Origin: an uncultured Gammaproteobacteria bacterium
GTDB taxonomy: Bacteria; Patescibacteriota; Patescibacteriia; CAZGFX01
NCBI GenBank assembly: GCA_964524845.1
Contig: CAZGFX010000002.1
Span: 85,389-149,388 of the forward strand
DNA: 64,000 nucleotides
Reading direction: 5' to 3'
How positions within the stretch are numbered: the first letter of the stretch is position 1; the number at the start of each line of letters is the position of its first letter. Under the pieces are notes generated by a model. That model searched no databases, had not been told where the DNA came from, and saw only the letters and a list, made by a program, of their open reading frames with translations. Shown piece by piece: positions 1-64,000 of this stretch. Both the position numbers and the translations under genes were made by a program.

Positions 1-463
1 TTAATAAACGAAGACCTGCCGTATCAACAATATTCGTTTTCTTTCCTGTTTCAAACTCTGTATCAAAATTCCATTTATATAAAACTCCGGAAGCGCTTCC
101 TATTTCAGGAACAGCATCCATATGTGCAACTATTTTTTCTAGATAATCCGGTTCAAAAAACATGTCTTGATTAACCATAAAAACATATTTACTCTTAGAA
201 AGTCTCATGATCATATTATGCGCCGCTGCGAAACCTATGTTTGAACTTTTTTTAATAAGTTTCACTTCTGGGTATTTTTGATATATATGAGTTGCTGTTG
301 AGTCGTGTGATCCGTTATCTAAACATATAATTACAAAATCTTGGAATGTTTGATTTAAAATACTCTCCAGACAAAAATCAATATAGCGCTCTCCATCGAG
401 CGTTACCAGACTTATTATAACTTTTGGCACATTATGACGAACGTTGTTTTGATTCTGTTCCAT
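1..463 (-). CDS. glycosyltransferase family 2 (N-terminal part; C-terminus runs off the window)
   Basis: Not in ORF track because edge-truncated. ATG at 463-461; translation MEQNQNNVRHNVPKVIISLVTLDGERYIDFCLESILNQTFQDFVIICLDNGSHDSTA...VNQDMFFEP has the GT2 N-terminal fold signature; no stop before position 1. Confidence 0.7.
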   Translation of the reverse strand, partial: MEQNQNNVRHNVPKVIISLVTLDGERYIDFCLESILNQTFQDFVIICLDNGSHDSTATHIYQKYPEVKLIKKSSNIGFAAAHNMIMRLSKSKYVFMVNQDMFFEPDYLEKIVAHMDAVPEIGSASGVLYKWNFDTEFETGKKTNIVDTAGLRLL

Positions 464-1973
464 ATAAAAAAATAATCCATGAAATTATAAGAAATATCAT
501 GATTCCAAGAGGATGATTAAGGTATGGAGTCGTAATATGAGTAAACAGAAGTGCCAGAAGTGCCAGAAGTAATATGCCCCAAACTCCATACGAAAACGAT
601 GTTAAGATGTTCTTTTTCATTATAACTAAAAGATCAATAATCATTCTCCTAAATAAAAATAATAATAATAAAATACCGACAATACCAAACTTAAGCCAAA
701 AATCAAGATATCCCCACTCAAATGCGTATGTAGTATACATTCCTGAGGGTTCTTTTGCCAAAATACGAGGATCAGTTGAAAAATAAGTTACCGTTTTTCC
801 AACCCCCGCTCCTATAATCCAGTTCTCGGTTATTGATTTCCATAATGGCCCCAGAAGTTGTAAACGAGCCTCTCCGGCCGCATCGTCTGTTGTAACAAAC
901 CTATCTTTTAGAAAACCACTGCCTCTACCCGACAAATCAAGTTGGTTTATATAAACAACGAATGAAGCAGAAACAATTAAGGTAACAATACAATAAAGTA
1001 CGATACCGCCAAATCTTTTCAAAGATAAAAATCGTTTTAATATAATATAACTAAGAAAAACAGTTACAGCGAGAAATGTTCCGAGCCACATACTTCTAGA
1101 AAGACATAGTATAAGTGTGGACAGAAAAACAATATTAAAAAATATAAGCGCCTTGTTTTTTCTCAAAATATTTAGAAACGTTTCTTTCACACCTCTTGCC
1201 TTGTCAATAATAACAGCAAGTGTTCCTACATACGCTATCATCGTATAAATATGATTTTGGAAAAAAATTCTGTAATAAGGCCCCTGAATATAAGTTATCT
1301 CAGCAATTCCTGTATCTCGAAGCCATTTATAAAAAATACTGAGACTGTGTCCAGGTACATACCCAAACACTAGATAAACAAATAATGATTTTACAGAAAT
1401 TAACAAAGCTCCTGCAAATAAAATTGTTATTACTGATTTTATAACCTCTGATTTGTTTTTTATAAAAAATACAGGAAATATTAGAGCTAAATAAAGATAA
1501 TTATTAACATCATTGAACATATATGAAACGTTATTTCCGCGAAAATATGCAACACAAACCGAGAAAACTATCAAAACAAAAAATAAAATATAATATCGTG
1601 ATTTTATATATTCAAATCTCTCGCGCCATATATTTTTATAATCTTTGTAATTAATGATTGCATATACGAAAAATACTAGAAAAAACAACAAAAACATGGC
1701 CAAACGAATCGACAAAGTAATTTTCCCTTCATATTCTGGTAATGTAATTGGAGTAAATAGAAGATATCCTTTTGATCCAACAATGTTTTCCAGAATAATT
1801 CCAAATAGTCCATATTCGATATTTTTTATACATAAAAACAAGAAAAACAAACAAAAAACACCAAATATAAATGGCGCGTATGATGGTGTTGTGTATGAAA
1901 ACCAGGAAACAAACTCAAACGCGATTAGCCCCGCTAGTATATATGCAACGTGTTTGAAATTAATCTCTATCAT
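432..1973 (-). CDS. polytopic membrane protein, O-antigen ligase/polymerase-like (Wzy_C-type)
   Basis: 513 aa, about 10-12 predicted hydrophobic helices with a larger loop; sits in a GT/flippase cluster. Family assignment by architecture only. Confidence 0.45.
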   Translation of the reverse strand: MIEINFKHVAYILAGLIAFEFVSWFSYTTPSYAPFIFGVFCLFFLFLCIKNIEYGLFGIILENIVGSKGYLLFTPITLPEYEGKITLSIRLAMFLLFFLVFFVYAIINYKDYKNIWRERFEYIKSRYYILFFVLIVFSVCVAYFRGNNVSYMFNDVNNYLYLALIFPVFFIKNKSEVIKSVITILFAGALLISVKSLFVYLVFGYVPGHSLSIFYKWLRDTGIAEITYIQGPYYRIFFQNHIYTMIAYVGTLAVIIDKARGVKETFLNILRKNKALIFFNIVFLSTLILCLSRSMWLGTFLAVTVFLSYIILKRFLSLKRFGGIVLYCIVTLIVSASFVVYINQLDLSGRGSGFLKDRFVTTDDAAGEARLQLLGPLWKSITENWIIGAGVGKTVTYFSTDPRILAKEPSGMYTTYAFEWGYLDFWLKFGIVGILLLLFLFRRMIIDLLVIMKKNILTSFSYGVWGILLLALLALLFTHITTPYLNHPLGIMIFLIISWIIFLYGTESKQRSS

Positions 1974-2851
1974 AAGTCTTTGTTCTTGTGTTTAAATAAT
2001 CCTATTTTTTTCATTAACTCATGAATAAATGCCAGTAATATAGAAATATATAGGAAAGGAAATAAAATCACATACGAAAAAAAACCATAATTCTTTTTAA
2101 AATACAAAGCGACGCTTTTTATAAACATCTTTTGTCTAGCAACTGTTCTGTGTTTTGCAAAAGACTCTCCTTTCACATGTATAATACGCGTATGAGGATA
2201 ATACAAAACTGTATATCCTTTCTTCTTCGCATTAAAACATAAGTCAGCATCTTCCATCCATATCCAAAAACGCTCATCAAAACCACCAAACTCTTCAAGT
2301 AATCTTCTCGAACAAAACATAAAAGCACCCATAACCGAATCTACTCGTTGTATTATAGAATAATCAAAATCTTTCATAAGATAAGAATTTATAAAAGAAG
2401 GGAAAAAATTAGGAATTTTTAAAAGCACCAATAATTGGTCCACAATAGAAATGTCTTTACGAACAGACGGTTGAATACTCATATCTGGATATCTAAGCGA
2501 ACAACCAATGATACCTATATGATTTTTTTCTCTAAATAAATCAAATAATTTTAAAAGAGATTGATCTATAAACTCTGTATCAGGATTTAAAAAAAGTACG
2601 TGCTCCCCTGTCGATATACGAAACGCCTGATTATTTGCATAAGCGAATCCTTTGTTTTCTTTGTTTTCTATCAAATTAACAAAAGAAAATGATTTTGCGA
2701 CATCACGAGACTTATCTGAAGAATTATTATCAACAACAAAAACCTCCCACTCTGTAAGATATGAGGAATAATAGCGCTGGATAGACTCAAGACATTTTGT
2801 GAGCAATTCCTCTGCATTCCAACTAATTATAATTATTGAGAGACGCTTCAT
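1970..2851 (-). CDS. glycosyltransferase family 2
   Basis: LSIIIISWNAEELL...VVDNNSSD...LNPDTEF motifs typical of GT2. Confidence 0.8.
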   Translation of the reverse strand: MKRLSIIIISWNAEELLTKCLESIQRYYSSYLTEWEVFVVDNNSSDKSRDVAKSFSFVNLIENKENKGFAYANNQAFRISTGEHVLFLNPDTEFIDQSLLKLFDLFREKNHIGIIGCSLRYPDMSIQPSVRKDISIVDQLLVLLKIPNFFPSFINSYLMKDFDYSIIQRVDSVMGAFMFCSRRLLEEFGGFDERFWIWMEDADLCFNAKKKGYTVLYYPHTRIIHVKGESFAKHRTVARQKMFIKSVALYFKKNYGFFSYVILFPFLYISILLAFIHELMKKIGLFKHKNKDL

Positions 2852-4071
2852 GATGGTAATAATTTAAATATTTCATCAACCATAAATTTTTCTCTGCTTT
2901 CCCACGAGTGTTCTTCGGCCGCCGATATACCAAGTGTTTTTATACGATTTCTCTCATCATTTCCTATATTTACAAATTTATCAATAGCCAAAACAAAATC
3001 ATCCGAAGTTGATGCAATTGTTACAATATCCGGAAATAACTCTGCTCCTGACGTTGGTGTGGCCACAATAGGAAGCCCTGCAGCTAGATAATCATACATT
3101 TTCATTGGGTTATTTGATTTCACAAACTCATCATTTTTATGAGGGATAATACCTACGTCAAACTGTTGAACATACATTGGAAGCTGATCGTACGATTTAC
3201 GTCCCAAAAAAAATACATTTTGAAGTTTTTGAAGTGGTGATAAATCTATCTCATCCTTTGTTACGATTCCGAAAATTTCATTTTTCCAATTACGAGACGT
3301 TGGCCCAATAAGTACAAACGAATATTCTGGGCGAGCTTTCGCGCATGCATATACCAAATCAACATCAAAACGCTCTTGTATTGTTCCTGTGTATCCAATA
3401 ATTGGTTTTTTGATATTTCCAATATCACGAGTGATAAGTTTTTGCTCTTTTTGAAAATGACTACTATCTATTCCATTTGGCACCCAAAACGCTTTTTTGT
3501 GAGTTGAAAAAAGGTTTTTTTGTTCTTTTGAAACAGTAAAAATTATATCCGCATGAGTATCAATAAAAGCATATCGTTCCAAAAGAAGATCTTTGTATTT
3601 TGGATAACTTGGGTGTTCTGCCCAATTATCAACCGCGTCAAAGACATTAAGTTGTTGACCGAGTCTACCATCCATATAATCAACCAAAAAAGGGAAAAAT
3701 GACCATGTAACAATATTTCCAAAACCTAGTTCTGATACATGTTTTTTGATTCGTTCATATATCTTATCGCTCTGAGCAATTGTATAGATTGTTGAATAGA
3801 CAAAAACCTTATCATGAAGCGCCGTCAATGATTCGTGAAGGTTTTTTGAAACAATCGTACCGCTTTTGATTGGTGTAATGAAATTTTCTATAAAATTACG
3901 GACCGATCTTTTCTTCGTAACAGGAATATAATCAATATAAAATATTTTCCCTATTCTAGGATCTGATATAAGTTTTTTAAAAATATTATAATTACGATTG
4001 TTGATTCCGCGAAGAACCCACTCATTATAACACGACATTCCGAACATTATGATGTCAATTTTTTTCTCCAT
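2848..4071 (-). CDS. glycosyltransferase, GT1/GT4-like (GT-B fold)
   Basis: C-terminal KMYDYLAAGLPIVATPTSG sugar-nucleotide binding type motif; 4-bp overlap with neighbours. Confidence 0.65.
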   Translation of the reverse strand: MEKKIDIIMFGMSCYNEWVLRGINNRNYNIFKKLISDPRIGKIFYIDYIPVTKKRSVRNFIENFITPIKSGTIVSKNLHESLTALHDKVFVYSTIYTIAQSDKIYERIKKHVSELGFGNIVTWSFFPFLVDYMDGRLGQQLNVFDAVDNWAEHPSYPKYKDLLLERYAFIDTHADIIFTVSKEQKNLFSTHKKAFWVPNGIDSSHFQKEQKLITRDIGNIKKPIIGYTGTIQERFDVDLVYACAKARPEYSFVLIGPTSRNWKNEIFGIVTKDEIDLSPLQKLQNVFFLGRKSYDQLPMYVQQFDVGIIPHKNDEFVKSNNPMKMYDYLAAGLPIVATPTSGAELFPDIVTIASTSDDFVLAIDKFVNIGNDERNRIKTLGISAAEEHSWESREKFMVDEIFKLLPS

Positions 4072-5221
4072 ATGAAAATAATGTACGCATGATTGCGTTT
4101 CTTAATATCTGAGACTGAATTCTATAGTTAAAACGACGCTCAATACGAACCCTTCCATATTCAACAAAATGTTTACATAATTCAGAATCATCCAGTAGCT
4201 GTAAAATACGTTCCGCGGCTGCGGTCGAATTCAAAGGATCAACCAAAAATCCGTTTTTTCCATCTTCAACAGCCTCAGATACTCCACCAGAATTACCAGC
4301 AACCACAGGAAGTCCCATAATATTAGCTTCTAGAAAAACTATTCCGAATCCCTCAACATCTCCGTTTGGAAGTTCTCTTGGAAGAAGCGAGAATACGGAA
4401 CTAATCCTATACAACTGATTACGATCATAAGATGAAAAAATATTTGTAATAATCATAGCTCTATGACCAACTCCATGAGTATCAATAAGCGACCGCAGCC
4501 GCGCCTCTTCGGGTCCACCTCCTACAATAATCAAAAATGTATCGGGATCTTGTGTTTGAATATCTGCAAAAGCGCGAATCAGCATATCAAAACCTTTTCG
4601 TTCAACAAGTCTACCTACACTTATAATAATTTTTGAATTGGGAGGAATGTGAAATTTTTCACATATATCCTCTTTTTCTCCCTGTTTAAGTGGTAACGGT
4701 TCTTCTAAATTAGTAGCTGGATACACGACTTCTGTTTTTTCTTTTGATATTCCGTACTGCAAAGCGACCGATCTCGTCATTTCAGAGTTCAACACAACTA
4801 ACGATGCATCCTTCAAAACCAATGATACATTATTGAATGTCTTATCTTTTGTAATAAATGGAACTTTTATATCCATTCCATGAGCTATAACAACATAAGG
4901 TATACCTCGAGCACGCGCAATACGACGAACGGCCTGGCCTGATATGACTGGTTGTCCAGCAATAATGAGATCTGGTTTTGTTATACGAACAATGTGCCTC
5001 AGTTTCCACCACAAAAGAATCCATCTCGGACGAAACACATGAGAAAGCATTGCTATTCGTATAACATTAAATGGGAATTTTTTAACAGTTTCTCCTGATT
5101 TTGTTTTTGGAGCCACAACAGTAACGACGTCTTGTCGAAGTTCAGAACAAAGACCGTTCCCATATTCGCCTATACCACCTCTCATAGGAGGAAAATCGAC
5201 TGTTACATACAATATGTTCAT
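4055..5221 (-). CDS. glycosyltransferase family 4
   Basis: EGFGIVFLEANIMGLPVVAGNSGGVSEAVEDGKNGFLVDP, classic GT4 EX7E region. Confidence 0.8.
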   Translation of the reverse strand: MNILYVTVDFPPMRGGIGEYGNGLCSELRQDVVTVVAPKTKSGETVKKFPFNVIRIAMLSHVFRPRWILLWWKLRHIVRITKPDLIIAGQPVISGQAVRRIARARGIPYVVIAHGMDIKVPFITKDKTFNNVSLVLKDASLVVLNSEMTRSVALQYGISKEKTEVVYPATNLEEPLPLKQGEKEDICEKFHIPPNSKIIISVGRLVERKGFDMLIRAFADIQTQDPDTFLIIVGGGPEEARLRSLIDTHGVGHRAMIITNIFSSYDRNQLYRISSVFSLLPRELPNGDVEGFGIVFLEANIMGLPVVAGNSGGVSEAVEDGKNGFLVDPLNSTAAAERILQLLDDSELCKHFVEYGRVRIERRFNYRIQSQILRNAIMRTLFSYGEKN

Positions 5222-6669
5222 GGCCGTCTTATAAATTGTGTAATATATTTAGTATCCTGTATTGTAATTCCTTTCAACAAAATGAGAAGTCCACAATATA
5301 CAATTATTCCCGCAATTACCTCAATATAAAAATTACTATTGAGCCACCAAACAACCAAAAGCATGGCACATGAAGCAATAAGTGATGGGTATATTAGAGA
5401 AGCGAATACCGAAGCCTTCCATTCTACAATATCTTTTATAATCCAAAATCCTCGTACGGTCATAAAAATATAAGTTAGTAGCGCGGCGATCGCGGTTCCA
5501 ACATGCGCATAAAAAGGAATTAAAATAATATTTAATGTAATATATAAACCAACAGCAATTCCCAGCATAATCACGTTTTTGTTATGACGAAACGATCCAT
5601 TTATCAAAGCACCAGAAGAATAGCTTACGAAAACAAACGGAATCGCACATGCTAATAGTACAAGTGCTGAAGTTGCCGGCGCATACTCGTTCCCATACAA
5701 CTTATCAATTAATACATCGGCTACGCCGATTATACCGAAACAAATCGGCAATGATATTATTATGAGATATTTAAATATTGCATAAAATACCTCTTTTAAT
5801 TTTTCTCTATTCTCTTTGAAATATGATGTATATGCAGGATAAAGAGATGCTGCGACAGCTGCCGGAATAAATTGAAATGCAAAAGTCGTTTTAAAAGCAA
5901 CTCCGTAAAAGGAAACAAATTTTTCCCCAGCAAACTTCATAAGAAGCATGGGATCAAAATATGTCAAAAGACGTGTAAAAAGCCCGAGGAAAAAAAATGG
6001 TAATGCTCCAATCAAAATAACTCTAGCAACTTCTTTGTCCCATCGAAACTGTGAAAAACCTATTTTTCTAATAAACAAAAATCCTGCATAAAGAAAATTT
6101 CCTGCGCTTCCACACAAAAGAGCGAAAACTAAATAACGAACATCGACACCAAATACAAGAACAAATGTTATTCCAGCAATAGCTATGACTGATTGGAATA
6201 CGACAACAGAAATACTCTCATAATTAAGTTTATGAAGACCTCTAAATATAGAATATATCGATGTAGTTACCATATCTAGTATTGCCACACCAACCGTCAG
6301 AGCAATCAATCCATATAGAGACGAATCGTAATTTCCTATTAATAAAGTTCCAATAACTAGGCCATAAGTTATGATTGTTAAAGGAAGTTTAATTATAATA
6401 GAAACGAAAAAAAGTTTTCCAACACGAGTAATATCTTTTGCGACTTCTCTTATAAGATATCCTGCAACACCAACATCAACAAAAATTCCAAAAACCGATC
6501 CAAAAGAAACAATAAGTAAATACTGTCCCATAAGATCTTTTCCGAGCATCCTGGCGGCAAAAGCAAAATACACAAAAGCAACCACCTTTTGAAGAACGGA
6601 GGCGGTTACAAACATAATAGTGTTCTTTGATACGCTATGTGCCATATACATATAGCGGATATAAAGCAT
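5218..6669 (-). CDS. polysaccharide/oligosaccharide flippase (Wzx-type, MOP superfamily)
   Basis: 483 aa, about 12-14 TM helices, N-terminal pattern typical of Wzx polysaccharide biosynthesis proteins; clustered with GTs. Confidence 0.7.
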   Translation of the reverse strand: MLYIRYMYMAHSVSKNTIMFVTASVLQKVVAFVYFAFAARMLGKDLMGQYLLIVSFGSVFGIFVDVGVAGYLIREVAKDITRVGKLFFVSIIIKLPLTIITYGLVIGTLLIGNYDSSLYGLIALTVGVAILDMVTTSIYSIFRGLHKLNYESISVVVFQSVIAIAGITFVLVFGVDVRYLVFALLCGSAGNFLYAGFLFIRKIGFSQFRWDKEVARVILIGALPFFFLGLFTRLLTYFDPMLLMKFAGEKFVSFYGVAFKTTFAFQFIPAAVAASLYPAYTSYFKENREKLKEVFYAIFKYLIIISLPICFGIIGVADVLIDKLYGNEYAPATSALVLLACAIPFVFVSYSSGALINGSFRHNKNVIMLGIAVGLYITLNIILIPFYAHVGTAIAALLTYIFMTVRGFWIIKDIVEWKASVFASLIYPSLIASCAMLLVVWWLNSNFYIEVIAGIIVYCGLLILLKGITIQDTKYITQFIRRP

Positions 6670-6765
6670 TTTGTATCCGCAAAATACTGGGAAATTATAT
6701 CATATACACCCAAAAAATAAACTTTGTTTTTATGTAAAAAATGGCATAATGTAGATATTTTTTTA

Positions 6766-6792
6766 ACAGAAAACACGCCCGAACGGGCGTGT
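6766..6792 (-). terminator. rho-independent terminator downstream of rpsI
   Basis: Hairpin ACACGCCCG-AAC-GGGCGTGT at 6772-6791 with a U-run on the minus-strand transcript. Confidence 0.5.
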
Positions 6793-6821
6793 AAAAAATT
6801 GTCAAAACAAATTCCAAAATA

Positions 6822-7226
6822 TTAACGTTTCGACCATTGAGGAGCCTTACGAGCGCGCTTCAATCCTGGTTTCTTGCGTTCTTTTTCGCGAGGATCTCTT
6901 TTCAAAAGACCAGCCGCGCGAAGTTGTGATTTAAGTATAGGATCGTGAAAAAGAATTGCGCGCGCAACACCAAGTCTTATCGCTTCCGCTTGAGAACGAA
7001 CGCCTCCCCCAATAACCTTCACAGTAATGGTACCAATCGTTGTAAGATTAGAAATAACGAGAGGTTCCTTTATAAGTATGTTTAAATCAGCTTGCGGAAA
7101 ATATTTGGAAACATCTTTATCATTAACAATAATATCCGGCTTACCTCCGAGAGTAATACGAACTCTTGCTGACGCTGTTTTTCGTCTACCAACCGCTTGA
7201 ATAAAATTATCTTTTTTGAAAGCCAT
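6822..7226 (-). CDS. rpsI: 30S ribosomal protein S9
   Basis: GRRKTASARVRI...GGGVRSQAEAIRLGVARAI...KRARKAPQWSKR. Confidence 0.95.
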   Translation of the reverse strand: MAFKKDNFIQAVGRRKTASARVRITLGGKPDIIVNDKDVSKYFPQADLNILIKEPLVISNLTTIGTITVKVIGGGVRSQAEAIRLGVARAILFHDPILKSQLRAAGLLKRDPREKERKKPGLKRARKAPQWSKR

Positions 7227-7236
7227 ACAATAAACC

Positions 7237-7596
7237 CTAGTTATTAATCATTAAATGTTTCACGAGCTCAGCGCGATGTTTGTTCTTTGGAAGCATATTA
7301 TATATCGTTCTTCGAAGAACTTCTGCTGGATTTTTTTTCATCACTTCTTCCATTTTTCTACTCTTAAGACCTCCCGGATGCATTGAAACACGATAATACT
7401 TTTTCTGAGTAAGTTTATTACCAGATACTGTCATTTTTGAAGCATTATTTACTGTTACTCTGTCATTATTAAGAATATAGGGAGTATACGAAATACGGTG
7501 TTTTCCTATAAGAAGAGAAGCAACCTTGCTAGCAAGCCTTCCGACCGGCTGCGCAGTAGCATCAACAATATGATTTTTTATTTCGTTCTTAAGCAT
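7237..7596 (-). CDS. rplM: 50S ribosomal protein L13
   Basis: DATAQPVGRLASKVASLLIGKH...VTVNNASKMTVSGNK; rplM-rpsI order conserved. Confidence 0.95.
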   Translation of the reverse strand: MLKNEIKNHIVDATAQPVGRLASKVASLLIGKHRISYTPYILNNDRVTVNNASKMTVSGNKLTQKKYYRVSMHPGGLKSRKMEEVMKKNPAEVLRRTIYNMLPKNKHRAELVKHLMINN

Positions 7597-7611
7597 ACGT
7601 AATAATTTATA

Positions 7612-7962
7612 TTATACGAACTCTATCTGAACAACGTGTGATCCATCACCTGGACGATGTCCTGCCTTTATAATACGAAGATATCCTCCTTGTTTTGACT
7701 GATATCTAGGCGCAAGCACTTCTTTAATTTTCTTTGCCGCGTTTTCTGTAGGAAGATATGCGAGAAGCTGTCGATAAGAATGAAGATCTCCTTTTTTACC
7801 CTTGGTAATAAGTTTTTCTACAATCGGACGTATTGCTTTTGCTTTGGCTTCTGTTGTTTTAATTTTTTCACGAACAATAAGCTGTTCTGCTAAATTTTTA
7901 AGCAGACTTCGGCGTGGGCCAAGCGTTCTTCCAAGTACAACTGTTTTTCTCGCGTGTCTCAT
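7612..7962 (-). CDS. rplQ: 50S ribosomal protein L17
   Basis: MRHARKTVVLGRTLGPRRSLLKNLAEQLIVREKIKTTEAKAKAIRP...YLRIIKAGHRPGDGSHVVQIEFV. Confidence 0.95.
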   Translation of the reverse strand: MRHARKTVVLGRTLGPRRSLLKNLAEQLIVREKIKTTEAKAKAIRPIVEKLITKGKKGDLHSYRQLLAYLPTENAAKKIKEVLAPRYQSKQGGYLRIIKAGHRPGDGSHVVQIEFV

Positions 7963-7980
7963 AGTATATACATCAAAACA

Positions 7981-8685
7981 TTATAATGTTTGTTGATTAT
8001 CATCCCCTGCACACAACGCAAAATGATCAACAAGGATTTTAGCAGCTTTCTTAAAAGCTTGCCCAGGCATAATAGTACCATCCGTCTCAATGGTCAATAC
8101 GACCTTCTCAAAATTGGTCGCCTGTCCTACGCGAGTCATCTGAATATCATACCCAACCTTACGAACAGGAGAAAAAAGAGCATCAAGAACAATCATACCA
8201 ACAGGCAAATTACTTGCATCACGAGCCTCCACAGGAACATATCCTATGCCTTTTTCAATTACAACCTCCATTTCAAATATGGCCTTTGGATCAGTAAGTG
8301 TCGCAATATGAAGATCTGGATTTGCAATTTCAACAGCGGCATTTTTTTCAAAATCACCAGCAGTTATTTCACCCTTCTTTCCACTCACTTTCATACTTAT
8401 AAGTATCGGTCCGTCTTCATTTAAACGAACACGAAGCTTCTTTATATTAAGCATGATCTGAACAATATCTTCTTTCACGCCAGGAATACTTGTAAATTCA
8501 TGATCAGCTCCTTTTATCTTAAATGACGTTGGTGCGGCACCATCTAACGAGGAAAGAAGCACTCTGCGAAACGAATTCGCCAATGTAACACCATAACCAG
8601 GTGAACACGGCTCAATGACAACCTTTGTAGAAACAGGTGTCTCGTCTTCGGTATAAATTTTTGATGGAAGTTGTATTTCGTACAT
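7981..8685 (-). CDS. rpoA: DNA-directed RNA polymerase subunit alpha, N-terminal domain only (no alpha-CTD)
   Basis: 234 aa; aligns to the alpha-NTD dimerisation/assembly domain (ANSFRRVLLSSL...GVKEDIVQIMLNIKKL...) and stops 18 bp before rplQ, leaving no room for a CTD. Confidence 0.9.
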   Translation of the reverse strand: MYEIQLPSKIYTEDETPVSTKVVIEPCSPGYGVTLANSFRRVLLSSLDGAAPTSFKIKGADHEFTSIPGVKEDIVQIMLNIKKLRVRLNEDGPILISMKVSGKKGEITAGDFEKNAAVEIANPDLHIATLTDPKAIFEMEVVIEKGIGYVPVEARDASNLPVGMIVLDALFSPVRKVGYDIQMTRVGQATNFEKVVLTIETDGTIMPGQAFKKAAKILVDHFALCAGDDNQQTL

Positions 8686-8714
8686 ACTTATATAAAATAG
8701 TATTTAAAATTTTT

Positions 8715-9338
8715 TTACTTACGTGAATATAATTCAACGACGAGTTTCGGATCAAACTCAACATGTCCCATATCTACTACATTTGGCAACGCTTTAATTT
8801 TTGCTGTGAGACGATCTGTGTCAGATATAATCCAATCAGGAACTATAATATCCTTGTTCTTCTCTTTGTTTTTTACAAACAAAGGAGAATTCAGTGCAGA
8901 TTCTTTTATGGATATTGTATCTCCTTGGGAAACCTGAAATGAAGGTATGTTCACCTTCTTATCATTTACCTTAATAATTCCATGTGAAACAAGTTGACGT
9001 GCCTGTGGTCTCGTCAAAGCGAATCCTGCGCGATAAACAACATTATCAAGACGACCCTCGAGAAGTGAAAGAAGATTATCACCAATAACTCCTTTTTTGT
9101 TATGAGCTTGCTTGTAATAATTGAAAAACTGTCGTTCTAGAATTCCATATGTTCTTTTTGCCTTTTGTTTTTCTCTCATTTGTCTTCCATATTCCGTTAA
9201 ACGAGCAAAACGATCCTCCGGATTCTTTCCTGGTGCATGAGGTCTTTTCTTGAGAATACGATCATATTTCTCAGTACCAAAAAGGTTTGTTCCTTCTCGT
9301 CTACAAAGTCTTGCTTTTGGTCCTAAATATCGTGCCAT
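8715..9338 (-). CDS. rpsD: 30S ribosomal protein S4
   Basis: MARYLGPKARLCRREG...LEGRLDNVVYRAGFALTRPQARQLVSHG. Confidence 0.95.
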   Translation of the reverse strand: MARYLGPKARLCRREGTNLFGTEKYDRILKKRPHAPGKNPEDRFARLTEYGRQMREKQKAKRTYGILERQFFNYYKQAHNKKGVIGDNLLSLLEGRLDNVVYRAGFALTRPQARQLVSHGIIKVNDKKVNIPSFQVSQGDTISIKESALNSPLFVKNKEKNKDIIVPDWIISDTDRLTAKIKALPNVVDMGHVEFDPKLVVELYSRK

Positions 9339-9347
9339 ACGTATATT

Positions 9348-9746
9348 TTAAATTCTTCTTGGTTTCTTAGGTCTACATCCATTATGTGAAATAGGTGTTA
9401 GATCTTTTATCGAAAGAATGGTCAATCCATTTGCATGAATAGCTCTGACAGCAGCCTCACGACCAGCCCCTATTCCTCTTACAACTACATCGACCTCTTT
9501 AATTCCTGTATATTGTGCTTTATCTATAGCATCTTTTACAATCATTGAGGCAGCATATGGAGTGGCTTTCTTCGCGCCTTTAAATCCAACTACTCCGGCA
9601 GAAGACCAGCTTAAAACGCCTCCATGAGAATCGGCAAGAGTAACAATTGTATTATTGTATGTAGCCTGTACAAACGCCATGCCTTTCTTGACTTGTCGTT
9701 TTGTTTTCTTCTTGCTTACTTCCTTTTTCTTTATAGTTGTTGCCAT
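9348..9746 (-). CDS. rpsK: 30S ribosomal protein S11
   Basis: AFVQATYNNTIVTLADSHGGVLSWSSAG...VVVRGIGAGREAAVRAI. Confidence 0.95.
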   Translation of the reverse strand: MATTIKKKEVSKKKTKRQVKKGMAFVQATYNNTIVTLADSHGGVLSWSSAGVVGFKGAKKATPYAASMIVKDAIDKAQYTGIKEVDVVVRGIGAGREAAVRAIHANGLTILSIKDLTPISHNGCRPKKPRRI

Positions 9747-9763
9747 AACGTGATCTGATTAGA

Positions 9764-10147
9764 TTAAGTCTTTGTTAAAGCTCGTTTACCACTTCCAGCA
9801 GTATTGCGAACATTGCCCCGAACGGTACGAGAATTTGTCTTAGTTGTCTGTCCTCTTACAGGAAGTCCTTTTGCATGACGAGATCCTCTAAAACAATGAA
9901 TTTCTTTTAAGCGTTTTACATGTTGCATAATTTCACGCTTTAAATCACCTTCTATCTTAAATTGTTCTACACTCGCACGAAGTTTATTTACCTCATCTTC
10001 TGTCAGATTTTCAACTTTTGTATTCTCATCAATTCCAATCTGTGAAAGAATTTTCTTTGCACGAGGAATACCAATGCCGTAAATATACGTCAATGCTATA
10101 ACAACTCTTTTTTCTTTTGGAAGATTTCTTCCTGCAATACGTGCCAT
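9764..10147 (-). CDS. rpsM: 30S ribosomal protein S13
   Basis: [26 protein letters not shown]...; start moved to the in-frame ATG at 10147 (track start 10159 adds MNII). Confidence 0.93.
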
Positions 10148-10160
10148 AATAATATTCAAA

Positions 10161-10277
10161 TTAACCTTGTCTTTGTTTATGCTTAGGATTCTTCTTACAC
10201 ACGATATATACTCTTTTCTTTCTTCGTACCACCTGGCATGAAGAACATCGTGGTTTTGCTGCTGCGTGTACTTTCAT
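10161..10277 (-). CDS. rpmJ: 50S ribosomal protein L36
   Basis: Below the ORF-track size cutoff; hand translation [38 protein letters not shown] (38 aa), canonical L36, between infA and rpsM. Confidence 0.9.
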
Positions 10278-10290
10278 ACTTTGTTTTAAA

Positions 10291-10575
10291 TTAATAACGA
10301 TAGGTGATACGTCCTTTGGTAAGATCGTATGGAGTCATCTCAACCTTTACTTTATCTCCTGGTAAAAGCTTAATTTGATTCATACGCATTTTACCAGAAA
10401 GATGAGCTATGATTTTATGACCATTGTCGAGCGTAACCGCGAACTTCGCTCCCGGTAGAAGCTCGTCAACCATACCAGCATACTCAATGAAACCTTTTTT
10501 ATTTGCTTGCGGTCCGACATTTGGAGAAAATCTCCTCGAATCAGACAGCTTTTCACCGTTAAAAGTGTTATCCAT
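10291..10575 (-). CDS. infA: translation initiation factor IF-1
   Basis: Core [65 protein letters not shown]; about 25 aa N-terminal extension as called, true start may be downstream/non-ATG. Confidence 0.88.
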
Positions 10576-10753
10576 TACTTGTTTAGATTAAAAAATATAT
10601 TGAACACATAAATACGATGCGTTACTACGCATTGTGTATTTACATTATTTATGCTTATTTAACAAGTAGCTGGGCATAATTATATGTAAATAATGGCAAA
10701 AGTCAACTCCTTTTAGCCTCTTATCAAGCTACTTATTCACACATAATTACCCG

Positions 10754-12568
10754 CTATTTTTTATTTGCCAAAACAGTGGCTTTTATACGACGAATTCCAG
10801 CCGAAGAAGCCTCTTCTTTAAGTATTTTAAAACCCTCTAATTCAGCGGTATTTTCAACATGTGGTCCACCACAAATTTCTTTTGAAAAATCTCCTATAGA
10901 ATAAACTTTTAATTCATTCATCTTATTGTATTTTTCATCAAAAACACCCATTGCACCTGATCTTTTGGCATCTTCTCGACTCATGGTCTCGCAAGTAACC
11001 GGAAGTGATTTTTTTATTTGTTCGTTTACAATATCCTCGACTTTTTTTAATTCTTCTGGTGTAACTTTTTGTGGATTAGGAAAATCAAACCTAAGCCGTT
11101 CCGGAGTTATGTTTGAGCCTTTTTGTTCAACATGATCCCCAAGAACCATACGAAGAGCTTGTAAAAGCAGATGACTTGCTGTGTGAAGACGTACATTCTC
11201 TTTTGATGTATCGGCAAGTCCCCCTGCAAATTTCTGTGTTGCGCCCTCACGAGACTTGTTTTGGTGCTCTTTAAATAATTTTTCGAACCCTTCTTTATCA
11301 ACTCCAGCGAAACCATACTCAACGGACATTTCTGCTATTAACTCAAAAGGATATCCGTATGTCGTATATAAATCAAAAACATCTTCTCCGTTTAAAATAT
11401 TTCGATCAGAATATGTTCTAATCTTTTTATCAAAAACTCTTTCACCTTCTTGTAGTGTTTTTCTAAATAAATTTTCTTCTCTTTCAAAAGCCCCTAATAT
11501 AAATGATTGACGTTCATCAAGTTCAGAATAATAAATTATATATTGATCAATAATCAGTTTTGAAATTGTATTTAATATGTGTTCGTGTATGTTAATTTTA
11601 AAAGCGTTACGAATAGCTCGACGCAATAATTTACGCACAACATATCCCTGATCAACGTTTGATGGTCCCACTCCGTTTCTATCTCCAGTAATTATGGTAG
11701 CGGCTCTAATATGATCAGCAATAATACGAACGGATCTACGTATTAAATTATCTTGTTCGTATTGATATCGAGACAATTTACCCATTTCGAGTATTTTATC
11801 AATTATATTTCTAAAAATATCCGTCTCGTAAACACTCGTGCAACCATTCAATACGGCAAGAGTACGCTCAAGCCCCATGCCAGTATCAACGTTTTGTTTA
11901 TCAAGTTTCTCAAGAGCACCATTCTTGAAAGAAAACTCCATAAAAACATTATTCCATATTTCAACCCACCTAGAATCAGATGTGTCGAATTTATCAGGAG
12001 CAGGAGTGTCATTTGGTACCCAATAAAAAATTTCTGTATCAGGTCCACAAAGCCCATCAATACCCATCTTTGGCCACCAGTTGTTATCATCTCCCATAAA
12101 TTCAATTCTTTTTTCATGAACTCCCAAACTAATCCATTGTTTATACGAAACATCATCTTTAGGAACATTAAACTTTTCATTTCCTTCATAACACGTGAAG
12201 GCCAGGCGCTTCGGATCAAGTCCAAGCCATTTTTTATCTGTCAAAAACTCATAGCTCCATTCTATAGATTCCTTTTTAAAATAATCACCAAGAGACCAGT
12301 TTCCAAGCATTTCAAAAAAAGTAAGGTGGTTATCATCTCCAACCTCATCAATATCATTTGTGCGAATGCATTTCTGATAATTTACCAACCTATTTCCTGA
12401 TGGATGAATGTTTCCTGATAGATAAGGAACAAGTGGTTGCATTCCTGCCGTATTAAAAAGTACCGTATTATCGTTTTCTGGAATTATAGAAGCAGAAGGA
12501 ATTGCTACGTGTCCTTTTGATTCAAAAAATGATATAAATTTTTTCTTTAGATCGTCTGATGTCATCAT
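10754..12568 (-). CDS. alaS: alanine--tRNA ligase, short form (catalytic + editing domains, no C-Ala domain)
   Basis: 604 aa; N-terminal class II AlaRS core (FNTAGMQP...WSLGDYFK) and editing-domain HxxxH...CGGPH motifs (HTASHLLLQALR...ICGGPHVENT). Confidence 0.9.
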   Translation of the reverse strand: MMTSDDLKKKFISFFESKGHVAIPSASIIPENDNTVLFNTAGMQPLVPYLSGNIHPSGNRLVNYQKCIRTNDIDEVGDDNHLTFFEMLGNWSLGDYFKKESIEWSYEFLTDKKWLGLDPKRLAFTCYEGNEKFNVPKDDVSYKQWISLGVHEKRIEFMGDDNNWWPKMGIDGLCGPDTEIFYWVPNDTPAPDKFDTSDSRWVEIWNNVFMEFSFKNGALEKLDKQNVDTGMGLERTLAVLNGCTSVYETDIFRNIIDKILEMGKLSRYQYEQDNLIRRSVRIIADHIRAATIITGDRNGVGPSNVDQGYVVRKLLRRAIRNAFKINIHEHILNTISKLIIDQYIIYYSELDERQSFILGAFEREENLFRKTLQEGERVFDKKIRTYSDRNILNGEDVFDLYTTYGYPFELIAEMSVEYGFAGVDKEGFEKLFKEHQNKSREGATQKFAGGLADTSKENVRLHTASHLLLQALRMVLGDHVEQKGSNITPERLRFDFPNPQKVTPEELKKVEDIVNEQIKKSLPVTCETMSREDAKRSGAMGVFDEKYNKMNELKVYSIGDFSKEICGGPHVENTAELEGFKILKEEASSAGIRRIKATVLANKK

Positions 12569-12569
12569 A

Positions 12570-13745
12570 TTATTTCGTATCTTTTATTCGAATAGTGATA
12601 ATAATCGTTGATAATATTAACAAACCAACAATTAAAATCAATTCTTGTATTCCTGCGAATAACAAAACCAATGAAGCAAGAGCTACGGTTCCTAATCTAG
12701 AAACACTTGTAATTCCCCTAAACAGCATAATAAGAGTGCGATCAGTACTTTCTACTTTTTTAAAAAAATATGTCTCAGTCATAATCTCATAAAGAGCTGC
12801 TCCTATACGTGCTACAATCATCAATATTCCCCAAATAACCAAAGAAGAACCTGTGTACCATCCTATTCCTATAACACTTAATCCCATAACAAACACTCCT
12901 GTAATCATCATTTCTTTTTCTCCAAAAAATCTATCGGCCAAATCTCCGGCAAAAGTATCAATAACAACAAAAGGAACTAGCGCAAAAGAGATTACCAGAC
13001 CTATTTCAGACCAAGATAGACCTATTTCATTTTTAAGGTATATAGGCACGTATATCCACATCAATGTGTAAAATATATATAAAAATGCGTTTAAAATAAT
13101 AACTCGGGCTATATCTTTTTTATTTTTAAACGCATCTAATAACACACGAAAAACATTTTCACATATGTATAATTTTGTTTTTTCAACAATTGTGTGTTCG
13201 CGCATGTATCTAACAAGAACTATAAACATCGCGACGACAACCACTCCTACAAACCAAGAAATAAACGAATAGTCATACTTTTCAAAAATCCTACCGGAAG
13301 CATACGTCGCAACGATCAAAACTAAATTTGTAAGTGCAAGATATAATCCCCTTACAAACCCCATTGATTCGTGACCTGTATACGACTCAATATATACATC
13401 CGTGACATATCTTTGTACAAAATCAGCGAGAAAATAAATTGCGAATCCGACAATAACTAGGTGAAAATATCCTGTTCCGAGCCCAATCAAAGAAAGAGCA
13501 AACATTATTAAATTTACAAATGCAATATAATAAATATTTGTACGTTCATACCAACGAGGAGCCGCCACAACAAGCAAGACAATTAAAAAATATATAATAG
13601 TATAAAGAATACTCATCTTTTCGTCTCCAATCATTTCCGCAACCTTCACGGATGCAAATGTATTGATAAGACCGAATATAATATATGTTCCAATTCCTTG
13701 AAAAAACGTGCCCAGAATCTTTTTATTTTTTAACGTATTAATCAT
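12570..13745 (-). CDS. MFS-type transporter (putative)
   Basis: 391 aa, about 12 TM helices; family assignment from topology only. Confidence 0.5.
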   Translation of the reverse strand: MINTLKNKKILGTFFQGIGTYIIFGLINTFASVKVAEMIGDEKMSILYTIIYFLIVLLVVAAPRWYERTNIYYIAFVNLIMFALSLIGLGTGYFHLVIVGFAIYFLADFVQRYVTDVYIESYTGHESMGFVRGLYLALTNLVLIVATYASGRIFEKYDYSFISWFVGVVVVAMFIVLVRYMREHTIVEKTKLYICENVFRVLLDAFKNKKDIARVIILNAFLYIFYTLMWIYVPIYLKNEIGLSWSEIGLVISFALVPFVVIDTFAGDLADRFFGEKEMMITGVFVMGLSVIGIGWYTGSSLVIWGILMIVARIGAALYEIMTETYFFKKVESTDRTLIMLFRGITSVSRLGTVALASLVLLFAGIQELILIVGLLILSTIIITIRIKDTK

Positions 13746-13761
13746 AAATTACATGAAATAA

Positions 13762-14931
13762 TTATACAGTATACGTTTTTCTCATCCTCATCGTGATAAT
13801 TAGACTTGCGGCCAGCGCTAAGGCAACAAAAAGTATAAATGTATGAAGGGTTGCAAAATGAAGCAATACAGCCCCTACGATACTACAGGCAAGTCCTCCA
13901 GAAACAGTAAACATACTAAACATACTAATCTGATTTACGTCTTTTGCATCAACAAGACGATAAAACCGAGTATTAATCATCAATTCAAATAGTGCTATTC
14001 CAAACCTCGTCAGAAGCACTATTCCCATCCACACCAGCAACGCTGTACCAACATAAAAATAGGACAGAAACATACCGCAGACACCTATCAACAAACCAAT
14101 GTTTAGAAATAAATATTCTTTTGTGCGCACCTTATCAACCAATCTGCCAAATACATAATCAAACAATAAATAAGGTATATTATACATCGAAACTATCATG
14201 CCTATATATTCCCACGATAAAAAAAGATTTTGATGGAAATATATAAGCAAAAAACTCCAATCAAACGCATAAAAAAACCATAATATAAATTGTAAAAAAA
14301 GTAATTTAACAACATCAGGAGTTGTCTTTAAAATATTAAACGTACTTTTAAAAGGAATACCACAATGCTCTATCTTATTATCATCGCAAAAAAACAAGAA
14401 AAACAAAGAAAATACTATAGCAATAATAATTATATAAGCAGTATAAAGAGAAGTGTATCCGTAAGACTGAATAATGTACCCGGTAACTATAGGAGCTATA
14501 ACCCAACCTAAATTTAGAAGTGACAGATATCTGCCACGAACAGTACCTGTATTCTTGTTCTGAGTATACATCTCAACAAAAAGATCATTCACGAAGAAAA
14601 ATACGTACAGACTAACTATATATATCACTAGCGAAAGCAATACTGTACCAGCAAATGTCTGCTCAAAAAATAAAAGTATAAACGAACACAAAAAAACAAA
14701 ACTAGTAGCAAATATTATCCATGTCTTCTTGAATTTGCATATCCATCGACCCAAAAAAGGAATAAAAAGAAGTAGGGTAATATTTGCGACACCATATACA
14801 TAACCGACATACTCTGTACCAACTATTCCCCCTACTTTGTTTGCAATAAAAACACCAATTGATCCATCAATCAGAGTAATTAAAAAACCAGCTATAGAAA
14901 GTATATATGGACGCAATTTAATCGATAACAT
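13762..14931 (-). CDS. MFS-type transporter (putative), tandem paralog
   Basis: 389 aa, about 12 TM helices; similar size/architecture to upstream neighbour. Confidence 0.5.
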   Translation of the reverse strand: MLSIKLRPYILSIAGFLITLIDGSIGVFIANKVGGIVGTEYVGYVYGVANITLLLFIPFLGRWICKFKKTWIIFATSFVFLCSFILLFFEQTFAGTVLLSLVIYIVSLYVFFFVNDLFVEMYTQNKNTGTVRGRYLSLLNLGWVIAPIVTGYIIQSYGYTSLYTAYIIIIAIVFSLFFLFFCDDNKIEHCGIPFKSTFNILKTTPDVVKLLFLQFILWFFYAFDWSFLLIYFHQNLFLSWEYIGMIVSMYNIPYLLFDYVFGRLVDKVRTKEYLFLNIGLLIGVCGMFLSYFYVGTALLVWMGIVLLTRFGIALFELMINTRFYRLVDAKDVNQISMFSMFTVSGGLACSIVGAVLLHFATLHTFILFVALALAASLIITMRMRKTYTV

Positions 14932-15994
14932 GCGTATTAATTATAGCAGAAAAAAGCATTTTTCCCTCATTATTATAAACAACCGCGATCTGACCCGGAG
15001 TAATGGCTCTTACAGGTTCGTGCGAAACAATGCACACAATCCTTTTTTCGCTTTCAAAAAAAACATCACACCGCTTTAAGGGTTCGCGATATCTGGTCCG
15101 AACAAAAAGCTCACTCGAATCAATTTCGTCCTTTTCAGCTAAAAAATTGATATCCTCGCACGTCCAAGATGTCGTAAAAAGACGAGGACTATTTTCATGC
15201 GCAACAATAATTGTGTTGTTTTCTATATTTTTTTCAATTACGAAATAAGGTCCTCCTGAAAGACCTATTCCTTCTCTCTGTCCAATCGTGAAAAACTCAG
15301 CTCCATCATGAACGCCTAACACAACACCTTCTTCGTTAATAATATTTCCTTTGTGTGGAATAATTCTTTTTGAAAGAAACTCTTTTATATTTATGTGTCC
15401 TATAAAACACAATCCTTGACTATCTTTCTTTTCTGCGGTGGGAAGATTGTGTTTCGACGCATATAAACGAACATCCTGTTTTGTCATGTCGCCAATCGGA
15501 AATAAAGCGTGTTCGAACTGGTCGCGCGTCATGCGCGAAAGAAAATAAGACTGATCCTTATTTTGATCAACTCCGGTGTATACAGAGACACTTCCTTTCT
15601 CGCGCATGACGCGCGCATAATGTCCCGTCACAATATAATCAACTCCTTCTACTTGAGCTCGTTCCAAAAGAATTCCGAATTTTATTTCTCGATTGCAGAG
15701 CGCATCCGGATTAGGCGTTCTCCCATTCGCATACTCACGAAAAAAATAATCAACGATTTTTTCTCTATATTCTTTGCTGAAATCAATCATCCTAAAAGGC
15801 AAACCAAGACGTGTAGCAACCCTCATCGCATCTTCTCTGTCTTTTTTCCACGTACACATTCCCTGGTCTTCTGGAAATGATTCGTCCCAATTCTTCATAA
15901 AAACACACGTAATATCACCCGCCTCCTGTTCTTTAAGAAGCGATGCTGCAACAGAAGAATCAACCCCACCTGAAAGCGCAACCCATATTTTCAT
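14918..15994 (-). CDS. mnmA: tRNA-specific 2-thiouridylase
   Basis: PP-loop MKIWVALSGGVDSSVAASLL plus NREIKFG and C-terminal domains; start moved to ATG at 15994 (track start 16033 adds a hydrophobic 13-aa extension). Confidence 0.9.
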   Translation of the reverse strand: MKIWVALSGGVDSSVAASLLKEQEAGDITCVFMKNWDESFPEDQGMCTWKKDREDAMRVATRLGLPFRMIDFSKEYREKIVDYFFREYANGRTPNPDALCNREIKFGILLERAQVEGVDYIVTGHYARVMREKGSVSVYTGVDQNKDQSYFLSRMTRDQFEHALFPIGDMTKQDVRLYASKHNLPTAEKKDSQGLCFIGHINIKEFLSKRIIPHKGNIINEEGVVLGVHDGAEFFTIGQREGIGLSGGPYFVIEKNIENNTIIVAHENSPRLFTTSWTCEDINFLAEKDEIDSSELFVRTRYREPLKRCDVFFESEKRIVCIVSHEPVRAITPGQIAVVYNNEGKMLFSAIINTHVID

Positions 15995-16135
15995 GAGAAA
16001 AATATAACAGAAAAGATTTGCTTTGACAAACAAAAAAATAATATATATTATGATACTACTGTTCTTTTAAAATACATTCAAAAAAACAAACTTAAACAAA
16101 AAGGCCACCGCCATTAGCGGGGCAAGGAGTAAAAA

Positions 16136-16354
16136 ATGGGAAAAAAGAACCGAGAAATAACCGGAAAAAGAATTGAATTAACCTGCTGTGACAAATGTGG
16201 AGGCGACTGCCCTACTATCGGAATTGAAGCTGATGGAACACCATTTATCACAAGCGACGCGACCGGAAAATTTCAGAGAGTTGATTTTAAAAGCGCCGAT
16301 CAACTCAAAACCGTCATCACAAAAGCTCAAGAGCTTTTAAAACAAATTGGGTAA
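16136..16354 (+). CDS. hypothetical small protein
   Basis: 72 aa; AAGGAG Shine-Dalgarno 6 nt upstream of ATG; followed by terminator. Confidence 0.55.
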   Translation: MGKKNREITGKRIELTCCDKCGGDCPTIGIEADGTPFITSDATGKFQRVDFKSADQLKTVITKAQELLKQIG

Positions 16355-16362
16355 GTATCCAA

Positions 16363-16396
16363 TAAAAAAACCACTTCTTAATGAGAGGTGGTTTTT
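16363..16396. terminator. bidirectional rho-independent terminator
   Basis: A-run, hairpin CCACTTCT-TAATG-AGAGGTGG (16370-16390), T-run; between convergent genes. Confidence 0.6.
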
Positions 16397-16406
16397 TACT
16401 TAATGC

Positions 16407-17525
16407 TTATTTTATAAACTCAAATTTTTCTTCTTTTACTGTTTTTAGATAAATATCTTTATCAACAATATTATTAACAAATCTTTTAAATCCGGTAACA
16501 CTTTTAATATTTTCGAGAGCGTTTGTCTTTGTAATCATACACTGAATGTCGTCGGAACACTCTTTTATAACACTTGCCATAAACATGATGCTGTCATATC
16601 CATTTGCCGCATTAAATTCTGGAGTACTTTTATAAACTTCCTCGTATTCTTTTTTAAAAATATCATATCCGGAAACCATTGATGGATTAAATGAATAAGT
16701 ATATATAATTCCATTTGCGAGTTCTTTTGCTGTATTCAAAAGTATGTTGTTTTCCGTATTCCATACAGAAAAAAACTTACCATCAAATCCTAGTTCTTTA
16801 GATTGTTTGAGTATTACAGAATATTGCGCCGCATTAAAAGATGTAAATACTGCCTGACTTTTCATTTCTTTTGCTTTTAATATGTATGTTCTAAAATCTG
16901 GTGTCGATAGATTATCAACAGTTCCTTCGTTAACAACTTCCCCACCAAGTGCTGTAAATGATTTTTTAAACTTGTTTCGATATGTTTCTCCATAAAAATC
17001 AGACTGATACAAAACAGTCACCTTCCTAATACCTTGATCGTACATATATTGTGCGATACGTGAAGTTTCTTTTTCAGGAGCAGGAGCCAAATTGAAAAAG
17101 AATGGGTACTTGCCCTCAAGTGCTTCTGTTCTAACTGACAAACTATGAGTAAGTGCTTTACCATCAATAATATTTACAACAGCACCTGCCACAGCCCCAC
17201 AATACACAACGAGATTTTTTACCTTGTCTATATTAACAAGCTTTTGGACAGTATTAGCACCTTCTTTTGCATCACACTTATCATCTTCTACAATAAGTTC
17301 AATTTTTTTTCCTTTTATTCCTCCTTCTTTATTTATCTTATCAACAGCGAGACGCATACCATCAAGGGACCACTCACCAAGTTTTGCAACTGGTCCGGTA
17401 AGAGGGGTGCTTACTCCGATTTTAAAAACACCAGATTCTTTTGTTTTATTAGAATTTTTATTTATAATAAACCATATTCCCCCAATTATAACGATCACCA
17501 CAATAATCAAAATATATTTTTTCAT
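16407..17525 (-). CDS. ABC-type substrate-binding protein, LivJ/branched-chain amino acid-binding-like (membrane anchored)
   Basis: N-terminal TM anchor then periplasmic-binding-protein type 1 pattern (GVSTPLTGPVAKLGEWSLDGMRLAVDKINKEGGIKGKKIELIVEDDKCD). Confidence 0.7.
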   Translation of the reverse strand: MKKYILIIVVIVIIGGIWFIINKNSNKTKESGVFKIGVSTPLTGPVAKLGEWSLDGMRLAVDKINKEGGIKGKKIELIVEDDKCDAKEGANTVQKLVNIDKVKNLVVYCGAVAGAVVNIIDGKALTHSLSVRTEALEGKYPFFFNLAPAPEKETSRIAQYMYDQGIRKVTVLYQSDFYGETYRNKFKKSFTALGGEVVNEGTVDNLSTPDFRTYILKAKEMKSQAVFTSFNAAQYSVILKQSKELGFDGKFFSVWNTENNILLNTAKELANGIIYTYSFNPSMVSGYDIFKKEYEEVYKSTPEFNAANGYDSIMFMASVIKECSDDIQCMITKTNALENIKSVTGFKRFVNNIVDKDIYLKTVKEEKFEFIK

Positions 17526-17726
17526 ATAATTAAAATCATTATCTATAGTGTATCATACTATTTTTTTATCGTAATTGATTGTTTTAAAAAAATACTTAAA
17601 AGACCTGTGGAAAAGTAAAAAAATGACTGAAAATAAGACTTTATAACACTTGATTATTAACCATTTTTATGGTACATTTTTACGATAAAAACACAAGTAA
17701 AAAACACTCAGAAATAAGGAGAAAAA

Positions 17727-18038
17727 ATGAACAAGGTGCAAATGCTAACCGCCATAATAGAAGAATTACAAATATTAAAAGTAGGTCACGGCGAAGACCT
17801 TCTTGAGTGGCCAATTATAAGAAATCAACTGGCAAAGAAAGATTTCAAAACTCCAGATGAGTTTTTAAACGAATTAAAAAATTATCTAGACACAGTACAC
17901 TGGTTAGATGACAAAATACCAGGAACAGTAATAGGGTTTACAAAACACATTATCAAAACAATCAAAGCATGGGAAAACCATACAAAAAACAATAAACAAA
18001 TCAACAAAAGAACCAAGAAAGAAAGGGTAAAAAAATGA
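17727..18038 (+). CDS. hypothetical protein
   Basis: 103 aa; AAGGAG RBS upstream; overlaps start of next gene by 4 bp. Confidence 0.5.
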   Translation: MNKVQMLTAIIEELQILKVGHGEDLLEWPIIRNQLAKKDFKTPDEFLNELKNYLDTVHWLDDKIPGTVIGFTKHIIKTIKAWENHTKNNKQINKRTKKERVKK

Positions 18039-18937
18039 AAAAAGGTATCCTCCTCACTTTGATCGCCATAATGACTTTTGTCATTATAAATGACGCTCAT
18101 TCACAAGACTCCACATCATCAAAGCCGATTATAATGCAGGTTCAAAACCTGATAGTAAATAAGTATGCCGGCCTCTTGGTTGTGTATACGTCTCCGAAAG
18201 AAGATAATTTCAGAGTCTCGAAGACTCATTCTTTCCAGATCGGCATTCAGACAAAAACACCTGTTTTTGGTGGACCTGTTTTTTTAGAAACAAAAGGTGC
18301 TTTTCTCTTGAAAAACGATTACCAGGAGACGTTCGGTCATGCATATTTTTCTTACTATAGTGATCGCTTCTTTTGGACTGCCGGGTATCGTTTACGAACG
18401 ACCGGATATATTAAACCGAATCCGATAGGTCATGCCGGACACTTCGTACCAAGCGCACTTAATTATCTTCCTCTAAATGCAAATGGGGCGCTTATCGGAA
18501 CACGAATTGGCAGTTTCGTATTTAAAGGTGGCGCGTATCAAAACTTAAAAGAAAACAAGATTGGTTTTGATTACGGAGTAGATTGTTTCTTCTCCGATAT
18601 TACCACTATAACAGTGGCAGCAACTCATGAGCAAAAAAAAGTAACTCTTGGAACCTGGGTCGATATTGGGCCAAAGGAAAAACCTTATGCAACTTGGAAG
18701 ACCGCCTATAATGATTCGATCGTAACTGCGTTTGTAGAGGTAAACACCAAGTGGTGTAGTCCTTATATAAACGCCGTGCGTGATTATGACAAAAAAACAA
18801 ATGTGACTTTTGAAATAGGATGGACTAAGACGATGCCTGCTGGACTTGGAAAAAGCAAGCTTCTGATCGGATATGGAGTTCTACCACTCAAAAAAGAACG
18901 AAGACATAACTTATACATCTTCGCATATATTGAATAA
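18035..18937 (+). CDS. hypothetical secreted protein
   Basis: 300 aa; N-terminal signal peptide MKKGILLTLIAIMTFVIINDAHSQ; aromatic/Gly-rich, likely beta-rich. Confidence 0.55.
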   Translation: MKKGILLTLIAIMTFVIINDAHSQDSTSSKPIIMQVQNLIVNKYAGLLVVYTSPKEDNFRVSKTHSFQIGIQTKTPVFGGPVFLETKGAFLLKNDYQETFGHAYFSYYSDRFFWTAGYRLRTTGYIKPNPIGHAGHFVPSALNYLPLNANGALIGTRIGSFVFKGGAYQNLKENKIGFDYGVDCFFSDITTITVAATHEQKKVTLGTWVDIGPKEKPYATWKTAYNDSIVTAFVEVNTKWCSPYINAVRDYDKKTNVTFEIGWTKTMPAGLGKSKLLIGYGVLPLKKERRHNLYIFAYIE

Positions 18938-18946
18938 AAACATTAT

Positions 18947-18985
18947 AAAAACCCTCATTCACAACGAATGAGGGTTTTATTTTTG
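18947..18985. terminator. bidirectional rho-independent terminator
   Basis: Hairpin CCCTCATTC-ACAAC-GAATGAGGG (18952-18974) flanked by A-run and T-run; between convergent genes. Confidence 0.65.
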
Positions 18986-18998
18986 TGCCACAAAACTT

Positions 18999-20132
18999 TT
19001 ACTGAACTTCAATAAATTTTTTATCTTTTATTTGCACTGGTAATAACTTCATATTAATCTCCCTATTCGATTTTACAGTTACCGGACCGTTTACAGTTTC
19101 AATGGTGCCTAAATTTAAAAGACTCTGAAGAATATCTTTCTTTTGAACCTTGTTTTTTTCATTAACAACTTTTTCAAATATTTTTACAACATCATAACCA
19201 AATGACGCTGCCCATATAGGAGTAATACCATATGTATCAGAGAATTTTTTATTAAATTCGTTTCCTGTTTTACCAATAACACTTGGTAGCGTGGTTGTAT
19301 AAACTCCTTCTGAAAGGTTTTTATCATCAACAAACAAAGAATTATATAAAGATGCGTTACCGATAACAGCCAGCATTTGTTGTGAGCATTCAATAATATC
19401 AGAATTAAAACCAAGATCACGAGATTGTTTCAACAACAAAACAGCCTCTTGTGGAGTAAGAGGAACGGTTAAAAGAGCGTCGGGTTTTGATTCCTTTATT
19501 TTCATAAGTTGTGTACGCATATCGGTTGTATTGGAAATATAAAATTCTGATACTATTACATCAATATCATTTTTCTTGGCTAAATCCATAATAGCATTAC
19601 TCATGCTTACTCCATACTCATCATTAACAGCTAATATGGCTATTTTTTTATATAGTTGTTTTTTTATTATCCAATCGAAATGTGTCTGAGCAGTATCCGC
19701 TGGTGTAACAAAAAAACGAAAAGCATATTCACTTCCCGCAGGGGCATTTTCAGCAGATACAACACTCATCAAAAAAGGAATTTTATCTTCTTTTGAAATA
19801 GGAACTAGAGGCATACTTGCTCGACTAAGTATTGAGAACATTGCGTCAACATGATTAATATCTTTTAATTTTTTCCATGCAACCACAGATCCGTTTGCAC
19901 TACCTTGACTATCTTCATATATTATATTAACTTTTTTAATATTACTTTCTTGTAGAGCGAGATCCATTGCCTTTTTAACGTGTTCTCCATACAACGCCGT
20001 TGGCCCCGTAATAGGAAGTATTGCTCCAATAGTAATGCCACCGCCCTCTTCTTTATTTGTCTTTTGCATTATTGTGTATATAACAACAATAACTATTAAT
20101 AAAATAATAGCTAATAAAATATTTTTTTTCAT
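18999..20132 (-). CDS. ABC-type substrate-binding protein, LivJ-like (membrane anchored), second copy
   Basis: N-terminal TM anchor; GAILPITGPTALYGEHVKKAMDLALQESN... PBP type 1 pattern. Confidence 0.7.
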   Translation of the reverse strand: MKKNILLAIILLIVIVVIYTIMQKTNKEEGGGITIGAILPITGPTALYGEHVKKAMDLALQESNIKKVNIIYEDSQGSANGSVVAWKKLKDINHVDAMFSILSRASMPLVPISKEDKIPFLMSVVSAENAPAGSEYAFRFFVTPADTAQTHFDWIIKKQLYKKIAILAVNDEYGVSMSNAIMDLAKKNDIDVIVSEFYISNTTDMRTQLMKIKESKPDALLTVPLTPQEAVLLLKQSRDLGFNSDIIECSQQMLAVIGNASLYNSLFVDDKNLSEGVYTTTLPSVIGKTGNEFNKKFSDTYGITPIWAASFGYDVVKIFEKVVNEKNKVQKKDILQSLLNLGTIETVNGPVTVKSNREINMKLLPVQIKDKKFIEVQ

Positions 20133-20167
20133 AACAAGTTTAATAGTTTATAAATTATATCTTAAAA

Positions 20168-20857
20168 CTAAAAATATTTTCTCTCTTTTGATTTTTTGAC
20201 TATTGCAAAAGCTTCTTCTGCTGTATCAACAACCTTAAACAAATTAAAATCCTCCGGCGATATTGTCTGAAACTTTTCAAGCATTTTTTCTTTCATAAAA
20301 TCAACAAGCGGATCCCAAAAATCCTTACCAAGAAGTATAATTGGTAATGGATCTATTTTTTCAGTTTGTACAAGAGTCACGATCTCAAAAAACTCATCTA
20401 ATGTTCCAAATCCTCCAGGAAAATACACATATGCTTGAGACGACGCCGAAAGCATTACTTTACGAGAAAAGAAATAGTGAAAAGCGATCGATGTGGTCAC
20501 ATATGGATTAATACGTTGCTCAAGAGGAAGCTCTATATTGAGTCCGACTGACATTGCATTAACATTTTTTGCCCCCCTATTTCCGGCCTCCATAATACCA
20601 GGTCCCCCTCCTGTCACAATTGCAAATCCCTCTTTGGCAAGAAGTTCGCCTAGTCTTACAGCTTCTTTGTAATATTTATTATCTTCCGGTAGACGAGCCG
20701 ATCCGAAAAAAGTAACTCCCCGATGAATCTTTCCAAGATACTCAAATCCACGCACAAACTCCGCCATAATACGAAACATGCGCCAATTCGGATTATCATT
20801 AAAATCAAATTCGACCTTGCCCGGGATACAAAACTGTTTCTTTATCTCTGGTTGCAT
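20168..20857 (-). CDS. LOG family protein (TIGR00730-type Rossmann-fold nucleotide-binding protein)
   Basis: GVTFFGSARL...IVTGGGPGIMEAGNRGA...YVYFPGGFGTLDEFFE motifs. Confidence 0.85.
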   Translation of the reverse strand: MQPEIKKQFCIPGKVEFDFNDNPNWRMFRIMAEFVRGFEYLGKIHRGVTFFGSARLPEDNKYYKEAVRLGELLAKEGFAIVTGGGPGIMEAGNRGAKNVNAMSVGLNIELPLEQRINPYVTTSIAFHYFFSRKVMLSASSQAYVYFPGGFGTLDEFFEIVTLVQTEKIDPLPIILLGKDFWDPLVDFMKEKMLEKFQTISPEDFNLFKVVDTAEEAFAIVKKSKERKYF

Positions 20858-20923
20858 AAAAGGTAATAATTAAAATTCGTAATATGATATATTATAATAC
20901 ACATAGTATTATAACATGTGATA

Positions 20924-22411
20924 TCACTTTAAAACAAATGTTTCCTCAACTGGCGCACGAAGCGTTTCCGAAAGCACATACGTACTCTGTGAATCAGTAC
21001 ATACTCCGTGTATTGGTGTGTTATCTATACGACGAGCCGTTTTAAACTCTATGTAAAATGGAGAATTATTAAATTCCTCTGGGTATGATACGAATTCTGG
21101 AGGTGTGTTTGGTGTATTATATGTAAATACAAATGTACTTTTTGACTGAGCTGGAATTTTAATAGGAAATACTATTGTTTTTGCACCGTATTCATTATAA
21201 AAATCATACATATCAAGCGGAAGTACTTTTTTGTTTTCTTGCTGAATTCCAAAAACCTCAGCTATTGCATCTGGGTGTACATATATTTTTTCAAGCATCG
21301 TCACATCATTGGAAGATGTGTTTTTATAATCAATCCATAAAGTATTTTTGAGCGACACATTCTCATATGTCATTCTTCTCTCATATGATAATGATAAATT
21401 TTTCTTACATTCTGACTCCATACAATCATGATGTATTGAAAAAACATCTTTTGTTTTCTGACCAAAAGGATATACTGGTAAATTATTTTTTAAAAAAACA
21501 TCACGAAGAGTCATATTGGTAGTATATACATACATGTTCCCATTTTGAATTGCATAAAAAAGCTTATCATATGAAAAACCAGAGCACGAACCTTGTTCTG
21601 TAGTACTTATAAGCCCACACAAAACATCTGTCGAGAAATTATCAATTTTTATTAATGTATCAATTCCATATTTTGCACGAAGAGTTTCAAAGACATAAGG
21701 AGGCCTAGCTATCCACTTATCATTTTTTAAATCATCGTTGTTTTTATAATACCGAGCCATCATCTTCTTCTCCTCCTCGTTTATTACAAAAGGTATTTGA
21801 TCGCTCGTGCTTTCTAATTTCACACTGTCGTTGTATTTTTTATACACTGAAAATTTCTGTAATTTTCCACCAAAAAAATCATATTCTTCACCACTCACAG
21901 TTGCTACACCGAGCGTTTGTAATGAGTTTTTTATAGAAACATAAATCTCTTCGCCTTTGAATTTCGCCGCATTCGTATTAATGCTTCCTGAAAGATTTTT
22001 TACAAATTGTTCAACGGGTGATTTAAAAAAACTAGTTTGTATATCATCTGTCTTTATAAAAGAAGTAAATTTCTCATCAGAAAAATTATAACCCAATATG
22101 TACTCTTTTGTATGTTCTATAATTGATTTAACAATATGTATGTCTGAACGAAATCTAGGTAGAATATCAGCGATCATAATACGATCAATTTGTTTTTCCA
22201 TCGTCTGTAGTTTCTCCAACACAAGGTCAGACCTATTCTCATCAGTTGAGCTTGTAAGAATATTAATAAGCGAATGAACGCGCACGACATCAAGAACAAT
22301 TATAAAAACAAGTGCGATACCACATATTATATAAGCAAAAAACCGTATTTTCTTTAAAACAGAAATTTTCCTGTATGTATCAAGATCCTTCACAGGACGC
22401 GTTTCTTCCAT
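20924..22411 (-). CDS. hypothetical membrane-anchored protein (last gene of ATPase module)
   Basis: 495 aa; single N-terminal TM (FFAYIICGIALVFIIVL), large extracytoplasmic domain; 12 bp downstream of the ATPase gene. Confidence 0.5.
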   Translation of the reverse strand: MEETRPVKDLDTYRKISVLKKIRFFAYIICGIALVFIIVLDVVRVHSLINILTSSTDENRSDLVLEKLQTMEKQIDRIMIADILPRFRSDIHIVKSIIEHTKEYILGYNFSDEKFTSFIKTDDIQTSFFKSPVEQFVKNLSGSINTNAAKFKGEEIYVSIKNSLQTLGVATVSGEEYDFFGGKLQKFSVYKKYNDSVKLESTSDQIPFVINEEEKKMMARYYKNNDDLKNDKWIARPPYVFETLRAKYGIDTLIKIDNFSTDVLCGLISTTEQGSCSGFSYDKLFYAIQNGNMYVYTTNMTLRDVFLKNNLPVYPFGQKTKDVFSIHHDCMESECKKNLSLSYERRMTYENVSLKNTLWIDYKNTSSNDVTMLEKIYVHPDAIAEVFGIQQENKKVLPLDMYDFYNEYGAKTIVFPIKIPAQSKSTFVFTYNTPNTPPEFVSYPEEFNNSPFYIEFKTARRIDNTPIHGVCTDSQSTYVLSETLRAPVEETFVLK

Positions 22412-22423
22412 ATTAAATAAAAA

Positions 22424-24316
22424 TTATCTTTTATGAATCGAGATTGGTTGACGTGAAAGCGCCTCTTTAAGGCTTATGGGAGCGGGTTGTGTCACTTGTT
22501 GTAATGGTGTTTGTTGTTCGGTGTGTTCTTTCTCACGAGAAACAGGAGACACACCAAAACGAGAAGGTGTTTTTGATAATAGTGGATTTCCCATTGATGG
22601 ATTTCCCATTGATGGTGATTGGGACGGCTTGTTTCTTTCTCCTTTTGTAAAAGAGTTTTCGCGATCTATAATATCTGTAATACGATGTTCTATTGCGTTT
22701 GGATTTTCCATTATCGCTTTTTGACGTCTGTATACAGCAAGACAATCTTTACAGAGCACTGGGCGTTTCCCGTCTGGTTTAAATGGTACCATTGTTTCAT
22801 TTCCACACCCATCGCATTTAGTTTCAAACATTTCTTTTTGTGCTGGCAAATCGCCCGTTTCTGTTTGTGGATATTGTGCGCTTTGCGTATTTTGTGAAAA
22901 AGAAGAATATTGACTAGGTGCTTGTATGTGCACTTCTTGTGTTTTTTCAAAAACAGGTTGCTTGGGAGATGTTTGTGTCGAATAAGGCGATGGTTCCTCT
23001 ACCTTGTGTACAACGGCTGTACTTAATATGCCACCAGGAGCATGTGCCCACAAACGAATACCCTCTTCAACCTCAGCACGCGGTCGAGCATATTTCTTTC
23101 TGGTGAGTTCTGTAATTATTTTTTCCGTTTCAACGCTTTTTGGAATTTTAAATGTGTTTAGTGTGTTTGCTGAAAACGCATCAGACGTAACCCCATTCAC
23201 CATAAGCTTAATATAACATGTTGCCAACTTGAGATTTACAAGGTCGTTTTTCGTAAAATTAGGAGCAAACTCTTTCTCAAGGAAATCAGCATCATCGGCA
23301 CCAACTCGAAATGAAAGAAGTGTTCCAACATTTCCGAACACTGCGTTGCGAACCTCATCAATAAGCTGTTGAATATACTGATGCGCTATAATAAGATTCA
23401 AACGATATTTTCGGGCTTCTGATAATATTCCAGCGAAAGACTCTGTAGCAAAGTTTTGAAACTCATCAACATATAAATAAAAATCCGGACGTTCGTTTTC
23501 ATTAACAATATCAACCCTGCTCATAGCCGCCATCTGAAGCTGTGTAATAATCATAGCACCAAGAAGTGCTGAATTATCCTCGCCAATTCTTCCTTTTGAA
23601 AGATTAACGATTAGAACCATCTTATTATCCATGATATGACGAATATCGACAGGGCTTTTTATCTGGCCAACGATGTTCCTCATCATTGTTGATGATAGAA
23701 ATTGTCCGACTTTGTTCTGTATAGGAGCCGTTGCTTCAGCTTTGAGTTTGTCCGGATATTTAGGATACTCATCAAGCCAAAATGTTCTTACCGATGTGTT
23801 CTTTACATATTGTAATACATTTTTACGATAATCATTATCAACCAATATTCTCATGATTCCAAGCATCGTACTTTCGGGATATTCCAAAAGAGCGAGAATA
23901 GCATTTCGAAGCACATACTCAAGGCGAGGACCCCATGAATCAGCCCATATCTTTTTAAATACAGCGACAAGTCCTGATGCGACCAGATGGCATTGGGCAG
24001 GATTATGAACGTGCATAACATTAAAACCTATTGGAAACTCCGTATCTGAAGGATTAAAATACACAATATCTTCATATCTGTTTGGCGGAATCATTTTAAT
24101 AATATCTTCGGCATATTCTCCGTGCGGATCAATCAGGGCAACACCCTCTCCATTATAAATATCCTGTATAATCATGTTTTTGATAAGAGTCGTTTTTCCC
24201 ATACCCGTCTTACCAACAATATAAAAATGCTTGCGACGATCTTCTCGCCTAATACCAAACTTCACCGATTTGTTTCGATAATTTGTTTCAGCGAATATAT
24301 TTAAATCTTTTGGCAT
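22424..24316 (-). CDS. VirD4/TraD-like coupling-protein-type P-loop ATPase (FtsK-HerA superfamily) with C-terminal C4 zinc ribbon
   Basis: Walker A GKTGMGKTT, Walker B-like FYLYVDEFQNF; C-terminal CDGCGNE...CKDCL plus low-complexity tail. Start set to ATG at 24316 (track start 24367 is TTG and overlaps upstream gene). Confidence 0.65.
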   Translation of the reverse strand: MPKDLNIFAETNYRNKSVKFGIRREDRRKHFYIVGKTGMGKTTLIKNMIIQDIYNGEGVALIDPHGEYAEDIIKMIPPNRYEDIVYFNPSDTEFPIGFNVMHVHNPAQCHLVASGLVAVFKKIWADSWGPRLEYVLRNAILALLEYPESTMLGIMRILVDNDYRKNVLQYVKNTSVRTFWLDEYPKYPDKLKAEATAPIQNKVGQFLSSTMMRNIVGQIKSPVDIRHIMDNKMVLIVNLSKGRIGEDNSALLGAMIITQLQMAAMSRVDIVNENERPDFYLYVDEFQNFATESFAGILSEARKYRLNLIIAHQYIQQLIDEVRNAVFGNVGTLLSFRVGADDADFLEKEFAPNFTKNDLVNLKLATCYIKLMVNGVTSDAFSANTLNTFKIPKSVETEKIITELTRKKYARPRAEVEEGIRLWAHAPGGILSTAVVHKVEEPSPYSTQTSPKQPVFEKTQEVHIQAPSQYSSFSQNTQSAQYPQTETGDLPAQKEMFETKCDGCGNETMVPFKPDGKRPVLCKDCLAVYRRQKAIMENPNAIEHRITDIIDRENSFTKGERNKPSQSPSMGNPSMGNPLLSKTPSRFGVSPVSREKEHTEQQTPLQQVTQPAPISLKEALSRQPISIHKR

Positions 24317-24320
24317 ATTT

Positions 24321-25901
24321 TTATTTTTTATTATCGAGATTAAACATCGTGTCAGGATTATAATCAAGACTTAATTTTTGAGCATCTTGTCCTTCTTTAG
24401 ACATAATTTCTTCATCTTCTTCTTCGCCGCTTGGAATAAATGCTTTCATAAAATCCTCCCCTGGCTCATTTGTTCGTGCAGAAAGTGAAACATCTAACTC
24501 AGATGCAACAGGAAGACCGGGAGACACGGCATTCGGATCGTACCTGTGTTCATATTCTTTATTTGTCATCATGTCATCATTGATAATCGCCATTGGAACA
24601 CCTCCTCCAGGAAGAATTTTTCCGACGGCTTGTATATCAAAAGACGGATCTCCTATTGGCAACGTAACAGGAGCGGATGATTTTGCCGCTTCTACAGTCT
24701 TAATGAGAGTTGCTTTTATGTTTGCGGCTGGGAAGTGATACATCGTGGCAAGTTCCTGCCCTGTCATAATCATCGGTGCATCTCCTCCCATACTTCTTTC
24801 TTTAAATAAACGTACCATCTCTCCTTGTTTTGCAGACAATTTTTCAGGAACTTTGAAATAAGCGTCTTTTATTTCTGTTACGGATGTGGAACTTGGCACA
24901 ATACTATTAAGCCCAAGTGAATTAAACTGATTTAATGCTCCTATAATTGCAACGATGCCTCGTTCTTTTGAATAAACTTTTTTATGAGCAATATAAAGAA
25001 GACGCATTTTCGTCTTGAATGCATATTGAGAAATTTTTTCAGCAACTCCTTTTGCGACTTGTTGTAGATACGGATCATCATCTTTTGCTGCTGTTTTTTC
25101 TTCTTTTTTCTGAGCAGCAGACCCGGCTGGAATACCAAATGATAATATCCATTCGCTGAAATTCCATAGTGCATCAACAACCCACTGAACAAACTTATCT
25201 CCTGTATGTTCTTTTGCGGCTGGTTTTCCATCCTTACTCTTAAGACCAGCCAGAAACTTCTTTCCATCTTCGTTCCATTTTGAATCCTGAGGAGTAATTA
25301 TAAATTGTAGTGCCACCATTTCTCCTGTGCGTATTTTTGACAAATTTTCAATTATTGATGATATCGGATCAAATTTATCACTAATTTGAGAAAACGTCTT
25401 TATTGGAATATAACTTTCTTTTTTAAAAACAAAATCATTTGCCCATACCGTATATGATGATTCTATTTCATGAACATCTTTTGGAACATCGTCCATATAA
25501 TCTCTGACTTCTGCTATTTCAGCATCCGGATACTGTGCGAATAATGCTGCTTCTATAAGATCACGAATTACAACTGGGCATCTTACCAAAAATTGAATAT
25601 ATCCTTCTATACTGATTAGCTCAAAACTGATCGTATGACCAATAGAAGAAGATAGAGCAACAAAAACATGTTCAACGGCCATAAGGCCTTGTGTATTAAC
25701 ACGAGGAATATCAATTGCGAGAAGAATGTATTTTATTTCTTCTTTTTTCTTTTTTGATTTTTCTTTTTCATTATGTGCTGTGATCAGCATATATAAAAAA
25801 GCTCCCAGGATTAAAAAAGCACCACCATACGTAAAAAACAGTATGGTGAGTTGCCAGGGACTTTCCCCTAAAATATGTATGAGTTCGGCAATCATCGGCA
25901 T
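24321..25901 (-). CDS. hypothetical membrane-anchored protein (first gene of ATPase module)
   Basis: 526 aa; N-terminal TM (LTILFFTYGGAFLILGAFLYMLI), acidic C-terminal tail; stop 4 nt from ATPase start. Confidence 0.5.
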   Translation of the reverse strand: MPMIAELIHILGESPWQLTILFFTYGGAFLILGAFLYMLITAHNEKEKSKKKKEEIKYILLAIDIPRVNTQGLMAVEHVFVALSSSIGHTISFELISIEGYIQFLVRCPVVIRDLIEAALFAQYPDAEIAEVRDYMDDVPKDVHEIESSYTVWANDFVFKKESYIPIKTFSQISDKFDPISSIIENLSKIRTGEMVALQFIITPQDSKWNEDGKKFLAGLKSKDGKPAAKEHTGDKFVQWVVDALWNFSEWILSFGIPAGSAAQKKEEKTAAKDDDPYLQQVAKGVAEKISQYAFKTKMRLLYIAHKKVYSKERGIVAIIGALNQFNSLGLNSIVPSSTSVTEIKDAYFKVPEKLSAKQGEMVRLFKERSMGGDAPMIMTGQELATMYHFPAANIKATLIKTVEAAKSSAPVTLPIGDPSFDIQAVGKILPGGGVPMAIINDDMMTNKEYEHRYDPNAVSPGLPVASELDVSLSARTNEPGEDFMKAFIPSGEEEDEEIMSKEGQDAQKLSLDYNPDTMFNLDNKK

Positions 25902-25941
25902 GGACGATTAAATGAGGAGCCAAACGAACTAGCGTCGCTAA

Positions 25942-27024
25942 TTATACGAGTGTATATGCTCCGTTTTCTAATTTCTTAAATTTCTTTTTATTCATAAGAG
26001 CGAGTACAATAGTGCTCTTTTTTACCATACGTTGCTTGAGTACGTGCTCTGTGATCTCATCTTTAGTTAATGGTTTTCCTACAGTACGAAGCACTTCTTC
26101 AATAACATCGGCAACGACACCTGGTTTATATCCCCATTCTTTAAGGGCATACATACCGCGTCCAATAAGAACATATTTCTGATCAAGAATAAGTTCGTTG
26201 TGAACTGTTGCTGGATGAGCTTTTTTCTTGTCTTTAAATACCTCATTAATTCTACGAGCAATATCAGTAAAATGCATTGGGTGTCCTTCTTTCTTTAGAA
26301 CAAGATAAATCTTATCGTTAATTTTCTTCGGAGTTACTGTAGGCCAGTTAGCCTTTCCCCACTCTCCATATACATTCTTTTCAATAAGTTTACTTAACTC
26401 AAGAAGAGAAAGTAAAAAATTATTTGTCACCTTATCTTTATTCTCATTAAAATGACGTGTTTTTGAAAGACGTTCCTCTATATGAGTTTTCTGCATAGGA
26501 TCTGACATGGAATCAAAAATTTCATGTAAAACATCTAACGTTTTTTCTACAAACTGATCATCAACATGCTTCAATCTCCACGAACAATACATCTTGTCGT
26601 GTTCCTTGTGACAATTAAAGCTATCCTGAGTAAAATTACGCAATAAGAAAATAAGAATGTTTTTCTTTACATCACCAGCTTCAGCATCAGCAACAAGTCT
26701 ATCAACAAGATATTGCTCATGCATGACTCCGCCATATTCAAGAAGAAGATTTCGTATAACATTCTTTACTGGTTCGATTACCTTACCAAGAACTTCGCTA
26801 TTTTTAAGTTTCTTAATAGTAGCGTTTTCTACTTGTCGAATACGTTCGCGAGTAACGCCATAATGTTTGCCGATCTCTTCTAGAGTTTTAATTCTTCCTC
26901 CATCAAGAGCGTATCGACCACCAATAACGCCAGTTTCACGATCAGTTAAACCAGCAAACAAAACCTTAACGATTGATTCCAAATCGATGTTTTTGTTTGC
27001 AACATGTTCTTTATTATTTGTCAT
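25942..27024 (-). CDS. sigma-70 region-4-like HTH protein with C-terminal HARE-HTH-like domain(s)
   Basis: N-terminus LTDRETGVIGGRYALDGGRIKTLEEIGKHYGVTRERIRQVENATIKKL matches sigma-70 region 4; C-terminal ...HPMHFTDIARRINE...YVLIGRGMYALKEWGY resembles HARE-HTH. Confidence 0.55.
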   Translation of the reverse strand: MTNNKEHVANKNIDLESIVKVLFAGLTDRETGVIGGRYALDGGRIKTLEEIGKHYGVTRERIRQVENATIKKLKNSEVLGKVIEPVKNVIRNLLLEYGGVMHEQYLVDRLVADAEAGDVKKNILIFLLRNFTQDSFNCHKEHDKMYCSWRLKHVDDQFVEKTLDVLHEIFDSMSDPMQKTHIEERLSKTRHFNENKDKVTNNFLLSLLELSKLIEKNVYGEWGKANWPTVTPKKINDKIYLVLKKEGHPMHFTDIARRINEVFKDKKKAHPATVHNELILDQKYVLIGRGMYALKEWGYKPGVVADVIEEVLRTVGKPLTKDEITEHVLKQRMVKKSTIVLALMNKKKFKKLENGAYTLV

Positions 27025-27162
27025 ATCCCTTTTAGATTACGGCTAAACTCTAGCATGTAAATTATTTTAAGTCAATAGTTTGAAGCGAAATGACCCACAT
27101 GCCAAAAAACTAGAGTTTTAAGCCAATATTTGTCTATTGTATGTTATAATTAAATATATTTA

Positions 27163-28065
27163 TTAACGTGAGCGATACTTATCCCACAATATTAATAATG
27201 GACTTGCAATAAATATTGATGAGTATGTACCAACAATAATACCAATAACAAGTGCCAAAACGAAATATTGAATTGTCGTTCCACCAAAGAAAAACATTGA
27301 GAGAAGAACAAACAAGGCTGTCGAAGACGTATTAATAGAACGAACAAGCGTTTCATTAATACTTGTATTAATAATATCTTTAAATGAGCTATGTTTATCT
27401 CTTAAAAGATTTTCTCTTACTCTATCAAACACAACAATTGTGTCATGAACGGAGAAACCAAGAACTGTAAGAAGTGCTGTTATAAACAAGCTATCAATTT
27501 CAACCCCTTTGAAATGTCCTAAGAAACTAAATATTCCAGCTGTTATTGTAACATCATGCACTAGTGCGATTATGGCCGCAAAACCATACACAAACGATGA
27601 TATTGGTTTTGATACCTTACGAAATGCATATGCTATATATATAACAATACCTATAAGAACTAATATAATAGAAAGGTAAGCGTTTCGTTTCGTTTCGCTT
27701 CCTATAACACTTCCTATAGAATCAAAACGACGCTCTTCTATCTTGTTTTGATCTTTCTCATATGTTTTTTTGATATCGTCTATAAGTTTTGCATGATCGT
27801 CAGCCGAAAGTTCTTTCGTCTTTATGACAATCGACGTATCTCCAAGTGGTTGTACTTTCGCATCAGCAAAACCATTGTCTTTTAAAACACTTGCTATGTC
27901 TTTGGAATCAGGACGAGGACCCGAAAAAGATATTTCGACAAGCGATCCTCCTGTAAAATCAATATTTGGCTTGAGCCCCCAAGCGATAAGTGCTGTGGCG
28001 CTTATAAGTACCAACAAAACCGACAGGCCGAGAAAAATCTTGTTATATTTTACAATGTTAAACAT
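27163..28065 (-). CDS. secF: protein translocase subunit SecF
   Basis: 300 aa; FTGGSLVEISF..., 6 TM, directly downstream of secD. Confidence 0.9.
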   Translation of the reverse strand: MFNIVKYNKIFLGLSVLLVLISATALIAWGLKPNIDFTGGSLVEISFSGPRPDSKDIASVLKDNGFADAKVQPLGDTSIVIKTKELSADDHAKLIDDIKKTYEKDQNKIEERRFDSIGSVIGSETKRNAYLSIILVLIGIVIYIAYAFRKVSKPISSFVYGFAAIIALVHDVTITAGIFSFLGHFKGVEIDSLFITALLTVLGFSVHDTIVVFDRVRENLLRDKHSSFKDIINTSINETLVRSINTSSTALFVLLSMFFFGGTTIQYFVLALVIGIIVGTYSSIFIASPLLILWDKYRSR

Positions 28066-28069
28066 ATGA

Positions 28070-29812
28070 TTATTCTATAATAAAGAACTTGTTATGTCTG
28101 ATAAACGCCGGCACTGTTACCAAACGCAATATAGTGCGAGTAACATTGATTGCTGTAAAAATACTGACAAGAATACCAAGTCCGAGTGTAACAGCAAAAC
28201 CTTGAATCATACTTGTTGATGTAAAATACAAGATTGCGCATGTGATCAAACTTGAAACATTTGAATCCCTAATCGAATTCCAAGCGCGTAAAAAACCTTC
28301 TTCAATTGCAACAGAAAACGGATGTCCTGCGCGAAGTTCTTCTTTTGTGCGTTCAAAAATCAGAATATTTGCATCAACTGCCATACCAACCGAAAGTAAG
28401 TAACCAGCAACGCCAGCAAGTGTTAATGTAATAGGAATAAACTCAAAAAGAGCAAGTAAAATAACCGAGTAAACTCCAAGGGCAATAACTGATATCAGCC
28501 CTAAGAAACGATAAAACACAATCATGAATACCGAAACCAGAATTAAACCTATAAGACCAGCGACAATGCTTGTGTGAACCGATTCTGCTCCAAGTGTTGG
28601 ACCAATTGTTTGTTGGCTTAGAAGTGTTATTGGCACAGGAAGCGCGCCTGCACTGAGGCGCCGCGCCAATTCTTTTGCCACTTGAGCGTTTTCCATATTC
28701 GTAATCACTGCGTCACCGCCAATAATTTTCTCACTTACGCGTGGCGCCGAAAGAACGCTTCCATCAAGAAAGATTGCAACTTGTTTTCCAACGTTACGCC
28801 CAGTAATATCTTCGAACAACTTCTTTCCCTCATCGTTAAAAGCAAGTTGGACAAGTGGGGTACTTGTATTTTGATCAAAAATGACTTTTGCCGATTTGAG
28901 TTGAGTACCCGAAAGTCCCGTGGTCTTCCACATCACAGTATCTCCAAGCGCAGCAAGAAGATCTTTGCTTGTTCTGATTTTGAATAAAATATGACTTACT
29001 TTTACCTCTTTTTCTTTTGAGGCCGGCTTTCCATCAGTCGCGGGAACATCAACTTCGCGAACATCATCAAGTTTTATAATATGATATCCAAATTGAGATT
29101 TTACAAGAGAAGGAAATAGCTCTCCTTTGTTTTTTAATTTACCAAAAACAACATCTTCGAACTCTTTAACATACATTCCTTTGCGAGCCCAATCAAGCTG
29201 TCCCCCATTATCTCTTGTCCCGTCTTGTGAACGTTCTTTTGCAAGTGTTGCAAAATCTTTACCAGCCTTAACTTCCGCGAGTGTTTTGTCTGCAAGTTCT
29301 TTCATGCTTTTGTTTATTTTTTCAGCATCACCTTCAAACTTAGATGCTTCGGTATCAATTTCAGCTTCTGTTTTTGCTTCTTTGAATTCCAAAATAGGTG
29401 TTTCTCCTATTTTTTTAATCGCATCTTTTAAATCTGATATTCCTGGTAATTCGATAATAATACGATCCTGCCCAGATGTCGTTACTGATGGTTCTCCAAC
29501 ACCAAATGCATTGACTCTTCTTTCAATTACATCTCTAGCGCCCTCAATCGCCTCACGCACATCTCCTATTGGGACACGCGAAAGATCGGCTTGATACACA
29601 AGCTGTGCTCCACCTTTTAGATCAAGCCCTAAATGAGGTGTAAAAGAGTTAAAAAACTTACTCGCCCAAAAACGCTCTGGAATATGCGGTGTGGCAATTA
29701 AAGCGCACACCACACTCAAAATAACGATAAAAACAAAAGACCCCCAGACCTTTCTTCTGCTTACCGGCTTTCTAGCATTGTTCTTTTGATCCATAAATTG
29801 TGTTAAAAACAT
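28070..29812 (-). CDS. secD: protein translocase subunit SecD with embedded parvulin-type PPIase-like segment
   Basis: LGLDLKGGAQLVYQADLS start of P1 domain, C-terminal 6-TM SecD core; residues about 185-250 FATLAKERSQDGTRDNGGQLDWARKGMYVKEFEDVVFG...FGYHIIKL match parvulin motifs. Confidence 0.88.
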   Translation of the reverse strand: MFLTQFMDQKNNARKPVSRRKVWGSFVFIVILSVVCALIATPHIPERFWASKFFNSFTPHLGLDLKGGAQLVYQADLSRVPIGDVREAIEGARDVIERRVNAFGVGEPSVTTSGQDRIIIELPGISDLKDAIKKIGETPILEFKEAKTEAEIDTEASKFEGDAEKINKSMKELADKTLAEVKAGKDFATLAKERSQDGTRDNGGQLDWARKGMYVKEFEDVVFGKLKNKGELFPSLVKSQFGYHIIKLDDVREVDVPATDGKPASKEKEVKVSHILFKIRTSKDLLAALGDTVMWKTTGLSGTQLKSAKVIFDQNTSTPLVQLAFNDEGKKLFEDITGRNVGKQVAIFLDGSVLSAPRVSEKIIGGDAVITNMENAQVAKELARRLSAGALPVPITLLSQQTIGPTLGAESVHTSIVAGLIGLILVSVFMIVFYRFLGLISVIALGVYSVILLALFEFIPITLTLAGVAGYLLSVGMAVDANILIFERTKEELRAGHPFSVAIEEGFLRAWNSIRDSNVSSLITCAILYFTSTSMIQGFAVTLGLGILVSIFTAINVTRTILRLVTVPAFIRHNKFFIIE

Positions 29813-30039
29813 CGAAATATTACCACATGAGATTGAAAAAAGTAAAGTATTATAAATGGTTGTTGTTTAACAAGGCTTTTTTTCCAAAAAAACACTGGAA
29901 GAAGGCATAAAAACCTTTTATAAATTAATAGTTGTTTTGTTTTTAAAAAAATTCAATTGCTCATTTTTATATTATACAGTATGCTTTTAATAATCTGTGA
30001 CGATTATTTTATATTATTTTTTATCTTTATTACAACACA

Positions 30040-31398
30040 ATGTTCTCTCTAAAAACAAAAAGAATATTATATATATGCGCATTTCTTGTTTTTTTTATAT
30101 GCGTTCCAATTATTATAGGATATAGCTCGGGTTTTCGTATTAATTGGAATAATTTTAGAATATTCAAAACAGGACTTCTATATTTAGAAACAATTCCTCG
30201 TCTCGTAAAAATAGATATAGGAGGTAAAACCATGACGAAATTAACTCCTTACCGTGCCAACAACCTGTATCCAGGAAATTACATTGTCAGCATACACAAA
30301 GATGGTTATTACAGCTGGCAAAAAGAAGTATCGATTCAATCTGGAGAAAGCACCTTATATAAAAATATTCGTCTTTTTCCAATATCGACGCCACGACAAC
30401 TAATCTCAAAAATAAAAAACACGAAAGATTATAATAAACATGGAATTATTTTTGAAACTGATTCTGAATACGAATATTATATGTATGATGATTCATCTCC
30501 ACGTATAACAATACCAAAAACAACAATATCGAAACCACCGATCCTTAATCGCACAGAAAACGCACTTATATATAAAAAAGACGATGTTTATATAATAGAA
30601 AAAATTGGTATAACTCGTTCGATTAACAAAATACCCGAGAAAACAAACGAAACAAATATTCGTTCCGAAAAAAATATAATAGAAAAAGAGCAAAAGAAAG
30701 AAGATTTCCGCACTCACATTCAAGAAATATACTGGGCTAATACAGATACAGTCATATATATTGATGATAATAATACTGTTTTTGGTTATACAATCAATGA
30801 TTCACAACCTATTTTGCTTGATAAGAAAAAAAACCAAAAAGATATATATTTTAAATGGGGTGGAAATTTTTATAAAATAACAAATGATGACGACTCTTCT
30901 TTTGTCCAAGAATTAACCGAAGATGCTTCGTGGAACACTTCGTTTATTCTACCAAAAAGTCTATCTATTACATATCGATATGACATAATGAACTCTTTAC
31001 TTAATCTACTGGATACGGAACGAAATATCTGGTATCAACTTCATCCACAAACGTTCACATACTCAATTATTCAAAACGCTTCTTGTATTCAACCGCTTCG
31101 CAAAGACACAACATCATATTACAATGATCACGAGGTGTTTAGTATCAAAGACTCAGAGCGCCCTGTTTTATTAACTCGATCTTCTATTCCAATAAAAAGA
31201 TCGTTTATTCTTCCTGATCAGTCATATTTTTTTATTCTTTATGCAAATGGAGACCTAACAATCAATGAAAACGATACGAAAGGAAAAAGAAATATAATTA
31301 CAATTGCAAACTCCGTCGAAGATTTTTTTGTACATCCGTCATTTTCAAAAATATATATAATAAAAGAAGACACGCTCTTAAGTATGTCTATTGAATAG
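30040..31398 (+). CDS. hypothetical membrane-anchored protein
   Basis: 452 aa; N-terminal TM; large extracytoplasmic domain. Confidence 0.5.
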   Translation: MFSLKTKRILYICAFLVFFICVPIIIGYSSGFRINWNNFRIFKTGLLYLETIPRLVKIDIGGKTMTKLTPYRANNLYPGNYIVSIHKDGYYSWQKEVSIQSGESTLYKNIRLFPISTPRQLISKIKNTKDYNKHGIIFETDSEYEYYMYDDSSPRITIPKTTISKPPILNRTENALIYKKDDVYIIEKIGITRSINKIPEKTNETNIRSEKNIIEKEQKKEDFRTHIQEIYWANTDTVIYIDDNNTVFGYTINDSQPILLDKKKNQKDIYFKWGGNFYKITNDDDSSFVQELTEDASWNTSFILPKSLSITYRYDIMNSLLNLLDTERNIWYQLHPQTFTYSIIQNASCIQPLRKDTTSYYNDHEVFSIKDSERPVLLTRSSIPIKRSFILPDQSYFFILYANGDLTINENDTKGKRNIITIANSVEDFFVHPSFSKIYIIKEDTLLSMSIE

Positions 31399-31415
31399 TA
31401 ATACTTGAAAAAAAT

Positions 31416-32519
31416 TTATAAAAAACGACTCACCCACCCAATACATCTCTCAACTATTTTAAGTTTGTACTTAGCATACCACGGTGATTTAAACTCATAA
31501 TAATGAGATCCTGATATAATTCCTTCTGTATCAGAAACTATATCCTGAACGACACTGGGATCGGAAACAACGATGCTATTTTCATAATTATACTCCTTAC
31601 TTCTATTATCAAAATTATATGATCCGAGAACCACTCTTTTCTCATCTGCTATAATTGTTTTTGAATGCAACTTTCCAGGCCAAAGAAAGGTTTTGATTGG
31701 ACGATTAATATTATTATATTCGTATAAAAGTCGAAGCCTGGCAAATATAACCCATCGTAAAAAAGCCGTCTCATATCTACCAGGAAGAACAATAGTAACA
31801 GAAACACCTCTATCTAAAGCGTCCTGTAAAGACTTTATAATATCATCGGATGGTAAAAAATACGTATGCATAAAAATAAGAGATTTTGATGCACTTTTTA
31901 TAAGTGAAATAATCTGATCATGAATAATGTTTTTTCCCCAAGGAAATTTATTAAAAAAAGAAAAGTGTTCATGAATATAAAAAACAGGAAGACGCACTCC
32001 TTTTTGTATAAAATAATTTAGCTTCTGAACACTTTTTACCAAACCTTTGTTTGCTATTACGAGTCCGGAGTCAACCCACTTATCATGCGCCCTTTCTCCA
32101 TAAAACTCACTCGATATGTTTACACCACCTATAAGAATTATACGATTATCTATTACAAGTAGTTTATGATGATTAACCTCGATAAATGTCGAAAAAAGTC
32201 TTTTCAATCGAGATGTTTTATAAGGATTATGAGCATAAACCTCAACTCCGTTTTCTTCGAGTCTTTGAAAAAAACTTCTTTTTGTTAGGACACATCCGTG
32301 AGCATCGTATATCAAACGTACACGAACACCACTTCTGGCCTTGTTTATAATAGCTAAGGAGAATCTTTCTCCTATCTCATCATCCTCAACTTGATAAAAA
32401 TTCGCCTCAATACTTTCTGTGGCTTTTTCAATAAGCGAAAAAATCTCATCTAGAACTTTTTTGCCAGAATTAAGAAAATATAAATGCTTGTTTTTTGGTT
32501 TTATACCAAACTTATACAT
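31416..32519 (-). CDS. phospholipase D family protein, cardiolipin synthase B-like
   Basis: Two HKD motifs: HHKLLVIDNRIILIGGVNIS and HSKTIIADEKRVVLGSYNFDNRS; no TM segment. Confidence 0.75.
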   Translation of the reverse strand: MYKFGIKPKNKHLYFLNSGKKVLDEIFSLIEKATESIEANFYQVEDDEIGERFSLAIINKARSGVRVRLIYDAHGCVLTKRSFFQRLEENGVEVYAHNPYKTSRLKRLFSTFIEVNHHKLLVIDNRIILIGGVNISSEFYGERAHDKWVDSGLVIANKGLVKSVQKLNYFIQKGVRLPVFYIHEHFSFFNKFPWGKNIIHDQIISLIKSASKSLIFMHTYFLPSDDIIKSLQDALDRGVSVTIVLPGRYETAFLRWVIFARLRLLYEYNNINRPIKTFLWPGKLHSKTIIADEKRVVLGSYNFDNRSKEYNYENSIVVSDPSVVQDIVSDTEGIISGSHYYEFKSPWYAKYKLKIVERCIGWVSRFL

Positions 32520-32541
32520 ATTGTAATAAATTTAAAAAACT

Positions 32542-32925
32542 CTATCTATACGCCACAACAGGAATTGATATACTCAATAAACACATTGTTCCAAAAATAA
32601 TTGTGTCATAAGGAGAAACCATATCAATACGATTATATATGAGCATCGACAAACACAAAAGAAGCAATGTCCAGACTCCTATCTTCCATGTTTTTTTCCA
32701 AACTGAAATATCTTTTTTAAAAGATGGTCCAAGAGAAGCGCATACTCCAATAATTATAATAAAAAGACAAACACGCGAGAGATCTATCCAATTACTAAAA
32801 AAACCTGGTTTAACATATTCAAACACAAAAGCCATTATCACAGCAGTACTGAATATATCAAAAATCGCCCCGCACACAGACTGAAATACCGATGTTGTTT
32901 TTGCCTTTATGTCTAATATTTTCAT
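32542..32925 (-). CDS. small membrane protein
   Basis: 127 aa, 4 hydrophobic segments. Confidence 0.4.
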   Translation of the reverse strand: MKILDIKAKTTSVFQSVCGAIFDIFSTAVIMAFVFEYVKPGFFSNWIDLSRVCLFIIIIGVCASLGPSFKKDISVWKKTWKIGVWTLLLLCLSMLIYNRIDMVSPYDTIIFGTMCLLSISIPVVAYR

Positions 32926-32929
32926 ACAA

Positions 32930-34408
32930 TTACTTCATAAATGCATTATAATACGTTTTAATGTTTTTCCAAAAAAACGCCTTTTCTTTGAAAAAAGATA
33001 CTTTTATTTTTCTAACCCTAAGGCGCTCATTACGTTCATTGAGATAAGGAGAAGAAACGATGAGTCGGGTCGTTCCTTTTGTAATTGCAATATTGGAAAG
33101 ATTGAAGGTCGTCTCAATTTTTCTCCATATATCATCAATATTCTGTGGGATAATATATTTTGCATAAATAAAACGAACAGAATCAAAATTTGTAGTATCA
33201 CCCAAAAGCATTTCTTTTGGATTAAAAAATGTGTCCCTCGAAAAGGAAAACAACCCATTTCCTGTAACAATTACGTCGTTTAAAGGAATTAATAGAGTGT
33301 TTTCTTGTTTTTCGTTTGAATAACCAACAGGAGTAAATGTGTTCGCTATTTCTACAGGAAATTCACCGACACGCACTGTTTGAAGTCCAAGCTTGTGGTG
33401 TGTTTTAAATAAAAACGTATTACTATTTGTAAAAACTATTGATGGGTCAAATTTTAAATCAATTAGACCATCCGCATACTCTCTGCTATCAACTGGATAT
33501 ATTTTATTAATAAAAGTTATGTATTGTTGAGCAGTATCAATACCCCTAATAAGAATATCATCGTTACATTGTACTTCTATCCGATAAGCTCCTTCTGATA
33601 ATCCTGTTTGATAGAGTGAAATTATACGTTTTGGAGTAGCTGGATCTTTGTCGCTCACCAAACCATCATCTGCAAACACCTGGTTGAATTTCAAATTTCC
33701 CCCCATATCATAAATAGAAACCGAAACGATATCAGGTCCGATGTTTCGGTTTATATCCTGAAAAATTATTTTAGTATCAAGTGGCTCTTCATTTCCAATA
33801 TATGTATAAAACTGATGAGCCCCTCGAAGCGAATTGTTCATTACAAGTCTTTTGTCAGAAACTTTATAATCACGAATCTTAAAAGAAGGTACATCAGTAA
33901 TTGAATAATATACAACACCTTTTTCATCTCGAACATGAGATACGAAATCATCAATTGAAGAATATTTTTTATCTCTTTGCCACAATACGTATCCGTCTTT
34001 TTCCAATCTTTTCCATTTCAAATCATTAAGTTTTTTATAATCAACGGTGGACAGTTCATATCCCCATGATATAGCATCTTTTAGTGCTCCAACTTGAACC
34101 AGATCCTGTTCGTGTGTTCGATATTCCATTTCTAATTTCATTTTTTCATAACCCATTGGTATTCTCACATCAACATAAACAGGTTCTACGATGATATCAT
34201 CGGTCACGTATCCTTCTGTCTCGTTTCGTTCAATTCTGCCATATGGAAAAAAAGAAGAAATTACCGGTGAGTCGTGCACAATATCATAAGTAAATGACAA
34301 TGATCGCACAAACCCCATATCAATATAAAAAGCGTATGCAAATGCGCTTACGCATACCACAATACACAAGAATCGAATAATTTGAATATAGATGTTATTT
34401 CTTTCCAT
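32930..34408 (-). CDS. hypothetical membrane-anchored protein
   Basis: 492 aa; N-terminal TM (IIRFLCIVVCVSAFAYAFYI); overlaps downstream gene start by 14 bp. Confidence 0.5.
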   Translation of the reverse strand: MERNNIYIQIIRFLCIVVCVSAFAYAFYIDMGFVRSLSFTYDIVHDSPVISSFFPYGRIERNETEGYVTDDIIVEPVYVDVRIPMGYEKMKLEMEYRTHEQDLVQVGALKDAISWGYELSTVDYKKLNDLKWKRLEKDGYVLWQRDKKYSSIDDFVSHVRDEKGVVYYSITDVPSFKIRDYKVSDKRLVMNNSLRGAHQFYTYIGNEEPLDTKIIFQDINRNIGPDIVSVSIYDMGGNLKFNQVFADDGLVSDKDPATPKRIISLYQTGLSEGAYRIEVQCNDDILIRGIDTAQQYITFINKIYPVDSREYADGLIDLKFDPSIVFTNSNTFLFKTHHKLGLQTVRVGEFPVEIANTFTPVGYSNEKQENTLLIPLNDVIVTGNGLFSFSRDTFFNPKEMLLGDTTNFDSVRFIYAKYIIPQNIDDIWRKIETTFNLSNIAITKGTTRLIVSSPYLNERNERLRVRKIKVSFFKEKAFFWKNIKTYYNAFMK

Positions 34409-36185
34409 TGTTTTCTAAAATCTCGATCTTATATAAAGACTCTTTTGTATCAAAACGAATGTTGTTTATCTTCCTAACATATATACCAAGTGGTTTTATT
34501 TTTTCATTAAAATACCAAAGCTCAAACTTACCCATTGTGAAATAATGCCAATATACCGGAACCCCTTGTATAACGAGCTCTTTCGCGATTTCAGACATTT
34601 TGTCTTGCTCCAACGATGGCATTACTCTCCTGACATGAATATAATTTTTATCTTGATTTACCTGAGAAATGACAGCATTTTCTTCTGTCACAGAAAGTAT
34701 GCTTTGCACTTTTTTATATCCAAAATCAATGGCTTTTGAAATTGAAATAAGTCCATCATACTTATCAAGAAATGCATCTCGAACACCAGCTCCAACCAAT
34801 CCGCACACAATACAAATAGCAAAAACTTTGTTTTTCCAATTTATATTCCAACCCCGCATAATCGCATAGGAAACATAAGGGATAACAAATATATAAATTG
34901 GCAACCAGTATCTGGTATGAGAATCACCGATGCTTATTTTCTGAACTGTATTATCAAAAAAATTCCACGATCCGTATAAAAGTATTAGAATCAAAGAAAC
35001 AAATACAAACCAAGAGAAAAAAACAATTGATCGAATATGGTTTCTCAGTACACGAATACCCTTTCGATTGATGGCTATTATAATATCCCCCACCGTAATA
35101 ATAAAGCCAAGCACAAACAAAAGTAAGTAATACCAAAAATTATTAATTATAAAATTACTCACTGTATTTATAATGGTTGATAAATCAAATCCGAAAGGAG
35201 CAATAAACAATCGAAGCAAGTGTCCAATTTCTCCGAGCTTGCCACGAACAAAAATATCAGAAATTATATAACCGTAACCCATGTCTGTGGCATATCCCAC
35301 AGACACCGCAGTACCATAATATTTGATATTAAAAAGAAATACAGGAGTGAGCATTGCGCACATTACAAATAATATCAAAATACTTCGAAGTAATGTTTGT
35401 TTTATTGTTGTGCGCGAAATAAATGCAGCCACAATAACAGAAAGAACAAGAACGAAAACTTCCGAGCTCCGTACCATAAGCGCCATACCCAAAACAAGAC
35501 CAGATAATACTCCATATAAATAGTTTTGCCATTTTGTACTTATTATTTGTCCTGCATAAATACACAAAGCCGTCCCAATAAGCCAAAGATCTACAAACAA
35601 CATGTTATGCATTAGTGATCTGTTTTGCCAATACACAACAGCCGGAAAAAACGCCGTGATAACAACGGTGAGAAGGGCTGTCTTTTTTTCAAAAAATATT
35701 TGCACAATATAATACAATGATCCGAGCCCAATCAAGGTAAAAATAAATAAATAAAAAGGTACAGCGGACATTCCAAACAATTTTGCGAGAGTACCGAATA
35801 AAAGTGGCATACCTATAAAACTTGTTGGAATCTGATATAAAGAATCAACTATTCGAACACTTCTCGGAACAACAACCGGAAGCGATATTTTTGAATTTAT
35901 ATCATCAACAAACGCAAGTGTTGTGTTACGAGCAAATTGTGATATATATCTATAATTTGCAGTACCATCTGGTGAATTATCAAGAACAAAATTATATTCC
36001 GGATAATTCGCGCGTAATTCCGTACGAGCTGGTGTATATACGCTTATGAATGGAAGAAAGTTATAAATAAAAAAGAGAAGAAGTACAATACAACCTCCCA
36101 CAAACCACTTCCAATTTTCTTTTATAATTGTTATAAAAACATTATAATAACGCAAAAATATCAATTTCATGCTTCTATTGTACAC
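34395..36185 (-). CDS. GT-C fold membrane glycosyltransferase candidate (PMT/ArnT-like)
   Basis: 596 aa; multi-TM N-terminal half with acidic DD motif in first loop (LAFVDDINSK), C-terminal soluble domain; architecture like polyprenol-phosphate-sugar dependent transferases. Confidence 0.45.
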   Translation of the reverse strand: MYNRSMKLIFLRYYNVFITIIKENWKWFVGGCIVLLLFFIYNFLPFISVYTPARTELRANYPEYNFVLDNSPDGTANYRYISQFARNTTLAFVDDINSKISLPVVVPRSVRIVDSLYQIPTSFIGMPLLFGTLAKLFGMSAVPFYLFIFTLIGLGSLYYIVQIFFEKKTALLTVVITAFFPAVVYWQNRSLMHNMLFVDLWLIGTALCIYAGQIISTKWQNYLYGVLSGLVLGMALMVRSSEVFVLVLSVIVAAFISRTTIKQTLLRSILILFVMCAMLTPVFLFNIKYYGTAVSVGYATDMGYGYIISDIFVRGKLGEIGHLLRLFIAPFGFDLSTIINTVSNFIINNFWYYLLLFVLGFIITVGDIIIAINRKGIRVLRNHIRSIVFFSWFVFVSLILILLYGSWNFFDNTVQKISIGDSHTRYWLPIYIFVIPYVSYAIMRGWNINWKNKVFAICIVCGLVGAGVRDAFLDKYDGLISISKAIDFGYKKVQSILSVTEENAVISQVNQDKNYIHVRRVMPSLEQDKMSEIAKELVIQGVPVYWHYFTMGKFELWYFNEKIKPLGIYVRKINNIRFDTKESLYKIEILENNGKK

Positions 36186-36239
36186 TATATAAATCCAATT
36201 AAAAAGTGTACAATATCCTCATGCTCACTCTATAATTCT

Positions 36240-37682
36240 ATGAAAATGAACGACATTTTACGGCAAGTTTTTCACAATTTTGTCTGGTATGGAACTGCCG
36301 AGGGAGTTACATTAGGAATCGGTTTCATTGTTATATCACTTATTTCTCGATATCTAGGAAGTGAGCAATTTGGGTATTATACTTATGCTTTTGCATTTGC
36401 CGGTATTTTTACCGTTATTATAGATGCTGGTTTAACTGTTTTTGCATATAGATATATACGAGATTTTCCTCAAAAAATAGCATTTTTCAGAAAACATGTT
36501 GCATATATCAAAATTATTTTTGGTATCATATCAGCATTATTCATCGTTGGATTACAGTTTTTGATACTTGGGAAAAACGATTATGTCGTCAGCATCACGG
36601 TTATAATTCTTTTACATTTCTTATTTTTATCATTATCCGATTTTTTACGAGCGCTTCTTCGTATATACAACAACATTCGTACCGAAACAATATTTCGAAT
36701 TTTTCAATATATATTACTCGTTATTTTGATATGGTGCTGTATATTACAAGACGCTGGACTTATGGGCATAGTATGGTCATATGCGATAAGCGCCGGAGTA
36801 GGATTTTTTGGCATATGGATATATACGACAAGATATTGCAAAAATAACACGTGCGAAAAAAAAGATGAAAAAGAAAAAACAATTGATACACAATATGCGT
36901 TTTCTTTATTAAAAACATCATGGCCACTTGCTGCATCCGCTTTGTTCATATCGATATATTATTATATTGATACAATTTTAATTGATTTTTGGTGGCCAGC
37001 AAACGAGCTTGGTTTGTATGGAGCCGCATATAAACTTCTCATAATATCTCTTACCGGAGCATTTGCGCTTGTAAATATACTTCAGCCACTTCTTCCAAAA
37101 ATAAAAAAAGAACATCCGAATATTTTTAACGATTTTCTTAAAATAATAATCCGAGGAATCGTTATTGTAATTATTCCAATTATCATAGCGTGTGGCATAT
37201 ATGCACGACCTATTGTCGTATTTATATTTGGCGAATCGTTTGCGGATGCGGCGCCCGTATTCCAAATATTGATATTTTCAGCTTTTTTTACTTATATTGG
37301 AGCGACACTCAGCGCAACTCTTCAGACTGTTTTTTCTCCTATTACATATACGAAAATTGTAGCGTTTGGCGCTTTTTGTAACATAGTACTTAATCTGCTT
37401 GTTATTCCTCATTATGGAATTACGGGCGCCGCATGGGTTACACTTATTACAGAGTTCGTTGTCACAGTTTATATGCTTAAAAAAACAGCAGAGAATACTG
37501 GTATATACGATATTTTTAATTCGCGATTTATTTGTTTCGTACTTGTTGTATGCGGTATACTTATAACACCATTCTTGTTCGCGGATTATTATACTTCTTT
37601 ATTCGTTTTTCTTGTGATGTGTTGTATATATATTGTAATAACTTTTTATTGGTTTTTTAAAAAGATTTTTCGATACCAATGA
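36240..37682 (+). CDS. polysaccharide biosynthesis protein / flippase (Wzx-like, MOP superfamily)
   Basis: 480 aa, about 12-14 TM; 4-bp overlap (ATGA) with next gene. Confidence 0.7.
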   Translation: MKMNDILRQVFHNFVWYGTAEGVTLGIGFIVISLISRYLGSEQFGYYTYAFAFAGIFTVIIDAGLTVFAYRYIRDFPQKIAFFRKHVAYIKIIFGIISALFIVGLQFLILGKNDYVVSITVIILLHFLFLSLSDFLRALLRIYNNIRTETIFRIFQYILLVILIWCCILQDAGLMGIVWSYAISAGVGFFGIWIYTTRYCKNNTCEKKDEKEKTIDTQYAFSLLKTSWPLAASALFISIYYYIDTILIDFWWPANELGLYGAAYKLLIISLTGAFALVNILQPLLPKIKKEHPNIFNDFLKIIIRGIVIVIIPIIIACGIYARPIVVFIFGESFADAAPVFQILIFSAFFTYIGATLSATLQTVFSPITYTKIVAFGAFCNIVLNLLVIPHYGITGAAWVTLITEFVVTVYMLKKTAENTGIYDIFNSRFICFVLVVCGILITPFLFADYYTSLFVFLVMCCIYIVITFYWFFKKIFRYQ

Positions 37683-39784
37683 TATTTTCTTTTAATAGAA
37701 TTGTTATTATTGCAATTCACCTCCTAGTGATCTCCTGTTTTGTTGTATTACAATTTTATTTTCATATTCAATCACCTTATATTACAGGATTAATCGTTCT
37801 TATGGGTGGTGTGGTCTCAGGAATAGGATTTATAAAACATAAACCTTTTTCTCAACAAATAATATTCGGATTACTGATATTTGTTTCATTTATTATTATT
37901 TTTAATACTGTTGCGTATTATCTTTATTTTGTAACAAACGACGTTTTGTATGGATCTCTTGTCATAGCATATGTTCTTCCTGTTTTTTTCTTAAAAAGAA
38001 ATTACACATTATCAATAGAAACGAAGGGGTTATTTACTAATAATACATTTATATCGGCTCTTTTATTTATTGCATATATTGTACTTTTTTTAACTATTGC
38101 ACATATTCTAGCTCACAATCCAATCACAATCGCTACGAGATCGCTCTGGGGATTGATCCCTTCGTATATTTTTCCAATATATATACTCACCACAATAACA
38201 CTTCTTCTTCTTATCGCCCAAAGAAACGCATTTGTTTCAATGGTTTGTATCGGATTACATTATTTACTCACTTTTTCTTGTATATGGATGACTTATAAGC
38301 TCGGATATGGCTTTGATCCATTCCTTCATCAGGCATCAGAAAAAATACTTATTGAAACCGGAACACTGCTTCCAAAGCCTCCTTATTATATCGGACAATA
38401 TGTAACAATTGCATCATTACATTCTTTCTTTAATATTTCAATCACATACGCCGATCGACTATTGGTTCCGATCGGAGCCGCACTAACTATACCTTTTGTA
38501 ATTTATTCAGTATTCAAAGATTCGTTCACCAGTTCGCATAAGCTTCTTCCTTTTCTTTCTCTTATTCCCTTATGCTTCGTATTCAATGAATTCACATATA
38601 CTACACCTCAATCATTTGCAAATCTGTGGGCATTTTTGACTGTACTTCTCAGTATTTATTATATTGGCGATGATGATATACCGTTTTTGGTTATCGGACT
38701 TCCCGCACTTGTCGCACTTTGTATACATCCATTAGCAGGTATTCCGATTTTCTTTTTTGTTATTATTGTAGCATTTTATCACCGCATTCAGCACAAGCTT
38801 CCAATTGGAAAACAGCTTCGACGCATTATTTTCTGGCAGCTTGTTGCCTTGAGTATTATTATCCTTCCGCTAGCGTTTATTCTTAATTCGACAACAGGTT
38901 CTACCGGAACAGAAAGTACACAACAAGGTATTATTACAACACTACTCGCGGCATTTCCAAAAATATATTGGCACGATTTTCACTCTGTTATTAATATTGT
39001 TTATACATATATATACAATGAAAAAATGATTTTCATTGTGTGTGCACTGATCGGTCTCCTTGTCGTTGCTCGTAAACAAAAAACAAGATTTTTTTTAATC
39101 TATCCGCTCTATTTCGGAGCACTTATTATCACATATATTATTTTATCAACAAAAGTTGATTTTTCTTTTTTAATATCATATGAACAAAATATATTTCCCA
39201 CTAGGGTATTGAAAATGAGTTTTCTAGCTCTATATCCACTTGTTCTTATTTGTGCATATTTTTTCATTCAAAAAATTAACAAGAAATCTCCTTCTCATAC
39301 CATATTCTTTATATTTTGTGGCGCAATTATGATTGGTAGCGCATGGTATGCGTCATATCCTCGTTTTGACGATATTTATAAGGATAAGGGATATAATACA
39401 TCAAACACAGATTTTAAAATCGTAAACGCACTAGACCAAGCAAATAAAAACAATAATTACATTGTACTTGCAAATCAGGCCGTATCCGCCGCAGCAATAC
39501 AAGAGTTTGGTTTTAAAAAATATTATACTGATAAAAACGTATTTTTCTATCCTATTCCGACATCGGGCCCTCTATATTCCATATATACTGACATGGTGTA
39601 CAACACTCCGTCTAGAGAAAAGGCGGCGGACGCAGCTCTTCTTACTGATGTTAATAATGTATTTTTTGTAGTAAATAAATACTGGGTAAATTATGATGTT
39701 GTTGTTGAACGAGCAAAAGCAAGTGCAACAGAATGGTGGTCTGTTGACGATGGAAATGCACATGTTTTTTATTATAAATTTTAA
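37679..39784 (+). CDS. large polytopic membrane protein (possible glycan polymerase or GT-C transferase)
   Basis: 701 aa, at least 14 hydrophobic helices plus C-terminal soluble domain; translationally coupled to flippase. Confidence 0.45.
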   Translation: MIFSFNRIVIIAIHLLVISCFVVLQFYFHIQSPYITGLIVLMGGVVSGIGFIKHKPFSQQIIFGLLIFVSFIIIFNTVAYYLYFVTNDVLYGSLVIAYVLPVFFLKRNYTLSIETKGLFTNNTFISALLFIAYIVLFLTIAHILAHNPITIATRSLWGLIPSYIFPIYILTTITLLLLIAQRNAFVSMVCIGLHYLLTFSCIWMTYKLGYGFDPFLHQASEKILIETGTLLPKPPYYIGQYVTIASLHSFFNISITYADRLLVPIGAALTIPFVIYSVFKDSFTSSHKLLPFLSLIPLCFVFNEFTYTTPQSFANLWAFLTVLLSIYYIGDDDIPFLVIGLPALVALCIHPLAGIPIFFFVIIVAFYHRIQHKLPIGKQLRRIIFWQLVALSIIILPLAFILNSTTGSTGTESTQQGIITTLLAAFPKIYWHDFHSVINIVYTYIYNEKMIFIVCALIGLLVVARKQKTRFFLIYPLYFGALIITYIILSTKVDFSFLISYEQNIFPTRVLKMSFLALYPLVLICAYFFIQKINKKSPSHTIFFIFCGAIMIGSAWYASYPRFDDIYKDKGYNTSNTDFKIVNALDQANKNNNYIVLANQAVSAAAIQEFGFKKYYTDKNVFFYPIPTSGPLYSIYTDMVYNTPSREKAADAALLTDVNNVFFVVNKYWVNYDVVVERAKASATEWWSVDDGNAHVFYYKF

Positions 39785-39817
39785 CACGCGCATTATCCAA
39801 ATAATGTTCTTGGTGTT

Positions 39818-41056
39818 TTATTTTAATTTAGCCTCGATTTCTTTAAAATAATTATCAAATGTGAGATGCTCGACTGATTTTATACATGCTTGACGCATAT
39901 TATAAAAACATGATGGATCTTGTTTTTTCATCTCAACAAGTTGTTTGAGACGACGACGAAAATCATTATCACTTTTAAATGTCCATCCGTTAATTCCTTC
40001 TTCGATAAGTTCTGCGGCACCACCTATGTCTCTGGTAAGAACCGGGACGCCGTTGCGCAAAGACTCAACAATAGATGTAGGAAAGTTTTCATATACCAGC
40101 GTCGGTAATACACTAATGTCATAACTTTGAAAAACGAAATCTATTTCATCATTGTCACATACTCCACACAAGTTCACTGATGGATATTTATTTTTTATTA
40201 TTTCAACAGCGAGCCCTCGTCCATAAATAAAAAGATTGATATCATTCATAGTGGATATTATAGAACACAAGCCCAAAATCCCTTTGTATTCCGCCACTTG
40301 TCCTACATATACCATTGAAATTGGTAAACTAGCAATGTTGGGTGGCAAAAACTTTTTTGGTTTTTTATACAAAGGATTTCTTATTACAGCCTCATGCCCA
40401 TCATTAAAAAGATTTTTTGTTTGATAATATTCTTTCAAAAAAAACGAAGGAAAAATGAGACAATTTGGACTTTTCCACACAATTTTTATAAGTCTGGTAT
40501 ACATCCATATGATGAAAAAATTATTAAAAAAAGAATGTTCTTTTCCTAAAAACAAAAGCCCCGACGGATTGGCATATTGTATGTCGTGCACTGTATGAAC
40601 CCATTTAACCGATGATAATGTAGTACATACACGCACAATTCCTTTGAGACCAAAACCTTTTATATTGTGGGTAAAAACAGTATCTATTGAATGTGTACGA
40701 ATATAATCTTTCAGTTTTCTTTCATAAGCGGAAGAAAAAATATCATATACATGCCAAAAAAGACGTCGTAAAATATTAAAAGAGTCTATATTCAAAAGAT
40801 TGATATCTGATAAATTTTTCCAATAAACATATACTATACCGTCTCTAATTTCTTTCTTATCACTATTAGTATGTAAAGAAACAACATGTACATTATAACC
40901 TCTCTCGACACAAGCGTTTGCAAGATTACGAGCAACAACTTCCGCGCCACTTTTTTCATTTGGATAAAACAATGATGATATAATAAGAATATTTTTCATC
41001 TTTTTTGTGATTCGCTCATAAGAAATCGCTCTAACGCTTCTACGTGTATTGGCCAC
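39818..41056 (-). CDS. glycosyltransferase family 4
   Basis: ENFPTSIVESLRNGVPVLTRDIGGAAELIEEGINGWTF. Confidence 0.75.
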   Translation of the reverse strand: MANTRRSVRAISYERITKKMKNILIISSLFYPNEKSGAEVVARNLANACVERGYNVHVVSLHTNSDKKEIRDGIVYVYWKNLSDINLLNIDSFNILRRLFWHVYDIFSSAYERKLKDYIRTHSIDTVFTHNIKGFGLKGIVRVCTTLSSVKWVHTVHDIQYANPSGLLFLGKEHSFFNNFFIIWMYTRLIKIVWKSPNCLIFPSFFLKEYYQTKNLFNDGHEAVIRNPLYKKPKKFLPPNIASLPISMVYVGQVAEYKGILGLCSIISTMNDINLFIYGRGLAVEIIKNKYPSVNLCGVCDNDEIDFVFQSYDISVLPTLVYENFPTSIVESLRNGVPVLTRDIGGAAELIEEGINGWTFKSDNDFRRRLKQLVEMKKQDPSCFYNMRQACIKSVEHLTFDNYFKEIEAKLK

Positions 41057-42183
41057 CTATAATGTTTTGACGCATGTTGAAAAGCTTCGTGTGACATTGA
41101 CTTGCGAACATCAGGAGAAGCAAATAAATATTCAATTTTTTCTCTAAGATCAAGTATATTGCCTGGTTTTACAAGAAGCCCCATCACGCCTTCTCTGGCA
41201 ACCGAACGAACGCCTGGTAAATCAGATGCGATTACTGGGGTTCCTTGTGACATTGATTCTGCTAATACTATTCCAAAAGCCTCTGTTTTATCTATGGACG
41301 GCAAAATAGTAACATAAGCGCCTTTATACGCAGCACGAAGCTCCTCATCGCTTACGCGACCAGCGAACACGACTCGATCTCTCATGTTATATAAACCTAC
41401 AAAATCCTCATAATACTTCCTCATGTTTCCATCTCCGCATATAACAAGCCGAATATCGTCTGTTTCCATAATAGCCCCCAATAGACGATCAAGACCCTTA
41501 AAATAATGTGCCTTATCAAGGGCGGCAACAAATAAAATATATGGGTGGTCTGTGTTTATATTAAATTTTGATAAAAACGAGGATGGGTCTATTTGTGAAA
41601 AAAACAACTCGTTTACCCCAAAAGGCATTTCGACACACCTATCAACATATTCGGATATTTCCGAGTGACGAATATAATCAATCGATGCCGTACCTATCTT
41701 CTCGGCACGACGAATAATTAAATTGTTAAATAGTTTTTTATATATTTCAAAAAAAATTTTTTTAAACCAAGTACCGACAGGATCGAAATGATACCATACA
41801 TAATAAGGTATTTTCCGCGCGCGGGCCGCGGCTACTGCCCATTCAATAAACCCGAATGACGGATAATGACACAAAACACAATCACAGTCTCGGATATATT
41901 TCATGACACTAGGAGCATATCCAGCTATACCAATAGTAAAAAGAGGGCTGATGCGAATAACTCTCACACCATTTAAATATTCTTCTTCGTTTTCCCTAAT
42001 TTTAATATCATTTAATTCTTTTTTTTCATTAATAGACAGGCTATTTTTCAACGATTTGTTTTCTGGCACAAGTACTGTCACCGCGTGCCCGCGCGCCACA
42101 AGTCCCTCGGCTTGTTCTTTGGCGACTGCCGCCTGTCCTCCGCGATATGGAGCATATACTGATGTAACTATAATAATATTCAT
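40996..42183 (-). CDS. glycosyltransferase family 4
   Basis: EAFGIVLAESMSQGTPVIASDLPGVRSVAREGVMGLLV. Confidence 0.8.
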   Translation of the reverse strand: MNIIIVTSVYAPYRGGQAAVAKEQAEGLVARGHAVTVLVPENKSLKNSLSINEKKELNDIKIRENEEEYLNGVRVIRISPLFTIGIAGYAPSVMKYIRDCDCVLCHYPSFGFIEWAVAAARARKIPYYVWYHFDPVGTWFKKIFFEIYKKLFNNLIIRRAEKIGTASIDYIRHSEISEYVDRCVEMPFGVNELFFSQIDPSSFLSKFNINTDHPYILFVAALDKAHYFKGLDRLLGAIMETDDIRLVICGDGNMRKYYEDFVGLYNMRDRVVFAGRVSDEELRAAYKGAYVTILPSIDKTEAFGIVLAESMSQGTPVIASDLPGVRSVAREGVMGLLVKPGNILDLREKIEYLFASPDVRKSMSHEAFQHASKHYRWPIHVEALERFLMSESQKR

Positions 42184-42187
42184 ATGT

Positions 42188-43306
42188 TTATCGTATCAAA
42201 CCATGAATAAAACGTATACATGTCCAATACACACACAAACAAGGATTGACAATATAATAAAGCAAAAAATTTTTCACTTTTTCACTCTTAACGTCGCATA
42301 CAAATCGTTTATAAAAATCTGATCTGTATATTTTCCAAACAGATCTAATATGTGCTTTATCATGCCGTATATTCTTCCAAACCTCAACTGAAAACAACTG
42401 TTTATATACCAACATCTTTTTTGGAAACCAACCATGAATAATAGAATATCCGAGTGTGCCTACTTCAAATGCAAAAAGCACTGGAAAAATAAAAAATAAC
42501 ATCCATAGATCAAAGTACGTAAAAAGAAATATATATCTATTTCGCTCCATATAATTTATTAGTCCTACACTTCCGGAAAAAGAATATTTATGATACACAA
42601 TTGATTCTGGTTCAACATATACATCATAACCAGCAATAATTGCACGCATACAAAATTCGAGATCTTCGTGATACATAAAATAAAAATCTCTAAACATACC
42701 AATTTCTGATATTATATTTATCGGAATACACACTGCCGCTCCGCTACAATATGTATATTTATGATGTTTCCAATCAATTTCACTTTCGCTCACTCCTTCG
42801 GCTCCGGCATATCCAATACCATAAAACGTAGCTAGATTCCCGGCGCTATTTACAATACGATTTGTACCATATTCAATAAGAAGAGACTGAATAATCCTCT
42901 TCTTGTTGAGTTTTTCAGCTGTCTCAATAATACAATCAATAGCGTTTGAATCTATTTCTGTATCTTGGTTTAGCAAAAAAACATAATCGAAATTGTTTTT
43001 TTTACAAAACTCTATGCCTTTATTATTTCCTCCTGCAAAACCAAGATTTTTTTCAGAAAAAATTAAATGCAATGGAAACTTGATAATAGAACGGCCTTCT
43101 TCAACGCGCTTATTCGAATCATCTGGGGACGCATTATCAACATAAATAATTTCCGGAACACACTTGTTTGTATTAATTTTTGAAATAGATAAAAAAAGAG
43201 GGTGTATATATGACGCTGCATTATACCCCACAATTATAACTCCAACTCTTGGTTTATTATTCATGTTTTGTATCATGTGTTTCCATTGATGTGTTTTCTT
43301 TTCCAT
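42188..43306 (-). CDS. glycosyltransferase family 2 with C-terminal membrane segment
   Basis: VGVIIVGYNAASYI...YVDNASPDDS...LLNQDTEID; start may be at a downstream in-frame Met. Confidence 0.75.
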   Translation of the reverse strand: MEKKTHQWKHMIQNMNNKPRVGVIIVGYNAASYIHPLFLSISKINTNKCVPEIIYVDNASPDDSNKRVEEGRSIIKFPLHLIFSEKNLGFAGGNNKGIEFCKKNNFDYVFLLNQDTEIDSNAIDCIIETAEKLNKKRIIQSLLIEYGTNRIVNSAGNLATFYGIGYAGAEGVSESEIDWKHHKYTYCSGAAVCIPINIISEIGMFRDFYFMYHEDLEFCMRAIIAGYDVYVEPESIVYHKYSFSGSVGLINYMERNRYIFLFTYFDLWMLFFIFPVLFAFEVGTLGYSIIHGWFPKKMLVYKQLFSVEVWKNIRHDKAHIRSVWKIYRSDFYKRFVCDVKSEKVKNFLLYYIVNPCLCVYWTCIRFIHGLIR

Positions 43307-43649
43307 TTTCTATGTTTTTTCCATGCACAGCTTTCTCATGCCCTAATATACGAATCAGGCGTGTCATATCGTACTGAAGTTTTTGTATCCTAGCAAGAAG
43401 TCTAAATACAGAATAAAATAATACTAAAATTGAAACATAAACCAAAAGATCAGCACCACGCGCCACACCTACATACGAAGCCAGAATATCAGTACTCTTT
43501 GGAGACAAAGCTGCAAGTGCCAACAAAATCCAAAAAACGAGCCAAATATACATACTCGGGGTTGAAACTTGTTTGTTGCGATGCTGACGAATTGTCTTGA
43601 TAATGACAAACACAACAAAGATGAGAATCGCGTATTGAATTACCATCAT
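43257..43649 (-). CDS. small membrane protein, DUF2304-like GT2 partner
   Basis: 130 aa, 3-4 TM; sits immediately downstream of a DPM1-like GT2. Confidence 0.55.
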   Translation of the reverse strand: MMVIQYAILIFVVFVIIKTIRQHRNKQVSTPSMYIWLVFWILLALAALSPKSTDILASYVGVARGADLLVYVSILVLFYSVFRLLARIQKLQYDMTRLIRILGHEKAVHGKNIENGKENTSMETHDTKHE

Positions 43650-43650
43650 A

Positions 43651-44322
43651 TTATTTTATAAATTTACCCAAAAGAAGTTCCTTTATTATTCGAAGACCTC
43701 CTAACAATCCTTGTCCATACTCTGCATAAAGAATATCAACGGGACGCTCAACAAAGCGAAGTTTATGAATTGATATTTCTTCAATAATTTCAGAAGCATG
43801 CGCCATTCTATCTTGAGTAATACGAATTGTCCTAGCAGCATGAGAAGATAATGCTCGAAAACCATTGTGTGCATCAGTAAGCCACAAACCCGTAAAGAAA
43901 AAATTTATTAACTTTGAAACAGGGAGCACGATCGCTCTTTTGGAAAAAGGAATATTCTTTTTGTCAGCTCCTTTTAAAAATCTAGATCCAAGAACAATAT
44001 CTGATTCTTTTGAAATGATTGGTTGTATCATTCTTTCTATATCCTTTACTTGGTGTTGCCCATCGCTATCAAAATGAATTATAATGTCAGCACCAATAGA
44101 CAGTGCATACTCCGTCCCAGTTGCTAATGCTGCCCCCTGTCCAAGATTGATACAATGTTCTATATATATACATGGTAACGAGCAAAGTATTTCCCGAGTA
44201 TTATCTTTCGATCCATCATTCACAGTAATAACTTCATCAACATGGGAACATAATTTTATAATAACATCGCTTACTGTTTCTGCGACGTTAAAACAAGGAA
44301 CAACTGCGACTATCTTCGGCAT
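43651..44322 (-). CDS. polyprenol-phosphate glycosyltransferase (GT2, DPM1/GtrB/ArnC-like)
   Basis: KIVAVVPCFNVAETV...TVNDGSKDNT...HFDSDGQH motifs. Confidence 0.8.
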   Translation of the reverse strand: MPKIVAVVPCFNVAETVSDVIIKLCSHVDEVITVNDGSKDNTREILCSLPCIYIEHCINLGQGAALATGTEYALSIGADIIIHFDSDGQHQVKDIERMIQPIISKESDIVLGSRFLKGADKKNIPFSKRAIVLPVSKLINFFFTGLWLTDAHNGFRALSSHAARTIRITQDRMAHASEIIEEISIHKLRFVERPVDILYAEYGQGLLGGLRIIKELLLGKFIK

Positions 44323-44333
44323 ACAAATAATAA

Positions 44334-45383
44334 TTATTTAATATCATTCATTGACAAACTGTCTACCATTTCGGACATCGTCACTGTATTGAGTGTTGTG
44401 CGCATATATTCGATCGTTCTGGTAATTCCATCCTGAAGTGTGACGAGAGGAAGCCAACCAAGTTGATTTTTTACCATGTTTGTATCAGGAAGAACAGAAT
44501 ATGTACTGAACGGAAGTGTTTCTCCTTGTCTTAATTCTGAAGCAGATCCTGCCAATCCAATAATCAACTGAGCGGTTTCAGTAACTGACACACCTATAGA
44601 CTGTCCTATGTTTATAGGAGACGATATTTCAGATACTGATAATTTTATTAACGCATCAACCATATCATCAATATAACAATATGATTGTTTTGCTTTTGGA
44701 TCACCATAAATAACAATATCCTTGTTTGAAAGCGCCGTTAATATAAGTTCTGGGATCAATCTCCCTGATTGAGCCGACATACGAGGTCCGTACGTATTAA
44801 AAATACGAGCAATTTTAATATCTAGATTATATACGTTACGATAATTTATAGCCATTGTCTCAGCAAACCTCTTCCCTTCATAATAAGCGCTTCTAGGTCC
44901 AGTAAAATCTACAATGCCAACATTTTTTTCGTTATAATATAAGTTATCACTAGATGGTTCTCCATATACAGATGATGTAGAACCATGAACGAATACGGAT
45001 CCATAAGTACGCGTCATCTCGAGAAGATTTTTTATAACCAACGAATTTGCATCTAATGTATTAATAACATACTTGGTAAAGTTTTTTACCGATATCGGAC
45101 ATGCAAAATTAAATATTGTTTGTATTCCCTGAAATCGTACTTTAAATTTATCAAGTTCGGGAACAGTATTTAAATCAATAGGAACCGAGCAGTCGTGATT
45201 CAAAAATACGAATTTCGGATGCTGTAAAAGATGTTGTATATTATCAATTTGGCTAGTTACAAAATTATCTATACAAATTATATGGTGTCCTTCAGCAAGT
45301 AATCGTTCACACACATGGGAACCTATAAATCCGGCTCCTCCTGCAACTACTATATTTTTCTCTTTATATGTTTGTGAGGTCAT
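44334..45383 (-). CDS. NAD-dependent epimerase/dehydratase, UDP-glucuronate decarboxylase-like (UXS/ArnA-type SDR)
   Basis: Rossmann [13 protein letters not shown]; catalytic region [13 protein letters not shown] resembles the UXS YDEGKR motif. Confidence 0.7.
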
Positions 45384-45467
45384 TGTTGTATATAAAAACT
45401 ATTACGATACCTACATTGTATCAATCAGACGCCGTTTTAACAAGGAGCTAAAATACTAAAAAATGGC

Positions 45468-46217
45468 TTAATAACAGGGTTTTTTCTTTATGCGGAACAG
45501 TCGTCTATGTACAAACCGAATATGAAGAAGATCATATAATACACGAGCATAGTCGAAAAGCAGCACTGTTGAACTCGTGTCGTTGACCCATCTAACAGGA
45601 ACTTCTTTAATTTTCAAGTCGTGTTTTTTCGCAATATATAAAAGTTCAAAATCAAATGAGAACCTCCTTGTTACTTGTTCATCCAAAAAATGTTTGAACA
45701 TTTTATTAAAAAGTTTAAAACCACATTGAGTGTCTCGTATAGATAATCCGAGTATCTTTCGAATCAAAAAATTACCAACCTTTCCAAGTGTTTCTTTGTA
45801 CCACACCTGATGTACTTCTATAATTGAATCAGACAAACCCCTTGAACCTATAATTACATCATAATCCGCGATATATTGGATGAGTTTTTCTAGTTCACAA
45901 ATATCTGTCGAGAAATCTGCGTCTATCATAAGCATCCATTCATAACGCGCATCGCGGAAGCCTGTATTTACAGCAAAACCCTTCCCTTCGTTCGGCGAAT
46001 ATGAAATTACACGAACCGGATCACCAAATCCTTCCGCGATGCGCGCGGTCGCATCCGTAGACCCATCATTCACAACAATAACCTCATATATATATCCGCG
46101 AGCATTACAATATGAACAAATACGAGTAATCGCTGAAGCAATTGATTTCTCTTCGTTGTATACAGGAACGATAACTGAAAGCGAGAACCGATTTTGTGTT
46201 AATGGTGTCATATACAA
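45468..46217 (-). CDS. polyprenol-phosphate glycosyltransferase (GT2, DPM1-like)
   Basis: LSVIVPVYNEEKSI...VVNDGSTDAT...MIDADFSTD. Confidence 0.8.
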   Translation of the reverse strand: MYMTPLTQNRFSLSVIVPVYNEEKSIASAITRICSYCNARGYIYEVIVVNDGSTDATARIAEGFGDPVRVISYSPNEGKGFAVNTGFRDARYEWMLMIDADFSTDICELEKLIQYIADYDVIIGSRGLSDSIIEVHQVWYKETLGKVGNFLIRKILGLSIRDTQCGFKLFNKMFKHFLDEQVTRRFSFDFELLYIAKKHDLKIKEVPVRWVNDTSSTVLLFDYARVLYDLLHIRFVHRRLFRIKKKPCY

Positions 46218-46292
46218 AGGTTTCCTAATACAAAATAATTATTATAATATAAGTATAGCAACAAATATAATTCTTTCATACAAAAACCATAT

Positions 46293-46754
46293 TTATTCAT
46301 CATGCGCTGACAAAGATGTCAGCTTATGCCGAAAAGTCCAAAACTTGTTACCAAAAAAATTGACTAATACCGTACAAGCAACCGCGCACAGCTTCGCTAT
46401 AATAACATGATATTCCAATGTTCCGTGTATAACATATAAAACAAGTTCAGATACACCTAGTCCGAGAAGCGCGACAATAAAAAATTTAGGTATTTCATAA
46501 TAAGCTTTGCCGGAAGATCGAAATGTAAATTTTCTGTTCAATGTAAAACTCAATAATACAGAAAAAATAAAAGAAACTATGTTTGTAATCAGATAATAAT
46601 ATTGAAAAAAAGAAACCGAAAACACAAGAAGCCAAAAAACTCCGATATCAAATAACGTTACAATGCCACCAATAAAAGAAAACATTATAAAATCTCCGAA
46701 TACCGAATCACGAACAATTCGATACGGCTTCCACAATCTTAATCTCTCCACCAT
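46293..46754 (-). CDS. GtrA family membrane protein
   Basis: 153 aa, 4 TM, FIGGIVTLFDIGVFWLL...NRKFTFRS pattern typical of GtrA. Confidence 0.65.
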   Translation of the reverse strand: MVERLRLWKPYRIVRDSVFGDFIMFSFIGGIVTLFDIGVFWLLVFSVSFFQYYYLITNIVSFIFSVLLSFTLNRKFTFRSSGKAYYEIPKFFIVALLGLGVSELVLYVIHGTLEYHVIIAKLCAVACTVLVNFFGNKFWTFRHKLTSLSAHDE

Positions 46755-48760
46755 ACACCATCTCTCAAGTGAATTAGATCAAAATCCCAAACATTTTTTA
46801 TCGGAACCTTATCATACCTATCAAAAAAATTTGTTGATATGACTCCGTCTCGGTTTGAAGGAAGAGTGAATACTACATCTTGTTTATCATCAAGAACACC
46901 TCTTAAATAATCAACTTTTTTACTATCATTTATCACGTCGTCTTTTAAATACTCATAAGCCGATGAATAATTATGTAGCCTATTCCAAGAATATGAGTAT
47001 AATTTATCATCTGTTAAATATAATCGTTTTCCATATCTATTATTTCTTCCGCTTTCATATTGAACCAATCCACTTCCATCCGCGTTCGAAACCGCCATAT
47101 CTTTTTTCCAGCCCTCTCTCGCATCACTTAAGATAACTGCTACCTCTGGATTTCCATCAGCATTTAAATCTCTTACATCAACATCATAACCGGCTATTAA
47201 TTTAGGAGATAGAGCGAACCACTGCGCATAAACTTTACCAAACATATCAAATACTCTTACATGAGGACCTCCTCCTCTATATGGCACTGTAACAATTAAA
47301 TCCTTCTCCCACTTACCACCTAATTGTCTTCCGAGTGGACCGTTTCTCCTTATCGTATCAACACGAACACCTCCGATAAAAAGATCTCCATACGCCTGAA
47401 ACCTTGTTCGAAATATGCCATCGTATTCAAACACATCAACAATTGATTTCCTTCCATTAATATATGAAACGGCTATTTCATCAACTCCGTCTGCATCGAA
47501 ATCTCCGGTCGTCATCTGCACATCATCTAGTGCCCCTCGATATATTAAAAATGATTGTATGATATTTCCTTCTGTCGTTACTATGCGTAAATAATACTTT
47601 CCGTTTTCTTGCACAATAACAGCAAGGACCGTGTGCGGAACAATTGTAATTGCTTTGATTATTGAATCAACGATATTGAGGGCTCTCACCGTCGTTCCTT
47701 CTGATCCTAGTGGTGTCGCATTATTAATCAAAAGATCTCTGATTTCAGAGTTTGTATAATATGGATACTCCGACATTATATACGCGGCGGCGGCGGAAAC
47801 AAACCCAGTAGCAAGAGACGTTCCCCACCATCCTGTTCCTACAGTATCTCGAAGCGTCGAACGTTCATATTCGTACGTAAGCGTTGAAATAATTTGTTCA
47901 CCGATTGCATAAATATCAACGCACGTATCTCCAACATTTGAAAAAACTGACACGGATTTTGTTTTTGCTATAGAACCAACCCCAATAACTATATTATCAG
48001 AAAAAACTGAACACACCGGATATAATGGCTTGTCGTTTAAATTTCTTCTTACAGCACCATCTTTGTATTCTCCGTTTCCAGCCGCCGCTACTATGAGTAC
48101 ACCGTGATCCCATGCATATTGAATGGCTTTTTTGAGCTCAAGACTTTCCTTTCCTGATATAAAACTCATGTTTATTACTCTCGCTCCATGATCTACTGCG
48201 TAATATATTCCTTTGATAACTGCATTAATATCTCCTATACCGTTCGCGGCGACAGCGCGAATAGGCATTATTTTTATATTTCCTTTTCCAACTCCTACCG
48301 TCCCGTTTCCATTGTGTTCGGCCGCGATAATTCCAGCAATAAAAGTTCCGTGATGCATGGCTTCGTATGATGCACCAGTTGATGTAACAGGAGATGGATT
48401 GCTATCGTTATCAGCAAAATCCCATCCATTATAATCATCTGTATATCCATTATAATCATCATCTTTCCCGTTTCCTGGTATTTCACGATAATTATGCCAG
48501 ATATTTTTCATGAGATCAGGATGATCAAGGTCAACCCCGGAATCAATAACAGCAACAACAACTTGATTTACACCATTATAATCAGTCCAAACCTTCTCCA
48601 TTTCCATCGTACGTAAATAATCCATGTTCACATACATCGAATCGCCTGGTATATATGTTTTTATTATTTGTACATCTTGCGCCTCAGCAAACACACCAAA
48701 AAACATTCCTATACAAATAGGAATTATAAGAAGTTTTCGTGCTATCTCATGCCATTTCAC
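46739..48760 (-). CDS. secreted subtilisin-like serine protease (peptidase S8) with C-terminal FG-GAP-like repeats
   Basis: Signal peptide; catalytic triad regions VAVIDSGVDLDHPDL, HGTFIAGIIAA, GTSLATGFVSAAAAYI; C-terminal DFDADGVDEIAV / RDLNADGNPEVAV repeats. GTG start. Confidence 0.85.
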   Translation of the reverse strand: MKWHEIARKLLIIPICIGMFFGVFAEAQDVQIIKTYIPGDSMYVNMDYLRTMEMEKVWTDYNGVNQVVVAVIDSGVDLDHPDLMKNIWHNYREIPGNGKDDDYNGYTDDYNGWDFADNDSNPSPVTSTGASYEAMHHGTFIAGIIAAEHNGNGTVGVGKGNIKIMPIRAVAANGIGDINAVIKGIYYAVDHGARVINMSFISGKESLELKKAIQYAWDHGVLIVAAAGNGEYKDGAVRRNLNDKPLYPVCSVFSDNIVIGVGSIAKTKSVSVFSNVGDTCVDIYAIGEQIISTLTYEYERSTLRDTVGTGWWGTSLATGFVSAAAAYIMSEYPYYTNSEIRDLLINNATPLGSEGTTVRALNIVDSIIKAITIVPHTVLAVIVQENGKYYLRIVTTEGNIIQSFLIYRGALDDVQMTTGDFDADGVDEIAVSYINGRKSIVDVFEYDGIFRTRFQAYGDLFIGGVRVDTIRRNGPLGRQLGGKWEKDLIVTVPYRGGGPHVRVFDMFGKVYAQWFALSPKLIAGYDVDVRDLNADGNPEVAVILSDAREGWKKDMAVSNADGSGLVQYESGRNNRYGKRLYLTDDKLYSYSWNRLHNYSSAYEYLKDDVINDSKKVDYLRGVLDDKQDVVFTLPSNRDGVISTNFFDRYDKVPIKNVWDFDLIHLRDGVWWRD

Positions 48761-48822
48761 AATATTTAAACATTTAAATCTTCGTGCCTAGTATAAAATA
48801 TTTCCCTAATTTAAGCAATGCA

Positions 48823-49046
48823 CATTGTAACCTCGACACCATATTGTCACCCCGAACGAAGTGAGGGGTTGTCACCTCGACCCGCCTCGTCACCTCGAAC
48901 TAAGTGAGGGGCCTCACCAACACTGTCACCTAGACACCACATTGTCATCCTTAACTGACATTGTCATCCTTAACCCACATTGTCATCCTTAACTGACACT
49001 GTCATCCTTAACTGACACTGTCATCCTGAACTTGTTTCAGGATCTT
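48823..49046. repeat. degenerate tandem array of about 10 short units, core TTGTCAYCYYGAAC, ending in a palindromic hairpin
   Basis: Read directly: units such as ATTGTCACCCCGAACGAAGTGAGGGG, TTGTCACCTCGAC, and 4 near-identical ACTGTCATCCTTAACTGAC copies (48939-49016), then ATCCTGAA-CTTGT-TTCAGGAT. Confidence 0.75.
49017..49045. repeat. left 29-bp inverted repeat flanking the GIY-YIG gene
   Basis: ACTGTCATCCTGAACTTGTTTCAGGATCT; exact reverse complement of 49402-49430. Confidence 0.85.
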
Positions 49047-49059
49047 CCATGATACATTG

Positions 49060-49335
49060 TCATAATAACAAATCTTTGAGTTCCGGATTATACTCTTTTA
49101 TCAAATTCCATTTCCACTTTCTGTGCCAACGTTTTAATTGCTTTTCTCTTTCTAGTGCATCATATATGGACTCGTATTCTTCTGTGAACACTAATTTCGT
49201 CAAATGATATCTACGCGTAAACACGCCTCCTTTCTTGTTTCTATGAAACATCACACGACGAATAATATCGTTAGTGACACCAATATATAAGGTTGTGTTG
49301 GTATAATTTGTTAAGATATAAACGTAGTAAGACAT
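49060..49335 (-). CDS. GIY-YIG nuclease family protein (small, UPF0213-like)
   Basis: 91 aa; YVYILTN...LYIGVTNDIIRRVMFH...GG.FTRRY...E.EKQLKRW pattern of the GIY-YIG fold. Confidence 0.8.
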   Translation of the reverse strand: MSYYVYILTNYTNTTLYIGVTNDIIRRVMFHRNKKGGVFTRRYHLTKLVFTEEYESIYDALEREKQLKRWHRKWKWNLIKEYNPELKDLLL

Positions 49336-49401
49336 AATATATCTATATCACTTGTCTTTTAGAAACTAAAGCGCCGTCTGTGAATTACTTAGTTACACGG
49401 T

Positions 49402-49430
49402 AGATCCTGAAACAAGTTCAGGATGACAGT
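49402..49430. repeat. right 29-bp inverted repeat flanking the GIY-YIG gene
   Basis: AGATCCTGAAACAAGTTCAGGATGACAGT; exact reverse complement of 49017-49045. Confidence 0.85.
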
Positions 49431-49460
49431 AATAATAAGTTGTCGGCCTCCCCCAAAACA

Positions 49461-49494
49461 AAAACTCCCCCGCCCGAAGGCAAGGGGAGTTTTT
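49461..49494 (-). terminator. rho-independent terminator of the large surface-protein gene
   Basis: GC-rich hairpin ACTCCCC-(GCC-CGAA-GGC)-GGGGAGT with U-run on the minus transcript, 30 nt after the stop. Confidence 0.6.
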
Positions 49495-49525
49495 AGTAAC
49501 GATACTAAACGAGGTACAAATTCGG

Positions 49526-52500
49526 TTAGTACGTAGTAACAGCACCGAGAACAGGCAACGACGGTGAGAATGTAGAATTAACAGTTGTTGAGTTGTCGAA
49601 CGCTGAGATATACGAGTAAGGAACAGGGCCTGCGGTTGCAGGGAATGGGCCAGCTGAACCCTCGAGACGACTAGAAAGCGTCACATTAGATTGAACCGGA
49701 GCTGGTGCATTAGCACCATCCATCTTGATGTTTGAGGTGTTAGCATAGAGTCTGAACTCTTTTGAATTACCCTGAGTAATCGTAATTGCTGATGTAAGCG
49801 CGAACTGTACCGTCTGAGAAGAGACAGTAGCAGTAAGTGTAGCTGGGATCGCCACATCACTTGAATCCTTAAGAACGTAACCGGTAACTTTACAATTTGT
49901 GATTGTAACACCGCTACACGCTGGTACGATATCACCATCGAACGAAGAGAAAGGACCGTTTGAACCGGAGATAGTAAATGTGATTTGAGTCATAGTGAGA
50001 TCTCTTCCACCATCAGCCTTAATGCTGTATTTGCCAATCATTTGATTAGCCTGTGGAGCTAGTGTCGTATTTGACATTGTGCTTGTCATAACAGCAACAA
50101 CATCATCGGCTCTGTGTACTCTTATCGCATGCTTAGCATTTGTATAGAGAGCACCAGCTGTTCCAGCTGCGTTTTCTGTCATGTTAATAACATAAACACC
50201 TGCCGTACCATAAGCCGTATCTCCAATTGTTGGAGCTGTTGTAAGAGTTGATAATGCGGCACCGATTGCAACGCCTGCTGCATTTGTAACAACAGCGAAG
50301 CCTGTGGATGCGGTTCCTACAGTATCAGCTACGAACACTAGGTCACCTGGTTCATAAACTACTTCAGCATTTGTGCTTGTATTATCAGCAAGACCCAGTC
50401 TTGAGATTCTATAAGCACTTGACCACGTAGTTGTACCAGCAGCGCTGTTGAAAATAACAGTACCACCGTTAAAATCAGCTACGTTTGTTGTAATGCCATA
50501 CGCTGGATATGTAACACCAGCAGTAGCACCTGTAGAATAGATGAACTGGCCACTAACAGAAGATTGTGTTCCGTTTGGCAAGAATGTATCAGCTGCAGTA
50601 AGAGTACCTGCAACTTCCTGCGACAAGTTTGATACGAGACCGACTGAGTCGATGTCGAATATAACAGGCGCGATCAGTTGAGTAGCAGCTGCATTTGTAG
50701 CAAGAGCTTGAATAGCAGCGGCATCAGCCTTTACAGTCAATACTTTTGAGCTTCCCTTCTCAACTGAAACAGTTAAACCAGAGAAGCTTGCTTCGTATCG
50801 AGCTGAAGTGCTGTTGTACTGCAATGGCTGTTCGCCAATCTTCGTAGCGCCATCATAGAGATATACTCTTGTGATGTTCTTATCGAAGTTGAGGCCTCCC
50901 ATGACAATCTTACTGATCTTCGCACCTTCAACTAGGTTGGAAGTGAATTTGAAGTCAGCGAGGTTTGCCATAGTCTGGCTTGCAACGATGATAGACGAAG
51001 ACACTGCGGATGTCGGATCATACGAGAAGCTTAGTAAGCCACCCGTCGTTGACATCGTCATGATCTGAAGATCGGTTGCAGCTGCAGTCAAAGACTTGTT
51101 TGATGGTACTGCGACACCAGTAGCTGCTGCCGTAAGCCTCAATGAAGCATTATCAGAAACACCAGATGAAGCAATAGAACCAACAACCCGAATTTGAACA
51201 GATGCATTTGCAGCTAGGTTCAATTCTCCAGAAACAGAGAATGTTGGTGAGCTAGCCGGAGTCGACTGTGTATCACCAATCTTGACCCATGCTGAACCTG
51301 ACCACTTGTAAAGCATAACGTTGGAAATTTTGTTTCCAGCAAATGCATTTGTATTCGCGCCAGTTGGGAATGTATTTCCAGCTGTTCGTGTACCAATGGT
51401 AAAGTTCGAAACATTTGCACCCTCAGCAGCAGCCGTTGAAAGAACGAACTGTGCTAGAGGAGCGGCTGTAGAACCGGTAACGATAGTAGTGCTTGGCAAT
51501 GAGTTATCAATAGCAATATTCATTGAAGAATCTTCTACTGACAATGTGTTTGCTGGAACACCAGATGTATGAAGACTAACACCCGCTCCTACAGAAGTAC
51601 TACCATTTGTTTGGTTAAGATTGCTTGAAAGAAGTTTAACTTCCCATCCATTCAAAACACCCTTAATCTGACTATTTATAGGGAAGTGAGTAGAATCGGA
51701 AGATTCGCTCTTCAATTGAGCAACTAATTTAACCTGTTTTGTCTGGCCGGCAGGAATCGTGAGATAAGGAGACAATGTGTACTTAACAACATAATATGTA
51801 TTTGCGGCAATAGATCCTTTCGGAACATTTACGTTTGATACAGAAGATGCTATTGAGTTATTGTTTCCATCCCATAGACCAGCTGTGTCAAGATTTCTGT
51901 TTGTACCAGCTGTTCCATCGGTTGCGTAACCAACATAGATTACACGAACCTCTGTGTCTTCACCAGCAGCAACAAAATCATATACACCTATCGTTTGGTT
52001 TGAACCTGCAGCCACCTTATTTGAAGGAGACGATGGAGATAAACCTAATGACTGTGTACCCTGATTAATGTTGTGTAATGAGATATTATCTGATGAGGAA
52101 GTAATTTTATCACCAATTGGGAAAGTTGTGTCATTGCTTGTATCAACTTTAGGCAAGAAACTTACGCCGGTCTCAAGACCACGAAGCGTTATGTCTTCTG
52201 CTTGTTCTACAACAAGTTGAAGTGTTCTGCTTGTCCCACCAATAACATCAGCTTTTACAGTCAATGTTACGGTATTGCCTTCTGCCATTGACAATCCGGT
52301 CGTCGTAATGACAGCCTGATTGTTTACATTAAGCGACGAAACAGAACCAATAAGAGCACCGGTTGATTCGTTATATACTTTTATATTCTGTATATCAGAT
52401 GCAGTTGCAGTACCTCTGTTTGTAAGAACGATTCGATCTATTGCAATCTGCTCGTTAGTTACTTCAAAGATTTTGAACTGCGCAATAACTTCTCCTGTGT

Positions 52501-53716
52501 CGCCAACATCAAGATTCTGAGAATAATTTCCTACAGAACCGATGCGGGCACTTCCAAGTAAGGTGCTACCATCAATAATAGACATTTCATTGCCTCTTAT
52601 TGGAAATGTTCCACGAACAGTACCACCAGAAATAGTGATGCCTGTAGCAGACTCAATTCCGAGCGCAATTGTACCATTATTATTACCTGCCTCTACAATG
52701 TCAGCAGCTAGATAAACAGTAGTTGTCTGACCGGCAGTCAATGCGATAGGATCGCTTGTGAAGTTAATAGTTGCATAACCATTATACAAGCTTACCGTAC
52801 CACCATGACGGTTGTTGTTTGAATCAAGAATTTTGACACCTTCAAGTATATTATCACTTGATACGCCATATCTCTTGATTGTAACTCCAGTCAAGTTTAC
52901 CGCAGTGCTTGCGCCGTTGGTAACGTTGATTGCAGTCATTTTAAAGTTACCAGCTCCATCAGGTACAGTCATAGAAGCTGGAGTGCTTGAAGCCAATGAG
53001 AATGTGATATCTCCTGAAATAACTGGAGAACCACCACCTGTTGGATAATCCAACAAAGTAGTCTCAAGGCCTGTGATAGAAGTACCGATATTGAATGCAG
53101 ATACTGCGCCAGCAGTAACTTCATGTACAAACTCGTTTCTGAACATGTTTGCAGTGAATGCAGACTCAGAAGCGAATGGGCGGCGTTTGCTACCCTCAAT
53201 ATAGTACTTAGTACCATCTACTTTTATCAATTGACCGGTTGGGAACTGGTTCACCGTAGAAATTGCGGTGCCGGTATGATAAGTAGCGGCGAATGTATTC
53301 GGATTAATATCTTTGATCCACTGATTCCAGTTTGATCCGAATAATGAAGCTGCGATTGTTTCAGAGCCGACGTGGCGAATTGAAGCGCCATTCTCGACTG
53401 CATAGGTCTCGGAAAAATCCGGAACCTTAACCATCCAAGTACCAGAGCGAACGCCCATAGTACCAGCTAGATGGAATGCAGCGAAGTCAGCATCAGAAAC
53501 AGTCTGCACAGCATCGAAATTTTCATATCGAGAAAAGAACTCGACTTGTGAAGGGAAAGTGTACAAACCATTGTTTCCGCCTACGAAATATACGGTCGTT
53601 GAAGATGCTTTCTTAACGAGAGCTCCTTCATTGTAAGTAGCTGCTGCTACATCTGTGTAGATGAGAAGCGATGCCACTACCGTGAACAAGGCAAAAACTT
53701 TTCTGAATTTACTCAT
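49526..53716 (-). CDS. large secreted Thr/Ser/Ala/Gly-rich surface protein (putative S-layer or adhesin-like)
   Basis: 1396 aa; signal peptide MSKFRKVFALFTVVASLLIYTDVAAA; N-terminal pair of about 85-aa repeats, then long low-complexity region; no LPXTG. Gene is much more GC-rich than surroundings. Confidence 0.7.
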   Translation of the reverse strand: MSKFRKVFALFTVVASLLIYTDVAAATYNEGALVKKASSTTVYFVGGNNGLYTFPSQVEFFSRYENFDAVQTVSDADFAAFHLAGTMGVRSGTWMVKVPDFSETYAVENGASIRHVGSETIAASLFGSNWNQWIKDINPNTFAATYHTGTAISTVNQFPTGQLIKVDGTKYYIEGSKRRPFASESAFTANMFRNEFVHEVTAGAVSAFNIGTSITGLETTLLDYPTGGGSPVISGDITFSLASSTPASMTVPDGAGNFKMTAINVTNGASTAVNLTGVTIKRYGVSSDNILEGVKILDSNNNRHGGTVSLYNGYATINFTSDPIALTAGQTTTVYLAADIVEAGNNNGTIALGIESATGITISGGTVRGTFPIRGNEMSIIDGSTLLGSARIGSVGNYSQNLDVGDTGEVIAQFKIFEVTNEQIAIDRIVLTNRGTATASDIQNIKVYNESTGALIGSVSSLNVNNQAVITTTGLSMAEGNTVTLTVKADVIGGTSRTLQLVVEQAEDITLRGLETGVSFLPKVDTSNDTTFPIGDKITSSSDNISLHNINQGTQSLGLSPSSPSNKVAAGSNQTIGVYDFVAAGEDTEVRVIYVGYATDGTAGTNRNLDTAGLWDGNNNSIASSVSNVNVPKGSIAANTYYVVKYTLSPYLTIPAGQTKQVKLVAQLKSESSDSTHFPINSQIKGVLNGWEVKLLSSNLNQTNGSTSVGAGVSLHTSGVPANTLSVEDSSMNIAIDNSLPSTTIVTGSTAAPLAQFVLSTAAAEGANVSNFTIGTRTAGNTFPTGANTNAFAGNKISNVMLYKWSGSAWVKIGDTQSTPASSPTFSVSGELNLAANASVQIRVVGSIASSGVSDNASLRLTAAATGVAVPSNKSLTAAATDLQIMTMSTTGGLLSFSYDPTSAVSSSIIVASQTMANLADFKFTSNLVEGAKISKIVMGGLNFDKNITRVYLYDGATKIGEQPLQYNSTSARYEASFSGLTVSVEKGSSKVLTVKADAAAIQALATNAAATQLIAPVIFDIDSVGLVSNLSQEVAGTLTAADTFLPNGTQSSVSGQFIYSTGATAGVTYPAYGITTNVADFNGGTVIFNSAAGTTTWSSAYRISRLGLADNTSTNAEVVYEPGDLVFVADTVGTASTGFAVVTNAAGVAIGAALSTLTTAPTIGDTAYGTAGVYVINMTENAAGTAGALYTNAKHAIRVHRADDVVAVMTSTMSNTTLAPQANQMIGKYSIKADGGRDLTMTQITFTISGSNGPFSSFDGDIVPACSGVTITNCKVTGYVLKDSSDVAIPATLTATVSSQTVQFALTSAITITQGNSKEFRLYANTSNIKMDGANAPAPVQSNVTLSSRLEGSAGPFPATAGPVPYSYISAFDNSTTVNSTFSPSLPVLGAVTTY

Positions 53717-53871
53717 GATATATTTTACACTAAATTAATATTGCGATATTACAGATGTACGTACAAAAAGCACGAGACATCATACGCAGTATTTCCCTAA
53801 TCTATTATTAGACCAGGGATAAACGACACAAACAGTGATAGAATACAATATGTCGTCTACCCTATTCCAAT

Positions 53872-55032
53872 TTATTTGTTTTCATCCTGTGAAGTCACCG
53901 ACGCATCCTTATTTACAGGAGTGTCTTTTACCAACTCTCTTCCATAATCATCAAATCTTTGTCGTGTCCGTTCAGCGTTAAAGATCGCCTGTAACTTCTG
54001 TATTTCGTTTATTGAATCACTGAACTTATCGGTCGCTACATGTGCCTCAATACTCTTTTTGGTCTCTTCTACTTGTTGATCTAGAAGTCTGTAATGTTTC
54101 TGTTCTTCCAATAAATTATTATATCGCACCTGCTCTTCGAAAGAATCAATATATAAAAACTCATTTCCAATAATAATATTTCGTTTTATTTCTTTCGTAT
54201 ATATATCCATAAGTTCTCCCAATACTTCTATAATACGATCTGATATATCCTTCTTTGTAAGAACATCCGGACTTATATTACCGGCTTCAAAATTCATAAC
54301 AAGATCTTTGAATACGGAAAAACTCAATGTATCGAGATCGTTTTGTGCATCATCGATTACATTGTTATGATTGGTATCAATTGACTTGATATCCATGTTT
54401 TTAAGAGTTTCTGATATTTCTCCAGCAGTATTCTGAACTGTTTGTGATAATGTGAAATAACGAGTGTTTTTCTGATCTTGAGAATCGCTTTTTGTCGCAT
54501 TCGCATCCTGTTTAACAACGTCTAGAAGTTCACGAGCAGAAACAACTTCTGCTTTTGCAGTTGTTACTGTCTTTTTTATTGCGATCAAATTGCTTCCCGC
54601 ATCACGTTCTGCTAGTTTTTGTGCCTCAACTATACGTCTTGATGCATATTTGAGACGAAGCTCAGCCTCTGCATTCGGTGATGTGGTTACCATAAGAGAC
54701 ACCTTCTCTTTCATTATTTTAATTGGATAAAGAGTATCACCAGGTACAGTATCATCAGCGCTTGCTAGAAAGACTCCTCCCGAAAGCATTACCACGCACG
54801 CCACAGCTATACTTCTCGATAAAACAGAAGTTAGACCGCGTTGAGTATAAAGAAGTGATAAATGAACTAGGTTGTCCAAACGAACACGAGTATTGTCACC
54901 CGTTTGAATACGATGTACATCATGTGCACGAATATGCGCATTAATTTTATCACGGCATGAATATCTAAAACTAAGAGATGGTTTTATCTCTTTCAAATGC
55001 TTAAGTATTCTTGCTGTAACAAAATTATTCAT
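53872..55032 (-). CDS. putative membrane-anchored anti-sigma factor
   Basis: Start moved to ATG at 55032, 13 bp after the ECF sigma stop; one TM (SIAVACVVMLSGGVFLASA), extracytoplasmic coiled-coil-rich domain. Assignment by position and topology. Confidence 0.5.
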   Translation of the reverse strand: MNNFVTARILKHLKEIKPSLSFRYSCRDKINAHIRAHDVHRIQTGDNTRVRLDNLVHLSLLYTQRGLTSVLSRSIAVACVVMLSGGVFLASADDTVPGDTLYPIKIMKEKVSLMVTTSPNAEAELRLKYASRRIVEAQKLAERDAGSNLIAIKKTVTTAKAEVVSARELLDVVKQDANATKSDSQDQKNTRYFTLSQTVQNTAGEISETLKNMDIKSIDTNHNNVIDDAQNDLDTLSFSVFKDLVMNFEAGNISPDVLTKKDISDRIIEVLGELMDIYTKEIKRNIIIGNEFLYIDSFEEQVRYNNLLEEQKHYRLLDQQVEETKKSIEAHVATDKFSDSINEIQKLQAIFNAERTRQRFDDYGRELVKDTPVNKDASVTSQDENK

Positions 55033-55045
55033 TATACAAAAACTG

Positions 55046-55606
55046 TTAATTAATAGGATGATCCTTAAGTGCACGCCGCAATGCTTGTTGCGCTCTCGAT
55101 ACAAGAACCCGAACAGCTCCTGTTGTTTTATCAAGTGCTCGAGCCATATCGCCAATACTCATATCATTAACAAACTTCATTATCAATACTTCTCGATACT
55201 CATCTTTGATCTTCGACATGAGATTATCAAGCTTCTCAATATCGATTTTTATATCTATAAGTATTTCCACATCATTATCAGAAGCAACAAAAGTGTCCTC
55301 ATCATCAATATCAATATGTGTTTCCGTCTGATGTTTGTTTCGAAAAAAATCAATGACCAGATTTCGAGCCGTTCGATAAAAAAGTGCTCTTATATTATCA
55401 ACATTCTTTTCTGATGTAACAATATAATCTAACACCTTAATAAAAGTCTCACTAGTCAAATCCTCGGCATTACTATCGTGTCTTACCTTGAAAAAAACAT
55501 AACGGTATATCTCGTCAAGATACTTGTCATACAGTTTTCCGTACACCTCAGTACGTCCAGACCGTATTTGGAGCACATAAATCTGATCCTGTGCCTCATT
55601 AAACAT
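55046..55606 (-). CDS. RNA polymerase sigma factor, ECF subfamily
   Basis: 186 aa; region 2 (YDKYLDEIYRYVFFKVRHDSNAEDLTSETFIKV) and region 4 (MSIGDMARALDKTTGAVRVLVSRAQQALRRAL). Confidence 0.8.
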   Translation of the reverse strand: MFNEAQDQIYVLQIRSGRTEVYGKLYDKYLDEIYRYVFFKVRHDSNAEDLTSETFIKVLDYIVTSEKNVDNIRALFYRTARNLVIDFFRNKHQTETHIDIDDEDTFVASDNDVEILIDIKIDIEKLDNLMSKIKDEYREVLIMKFVNDMSIGDMARALDKTTGAVRVLVSRAQQALRRALKDHPIN

Positions 55607-55789
55607 ACCGTTCTCGTTATATATGACGATTAAGTGGAGAAAATGTTACAGTTTTGTCACATTTTCATCCTGATTAACATAGATTGACTTGGGGTATTAA
55701 AAAACCCTATACAACTCAATTGGTACAAAAATACAATAAAAACTTGCTTAGTGTATAGGGAAATATCGGGAAAAGTTAAATAGATTATC

Positions 55790-56875
55790 TCATAACGTTA
55801 TTGAGTTTTCAAGTGTTTTATCCCCTCTTTTAACTTTTATTTTTACAATATCACCTTTTTTGTATGTTCCTAAAATTTCACCAATATCGTATTTTTTATC
55901 AATTAATATGTTATCTATTGATATAATTATATCTCCCTTAATCAAATCGAATTGTTGAATATTATTTTTATTCAGATTTGACTGTTTCTTTCCTCCAACA
56001 GAAACAACATAGGCTCCATTCTTTTCTCCGTTAAAGAGTTTGTTTAAATTGTCTTTTTCACCTGCTATAAAAGATATATCAAGACAAGACGCATTTAACA
56101 CCGTTCTTTGAACAAAAGATTTATTCTTTAGAAAATGGCTCACAGTTAGCTCTATATAATCACTTGGAATTATAGTGTCATTTTTATCACCTTTTATTCC
56201 TATTACCAGACCGTTTTTATTGACAATTGGGGTGCCCGGTGAAATATTTGTTATTAATTCACCAACATATCTATCATTTACTTTATCAGAGGTATAAGGA
56301 TTAATTGTATGAGCTGACTGTCGTTCTCTTAAAGAAACGGTATCTATTGCCATATCTTCGAAAACAAACTTAAGGGCATAATAAACGTCACCTTCTACAA
56401 AAGAGTCGGCATTTGCTATCTGTATAGGATTACTTGAGGTGTTATCAATTTTTATAATGAAAAGACCTGTCAATGGATCTTCGTGTGTCTCTAGAATTGG
56501 GAGTATTGTTCTATCAGGAGTAATAATAACCGCATCACGAATCTTGTCTGTTTTATATGATGTCACGAGCCAGCCATCTGACGTCGCCGCAACAGCATAT
56601 CCCATAATATCGGTTCTATCATATAAACTGCCTGTTTTTTTCGGAAGTGCGATTCCAAAAAGTGCATTATTGTTTTTCTCTTTCAGGTTTTTTGTCGAAA
56701 AACGAACCTCTTGTTCACTCAAAACAAAAGGGCGCAAATCCACAGGCTGTTGAATAGCCGTGCCAGCAATATTTTTTATAATCGGAAGAAATGTCTCGTG
56801 ATAAAGAAAAAGACCTCCGACAATACCAACAAAAAGAACCACACACACTATAATAATAAAAGAGAAAATACGCAT
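55790..56875 (-). CDS. membrane-anchored HtrA/DegS-like protein with PDZ-like C-terminus, probably catalytically inactive
   Basis: N-terminal TM; trypsin-like region where the expected TNNHV and GNSGG motifs read TSYKT and SPGTP; C-terminal GAYVVSVGG...GDIIISIDN...GDIVKIKVKRG resembles PDZ. By-eye alignment. Confidence 0.4.
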   Translation of the reverse strand: MRIFSFIIIVCVVLFVGIVGGLFLYHETFLPIIKNIAGTAIQQPVDLRPFVLSEQEVRFSTKNLKEKNNNALFGIALPKKTGSLYDRTDIMGYAVAATSDGWLVTSYKTDKIRDAVIITPDRTILPILETHEDPLTGLFIIKIDNTSSNPIQIANADSFVEGDVYYALKFVFEDMAIDTVSLRERQSAHTINPYTSDKVNDRYVGELITNISPGTPIVNKNGLVIGIKGDKNDTIIPSDYIELTVSHFLKNKSFVQRTVLNASCLDISFIAGEKDNLNKLFNGEKNGAYVVSVGGKKQSNLNKNNIQQFDLIKGDIIISIDNILIDKKYDIGEILGTYKKGDIVKIKVKRGDKTLENSITL

Positions 56876-56916
56876 ATAATTTTTTACGTTAAGATAATTA
56901 AACCGTGTTTTTCACG

Positions 56917-57684
56917 TCAGATCCATCGTGCCGTAAGAAAAACGAGAAGCATTACAAACAAAGTAACGGCGACTATCCTTCGTAAATCGGATCTAAGATA
57001 ATTTTGTGGATTAAGAATATAATAAAACACCTGTATACTTGTATATACTATTATGAATGCCATGAAGGCCTGCACATAAAAAGTAACAGAAGTATATGCG
57101 ATAATCGCCATCATTTGAAGCGTAATAACAGTACCTGATATCACAAACACACGTGCATTATGATATAATACTCTCCGTATCCAAAAACAAAAATAATAGA
57201 AAAATACCACTACAACAATAGAGATTCCGAGCATAAGAGTCAAAGAAATTGTTGTTTTGAGTAAAATACTATAAACCGAAATAAAATATATATACATTCC
57301 TATAAACGCTGTATAACTTAGAATTGAAACAGTTCTATCAGGAAGCAGTGCCGGTTTTGCACGACCGTAATACAATACCTGATCGAAATACACTATGCTC
57401 CATAATAAATATACAACAAGTATTCCCCATTGACGCACAGGGTCATTCTGAAATGAGTATATATAAAACATTGAAGCCGAAACAATCACAGCGAGCCCGC
57501 CGTACAAAACAGCATGAGTCCATTCATCAAACCCAAGAAGATATATAACATATAAAAAAACAAATATCATGCTAATAAAAATAGCCCAATAATAGTATTC
57601 GGGCACATAAGCACCAATTAAAAAAGCACTTCCGACCAGAATGATCGGGACAATGTGAAGAAGTGTTTTTTTAATTATAAACAT
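56917..57684 (-). CDS. polytopic membrane protein, hypothetical
   Basis: 255 aa, about 7-8 TM helices. Confidence 0.45.
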   Translation of the reverse strand: MFIIKKTLLHIVPIILVGSAFLIGAYVPEYYYWAIFISMIFVFLYVIYLLGFDEWTHAVLYGGLAVIVSASMFYIYSFQNDPVRQWGILVVYLLWSIVYFDQVLYYGRAKPALLPDRTVSILSYTAFIGMYIYFISVYSILLKTTISLTLMLGISIVVVVFFYYFCFWIRRVLYHNARVFVISGTVITLQMMAIIAYTSVTFYVQAFMAFIIVYTSIQVFYYILNPQNYLRSDLRRIVAVTLFVMLLVFLTARWI

Positions 57685-57701
57685 GAAACAATAAAATTAA
57701 A

Positions 57702-58289
57702 TTATTTTAATAAACGTTCTGCTTCTAGTTCTATACGATCATCATAAAATATAAGAGAATTATAATTTATTTTATTAATTCCTGATGTAAGAGTTGAAAT
57801 AAATGGAGAAATTAATTTCTCAATTGTTTTTTCTATTGGGGAAGAAAAAAATGTGTCACCAGCAATAACATCTTCTACTGTAATAATCACTTTTTTATCA
57901 ACTAATTTTCCACGAAGAACAAGTGTTAGATGAGTAACTATTGGTTTTGATAAATCAGCATCAAAAACAATTGTGCCATCATTTTTTATATCAACACTAC
58001 TGTTCTTCATGCTTCCTGATTCTGTTGTGTTGTTACCGCTCTCTATCTCCTTTTTAATAAGATTTGAGATATACTCCTCTGTAATAACAAATGTTTTCTC
58101 TCCAACAATAGGGAAAGATGTTTTCCCTTGTATAAAAGATCTGAGTGAATCGTTGGAAATCAAAGGTAAAGACGATGATGTGCCACCTCCTCCGACCAAA
58201 GAGAGAATATTACTCCCATATCGTTGATACGCATAATATCCACCAAAAACGATACCAGCAAGAATAAGAAATATTACAAAAATACGCAT
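57702..58289 (-). CDS. hypothetical membrane-anchored protein
   Basis: 195 aa, N-terminal TM. Confidence 0.45.
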   Translation of the reverse strand: MRIFVIFLILAGIVFGGYYAYQRYGSNILSLVGGGGTSSSLPLISNDSLRSFIQGKTSFPIVGEKTFVITEEYISNLIKKEIESGNNTTESGSMKNSSVDIKNDGTIVFDADLSKPIVTHLTLVLRGKLVDKKVIITVEDVIAGDTFFSSPIEKTIEKLISPFISTLTSGINKINYNSLIFYDDRIELEAERLLK

Positions 58290-58292
58290 AAA

Positions 58293-58658
58293 TTATTTTT
58301 TAAGCAAATCAATTGAAGATGATATCCACTCGTTTTCTCTTTGAAGAGCGACCAGTGTATTAAAATCGTTTTTTAATCTATATTGATGAATTGCAGTTAG
58401 AAGATTCATATGAAACGATCTAAACTCTCCGGGAACGACCATAACGAGAATATTTTTTTCTTTTTTCTCAAGAGATACAGATGCACTGAGAATATCACTG
58501 ATCATTTTTTTATATTCACTAGTAGACGGGACCACATTATTAGCAATGGTTTGTGACAATGGACTATTAACGGCGCGCGGAGAATCATCTTTCCTGATTT
58601 TTTCACACCCAATAGCAATTAATGCCACAACAATAACAAAAGGTATTATTTTTTTCAT
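58293..58658 (-). CDS. putative lipoprotein
   Basis: 121 aa; signal plus lipobox-like LIAIGC. Confidence 0.45.
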   Translation of the reverse strand: MKKIIPFVIVVALIAIGCEKIRKDDSPRAVNSPLSQTIANNVVPSTSEYKKMISDILSASVSLEKKEKNILVMVVPGEFRSFHMNLLTAIHQYRLKNDFNTLVALQRENEWISSSIDLLKK

Positions 58659-58664
58659 ATATTT

Positions 58665-59645
58665 TTAATCGAATAATGACTTATATGTGTTTTTTTGACG
58701 AGAGGATTCTTCTGCCATATAAATTTCCATATGTCGAAGATAATCTAGTTCGACATCAGAATGATGGCCAATCTTCTTTCGCAATCGACGAAGCTCTCTT
58801 ATAAGACGATACACATACCATGACAATACAATAAGAAAAATTACTAAAATATATAAAATATAATCAGCCGCTTCAAAATTAATACCATATCTTGACTCAG
58901 CTTCAAATGTTTTTGTAATTATAGAGAGCGAATTAATTGTAAATATAGGAGATTTAAAATCATGAATTCTTTCTCCTGATGCTGTAATATAATATTTTCC
59001 AGGAGGAAGCATTAGAGAAAACAATCCGTCTGAATCAGTCTCTAATGGATTTGATTGAAAAAAACTTCTAGAATCCCACACGCCCCACTCATTAATCGGA
59101 AAATTAAATGAATATATGGTCACTTTTGCTTTAGAAACGGGATAAATATTATCTTCGCTTGTTTTCGTAACAATATTAGAAGAAGGATCAATACTAACTG
59201 GCACATCTACATTATAATATATACCACTCACATCAAGAAAACTTACGGAAAACGTATATTCACCAGATGGAAGATTATAAACAAATGTTCCTTCATAAAT
59301 ACCATCTAAATTTTTGTCATCTAGAAGTGTTTTTGTTTGATTTGTTGTTACAAATACTGAGGTAACATTATATTCTGGGGCCACACTTACGGAATATTCT
59401 ACGCCGTTCATTAACATAAGCCGATCGTTTCCCGTAAGATCAAATAAAATATTTTTTCCTTTTATTCCAATCGTGAACCCATAATCTTTCACGAGTTTTT
59501 GAAGTGCCGTGACACCATCAGAAGAACCCACACCAACAAAAGTATCGGCGGCACGAACATAAGTATAAGAAAAAACAGATGCGAGCAAGCACCCTATAAA
59601 TACAGCCAAAACCCATTGTAAAACAGATTGTATACGACCCATCAT
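58665..59645 (-). CDS. hypothetical secreted/membrane protein with Ig-like/carboxypeptidase-regulatory-like region
   Basis: 326 aa; N-terminal signal, C-terminal TM followed by basic tail. Confidence 0.45.
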   Translation of the reverse strand: MMGRIQSVLQWVLAVFIGCLLASVFSYTYVRAADTFVGVGSSDGVTALQKLVKDYGFTIGIKGKNILFDLTGNDRLMLMNGVEYSVSVAPEYNVTSVFVTTNQTKTLLDDKNLDGIYEGTFVYNLPSGEYTFSVSFLDVSGIYYNVDVPVSIDPSSNIVTKTSEDNIYPVSKAKVTIYSFNFPINEWGVWDSRSFFQSNPLETDSDGLFSLMLPPGKYYITASGERIHDFKSPIFTINSLSIITKTFEAESRYGINFEAADYILYILVIFLIVLSWYVYRLIRELRRLRKKIGHHSDVELDYLRHMEIYMAEESSRQKNTYKSLFD

Positions 59646-59764
59646 CTCCTCATAATAATCGAGTACATGGTACTACAAACAGCTTTGTTTGTAAAATACA
59701 AAGATGATAAAAATTATAATTTTAAACAATTGAATTTTTGTGTAATAATCAGTATAGTGTAGAC

Positions 59765-60232
59765 ATGAAAAACATAACAATTCTCGCCATTGGCAAACTC
59801 AAAGAACCATATTCAAAAGACGCAATTATTGAATATAATAAACGTCTACGACCATTCGTGCAAATTAATATTATTGAGCTTCCTTCTTTCCCATTTAAAA
59901 AAGAAGGAGAGAAAAATATTTCAATTAAAAAAGAAAACGACTATATAAATGAGGCCTTGAAACGATTTGATGATTGTTTTGTTGTGGCCTTAGATAAAAA
60001 AGGCAAACAATTATCATCTGAGACATTCGCATCATTCCTCGAAAAAGAGAAAAGAGATGTTATTTTTATTATAGGAGGAGCACTTGGTTTGAATGATGAG
60101 ATAAGGAAAAAAGCACACCTAATTCTTTCTCTCTCAGACATGACATTCACCCACGAAATGTCCCGAGTACTGCTCATGGAACAAATCTACAGAGCAACTA
60201 TGATTAACAATAACAGAGATTATCATTATTGA
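59765..60232 (+). CDS. rlmH: 23S rRNA (pseudouridine1915-N3)-methyltransferase RlmH
   Basis: SPOUT-family pattern MKNITILAIGKLKEPY...IFIIGGALGLNDE...; start moved to ATG at 59765 (track start is TTG at 59738). Confidence 0.85.
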   Translation: MKNITILAIGKLKEPYSKDAIIEYNKRLRPFVQINIIELPSFPFKKEGEKNISIKKENDYINEALKRFDDCFVVALDKKGKQLSSETFASFLEKEKRDVIFIIGGALGLNDEIRKKAHLILSLSDMTFTHEMSRVLLMEQIYRATMINNNRDYHY

Positions 60233-60261
60233 TTGTAGTGATAAAAATAGTAGAAATTTAA

Positions 60262-60289
60262 AAACACCACGAGTATGTGGTGTTTTTAA
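60262..60289. terminator. bidirectional terminator between rlmH and tRNA-Ser
   Basis: Hairpin ACACCAC-GAGTAT-GTGGTGT with flanking A-run and T-run. Confidence 0.55.
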
Positions 60290-60291
60290 AA

Positions 60292-60382
60292 TGGAGGAGG
60301 AAGAGGGATTCGAACCCTCGACACGTTTATCACGTGTGACGGTTTTCAAGACCGTTGCCTTAAACCACTCAGCCATTCCTCC
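60292..60382 (-). tRNA. tRNA-Ser (anticodon UGA), long variable arm, CCA encoded
   Basis: Minus-strand GGAGGAATGGCTGAGTGGTTTAAGGCAACGGTCTTGAAAACCGTC...GAGGGTTCGAATCCCTCTTCCTCCTCCA; anticodon loop CTTGAAA; close to canonical bacterial tRNA-Ser(UGA). Confidence 0.85.
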
Positions 60383-60449
60383 CCAAAAAGATAACGAGCA
60401 GAAAGAGTATACCTAAAATAACCGTTTTTTCAATCTGCGTGTTAATAAA

Positions 60450-60683
60450 TCACTCTATAGAATAAGTATATTCACCGCTTTTTAAAAACTGGTGATATTG
60501 ATCAAATATTCGCTGTCCGGCATCAAGTTTTCCAACATCAAGGGCGTCTTCTCTAGTAAAAAAATCAAGTGTACTCTGAACCTCTTCTGTTTGTTCTCCG
60601 TCTTTGGAAATAATAAGCGTATATCCGACTTTCTTACTGTCTTCTATTTTTCGTTCGATTACTTTTATTGTTATATGAGGCAT
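60450..60683 (-). CDS. hypothetical small protein
   Basis: 77 aa, non-repetitive charged sequence between two tRNA genes; no recognisable motif. Confidence 0.4.
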   Translation of the reverse strand: MPHITIKVIERKIEDSKKVGYTLIISKDGEQTEEVQSTLDFFTREDALDVGKLDAGQRIFDQYHQFLKSGEYTYSIE

Positions 60684-60760
60684 ACATAAAGAATAATAAT
60701 AGGAAATCGCTTGAAAAGCAAGGAATAATGTTATATGATATGCCTGTTTTTATACACAAT

Positions 60761-60835
60761 GGTCCCATCGTCTAAGGGCTAGGACACTACCCTCTCACGG
60801 TAGTAATCGGGGTTCGAATCCCCGTGGGATCACCA
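60761..60835 (+). tRNA. tRNA-Glu (anticodon CUC), CCA encoded
   Basis: GGTCCCATCGTCTAAGGGCTAGGACACTACCCTCTCACGGTAGTAATCGGGGTTCGAATCCCCGTGGGATCACCA; clover-leaf checks out by hand; very similar to canonical bacterial tRNA-Glu except the anticodon. Confidence 0.85.
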
Positions 60836-60839
60836 TTCG

Positions 60840-60916
60840 ATCGTCGCTTCGCTCCTCACTCATGGCGGGGCCATTCTTTCTATATAATCGTCGCTTCGCT
60901 CCTCACTCATGGCGGG
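60840..60916. repeat. two perfect 30-bp direct repeats 47 bp apart, just 3' of tRNA-Glu
   Basis: ATCGTCGCTTCGCTCCTCACTCATGGCGGG at 60840-60869 and 60887-60916; region is much more GC-rich than flanks. Confidence 0.8.
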
Positions 60917-60988
60917 TCACGTCGCTTGCGAGTAACGTGACGGGGCCACTCGGTCAACCCCCGCAAAGCGGGATCCCGCCTTGCGGGA

Positions 60989-61022
60989 ATTGTCACCTCG
61001 AATCTGCATTGTCACCTCGAAC
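60989..61022. repeat. two tandem ATTGTCACCTCGAA units, same family as the 48823-49046 array
   Basis: ATTGTCACCTCGAATCTGC / ATTGTCACCTCGAACGAAAGTG followed by hairpin CCTGAC-GCAT-GTCAGG (61032-61047), echoing the hairpin at 49022-49042. Confidence 0.7.
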
Positions 61023-61190
61023 GAAAGTGCCTGTCCTGACGCATGTCAGGAAGAGGTCTCGCCCACTACACGTCGCTTTGCTCATCATCAACCGTAACCA
61101 TTTTCACAATCGCATTTTTATAGGTGCGGTTTTTTGTTTCTAAATAAAAAACTCTCTTCTTTTTTATAGATAGAGAGTTTGAATTATTAT

Positions 61191-61439
61191 TCACATTAAG
61201 TCTTGATTGTCCCGCGCACCATATTTCTCATAATTATTGTCGCACCTTGTACAATGAGCACCGAATTTATCAATTCCGGTTCCTTTACAACGATGACACA
61301 AGCGAGGATGATCCGAATTTATTCCCATACAAAGAACACAAGAAAAACCTCCATAGGAACCTGTTCCATGACAAGCATTACATTTTCCATCTCCTCTGGG
61401 AACAATCGTATTAAATCTTTTATACTCGTTTTCGCTCAT
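61191..61439 (-). CDS. small cysteine-rich protein with DnaJ-type CxxCxGxG zinc-finger repeats
   Basis: 82 aa; CNACHGTG, CVLCMG, CHRCKGTG, CTRC; strong promoter and AAGGAG RBS upstream. Confidence 0.6.
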   Translation of the reverse strand: MSENEYKRFNTIVPRGDGKCNACHGTGSYGGFSCVLCMGINSDHPRLCHRCKGTGIDKFGAHCTRCDNNYEKYGARDNQDLM

Positions 61440-61468
61440 GTTTTGCTCCTTTTTTAGCTTTTTTTATC

Positions 61469-61496
61469 ATTTTAGGTCGTTTTAATATTTTGTCAA
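61469..61496 (-). promoter_or_regulatory. sigma-70-type promoter for the zinc-finger protein gene
   Basis: Minus-strand TTGACA (61496-61491), 16-nt spacer, TAAAAT (61474-61469), then AAGGAG RBS before the ATG at 61439. Confidence 0.5.
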
Positions 61497-61578
61497 TTGT
61501 ATTATTCGTGTTCTTATGCTAATATTGGGATCCGTTCTTTAAAAAATTAAACAAAAGCTCCTGAAAGGGGGTGTTCGT

Positions 61579-61773
61579 ATGAGCATCGAAAAATGGGAAA
61601 GGGACTTTATAATAAAGTCCTCTGTAGTCCCAATCAATGGAGTAGAGACACACATACATCCGTTCGGTCCAAAAGAAGATAATGTTAGGATAAAAACAAG
61701 TATCAATATTGGCGATGGAATTCCACCTCTGGAATTGCATAATCCACCTTTTTATCCAACGGACGGGTTTTAA
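61579..61773 (+). CDS. hypothetical small protein
   Basis: 64 aa; AGGGGG RBS 7 nt upstream of ATG; followed by terminator. Preferred over the overlapping minus-strand ORF 61519-61740. Confidence 0.5.
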   Translation: MSIEKWERDFIIKSSVVPINGVETHIHPFGPKEDNVRIKTSINIGDGIPPLELHNPPFYPTDGF

Positions 61774-61793
61774 AAATCTCTACAAACCAAAAC

Positions 61794-61826
61794 AAAACCA
61801 TCAGTTAAAAACTGGTGGTTTTTTTA
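61794..61826 (+). terminator. rho-independent terminator
   Basis: Hairpin ACCATCAG-loop-CTGGTGGT (one G-U pair) followed by TTTTTTT. Confidence 0.55.
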
Positions 61827-61840
61827 TGTAATTGAAAAAC

Positions 61841-62398
61841 ATGATACAATGTCATCAATATTATAATAATATGCTAAATAAACTATCAAAAATAATCCTA
61901 CACGCGCTTCCTGTTGTTATCATGATTGGGCTTATTCCTGTTTTCAAAAATGATTTTGTGCTTACAGGAATATATGTCCTTATTATTATTATTTCGTTTG
62001 CGATCAACTACGAACGAAAAGAATATATATTTTTTATATTCGGTTTTGTCGCGATGTTTATTTCCGAATTCATATTCATATCAACTGGTGTCGAATCGTT
62101 TGAAAGAATAAGTCTGTTCGGAATTATGCCACTCTGGCTTCCATTTCTGTGGGCATATGCGTTCGTTGCAATAAAACGATCTATTATCACAATTCTATAC
62201 GAAAATAAAATATCATCAGAAACATTCGGAAATGAAATATCTATGTGCAGAAAACTTTTTCAAGAAAAAAAATCATGCGCGTGGGGTACGTGCGAATCGT
62301 GCGGTGTAATTCCGCTTCTATACAAACTTCATAAAAATATCTTTATAGAGAAAAAAGAAGAAATTGATAAAATAAAAAACGAGAACCTATCTAAATAA
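61841..62398 (+). CDS. hypothetical membrane protein
   Basis: About 185 aa, 3-4 TM helices, Cys-containing C-terminal tail (CAWGTCESCG); first ATG at 61841 (track start 61832 is TTG). Confidence 0.45.
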   Translation: MIQCHQYYNNMLNKLSKIILHALPVVIMIGLIPVFKNDFVLTGIYVLIIIISFAINYERKEYIFFIFGFVAMFISEFIFISTGVESFERISLFGIMPLWLPFLWAYAFVAIKRSIITILYENKISSETFGNEISMCRKLFQEKKSCAWGTCESCGVIPLLYKLHKNIFIEKKEEIDKIKNENLSK

Positions 62399-62449
62399 AC
62401 ACTAAACAAATATTTAGAATATAATCTTTAAGCCACTTTCTAACAATTA

Positions 62450-62476
62450 TCAGCACTCTAACTATACGATTGCTAA
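62450..62476 (+). promoter_or_regulatory. CIRCE-like inverted repeat (candidate HrcA operator) upstream of clpB
   Basis: TCAGCACTC-N9-GATTGCTAA versus consensus TTAGCACTC-N9-GAGTGCTAA (one mismatch per half-site, exact 9-nt spacer). Confidence 0.45.
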
Positions 62477-62498
62477 TCTATTTTTAATGGTGTATAAT
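62470..62498 (+). promoter_or_regulatory. putative sigma-70 promoter of clpB
   Basis: TTGCTA (62470-62475), 17-nt spacer, TATAAT (62493-62498); -35 overlaps the right CIRCE half-site. Confidence 0.45.
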
Positions 62499-62526
62499 AC
62501 CAATATTATGGTATAATTTCATTTGT

Positions 62527-64000
62527 ATGGACATAAATAAACTTACATTTAAAACACAGGAAATACTCCAAAACTCCCAATCGCTCGCTACGAACACTCG
62601 ATCATCATCAGTAGATATTCCCCACCTAATCAAGACAATTATCACTGATACCGAGAACATCGTGCATAGCATCCTTAATAAAATAAATATTCCGATTTCG
62701 GAAATAGAAAAAATTATTGATGCGGAAATAAAAAAACTTCCAACCATTTCATCTGTCCAAGGAACAGTGCCTTTTTCTAATGATGTACTAAAAACACTTT
62801 CCGAAGCGGAAAAAATCGCAACGAAAAACAAGGACTCTTATATAAGTGTCGAACACGTGTTTGAAGCGATACTCAAACAAGGATTTCCGTATATATCTCA
62901 ATTTAAATTATACGGACTTGACCTAGAATCTTTCGTATCTGCTGTATCAAATGCAAAAGGTTCTGCAAAAATAGACTCCCCCGCTCCGGAGGCGAAGTTT
63001 ATGACACTAGAAAAATACACAATTGATCTAACTGCTAGAGCAGCAAAAGAAGAACTGGACCCGATCATAGGCAGAGATGACGAAATAAGACGAGTCATAC
63101 AAGTTCTCTCAAGAAGAAACAAAAACAATCCTGTTCTTATTGGAGAGCCTGGTGTAGGAAAGACTGCGATCGTTGAAGGACTGGCCCAGCGCATAGTAAA
63201 TGGCGATGTTCCAAACAGCCTTAAAAACAACAAGCTTTTAACACTTGATCTTGGTGCTCTTCTTGCCGGAGCGAAATTTCGAGGAGAGTTTGAGGAACGA
63301 TTGAAATCTGTCATTAGAGAAATAGAGGAGGCTCCGATCAAAATTATTCTTTTCATGGATGAATTACATACGATTGTCGGCGCAGGAGCGGCAGAAGGAG
63401 CGATAGATGCATCCAATCTTCTTAAACCAGCACTAGCGAGAGGAGAATTACGTGCAATTGGCGCCACAACACTCAATGAATACAAAAAATACATTGAAAA
63501 AGATGCCGCTCTTGAAAGAAGGTTTCAGCCGGTTCTCGTGAATGAACCGTCTGTAGACAACAGTATTGCAATACTTCGTGGAATAAAAGAGAAATACGAG
63601 GTACATCACGGTGTTCGTATCACTGATAATGCTGTCGTGGCCGCTGTAAATCTTTCAAAACGATATATTACAGACAGGTTTCTTCCTGACAAAGCAATCG
63701 ACCTTATTGACGAAGCTACCTCGGCACTTCGAATCGCTATTGATTCAATGCCGACCGAACTTGATGTACTTCATCGAAAAATAACTCAGCTTGAAATCGA
63801 AAAGCGCGCATTAACAAAAGAAAAAAACAAGGAAAAAACAGAAACGATTGACAAAGAACTGGCACATCAAAAAGAAAAGTTTGTGGCACTTGAAATAAGA
63901 TGGAAAAAAGAAAAAGAATTGATTAACAAAATACAAGACGCGAAACAACAAATAGATAAACTTAAACAAGAAGCGGAAATCGCTGAAAGAAATTCAAATT
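62527..64000 (+). CDS. clpB: ATP-dependent chaperone ClpB (5' part; continues past window end)
   Basis: Not in ORF track (edge-truncated). [18 protein letters not shown]...; NBD1 Walker [16 protein letters not shown], Walker [10 protein letters not shown], then long M-domain coiled coil; no stop to 64000. Confidence 0.9.

Follow-up and report, generated by a model that had tools for sequence, protein, structure and literature searches.

The closest described system is that of SsnA, a 94-aa GIY-YIG protein of Neisseria meningitidis that belongs to CDD family cd10448 (Chenal et al., Nat Commun 2025, PMC11893778). The binding of SsnA to the NTS hairpin CGTCATTCCCGCGMAVGCGGGAATCYRG is restricted to one of the two strands and requires that strand to be single-stranded; double-stranded DNA is not bound. 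Cleavage is likewise confined to single-stranded DNA and to that strand, and occurs a few nucleotides upstream of GTCA. (From the oligonucleotide numbering, with its 20-nt product and its key bases G26 and C49, we deduce that the cut lies 5 nt before the G of GTCA.) The recognition site has the form GTCA-stem-loop-stem-C, in which the GTC before the palindrome controls cleavage, the C immediately after the palindrome controls binding, and the loop is not needed. Splitting the site into a 5' half and a 3' half on separate strands does not prevent cleavage, extensions at the loop position are tolerated, and the mutants Y6A, Y17A, and E64A are inactive. The authors remark on the IS-like layout NTS-ssnA-NTS, note that the Neisseria NTS has the palindrome dRS3 (ATTCCC-N8-GGGAAT) as its core, and introduce the term Ssn-related motifs (SRMs) for the broader class of hairpins. 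Tandem half-site arrays are absent from that paper, in which the word 'tandem' has 0 occurrences (PMC11893778), and in the literature we found neither a follow-up on Ssn arrays nor an earlier description of the hairpin classes considered below.

Other repeat systems offer partial parallels to the locus described here. The REP sequences and BIMEs with their RAYT enzymes, which are related to IS200/IS605, also consist of short extragenic palindromes that are recognized as single-stranded hairpins, also place the enzyme gene between two inverted palindromes, and also form composite intergenic clusters; however, BIMEs alternate whole REPs and are not tandem half REPs, whereas the present array is made mostly of half sites. 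The NIMEs of Neisseria are repeat units of 50-150 bp bounded by whole copies of dRS3, whereas the units of the present array measure 17-25 nt and are half sites for the most part. Plasmid iterons share with it direct repeats of about 19-22 bp, but they differ in that this locus has no initiator gene or origin context and each of its units is half of a hairpin site that is recognized as single-stranded DNA.

The Ssn-family gene and its hairpins

The window (the whole stretch of DNA that was analyzed, 64,000 nucleotides) contains at positions 49060..49335, on the - strand, a gene for a 91-aa single-domain GIY-YIG nuclease, which we designate ssn. Its match to Pfam PF01541 (E = 3e-15) spans residues 3-76, and the protein contains no other domain. 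In 29 aligned homologues, the window protein among them, the residues Y6, Y17, and E64 do not vary. A tblastn search of PLSDB, which led to two N. gonorrhoeae chromosomes filed as plasmids, provided an orthologue of ssnA for comparison; once translated, it shares 47% identity with the window protein in an ungapped alignment of 85 aa (E = 5e-25), and it has NTS hairpins on both sides. (The orthologue is unannotated in that record, and its start looks disrupted.) Other homologues, with 48-53% identity to the window protein, adjoin canonical NTS cores (loci L049, L063, L065, and L073).

In total, more than 900 homologues were found, distributed over many phyla and often located on very short contigs; their lengths are 87-157 aa, for most of them about 90-115, and the closest, P0002, is 75% identical. 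The C-terminus of several homologues runs into the downstream hairpin, so that tails such as DPETSSG and MLKQVQHD derive from the translation of GATCCTGAAACAAGTTCAGGATGA and ATGCTGAAACAAGTTCAGCATGAC, respectively. NCBIfam gave no match for the nuclease, and the only PDB sequences that it matched were UPF0213 proteins (E = 2e-6). The neighboring genes encode an S8 peptidase (the subtilase), GtrA, glycosyltransferases, and a 1396-aa surface protein.

The gene lies within a 414-bp hairpin-gene-hairpin unit (49017-49430), which is positioned between the terminator of the surface-protein gene and the subtilase gene. The ends of this unit are 35-nt terminal inverted repeats that are 94% complementary to each other (pair I1), the left one at 49017..49051 on the + strand (z = -2.5 for the DNA fold) and the right one at 49396..49430 on the - strand (z = -4.9). 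The left repeat contains the full SRM hairpin TGTCATCCTGAACTTGTTTCAGGATC, with an 8-bp stem, a 5-nt loop, and then C, and the right repeat carries the same hairpin. Thus, each arm of the unit has TGTCA, the 8-bp stem ATCCTGAA/TTCAGGAT, the loop CTTGT, and then C, and in both arms the TGTCA end points outward. We refer to this type of hairpin as class 2. A classical IS or MITE was considered and rejected: the 35-nt inverted repeats are there, but no transposase is present and no target-site duplication was found around 49017-49430, where the flanks read AACTGAC (left) and AATAATA (right). A REP/RAYT element was rejected as well, as the gene between the hairpins is of the GIY-YIG type and no Y1 (HUH) transposase is present. 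The enzyme being a GIY-YIG hydrolase rather than a Y1 (HUH) transposase, covalent strand-transfer chemistry is not expected.

Hairpins are very few in the window, where they form two patches in 64 kb. The second patch, downstream of tRNA-Glu at 60991-61058, had been pointed out in a first-pass annotation of the window as related to the first, and the relationship holds. It is composed of a hemi-unit, TGTCACCTCGAATCTGCAT (60991..61009, + strand), which starts 19 nt upstream of a hairpin of the form ACCTC...GAGGT then C (61010..61058, + strand). Both are of a second type, class 1, and the hairpin has a further 7-bp hairpin nested in its loop (61034-61051).

The locus therefore resembles the published system in its protein, which is small, has GIY-YIG as its only domain, and shares the catalytic residues, and in the position of the gene between inverted hairpins, clustered intergenically, that begin with (H)GTCA and end with C. 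On the other hand, the host has a Patescibacteria-like genome with very few hairpins, and the stems and loops of the window (ATCCTGAA with CTTGT; ACCCC with the loop GAACGAAGTGA) fall outside the published degenerate pattern, HGTCWYN(0-2)YYVSBRHN(0-5)WNVSBRGN(0-2)RNCYNB, which has no match in the window. That pattern, which was built on 29 genomes, covers less than the family; it matches only 18 of 80 homologous loci. Based on the identity to the SsnA orthologue, the homologues that adjoin NTS cores, and the flanking hairpins with GTCA outward, we file the window gene as a member of the Ssn family and its hairpins as SRMs of divergent sequence.

Composition of the array

The left end of the hairpin-gene-hairpin unit is the last unit of a tandem array. 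The first-pass annotation had described about ten short units that merge into the left repeat of the nuclease gene, and this is borne out by a parse of the sequence and by Tandem Repeats Finder: ten head-to-tail units occupy 48826-49045, the tenth being the hairpin within the left one of the 35-nt inverted repeats. The units start at 48826, 48845, 48870, 48887, 48924, 48943, 48962, 48981, 49000, and 49019. Tandem Repeats Finder returns three overlapping rows, with a period of 19 (48939-49032, 4.9 copies, 92% matches), a period of 43 (48825-48911, 2 copies), and a super-period of 38 nt (48920-49032). As had been noted, the array is richer in GC than its surroundings (46-58% versus 27-36% in the flanks); its top strand is C-rich and its GC skew strongly negative. 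The location given for it, upstream of the subtilase gene, is correct and incomplete, since the nuclease gene, too, has the array next to it, on its downstream side. The window has 8 copies of the core TGTCAYCYYNRAC (six in the array, one in the right inverted repeat, and one at 61010), versus 0.04 expected from shuffles. The idea of a single type of core unit had to be given up, as the units fall into two sequence classes. They are SRMs and 5' halves of SRMs, situated beside the Ssn-family gene: three full SRM-type hairpins, representing both classes, and seven hemi-SRMs, by which we mean units that have a leader poor in G, followed by TGTCA and the 5' arm, but neither the 3' arm nor the binding cytosine.

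The left part of the array, all of it read on the + strand, is of class 1, which has a short stem of 4-5 bp and the loop GAACGAAGTGA. It begins with a degenerate hemi-unit that consists of a 5' half only (TGTAACCTCGACACCATAT, 48826..48844); this unit lies within the 43-nt period and is 92% identical over 13 nt to 48869-48881 (family D6). There follows the hairpin TGTCACCCCGAACGAAGTGAGGGGT (48845..48869), with the 5-bp stem ACCCC/GGGGT and the 11-nt loop GAACGAAGTGA, which is probably decayed, as it has no C after the stem. After another hemi-unit of family D6 (TGTCACCTCGACCCGCC, 48870..48886) comes a second hairpin, TCGTCACCTCGAACTAAGTGAGGGG with the trailing CCTCACCAACAC (48887..48923), which has a 4-bp stem, CCTC/GAGG, and a weak predicted fold, and which is 91% identical to 48846-48868 (family D3). 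The array thus holds two full class-1 copies, TGTCACCCCGAACGAAGTGAGGGGT and the 91% identical one, each with a TGTCACCTCGAC-type half copy ahead of it. Class-1 stems are thermodynamically weak. Nevertheless, the class is real: a perfect 5-bp stem encloses 85 of the 105 copies of its loop in the fetched loci, and the stems covary, with eight different stem pairs around constant loops.

The fifth unit, also on the + strand, is the hemi-unit TGTCACCTAGACACCACAT (48924..48942, family D1), which we count with class 1 although it is intermediate between the two classes. Next on that strand are four class-2 hemi-units of 19 nt (48943..49018, families D1 and D2). These are the short units that the first-pass annotation called nearly identical, and they are: each is TGTCATCCTTAAC with a 6-nt leader. 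They contain TGTCA, the 5' arm, and the first base of the loop, and nothing of the 3' arm. The leaders of the four are TGACAT, CCACAT, TGACAC, and TGACAC, and the TGTCA...TGACA mini-palindromes that had been seen in several units are present in 3 of the 4. All four have a T (TCCTTAAC) at a position where the full hairpin has G. The order of leaders in the window, CCACAT, TGACAT, CCACAT, TGACAC, TGACAC, produces the 38-nt super-period. Taken together, the private T and this super-period argue that the four class-2 units were copied from each other and not each from a full site, and class-2 units have been duplicated two at a time at least once. The difference between TGACA and CCACA leaders, which involves two adjacent bases, may reflect the correction of a quasi-palindrome. 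The outer units are decayed.

The first-pass annotation judged the array not to be CRISPR-like, and we likewise reject a CRISPR: the units abut, and the leaders of 6-7 nt are themselves repeated and are not unique spacers. Rfam gave no family at the gathering threshold in the whole window, and none at E values up to 10 in 48700-49600. An assembly artefact was also rejected, since a single read is longer than the array, whose sequence is identical in two assemblies, the second being the Logan assembly of run SRR12133403 (L001); furthermore, comparable arrays are found in isolate and complete genomes (L041, L037, L049, and L071).

Half-site runs at other loci

An unbiased census of 205 full hairpins in 80 genome loci, selected by protein, shows that such runs of half sites are general. 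With half units defined by up to 2 mismatches in 11 nt and a spacing of 16-25 nt, 5' hemi-units are seen upstream of 18 of the 205 hairpins (32 units), i.e. about 9%, while 3' halves are seen downstream of only 2 (7 units); the bias of 18 to 2 has a binomial P of 4e-4. The frequency of 5' half units is alike at hairpins that flank a gene (13/147) and at solo hairpins (5/58). In the 80 loci, GTCA faces outward in the upstream hairpin at 55 of 58 loci and in the downstream hairpin at 43 of 52. Half-site runs are thus directional, lying on the 5' side, with a period that peaks at 19-21 nt, and they are present in many bacterial phyla. Examples are five 19-nt units in an alphaproteobacterial locus (L024), five units of 18-19 nt in Dehalococcoidia (L049), and three arrays in Colwellia (L041); L009, L039, and L054 have half-unit runs as well. 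A scan of metagenomes for the half-plus-full pattern gave at least 120 stretches, in which the longest arrays reach about nine units. As far as we have found, this directional stutter of half sites is a so far undescribed feature of the Ssn/SRM system.

The units also tend to end near the hairpin apex. The match between unit and hairpin ends 10-14 nt past the G of GTCA; in 39 of 59 arrays this point lies no more than about 2 nt from the apex, and in most arrays the adjacent unit retains GTC and the whole 5' arm (r >= 11 in 46 of 59). On the left, decay of the outermost units is too advanced for a reliable estimate of where the duplicated segment begins. Leaders are poor in G (10% G and 38% C, versus about 20% each in the distant flank), and G is similarly depleted at positions -1 to -11 (10-11 nt) upstream of all full hairpins. 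This shared depletion indicates that a unit is the natural 5' flank of a site plus its 5' half. Within arrays, the GTCA-arm core is less variable than the leader, a comparison that is partly circular because the units had been identified by means of the core.

The arrays appear to be labile. The collections contained no close relative of the window genome (the best subtilase homologue outside it is 37% identical), and a composite inverted-repeat element present in several loci provides a comparison of copies. In this element, two head-to-head hairpins have half units between them, numbering 1 in L096, 2 in L106, 2 in L158, about 9 in L170, and 4 in L173, and each copy of the element has leaders of its own, uniform throughout that copy. 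These differences in copy number and leader indicate that arrays arise and change quickly and locally.

Origin and possible role of the half sites

The array is a cluster of SRMs with hemi-SRMs on the cleavage side, and on balance we think it probable that the hemi-SRMs were seeded there by local duplication and expanded by slippage; they are probably inert by themselves. In this process a first hemi-unit would form at the 5' side of a full hairpin during the repair of a lesion, either a nick that Ssn makes a few nucleotides 5' of GTCA or a stall at the folded hairpin. Repair synthesis would recopy the leader, GTCA, and the 5' arm and would abort near the apex; the resulting short direct repeat could then grow or shrink by slippage or unequal exchange. 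The trigger, as we infer it, would be the Ssn nick or the stalling at the hairpin. The bias to the 5' side favors the nick, because a palindrome alone should yield both halves equally, and so does the fact that the favored side is the one on which the published enzyme cuts. A point against the reading as a whole is that the hairpin of the window is outside the search pattern of the published work. Several points speak against the nick: typical leaders measure 6-9 nt versus the deduced 5, so that unit starts do not fall exactly at the cut; some junctions have plain microhomology (TTTC in L191), as simple slippage predicts; and, because the four class-2 units of the window derive from each other, most of the growth here needs no nuclease.

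These last points lead to the strongest of the alternatives, that hairpin-driven replication slippage alone is responsible. Here the palindrome would stall the polymerase and the nascent end would realign on short direct repeats, giving an ordinary minisatellite in whose formation no nuclease takes part. The microhomology in L191 (with its 22-nt unit), the multi-unit super-periods of the window (38 and 43 nt) and of L126, L135, and L155, the private T common to the four window units, and the equal frequency of arrays at solo and gene-flanking hairpins all fit this explanation. However, a symmetric palindrome predicts runs of 3' halves as often as runs of 5' halves, where the census has 18 hairpins to 2; the preferred strand and side coincide with the published cut position; and the period stays within a narrow 19-21 nt despite unrelated stem sequences. 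We therefore regard slippage as the sole cause as rather unlikely, while retaining it, in the preferred reading, as the means by which seeded units multiply.

With respect to function, the first-pass annotation had suggested that the units might be target sites for the adjacent nuclease. This suggestion comes closest to the evidence, as the units are built on the recognition hairpin of the adjacent Ssn-family gene, but the seven short units, which retain the determinants of the cleavage side, are only half sites. According to the published mutagenesis (PMC11893778), hemi-units, having neither the 3' arm nor the binding cytosine, should not be bound alone; they are probably inert by themselves, and only full hairpins would be expected to be bound. 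In single-stranded DNA, hemi-units could pair with a single 3' arm as alternative 5' halves, and in the window such pairing has a mismatch in the middle of the stem (TCCTTAAC versus TCCTGAAC). A more active role would be that of a functional half-site array, in which alternative 5' halves provide several registers of cleavage or serve as decoys that tune cutting near the gene. The cleavage of split 5' and 3' halves and the tolerance of extensions at the loop position (PMC11893778) are in keeping with such a role, as is the retention of GTC and the whole 5' arm (r >= 11 in 46/59 arrays); the low variability of the GTCA-arm core relative to the leader, being partly circular, adds little weight. 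On the other side are the mid-stem mismatch to the 3' arm in all four window units, the decay of the outer units, the free variation of unit number and leader sequence among copies of one element, and the presence of such units at only about 9% of hairpins, which together make a functional array improbable.

It had also been proposed that the units are scars of repeated insertion and excision. Scars are plausible only in another sense, as what repeated local duplications may leave behind on the cleavage side; as footprints of cassette insertion and excision they are not, given that arrays are equally frequent at solo hairpins and 3' halves are rare. In the latter case, each half unit would be the remnant of a hairpin that was split by the insertion of a hairpin or cassette into its loop, or the product of imprecise excision. 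The hairpin nested in a loop at 61010-61058, the mirrored 5' and 3' halves in L071, L026, and L085, and the TGTCA-N8-TGACA of three window units, which resembles a left end fused to a right end, can be read this way, although the difference between TGACA and CCACA leaders may be explained as quasi-palindrome correction. But the matching 3' halves predicted downstream are rare, and none is seen to the right of either window hairpin; there is no target-site duplication around 49017-49430; and we know of no strand transfer by GIY-YIG hydrolases. Nested insertion and excision explains a few nested cases and not the general scarcity of 3' halves, and as an account of the array we consider it very unlikely.

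Finally, the proposal of an iteron-like or regulatory double-stranded array in the promoter region of the subtilase gene, with a spacing of about two helical turns, draws on the regular 19-21 nt spacing and the location upstream of that gene, but deserves almost no credence and was rejected in its iteron form, because the neighbors include no replication initiator, origin, or regulator gene, arrays of this kind turn up in unrelated settings, wherever there is an SRM hairpin, and the published enzyme does not bind double-stranded DNA (PMC11893778).

Judged by its sequence, the locus is a divergent new member of the Ssn system, and its array is explained for the most part by a system that was published in 2025. 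The published SRM pattern misses whole classes of hairpins, those with ATCCTGAA/CTTGT and those with the loop GAACGAAGTGA, both of which are common in metagenomes. Natural arrays of 5' halves beside a single 3' half resemble the split-site substrates that are cleaved in vitro, which is relevant to the use of Ssn nucleases as tools for single-stranded DNA. Ssn nucleases were described only in 2025, with a role in the transformation of Neisseria. The half-site stutter, directional and quantised, extends from Patescibacteria to Neisseria and may be a footprint of the enzyme in vivo. We suggest, tentatively, that runs of hemi-SRMs could be a general signature of the Ssn/SRM system that records repeated nicking and repair in vivo, and perhaps a source of new sites or registers. 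If true, they would be the first trace of Ssn activity to be read from genomes and would hint at the way in which the hairpins multiply to hundreds of copies.

The stutter hypothesis is testable in Neisseria, where the canonical dRS3/NTS sites carry hemi-units too. Beside the N. gonorrhoeae ssnA orthologue, the sequence reads ...GCGGGAATGACG and then AAGAGTTGCGGGAATGATGG, i.e. a half-site array of the canonical type, and a hemi-NTS together with an NTS is found in 25 contigs of a viral collection, several of which have Correia-type ends of Neisseria.

Genes beside the array and the ends of the ssn cassette

The ten-unit array (48826-49045) is flanked on one side by a subtilase gene (46739-48760) whose start is ambiguous. 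The ORF list begins it at a GTG at 48760, giving a protein of 673 aa; the public gene calls give 655 aa and therefore place the start at an ATG near 48706, which in turn makes for a wider intergenic region around the array. Also in this neighborhood is the gene for a 1396-aa predicted surface protein (49526-53716), which has a signal-like N-terminus and for which there was no Pfam match. (The window also contains a 15-nt perfect tandem repeat, TGGATTTCCCATTGA, present in 2.2 copies at 22583-22615, which has no relation to the array.)

Within the cassette, the hairpin-gene-hairpin unit built around the GIY-YIG nuclease gene ssn, a sixth copy of ACATTGTCAT lies at 49054-49063 and overlaps the ssn stop codon, where the coding strand reads TTATTATGACAATGT. 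The ORF of many ssn homologues continues into the hairpin, yielding tails such as DPETSSG or MLKQVQHD; the ssn of the window differs in this respect. Immediately beyond the right inverted repeat, TTGTCGGCCTCCCCC (49431-49460) bears a faint likeness to the class-1 half unit, the 5' cleavage-side half of a class-1 recognition hairpin. This could mean that the cassette was inserted within an older class-1 cluster, but the likeness is too slight for a confident assignment.

Hairpins and repeats downstream of tRNA-Glu

Downstream of tRNA-Glu, positions 60836-60990 form a GC-rich island in an otherwise AT-rich genome. This patch contains two copies of CGTCGCTTCGCTCCTCACTCATGGCGGG (~60842-60925), one hairpin of the form GTCACGT...ACGTGAC, and two of the form CCCGC...GCGGG; the reverse strand of the CGTCGCTTCGCTCCTCACTCATGGCGGG repeat carries the loop motif GAGCGAAGCGA, which is known from class-1 hairpins elsewhere. 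The repeat and hairpins may represent decayed sites of other Ssn types.

The loop of the class-1 hairpin at 61010-61058 itself contains a 7-bp hairpin, TCCTGAC GCAT GTCAGGA (61034-61051). Comparable nesting is seen at the comparison loci L071, L026, and L085, with mirrored 5' and 3' halves in some cases.

Related arrangements at other loci

PLSDB files two 2.17-Mb N. gonorrhoeae chromosomes as plasmids, and the ssnA orthologue they hold, in the stretch 380-1050 of locus L202 (NZ_CP119142.1), carries no annotation. Because the nearest ATG is out of frame with the N-terminal region, this orthologue may be a pseudogene or may use a non-ATG start codon.

A composite MITE-like element is present in five metagenome loci (L096, L106, L158, L170, and L173). 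Its inverted ends read TTGAACCTTCTGATTAAT... and ...AATTGTTCAGAGCATTCAA, and it contains two SRM hairpins, the Ssn recognition hairpins, arranged head-to-head with a half-unit array of variable size between them; at its right end in L106 there is a 17-nt tandem repeat, TTCAGAGCATTCAATTG, in three copies.

Follow-up and report, generated by a model that had tools for sequence, protein, structure and literature searches.

Organization of the locus

The window, by which we mean the whole 64-kb stretch of DNA that was analysed, carries all features listed here with coordinates on its minus strand. Read in the direction of transcription, they begin with an ORF for a polytopic membrane protein of 255 amino acids, up255 (56917-57684). 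After a gap of 41 bp follows the gene of a membrane-anchored HtrA-like pseudoprotease of 361 amino acids (55790-56875), assigned with Pfam, AF2, Foldseek and phmmer. A further 183 bp downstream on the same strand lies a gene for an ECF (group 4) sigma factor of 186 amino acids with Sigma70_r2 and Sigma70_r4_2 domains (55046-55606), and its stop codon is separated by 13 bp from the start of a gene for a DUF5667 membrane protein, a candidate anti-sigma factor by Pfam and synteny (53872-55032; 386 amino acids counted from ATG). Next come the gene of a giant secreted surface protein of 1396 amino acids, recognized by a signal-like segment and its composition (49526-53716), and that of a secreted S8 subtilase whose C-terminal part is FG-GAP-like (46739-48760; Peptidase_S8, 5e-46). 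A glycan cluster is also present in the window, and the G+C content of the genome is ~34%. The four minus-strand genes named in a sequence-only reading of this DNA, those for the HtrA-like protein, the sigma factor, the anti-sigma candidate and the giant protein, are all real and appear in the ORF list, the first three at the coordinates it gave.

Fold and active site of the HtrA-like protein

The HtrA-like protein is composed of a membrane anchor (residues 6-24), a trypsin-like domain (~70-237) and a PDZ domain (~262-361). Pfam detects the latter as PDZ_2 (6e-07), while the Trypsin_2 match (0.011) stays below the curated threshold with 16.9 bits versus 27.6. Likewise, the score against the curated HtrA family TIGR02037 is 29 bits and does not reach the cut-off of 416. 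With an alignment of 42 sequences as input, AF2 produced a model with a pLDDT of 86 and a pTM of 0.75; a single-sequence run gave a pLDDT of only 37. The best 50 Foldseek matches to the model are all HtrA proteins, with E-values down to 2e-16 and TM-scores of at most 0.74, and the top matches include MucD, DegQ, DegP, Mtb HtrA and DegS. Model and structural matches together confirm the HtrA fold, a trypsin fold with PDZ, that had been proposed for this protein. We are confident that the predicted structure has the two elements of the S1C fold, a trypsin-like double beta-barrel and at least one PDZ domain.

The same protein does not carry the S1C triad in its motifs TNxHV, D[LI]A and GNSGG. The catalytic His is replaced by K108 (codon 56552-56554), the Asp by G137 (56465-56467) and the Ser by P213 (56237-56239). 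Three independent alignments agree on these positions: phmmer against DegQ (6z05), MAFFT with 149 relatives, and MAFFT with 14 intact HtrAs plus DegS, in which His, Asp and Ser are all kept in the 14 intact HtrAs. The loss of His and Ser claimed earlier is thus upheld by every alignment and extends to the Asp, but the register that had been proposed for the Ser motif was off by one. It is ISPGT (211-215) that aligns with GNSGG, so that Pro213 and not Gly214 occupies the nucleophile position; this shift leaves the conclusion of triad loss unchanged.

A family of dead HtrA proteins in CPR bacteria

A word-indexed homology search with the HtrA-like protein returned only the protein itself. Using phmmer exhaustively on 1.84e9 cluster representatives (50% identity) we obtained 565 relatives. 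Members named in their sources belong to Patescibacteria or Uhrbacteria and are annotated as 'serine protease', a database label that is misleading for this family. In a MAFFT alignment of 172 members, His, Asp and Ser never occur together (0/172). The column of the catalytic His is filled with S, D, A, E, K or G and holds a His in a single member; that of the catalytic Asp contains Gly in 91 members, Asp in 28 and Asn in 13; and the Ser column varies (L/A/P/S/V/N), 17 members having a Ser there. Most relatives keep the peptide-binding loop of the PDZ domain. As none of the 172 relatives has the triad, its loss must be ancient, and the protein has been maintained without catalytic residues. 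Judged from the alignment, the triad loss in the window copy is a trait of the family and not a local decay. We refer to these proteins as dead HtrA. A literature search on HtrA in the Candidate Phyla Radiation (CPR) gave no prior description of such a family, which is large and apparently undescribed so far.

The dead HtrA gene has the same kind of close neighbour at most loci of the family that were compared. A homologue of up255 (~250 amino acids) is found directly upstream on the same strand in 38 of 42 distinct loci, mostly at a distance of 1-40 bp. The protein has ~8-9 hydrophobic segments and a C-terminal L-x-T-A-x-W motif. It has no match in Pfam, and neither Pfam nor the comparison of homologues revealed protease motifs; the homologues are highly divergent, with only two invariant columns. 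Family and gene pair are maintained over 60 distinct loci. Envelope-type neighbours recur (GT4, Wzz-like, Wzy_C, MurJ and DUF4012). The metagenome sample was drawn with one motif, [LVA]TSDGW[LI]VT, and therefore covers part of the family only. As far as gene order tells, the dead HtrA has up255 as its conserved partner rather than the switch formed by the sigma factor and the DUF5667 protein.

We propose that up255 and the dead HtrA constitute a first module (56917-55790), a tight gene pair conserved over the CPR (Patescibacteria). For the dead HtrA, the most likely role would be that of a holdase or adaptor on the outer side of the membrane, a binding or scaffold subunit for up255 that works without proteolysis, and the task of the module may be the biogenesis of the envelope or of surface glycans. 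The genomes of CPR bacteria are tiny, and cultivated members are the exception. Since the pair has been kept over many of these tiny genomes, it likely matters for the envelope.

Several other explanations of the dead HtrA can be weighed against a binding role. The window copy is very divergent, its closest relative in the phmmer search being 30% identical, and conserved residues of its PDZ carboxylate-binding loop are missing, including the Gly (N261). Both features could be those of a decaying, functionless remnant. However, the ORF of 361 codons is intact at a G+C content of ~34%, the fold is predicted with confidence, the family-specific motifs TSDGW, D133, K142, G214, G222 and G226 are retained and the family with its gene pair persists over 60 distinct loci, and we give decay hardly any weight. 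A protease working with unconventional residues seems just as far-fetched. Such an enzyme could draw on S212, which precedes the nucleophile position by one residue, on K108 at the position of the His, or on T98, S99 and D100, which are conserved across the family. Yet the family shows no conservation of columns 212, 213 and 108, and among all Ser, His and Cys positions only S99 reaches a conservation of 70% or higher; it is part of the TSDGW strand, ~9 residues ahead of the His position and off the active-site motifs. Finally, the dead HtrA might activate or target an active HtrA or another protease encoded elsewhere, for instance in a mixed oligomer. The precedent is the HtrA-type pseudoprotease MamO, which acts as an activator of MamE-dependent proteolysis (PMC4794232), and the HtrA scaffold, including the regions through which HtrAs form oligomers, is predicted here with high confidence. 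Against an auxiliary role of this kind, which we consider unlikely, stand the absence of a second HtrA-like gene from the 64-kb window and from 100 fetched loci, and a conserved neighbour that is a polytopic membrane protein without protease motifs.

The sigma factor and its predicted promoter

As evidenced by the presence of regions 2 and 4 only (Sigma70_r2 and Sigma70_r4_2, each at ~1e-10 in Pfam), the sigma factor belongs to the ECF type (group 4). This is in accordance with its score against the ECF superfamily model TIGR02937 (68.3 bits, cut-off 42.9). The nearest family is BldN (TIGR02952), of which it is not a member, as it scores 112.9 bits versus a cut-off of 206.45. The best solved relative is sigma-BldN (6dxo, 1e-20).

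A candidate ECF-type promoter, TGTAAC-N16-CGTC, was located at 55625-55650 and ends 19 nt before the start codon of the sigma gene. It combines an AAC-type -35 with a CGT-type -10 element, the combination that points to autoregulation. The motif is unique in the window even when one mismatch is allowed, and in loci L009, L050, L053 and L086 it recurs at a distance of 45-53 nt upstream of the orthologous sigma gene. Exact matches number six in 1.035 Mb of fetched DNA, five of them being the sites before orthologous sigma genes; a looser pattern, GAAC-N15-18-CGTM, occurs at chance level. Transcription had been thought to run through from the HtrA-like gene into the sigma gene. Such read-through is at most putative, as the 183-bp gap between them carries the conserved predicted promoter.

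A DUF5667 protein as candidate anti-sigma factor

The protein encoded after the sigma factor matches DUF5667 (PF18915) at 1e-10 with 42.2 bits (cut-off 27). It is predicted to consist of a cytoplasmic N-terminus of ~65 residues, one membrane helix, an extracytoplasmic DUF5667 domain with the motif VPGDTLYPIK and a charged helical tail ending in ...QDENK. The placement of the domain straight after the membrane helix is the same in 10 diverse homologues. All DUF5667 loci that include upstream DNA (33/33) have a co-oriented ECF sigma gene directly upstream, as do L050, L053 and L086, and the stop codon of the sigma gene often overlaps with the start codon of the DUF5667 gene. This pairing spans Patescibacteria, Chloroflexota and Acidimicrobiia. 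Sigma factor and DUF5667 protein hence behave as a pair by synteny, which strengthens the earlier proposal of an anti-sigma candidate at this position.

Pfam revealed no RseA-like or other anti-sigma domain in the protein, and comparison of DUF5667 N-termini with RsbN 1-91 or, using PDB profiles, with solved anti-sigma factors yielded only membrane-helix noise of the KcsA type. Clustering of neighbouring ORFs gave no universal third partner of the pair, only clade-specific genes. A literature search returned no prior description of DUF5667. From its synteny the protein is a candidate anti-sigma factor, and this domain of unknown function thereby gains a candidate function.

The giant surface protein and downstream genes

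The giant protein is rich in Thr, Ala, Ser and Gly, has an N-terminal signal-like segment and found no match in Pfam, NCBIfam or the PDB. In L009, L018, L053 and L086 a homologue begins 218-267 bp downstream of the DUF5667 gene, so the order seen in the window, a giant surface-protein gene after the sigma pair, is reproduced in related genomes. A homologue of the S8 subtilase (a 48% identical fragment) is also located downstream of the giant gene in L009. In the window, the 155 bp between the DUF5667 gene and the giant gene contain no predicted terminator and no predicted promoter of the sigma-70-like kind. The 3' side of the giant gene features an intrinsic-terminator-like hairpin (49467-49486) with an eight-pair stem, 6 GC pairs and a T-run, which is predicted to be a strong terminator. 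As there is no terminator before 49486, read-through into the giant gene is probable.

An ECF-type promoter had also been envisaged upstream of the surface-protein and subtilase genes. Motif searches with the exact and with a relaxed pattern found none before either gene, in the window or in the orthologous loci, and their control by the sigma factor is therefore deduced from the order of the genes and the lack of a terminator. Overall, the sigma module likely has the giant protein as its output. Either this surface protein or the anti-sigma factor may be a substrate of the S8 subtilase.

These features can be arranged into a second module (55650-49467) built on the BldN-like ECF sigma factor together with the single-pass DUF5667 protein as its anti-sigma factor. 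In this model the DUF5667 protein would keep the sigma factor tethered to the membrane, to be set free by an extracytoplasmic cue. Once free, the sigma factor would read its own promoter, TGTAAC-N16-CGTC, and transcription from there would probably continue into the giant surface-protein gene. The giant protein would then probably be matured by the S8 subtilase and the downstream glycosylation cluster. The pair, the promoter and the giant gene together make a concrete and testable circuit for surface remodelling.

Two probably independent modules side by side

In our preferred reading, to which we assign a probability of about 0.6, the locus consists of two independent envelope modules that lie next to each other, one formed by up255 and the dead HtrA and the other by the sigma factor, the DUF5667 protein and the giant protein. 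Of 36 other dead-HtrA loci, only 2 have a sigma/DUF5667 pair in their flanks, and conversely a dead HtrA comes within 8 kb in just 1 of the 32 DUF5667 loci taken from genomes. Where both modules occur, their spacing ranges from 183 bp in the window over 0.55-2.4 kb in L050, L053 and L086 to 4.7 kb in L015. The window and the group of L050, L053 and L086 represent two lineages in which the sigma genes are orthologous and the modules near each other. This repeated proximity may exceed chance and reflect a weak functional tie.

The proximity is also the starting point of the DegS-like reading, according to which the dead HtrA-PDZ protein serves as the sensor of an envelope signal and modulates the DUF5667 anti-sigma factor non-proteolytically, at least in this lineage. 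In the window the dead-HtrA and sigma genes are 183 bp apart on the same strand, and the modules also lie near each other in L050, L053 and L086 and, at 4.7 kb, in L015. Both the dead HtrA and the DUF5667 protein have domains that face outward from the membrane, and some DUF5667 homologues, such as P0003 (...KLPF) and P0004 (...HISL), end in hydrophobic residues of the PDZ-ligand type. The DUF5667 protein of the window itself, however, ends in ...QDENK and faces a PDZ loop without its Gly (N261). Moreover, the linkage is missing from 34 of the 36 other dead-HtrA loci and from 31 of the 32 DUF5667 loci; L050, L053 and L086 count as a single lineage, in which opposite-strand genes separate both modules; and L009 has an orthologous sigma module with no dead HtrA within 5.4 kb upstream. 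With the sigma pair at so few dead-HtrA loci and opposite-strand genes in between, a DegS-like sensor for the sigma pair, as the sequence-only reading had suggested, is not supported: the linkage is not conserved, a conserved predicted promoter of its own precedes the sigma gene, up255 is the regular companion of the dead HtrA, and the anti-sigma candidate has neither an RseA-like nor another recognised domain of that class. We regard it as quite improbable. Similarly doubtful is a combined scenario, in which the dead HtrA and up255 form a non-proteolytic CPR envelope module that in this lineage has additionally been recruited as an extracytoplasmic input to the DUF5667 anti-sigma factor governing the giant surface protein; if true, this would be a case of an HtrA scaffold signalling through binding and not cleavage.

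Comparison with known systems

The DegS-RseA-sigmaE system of E. coli resembles the locus in that a membrane-anchored HtrA fold with one PDZ domain lies near an ECF sigma factor and a single-pass anti-sigma candidate, and in that all sensing domains are outside the cytoplasmic membrane. However, DegS is an active site-1 protease with His-Asp-Ser, whereas the window protein has K, G and P at these positions; the anti-sigma candidate of the window is a DUF5667 protein without an RseA-type domain; and the gene linkage of the window is not conserved (2/36 and 1/32 loci). Even in E. coli, degS lies apart from rpoE-rseA, which means that the DegS pathway was never defined by its genes being neighbours.

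MamO of magnetotactic bacteria is comparable to the dead HtrA in its HtrA/trypsin fold, its degenerate active site and its non-catalytic role (PMC4794232). It binds metal through a pair of His residues, contains a fused TauE-like domain and acts together with the active protease MamE (PMC4794232). The dead-HtrA family, unlike MamO, has no conserved His, combines a membrane anchor with a protease-like domain and a PDZ domain, is partnered by a polytopic membrane protein of ~250 amino acids and is spread over CPR bacteria.

Active-site mutants of DegP demonstrate that an HtrA scaffold with PDZ can bind unfolded envelope proteins without cutting them. A comparable non-proteolytic binding is possible for the dead HtrA. 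In DegP, though, the chaperone mode is the second activity of a cage-forming active protease, while the dead HtrA lacks the catalytic residues family-wide, is membrane-tethered and has a dedicated membrane partner. That the triad was lost long ago while fold, anchor, PDZ and partner were kept points to a conserved non-proteolytic job of the HtrA scaffold.

For the sigma pair, the closest counterpart is sigma-BldN/RsbN of Streptomyces, as sigma-BldN is the closest solved relative (6dxo) and BldN the closest NCBIfam family. RsbN is a single-pass membrane anti-sigma factor without a classical anti-sigma domain, and its gene lies beside the sigma gene (PMC6101532). BldN drives the expression of chaplins and rodlins, which are proteins of the surface coat (PMC6101532), and this output parallels the likely surface-protein output in the window. 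The window sigma factor differs in scoring below the BldN family cut-off (113 versus 206 bits), and the DUF5667 N-termini have no detectable sequence similarity to RsbN 1-91. Compared with these systems, the sigma pair is of an ordinary kind, and the novelty of the locus lies in the dead-HtrA family with its own membrane partner.

The HtrA-like protein has kept the fold and lost the triad

The 361-aa HtrA-like protein (55790-56875, minus strand) carries a PDZ_2 domain (6e-07) and, according to a hydropathy scan, a single N-terminal anchor. Trypsin_2 was detected sub-threshold using Pfam (0.011) and the NCBIfam model TIGR02037 scored 29 bits against a cut-off of 416. Using phmmer against the PDB we obtained a match between DegQ (6z05) and residues 76-354 (E 5e-05), in which K108, G137 and P213 occupy the positions of the catalytic His, Asp and Ser. 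A MAFFT alignment with 14 intact database HtrAs, which carry His, Asp and Ser at these positions, and E. coli DegS (included as an anchor only) repeated this placement. AlphaFold2 predicted the structure with a pLDDT of 86 and a pTM of 0.75 from a 42-sequence alignment, and the top Foldseek matches in the PDB were exclusively HtrA proteins (MucD, DegQ, DegP, M. tuberculosis HtrA, Deg8 and DegS), with E-values down to 2e-16 and a target TM-score of up to 0.74. The protein is an HtrA-fold pseudoprotease, combining a trypsin fold with a PDZ domain and lacking the triad. This bears out the sequence-only reading of an HtrA-like PDZ protein that appeared to lack the catalytic His and Ser; its Ser motif was off by one, as ISPGT aligns with GNSGG, which leaves the loss unaffected.

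Loss of the triad is a family-wide trait

A word-indexed homology search with the protein returned no match besides itself. An exhaustive phmmer search, run against 1.84 billion cluster representatives, brought up 565 relatives (E<=1e-3). The top 150 are all 285-450 aa long, share the same layout throughout and are 19-32% identical. Where sources name family members, they appear as [quoted passage not shown] or "serine protease [Candidatus Uhrbacteria bacterium]". Among 172 family members the His column has a single His, the Asp column 91 Gly and 28 Asp, and the Ser column 17 Ser, while a complete triad occurs in none. The conserved scaffold consists of the signature [LVI]TSDGW[LIV] together with D133, K142, G214, P216, G222 and G226. 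The loss is thus a trait of the family and no local accident. Neither Pfam nor NCBIfam holds a family-specific model for these dead HtrAs, and we found no description of them in the literature.

Most members also keep the PDZ carboxylate-binding loop R-P-x-L-G-[VIL]-x-Y. The window copy is an outlier, with N261 replacing a Gly present in 82% of the family and C264 replacing Tyr (altered residues within aa 261-264, 56090-56095 and 56084-56086); its PDZ domain may therefore not bind as those of other members do.

The conserved partner is a membrane protein

Upstream of the HtrA-like gene lies up255 (56917-57684, minus strand), a 255-aa ORF with about 8-9 hydrophobic segments in the hydropathy scan. 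A protein of about 250 aa without Pfam match is located directly upstream of the dead HtrA in five of six looked-up genomes, and an ECF sigma gene is absent from its vicinity in all six. These partners are very divergent yet alignable, with a common C-terminal L-x-T-A-x-W motif. Scanning metagenomes with the pattern [LVA]TSDGW[LI]VT added 57 loci, and local profile searches over all loci gave 60 distinct dead-HtrA loci, a sample biased by the search motifs used. Of the 42 loci in this sample with at least 900 bp of upstream DNA, 38 encode an up255-type partner immediately upstream and in the same orientation. Of the 36 with at least 3 kb of flank, only 2 have sigma/DUF5667 genes there. The conserved partner of the dead HtrA is a membrane protein, not a sigma factor.

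Frequent neighbors are envelope-glycan genes (GT4, Wzz-like, Wzy_C, MurJ and DUF4012). The same theme appears in the window, where a large cluster (34395-46754; GtrA, three GT2, NAD-dependent epimerase/dehydratase, DUF2304, two GT4, a Wzx-like flippase and PMT_2) lies downstream of an S8 subtilase gene.

Two small single-anchor membrane proteins of 195 aa (57702-58289) and 121 aa (58293-58658) are encoded directly upstream of up255 on the minus strand. The latter weakly resembles a 152-aa protein at the same relative position in the homologous loci L001 and L007 (E 0.003), so the gene pair may be part of a larger conserved cluster.

The sigma module and a giant surface protein

The ECF sigma ORF (186 aa, 55046-55606, minus strand; Sigma70_r2 and r4_2) is separated from the HtrA-like ORF by 183 bp. 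It is followed on the same strand after 13 bp by the candidate anti-sigma factor, the 386-aa DUF5667 protein (53872-55032; DUF5667 1e-10, one membrane helix) and after another 155 bp by the 1396-aa giant surface protein with its signal-like N-terminus (49526-53716). A strong terminator-like hairpin (49486-49467, minus strand) comes next. Past it are a 91-aa GIY-YIG-like ORF (49060-49335, minus strand), replaced by a 438-aa ORF in L009, and the S8 subtilase gene (46739-48760, minus strand; signal-like N-terminus in the hydropathy scan).

The motif TGTAAC-N16-CGTC is found at 55650-55625, just upstream of the sigma gene, and 45-53 nt ahead of the orthologous sigma genes in loci L009, L050, L053 and L086. 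The exact motif has six occurrences across both strands of the 1.035 Mb of fetched DNA, and five of them are these sigma-gene sites; in the window it is single even at one mismatch. The sixth (L012 4999-5024, plus strand) is not directly before a sigma gene, that of L012 lying 1.5 kb farther downstream. An ECF-type promoter had been sought ahead of the giant and S8 genes; the motif precedes the sigma gene but was not found ahead of either. Neither a terminator nor a sigma-70-like site is predicted in the gap between the DUF5667 gene and the giant gene, a giant-protein homolog begins 218-267 bp past the DUF5667 gene in L009, L018, L053 and L086, and an S8 homolog follows farther downstream in L009. 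We infer that sigma factor, anti-sigma factor and surface protein form an autoregulated operon.

The sigma ATG lies about 8 nt past the -10 CGTC in four orthologs (motif and start region: L009 5384-5419, L050 1482-1517, L053 11450-11485, L086 11205-11240), which probably makes their sigma mRNA leaderless; the corresponding distance in the window is 19 nt. A near-consensus sigma-70 promoter, TTGAC-N17-TATAAT, is present just upstream of the ECF motif in L050, L053 and L086.

Other genes in the window

In SecD (28070-29812, minus strand) an inserted PpiC-type PPIase (rotamase) domain separates the first domain of the protein from its P1 head; SecF is encoded by a separate gene after it (27163-28065). 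A 360-aa protein (25942-27024, minus strand) combines, unusually, an N-terminal Sigma70 region 4 with a HARE-HTH near residue 240. The TrwB/VirD4-like coupling ATPase at 22424-24367 (minus strand; DUF87/HerA, TraG-D_C, treble-clef zinc finger) may belong to a conjugation-like or DNA-uptake apparatus.

Two neighboring modules

A genome scan with the DUF5667 motif yielded 32 loci from Patescibacteria, Chloroflexota and Acidimicrobiia, with two more from look-ups, a sample likewise biased by its search motif. Some titles of locus records, "Gammaproteobacteria" for example, seem unreliable. In all 33 loci with upstream DNA the DUF5667 gene is immediately preceded by an ECF sigma gene, which often overlaps it, and a dead HtrA is found within 8 kb at one locus only (L015). 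The pair of sigma and DUF5667 genes is strongly conserved as a module of its own.

The best sigma orthologs, at 37-40% identity, are those of L009, L050, L053 and L086. The sigma genes of L050, L053 and L086 have the up255/dead-HtrA pair 0.55-2.4 kb upstream; these three loci are close relatives of one another (sigma identity 61-65%), L053 and L086 being collinear throughout. Opposite-strand genes separate the modules there, one of them a small HTH_17 gene (L050 1026-1313, L053 10998-11267, L086 10656-10931). L009 has the HTH_17 gene (4273-4671) and the sigma module and lacks a dead HtrA in the 5.4 kb upstream. The HTH_17 genes of the four loci, each transcribed divergently from sigma, are 60-75% identical, and the window has none. 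The modules are close together in two lineages, a proximity that resembles inherited gene order more than a single transcription unit; even a weak functional link between dead HtrA and sigma module appears improbable.

The best-supported view is one of two modules, with all functions inferred. In one, a membrane-tethered, non-catalytic HtrA-PDZ binding subunit and its polytopic partner would act in envelope biogenesis. In the other, an ECF switch would govern the giant, Thr/Ser-rich surface protein, which is probably glycosylated, plausibly by the products of the window's glycan cluster. The sequence-only reading had instead envisaged DegS-like, non-proteolytic input from the dead HtrA to the anti-sigma factor. 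Its fold and missing triad stand, but the rarity of the sigma pair at dead-HtrA loci makes such signaling a long shot. Alternatively, the dead HtrA could activate an active protease, as in the MamO-like case (PMC4794232), which we retain as a rival. Cryptic catalysis and a gene in decay are both disfavored by the family conservation pattern. Compared with the sigma pair, the dead-HtrA family, which occurs across CPR bacteria and has a dedicated membrane partner, is the more novel element.

The sigma pair itself is of an ordinary type, with a candidate anti-sigma class that is uncharacterized. Ten diverse DUF5667 proteins are built alike, a short N-terminus in the cytoplasm being followed by a membrane helix and the DUF5667 domain; none of the ten has a recognized anti-sigma domain, and profile searches gave no solved relatives of the family, RsbN 1-91 included. 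The nearest NCBIfam family of the sigma factor is BldN (113 bits, under the cut-off of 206), and its closest solved relative is sigma-BldN in complex with RsbN (6dxo, 1e-20). RsbN is an anti-sigma factor that spans the membrane once and has no classical domain (PMC6101532), and the DUF5667 candidate resembles it in both respects.

Follow-up and report, generated by a model that had tools for sequence, protein, structure and literature searches.

Single-domain GIY-YIG enzymes of about 94 amino acids (aa) that cut single-stranded DNA (ssDNA) beside hairpin repeats have been described as the Ssn family (Chenal et al., Nat Commun 2025, PMC11893778). The general name for these repeats is SRM, and those of Neisseria, with the sequence CGTCATTCCCGCGMAVGCGGGAATCYRG, are known as NTS; most ssnA genes are flanked by SRMs, and SRMs are also both dispersed and clustered in the genome (PMC11893778). 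The authors of that study liken SRMs to REP/BIME elements and their transposases, and the cross-specificity of the characterised Ssn enzymes was limited; the main text of their paper makes no mention of Patescibacteria (PMC11893778).

Here, we describe a GC-rich segment of 305 nt (60836-61140) that directly follows a tRNA-Glu gene in a 64-kb stretch of DNA; this whole stretch is referred to below as the window. The segment is probably a BIME-like mosaic of SRMs between tRNA-Glu and its terminator, with an ssnA gene located 11.5 kb away as its partner gene.

A GIY-YIG gene with the layout of the Ssn family

The window contains, on the minus strand at 49060-49335, a gene encoding a 91-aa protein in which the Pfam GIY-YIG domain was matched over residues 3 to 76 (E = 3e-15) and no other domain was found. 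The nearest solved structures were those of single-domain UPF0213 proteins, and an NCBIfam search with the protein gave no model. A pair of 35-nt inverted repeats with 94% complementarity encloses the gene, one at its 3' side (49017-49051, plus strand; CTGTCATCCTGAACTTGTTTCAGGATC) and an inverted copy of the same repeat at its 5' side (49396-49430, minus strand), and each of them forms the hairpin CTGTCAT-CCTGAA-CTTGT-TTCAGG-ATC. In size, domain, and flanking repeats, the locus has the SRM-ssnA-SRM arrangement published for Ssn nucleases, and the gene, which encodes a putative member of that family, is called ssnA below. Beside ssnA there is an array of GTCAYC-box half-sites (48824-49016, plus strand) with GTCACCTCGA and GTCACCCCGAACGAAGTGAGGGG units and a 19-nt tandem repeat, ACATTGTCATCCTTAACTG, in 4.9 copies.

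The module is conserved in other genomes. In the seven homologue loci that were compared (L143 to L149), the sequence ATGTCAT(C/G)CTGAACTTGTTTCAG(G/C)ATCT lies 20 to 40 nt upstream of the start of the ssnA homologue, and an inverted copy overlaps or follows the stop. The SRM-ssnA-SRM layout, with the same 25-nt hairpin, was found in five different gene contexts: aminotransferase/prfA, a CBS-domain gene, recA-recX, rpsP, and thyA-folA. One homologue locus carries a compensatory C<->G change in the SRM stem, and in many homologues the C-terminal tail (DPETSSG, MLKQVQHD, or DAEINSA) is the translated SRM hairpin. Patescibacteria is the label on one ssnA homologue, and no close relatives of ssnA were found in IMG/VR.

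The strict published SRM motif, HGTCWYN(0-2)YYVSBRHN(0-5)WNVSBRGN(0-2)RNCYNB, had no match in the 64-kb window, the ssnA-flanking hairpins included; these are missed because their stem is AT-richer. The published motif under-detects the GTCATCCTGAAC..TTCAGGATC flavour, which is widespread. A loose scan, for a GTCAY box followed by any 5-bp hairpin, was too noisy, giving 70 matches scattered across the window.

Anatomy of the segment downstream of tRNA-Glu

The tRNA-Glu(CTC) gene is intact, with its CCA encoded, and occupies 60761-60835 on the plus strand (58 bits). A preliminary description had pointed to a shift toward GC-rich sequence right after it, and this shift was borne out: the GC content is 0.58 over 60836-61065 and 0.54 over 60836-61140, compared with a mean of 0.35 +/- 0.06 for 120-nt windows across the 64 kb, the highest of which (0.62) lies inside 60836-61065. 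The array beside ssnA and the segment after tRNA-Glu are the only two noncoding GC islands in the window.

The left part of the segment contains two perfect 30-nt direct repeats (60840-60869 and 60887-60916), 47 nt apart from start to start with a 17-nt spacer, which are present just as the preliminary description had reported. Both copies contain the 18-nt core CGTCGCTTCGCTCCTCAC and read GCCAT-GA-GTGAGGAGCGAAGCGACG-AT on the minus strand, and the fact that they are identical suggests that the duplication was recent. A third, degenerate version of the core (CACGTCGCTTTGCTCATCA) is found at 61069-61087, also on the minus strand, with a 17-nt core match at 61071-61087; the 17-nt core has three matches, compared with 0.05 expected by chance. 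A small plus-strand hairpin, ATGGC-GGG-GCCAT (60862-60874), is followed by a T-rich run and constitutes a weak terminator-like site. The 30-nt repeats have no significant hairpin of their own when ssDNA folding is compared with shuffles, and a candidate stem of GCCAT/ATGGC around each repeat (for copy 1 by way of the ACCA end of the tRNA) was rejected, the DNA folding being against it. A CRISPR-like mini-array was likewise considered and rejected: there are two repeats with a 17-nt spacer, compared with the roughly 26 to 40 nt expected, and no CRISPR family was found in the Rfam search.

Short-read graph assemblies break at the 30-nt repeat, and the segment could in principle be an assembly artefact or a chimeric join. 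An independent Logan assembly (SRR12133403), however, matches both the junction from tRNA to repeat 1 and that from repeat 2 to the downstream gene base for base, and we consider an artefact highly improbable. The Logan assembly breaks exactly at the 30-nt repeat, so that the number of repeat copies and the 17-nt spacer are taken from a single assembly.

Downstream of the direct repeats, a GTCAC-box unit (GTCACGT..ACGTGAC; 60917-60942, minus strand) has a loop of the CGCTTGCG/GCAAGCGACG type that is related to the core of the 30-nt repeat; its fold was not significant (z = -1.1). It is followed by an NTS-like SRM, GGTCAA-CCCCCGC-AAA-GCGGG-ATCCCG (60952-60978, plus strand), which departs from the published SRM motif at two positions, both of them in the box, and by an inverted NTS-like SRM, GGTGACA-ATTCCCGC-AAG-GCGGGATCCCG (60969-60997, minus strand). 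The two overlap in a central GGATCC and form a gene-less inverted SRM pair. Within it, CCCGCAAAGCGGG (60960-60972) and CCCGCCTTGCGGG (60975-60987) make up a palindromic pair of 19 to 25 nt, and the CCCGC hairpins, which fall within 60955-60992, gave an ssDNA fold of -13.8 kcal/mol (z = -4.3). Two box or half-site copies follow on the plus strand, ATTGTCACCTCGAA at 60989-61002 and ATTGTCACCTCGAACGAA at 61008-61025 (with ATTGTCACCTCGAA at 61008-61021). The last hairpin of this series, CCTGTC-CTGAC-GCAT-GTCAG-GAAG (61030-61053, plus strand), is a degenerate version of the ssnA-flanking SRM TGTCATCCTGAAC..TTCAGGATC, and its CCTGAC-GCAT-GTCAGG part (61035-61050) folds as ssDNA at -8.3 kcal/mol (z = -3.9). 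The GC hairpins, the two ATTGTCACCTCGAA units, and the CCTGAC-GCAT-GTCAGG hairpin had been listed in the preliminary description and were found again at the same positions. Overall, the left half of the segment is oriented on the minus strand and the right half on the plus strand.

With up to two mismatches, the SRM motif had 37 matches in the 64 kb, of which 4 lie in the segment (305 nt), at the three sites 60952-60978 (plus), 60969-60995/7 (minus), and 61010-61038 (plus). With up to three mismatches, the segment had 12 matches; 100 shuffled versions of it averaged 3.9 +/- 1.9, and 12 was reached in none of them. The structural description of an SRM (a hairpin of 20 to 50 nt with a GTCAT-type box upstream and ATC downstream) fits the unit at 60952-60978 and, in part, those at 60969-60997 and 61030-61053; the 30-nt repeats, having no significant stem, do not conform to it, and the two GTCACCTCGAA units are boxes only.

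The open reading frame at 60862-61143

A 93-aa open reading frame (ORF) with an ATG start runs through the segment on the plus strand (60862-61143), and the frame and its start codon are what would be expected of a true small protein-coding gene. It belongs to no Pfam family, and a HMMER search against 1.84 billion representative proteins returned one match, a pseudo-protein of 1,106 aa made of 18 tandem repeats, that is, the pseudo-ORF of a repeat array. The frame crosses direct and inverted DNA repeats as well as the terminator, and its GC content is far higher than that of the genes in the window. A pseudo-protein query made from the antisense frame returned no candidates. A coding function is thus extremely improbable; the frame is a by-product of the GC-rich repeats, an artefact and not a gene, as the preliminary description had supposed, and for annotation purposes such segments should be masked as repeats and not called as genes.

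Repeats common to the segment and the ssnA locus

The earlier proposal that the segment shares its repeat family with the GIY-YIG locus holds for the ATTGTCACCTCGAA unit. When up to two mismatches were allowed, the ATTGTCACCTCGAA/ATTGTCACCTCGA box had matches in two places in the window and no others, the segment and 48824-48899 next to ssnA, and the GTCACCTCGA box was likewise exclusive, within the window, to the segment and the array adjoining ssnA. The best common block pairs ATTGTCACCTCGAACGAA of the segment with ATTGTCACCCCGAACGAA (48843-48860) at 17 of 18 positions on the same strand. A BLAST control with random pieces of the window was uninformative, short AT-rich matches being common, and the mismatch-limited pattern search is the better test. 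Two repeat loci were seen in the 64-kb window, the ssnA array and the segment.

The preliminary description had also suggested that the segment is a remnant or an active copy of the same element family. The sharing of repeats stood up, while the search for a remnant of a second GIY-YIG gene did not succeed: in tblastn, no GIY-YIG remnant was found in the window outside 49060-49335.

Relatives of the repeats in other genomes

GTDB genomes contain the 18-nt core CGTCGCTTCGCTCCTCAC in no fewer than 118 stretches, compared with about 17 expected by chance by our own arithmetic (596 billion bases counted on both strands, over 4^18 possible 18-mers). In 40 of these stretches, the 18-mer is the loop of a GATTGCyy-core-AATGAC[AG] unit, the reverse complement of which, GTCATT plus loop plus GCAATC, has the general form of an SRM. 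These 40 GTCAT-box loci come from many phyla (Chryseobacterium, Campylobacteraceae, Alphaproteobacteria, Magasanikiibacteriota, and others). Relative to this cosmopolitan GTCAT-box hairpin repeat, the segment has the 18-nt core intact and the flanking stems degenerate. One unit of the CGTCGCTTCGCT type, a hairpin with the core, lies directly after the 3' SRM of the ssnA homologue at L145. Among the 118 loci listed, none had a GIY-YIG gene within 8 kb of the 18-mer, and nothing beyond the 18-mer matched the segment.

An exact 25-mer, GTCATCCTGAACTTGTTTCAGGATC, was found in 22 IMG/VR contigs with GC contents ranging from 0.28 to 0.71, and no GIY-YIG gene was present near it in the stretches fetched from these contigs. 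Its contexts in these contigs include inverted SRM pairs that lack a gene, with the two members 38 to 40 nt apart (L165 and L155), and two loci that combine different flavours, one with three tandem mosaics in which two SRM flavours alternate (L164) and one with two different flavours head to head (L152). Mixed clusters without a gene are thus normal for this repeat family, and the sequence trailing tRNA-Glu is a mosaic of the same kind as these four.

Transcription unit and the noncoding RNA alternative

A consensus scan identified a sigma-70-like promoter, TTGAAA-17-TATGAT, upstream of tRNA-Glu (60711-60739, plus strand), and the first good intrinsic-terminator-like hairpin with a T-run, which would close the tRNA-Glu transcription unit, lies at 61108-61140 (plus strand; z = -3.3). 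Since these two features bracket both the tRNA and the segment, the segment lies inside the predicted tRNA-Glu transcription unit and is likely to be cotranscribed with tRNA-Glu as a hairpin-rich 3' trailer.

This arrangement, together with the several strong hairpins, is also what would be expected of a structured noncoding RNA (ncRNA) or a functional 3' trailer of tRNA-Glu that is released by tRNA 3' processing. RtT RNAs, which are repeat units trailing tRNA-Tyr genes in Enterobacteriaceae (Rfam RF00391), provide a precedent: like the segment, they are repeats directly downstream of a tRNA inside its transcription unit, and RtT units (L012 and L022) carry the identical 18-mer GTGAGGAGCGAAGCGACG. 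In RtT, however, the 18-mer is on the other strand relative to the tRNA, and the units of the segment contain no copy of the tRNA 3' end; apart from the common 18-mer, the likeness is one of position only. A structured ncRNA had been put forward in the preliminary description, with covariance models as a check, and neither the searches nor the folding favoured it. Rfam returned only the tRNA, both at the gathering score and at E <= 10, and the RtT model (RF00391) had no match at E <= 10 in 60600-61300. The RNA fold of the plus strand was marginal (z = -1.9), and a better fold was obtained for the antisense strand (z = -3.05), a pattern that DNA palindromes produce. The units of the segment are, moreover, common to the ssnA array, which does not look transcribed, and to gene-less clusters elsewhere. 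The trailer was absent from 20 metagenome tRNA-Glu genes that have an identical 3' half and are readable downstream, none of them orthologous; the search of JGI metagenomes with a 25-mer from the tRNA-Glu 3' half had yielded 21 loci, again none orthologous. We therefore regard a functional ncRNA as distinctly unlikely.

The tRNA 3' end as an integration site

The position immediately 3' of a tRNA had been read in the preliminary description as that of a classic integration site, and the segment might accordingly be the scar left by site-specific integration into, or excision from, the 3' end of tRNA-Glu, as the att remnant of an island since lost, or a second SRM-ssnA-SRM element that decayed and lost its gene. 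The sole close relative (JGI 3300075153; RlmH 83% identical) is syntenic up to this point and then differs: the gene order is kept as far as a 77-aa gene, after which come a 59-aa antisense ORF and a HigB toxin that replaces the 82-aa Cys-rich protein. In the relative, the 59-aa ORF ends at the position that corresponds to the stop of the tRNA-Glu antisense frame in the window. The positions of these ORF ends suggest that in the relative, too, the tRNA is followed by 140 nt or more that are free of stops and probably GC-rich, and that synteny is lost immediately past this stretch. The inverted pair at 60952-60997 also resembles two element ends with nothing between them.

The direct repeats, however, contain no tRNA sequence and begin 4 nt downstream of the encoded CCA. 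Neither the ORFs nearby nor the neighbours annotated by Pfam include an integrase or recombinase. The tblastn result given above speaks against a decayed second element, and one integration event would not account for units of several types that point both ways. The sequence thus does not bear out the reading as a classic tRNA integration site, and an origin of the segment by integration, excision, or loss of the gene from a second element appears improbable.

A probable mosaic of SRMs with ssnA as partner gene

The match of the GIY-YIG gene and its flanking hairpins to the Ssn/SRM system accounts for most features of the segment. As an SRM mosaic, the segment would hold at least four types of unit in both orientations: two identical 30-nt units and two degenerate relatives around a GAGCGAAGCGACG-type core; two NTS-like CCCGC hairpins that form an inverted pair with no gene; two GTCACCTCGAA boxes that recur in identical form in the array beside ssnA; and one degenerate version of the hairpin that flanks ssnA. 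The 91-aa GIY-YIG nuclease encoded at 49060-49335 would be the partner protein. By analogy with the characterised enzymes, the predicted SsnA would bind a GTCAY box plus hairpin in ssDNA, as exposed during replication, DNA uptake, or in transcription bubbles, and nick just upstream of it. The repeats would then probably be multiplied and clustered by events of this kind, or by recombination or slippage between copies, and, by analogy with REP/BIME elements, the copies would accumulate in tolerant intergenic DNA. The cluster has no protein product and is probably transcribed as the hairpin-rich trailer described above. The activity and specificity of the nuclease, how the repeats spread, and whatever role they may have in the host are what we infer.

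Several observations weigh against the SRM mosaic. The strict published motif has no match in the window, and the 30-nt repeats form no significant hairpin. The stems of the segment, CCCGC and CTGAC, differ from the CCTGAA stem of the ssnA-flanking hairpins, and given these differences and the limited cross-specificity of Ssn enzymes, the local SsnA may not act on the hairpins of the segment. In addition, the link between the 30-nt repeat and SRMs consists of the identical 18-mer and one adjacent example, and the 118 loci listed for the 18-mer have no GIY-YIG gene within 8 kb.

It is conceivable, if on the unlikely side, that SRM-ssnA-SRM is an autonomous mobile element whose sole protein is the GIY-YIG nuclease of about 90 aa and that the tRNA-Glu trailer is a landing site of its gene-less derivatives, which may include inverted SRM pairs, half-site boxes, and stem-less cores. 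Such an element would be compatible with the sharp TGTCAT...ATGACA ends, the five unrelated operon contexts, the occurrence of the 25-mer across GC contents of 28 to 71%, and the gene-less inverted pairs. In a bolder variant, arrays of half-sites may pair in trans with complementary halves and so direct cleavage by SsnA, as split NTS oligonucleotides did in vitro. If the element is indeed autonomous, SRM-ssnA-SRM would represent a class of transposase that is absent from current IS classifications.

Interpreted as an SRM mosaic, the odd GC-rich island and its spurious ORF call are explained as a cluster of hairpin repeats associated with a nuclease, and the Ssn/SRM pairing is extended to a poorly sampled, low-GC, uncultivated bacterium. 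The presence of the module in recA-recX, thyA-folA, and other operons, together with the gene-less pairs and the 25-mers across genomes, bears on the question of Ssn mobility.

Comparison with known systems

Miniature inverted-repeat elements (MITEs) such as the Correia elements of Neisseria are, like the units described here, small, non-autonomous, inverted-repeat units in intergenic DNA that are often cotranscribed with their neighbours, and the pair at 60952-60997 resembles the ends of an element without cargo. Unlike MITEs, the segment has no visible target-site duplication and has hairpin ends rather than simple terminal inverted repeats, and its partner would be a 91-aa nuclease. REP/BIME elements with their RAYT proteins (IS200/IS605-like Y1) also resemble the mosaic: both consist of extragenic palindromes in mosaics of alternating orientation with one repeat-flanked gene, and both presumably involve action on single-stranded hairpins. 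Here, however, the protein is a predicted GIY-YIG nuclease and not an HUH/Y1 transposase, and the repeats are unrelated to enterobacterial REPs.

The Ssn/SRM system, represented by N. meningitidis SsnA and NTS/dRS3, resembles the present case in its GIY-YIG protein of about 90 aa, in a gene bracketed by inverted hairpin repeats, in the repeat form (GTCAT box, stem-loop, and ATC), and in the existence of further gene-less copies and intergenic repeat clusters. In sequence, the hairpins in the middle of the segment (ATTCCCGC-AAG-GCGGGAT) come close to the NTS/dRS3 core ATTCCCGCG-MAV-GCGGGAAT. In contrast to published SRMs, the cognate hairpin here has the AT-richer CCTGAA stem and does not fit the degenerate motif. 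The segment further differs from the published system in that it mixes flavours, has stem-less half-site boxes and non-hairpin 30-nt units, and lies inside a tRNA transcription unit. Another difference is the host, an uncultivated low-GC bacterium, in which the activity of the predicted SsnA would be that of the characterised enzymes by analogy. Because the pairing of repeat and nuclease was already described in 2025, the segment represents a new example of a known system.

Occurrence of the repeat core and organization downstream of tRNA-Glu

Read on the opposite strand, the 30-nt repeat has as its core the 18-mer GTGAGGAGCGAAGCGACG, which was found at GTDB loci in several distinct settings. 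In Enterobacteriaceae, this 18-mer lay inside the RtT RNA (RF00391) units found downstream of tRNA-Tyr genes (L012, 5685-6466; L022, 4339-4777). Among the matches listed, several in haloarchaea were directly 3' of a tRNA gene and on the tRNA sense strand (L031, 1495-1597; L055, 541-641; also L008, L071, and L098), and those in Bradyrhizobium and related Hyphomicrobiales sat within a longer conserved repeat containing CTCTACTCGTCGCTTCGCTCCTCACCGAGCCACCCTACGGGTGTCTCGGCCCTTCGGG (loci L005, L006, L019, L024, L034, L059, L064, L066, L072, L073, L080, L081, L094, L095, L099, L106, and L116), which was occasionally doubled within one locus (L099).

In the short-read graph assembly Logan SRR12133403, contigs 177 and 103 (end of L001, at 6553, and start of L002) broke exactly at the two copies of the 30-nt repeat (60840-60869 and 60887-60916). 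Repeats of such length therefore fragment assemblies of this organism.

The only close relative found was represented by a 1765-bp contig of JGI sample 3300075153, which carries protein P0123 and shares with the window RlmH (83% identical) and a 77-aa gene. After the 77-aa gene, the relative carries an antisense ORF of 59 aa where the 3' part of tRNA-Glu and its flank would be expected, followed by a HigB-like toxin that replaces the 82-aa Cys-rich protein of the window; thus, the gene order shifts right after tRNA-Glu. In the window, a second hairpin, AAACTCTCT..AGAGAGTTT (61142-61185), with T-runs on both sides, is located just past the tRNA-Glu terminator and probably ends transcription of the convergent 82-aa gene (61191-61439, minus strand).

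The ssnA module and related hairpins

The ssnA module (within 48824-49430 of the window; homologous loci L143 to L149) is compact: it consists of the GIY-YIG gene and two flanking hairpins, spans ~400 nt, and has sharp TGTCAT...ATGACA ends. Other genomes carried it in five unrelated contexts, namely, aminotransferase/prfA, a CBS gene, recA-recX, rpsP, and thyA-folA, and at one locus the hairpin stem showed a compensatory C<->G change. No obvious target-site duplication was seen at the module in the window or at L143 to L149. The module looks like a small mobile element.

The exact 25-mer GTCATCCTGAACTTGTTTCAGGATC was present in 22 IMG/VR viral contigs (L150 to L171; contig GC, 0.28 to 0.71), and the GIY-YIG gene was absent from the fetched stretches of all 22. 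Two of these contigs, L165 and L155, contained inverted pairs 38 to 40 nt apart with no gene between them, and in L164 two flavors of the Ssn-related hairpin repeat were arranged as three tandem mosaics.

Beside ssnA, the full hairpin directly adjoins a tandem array with a 19-nt unit (48939-49032; unit ACATTGTCATCCTTAACTG, 4.9 copies), which runs into it. Each unit comprises the GTCAT box and the first stem half and lacks the second half (“half-sites”); cleavage with split hairpin halves has been shown in vitro (Chenal et al. 2025, PMC11893778). The module also adjoins the gene for a 1396-aa Ala/Thr/Ser/Gly-rich protein (49526-53716, minus strand), for which Pfam had no match on record and across which the GC content is raised (0.39 to 0.46). 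This is probably a surface protein, and in Neisseria, clusters of the Neisseria repeat (NTS) are found close to genes for surface proteins (PMC11893778).
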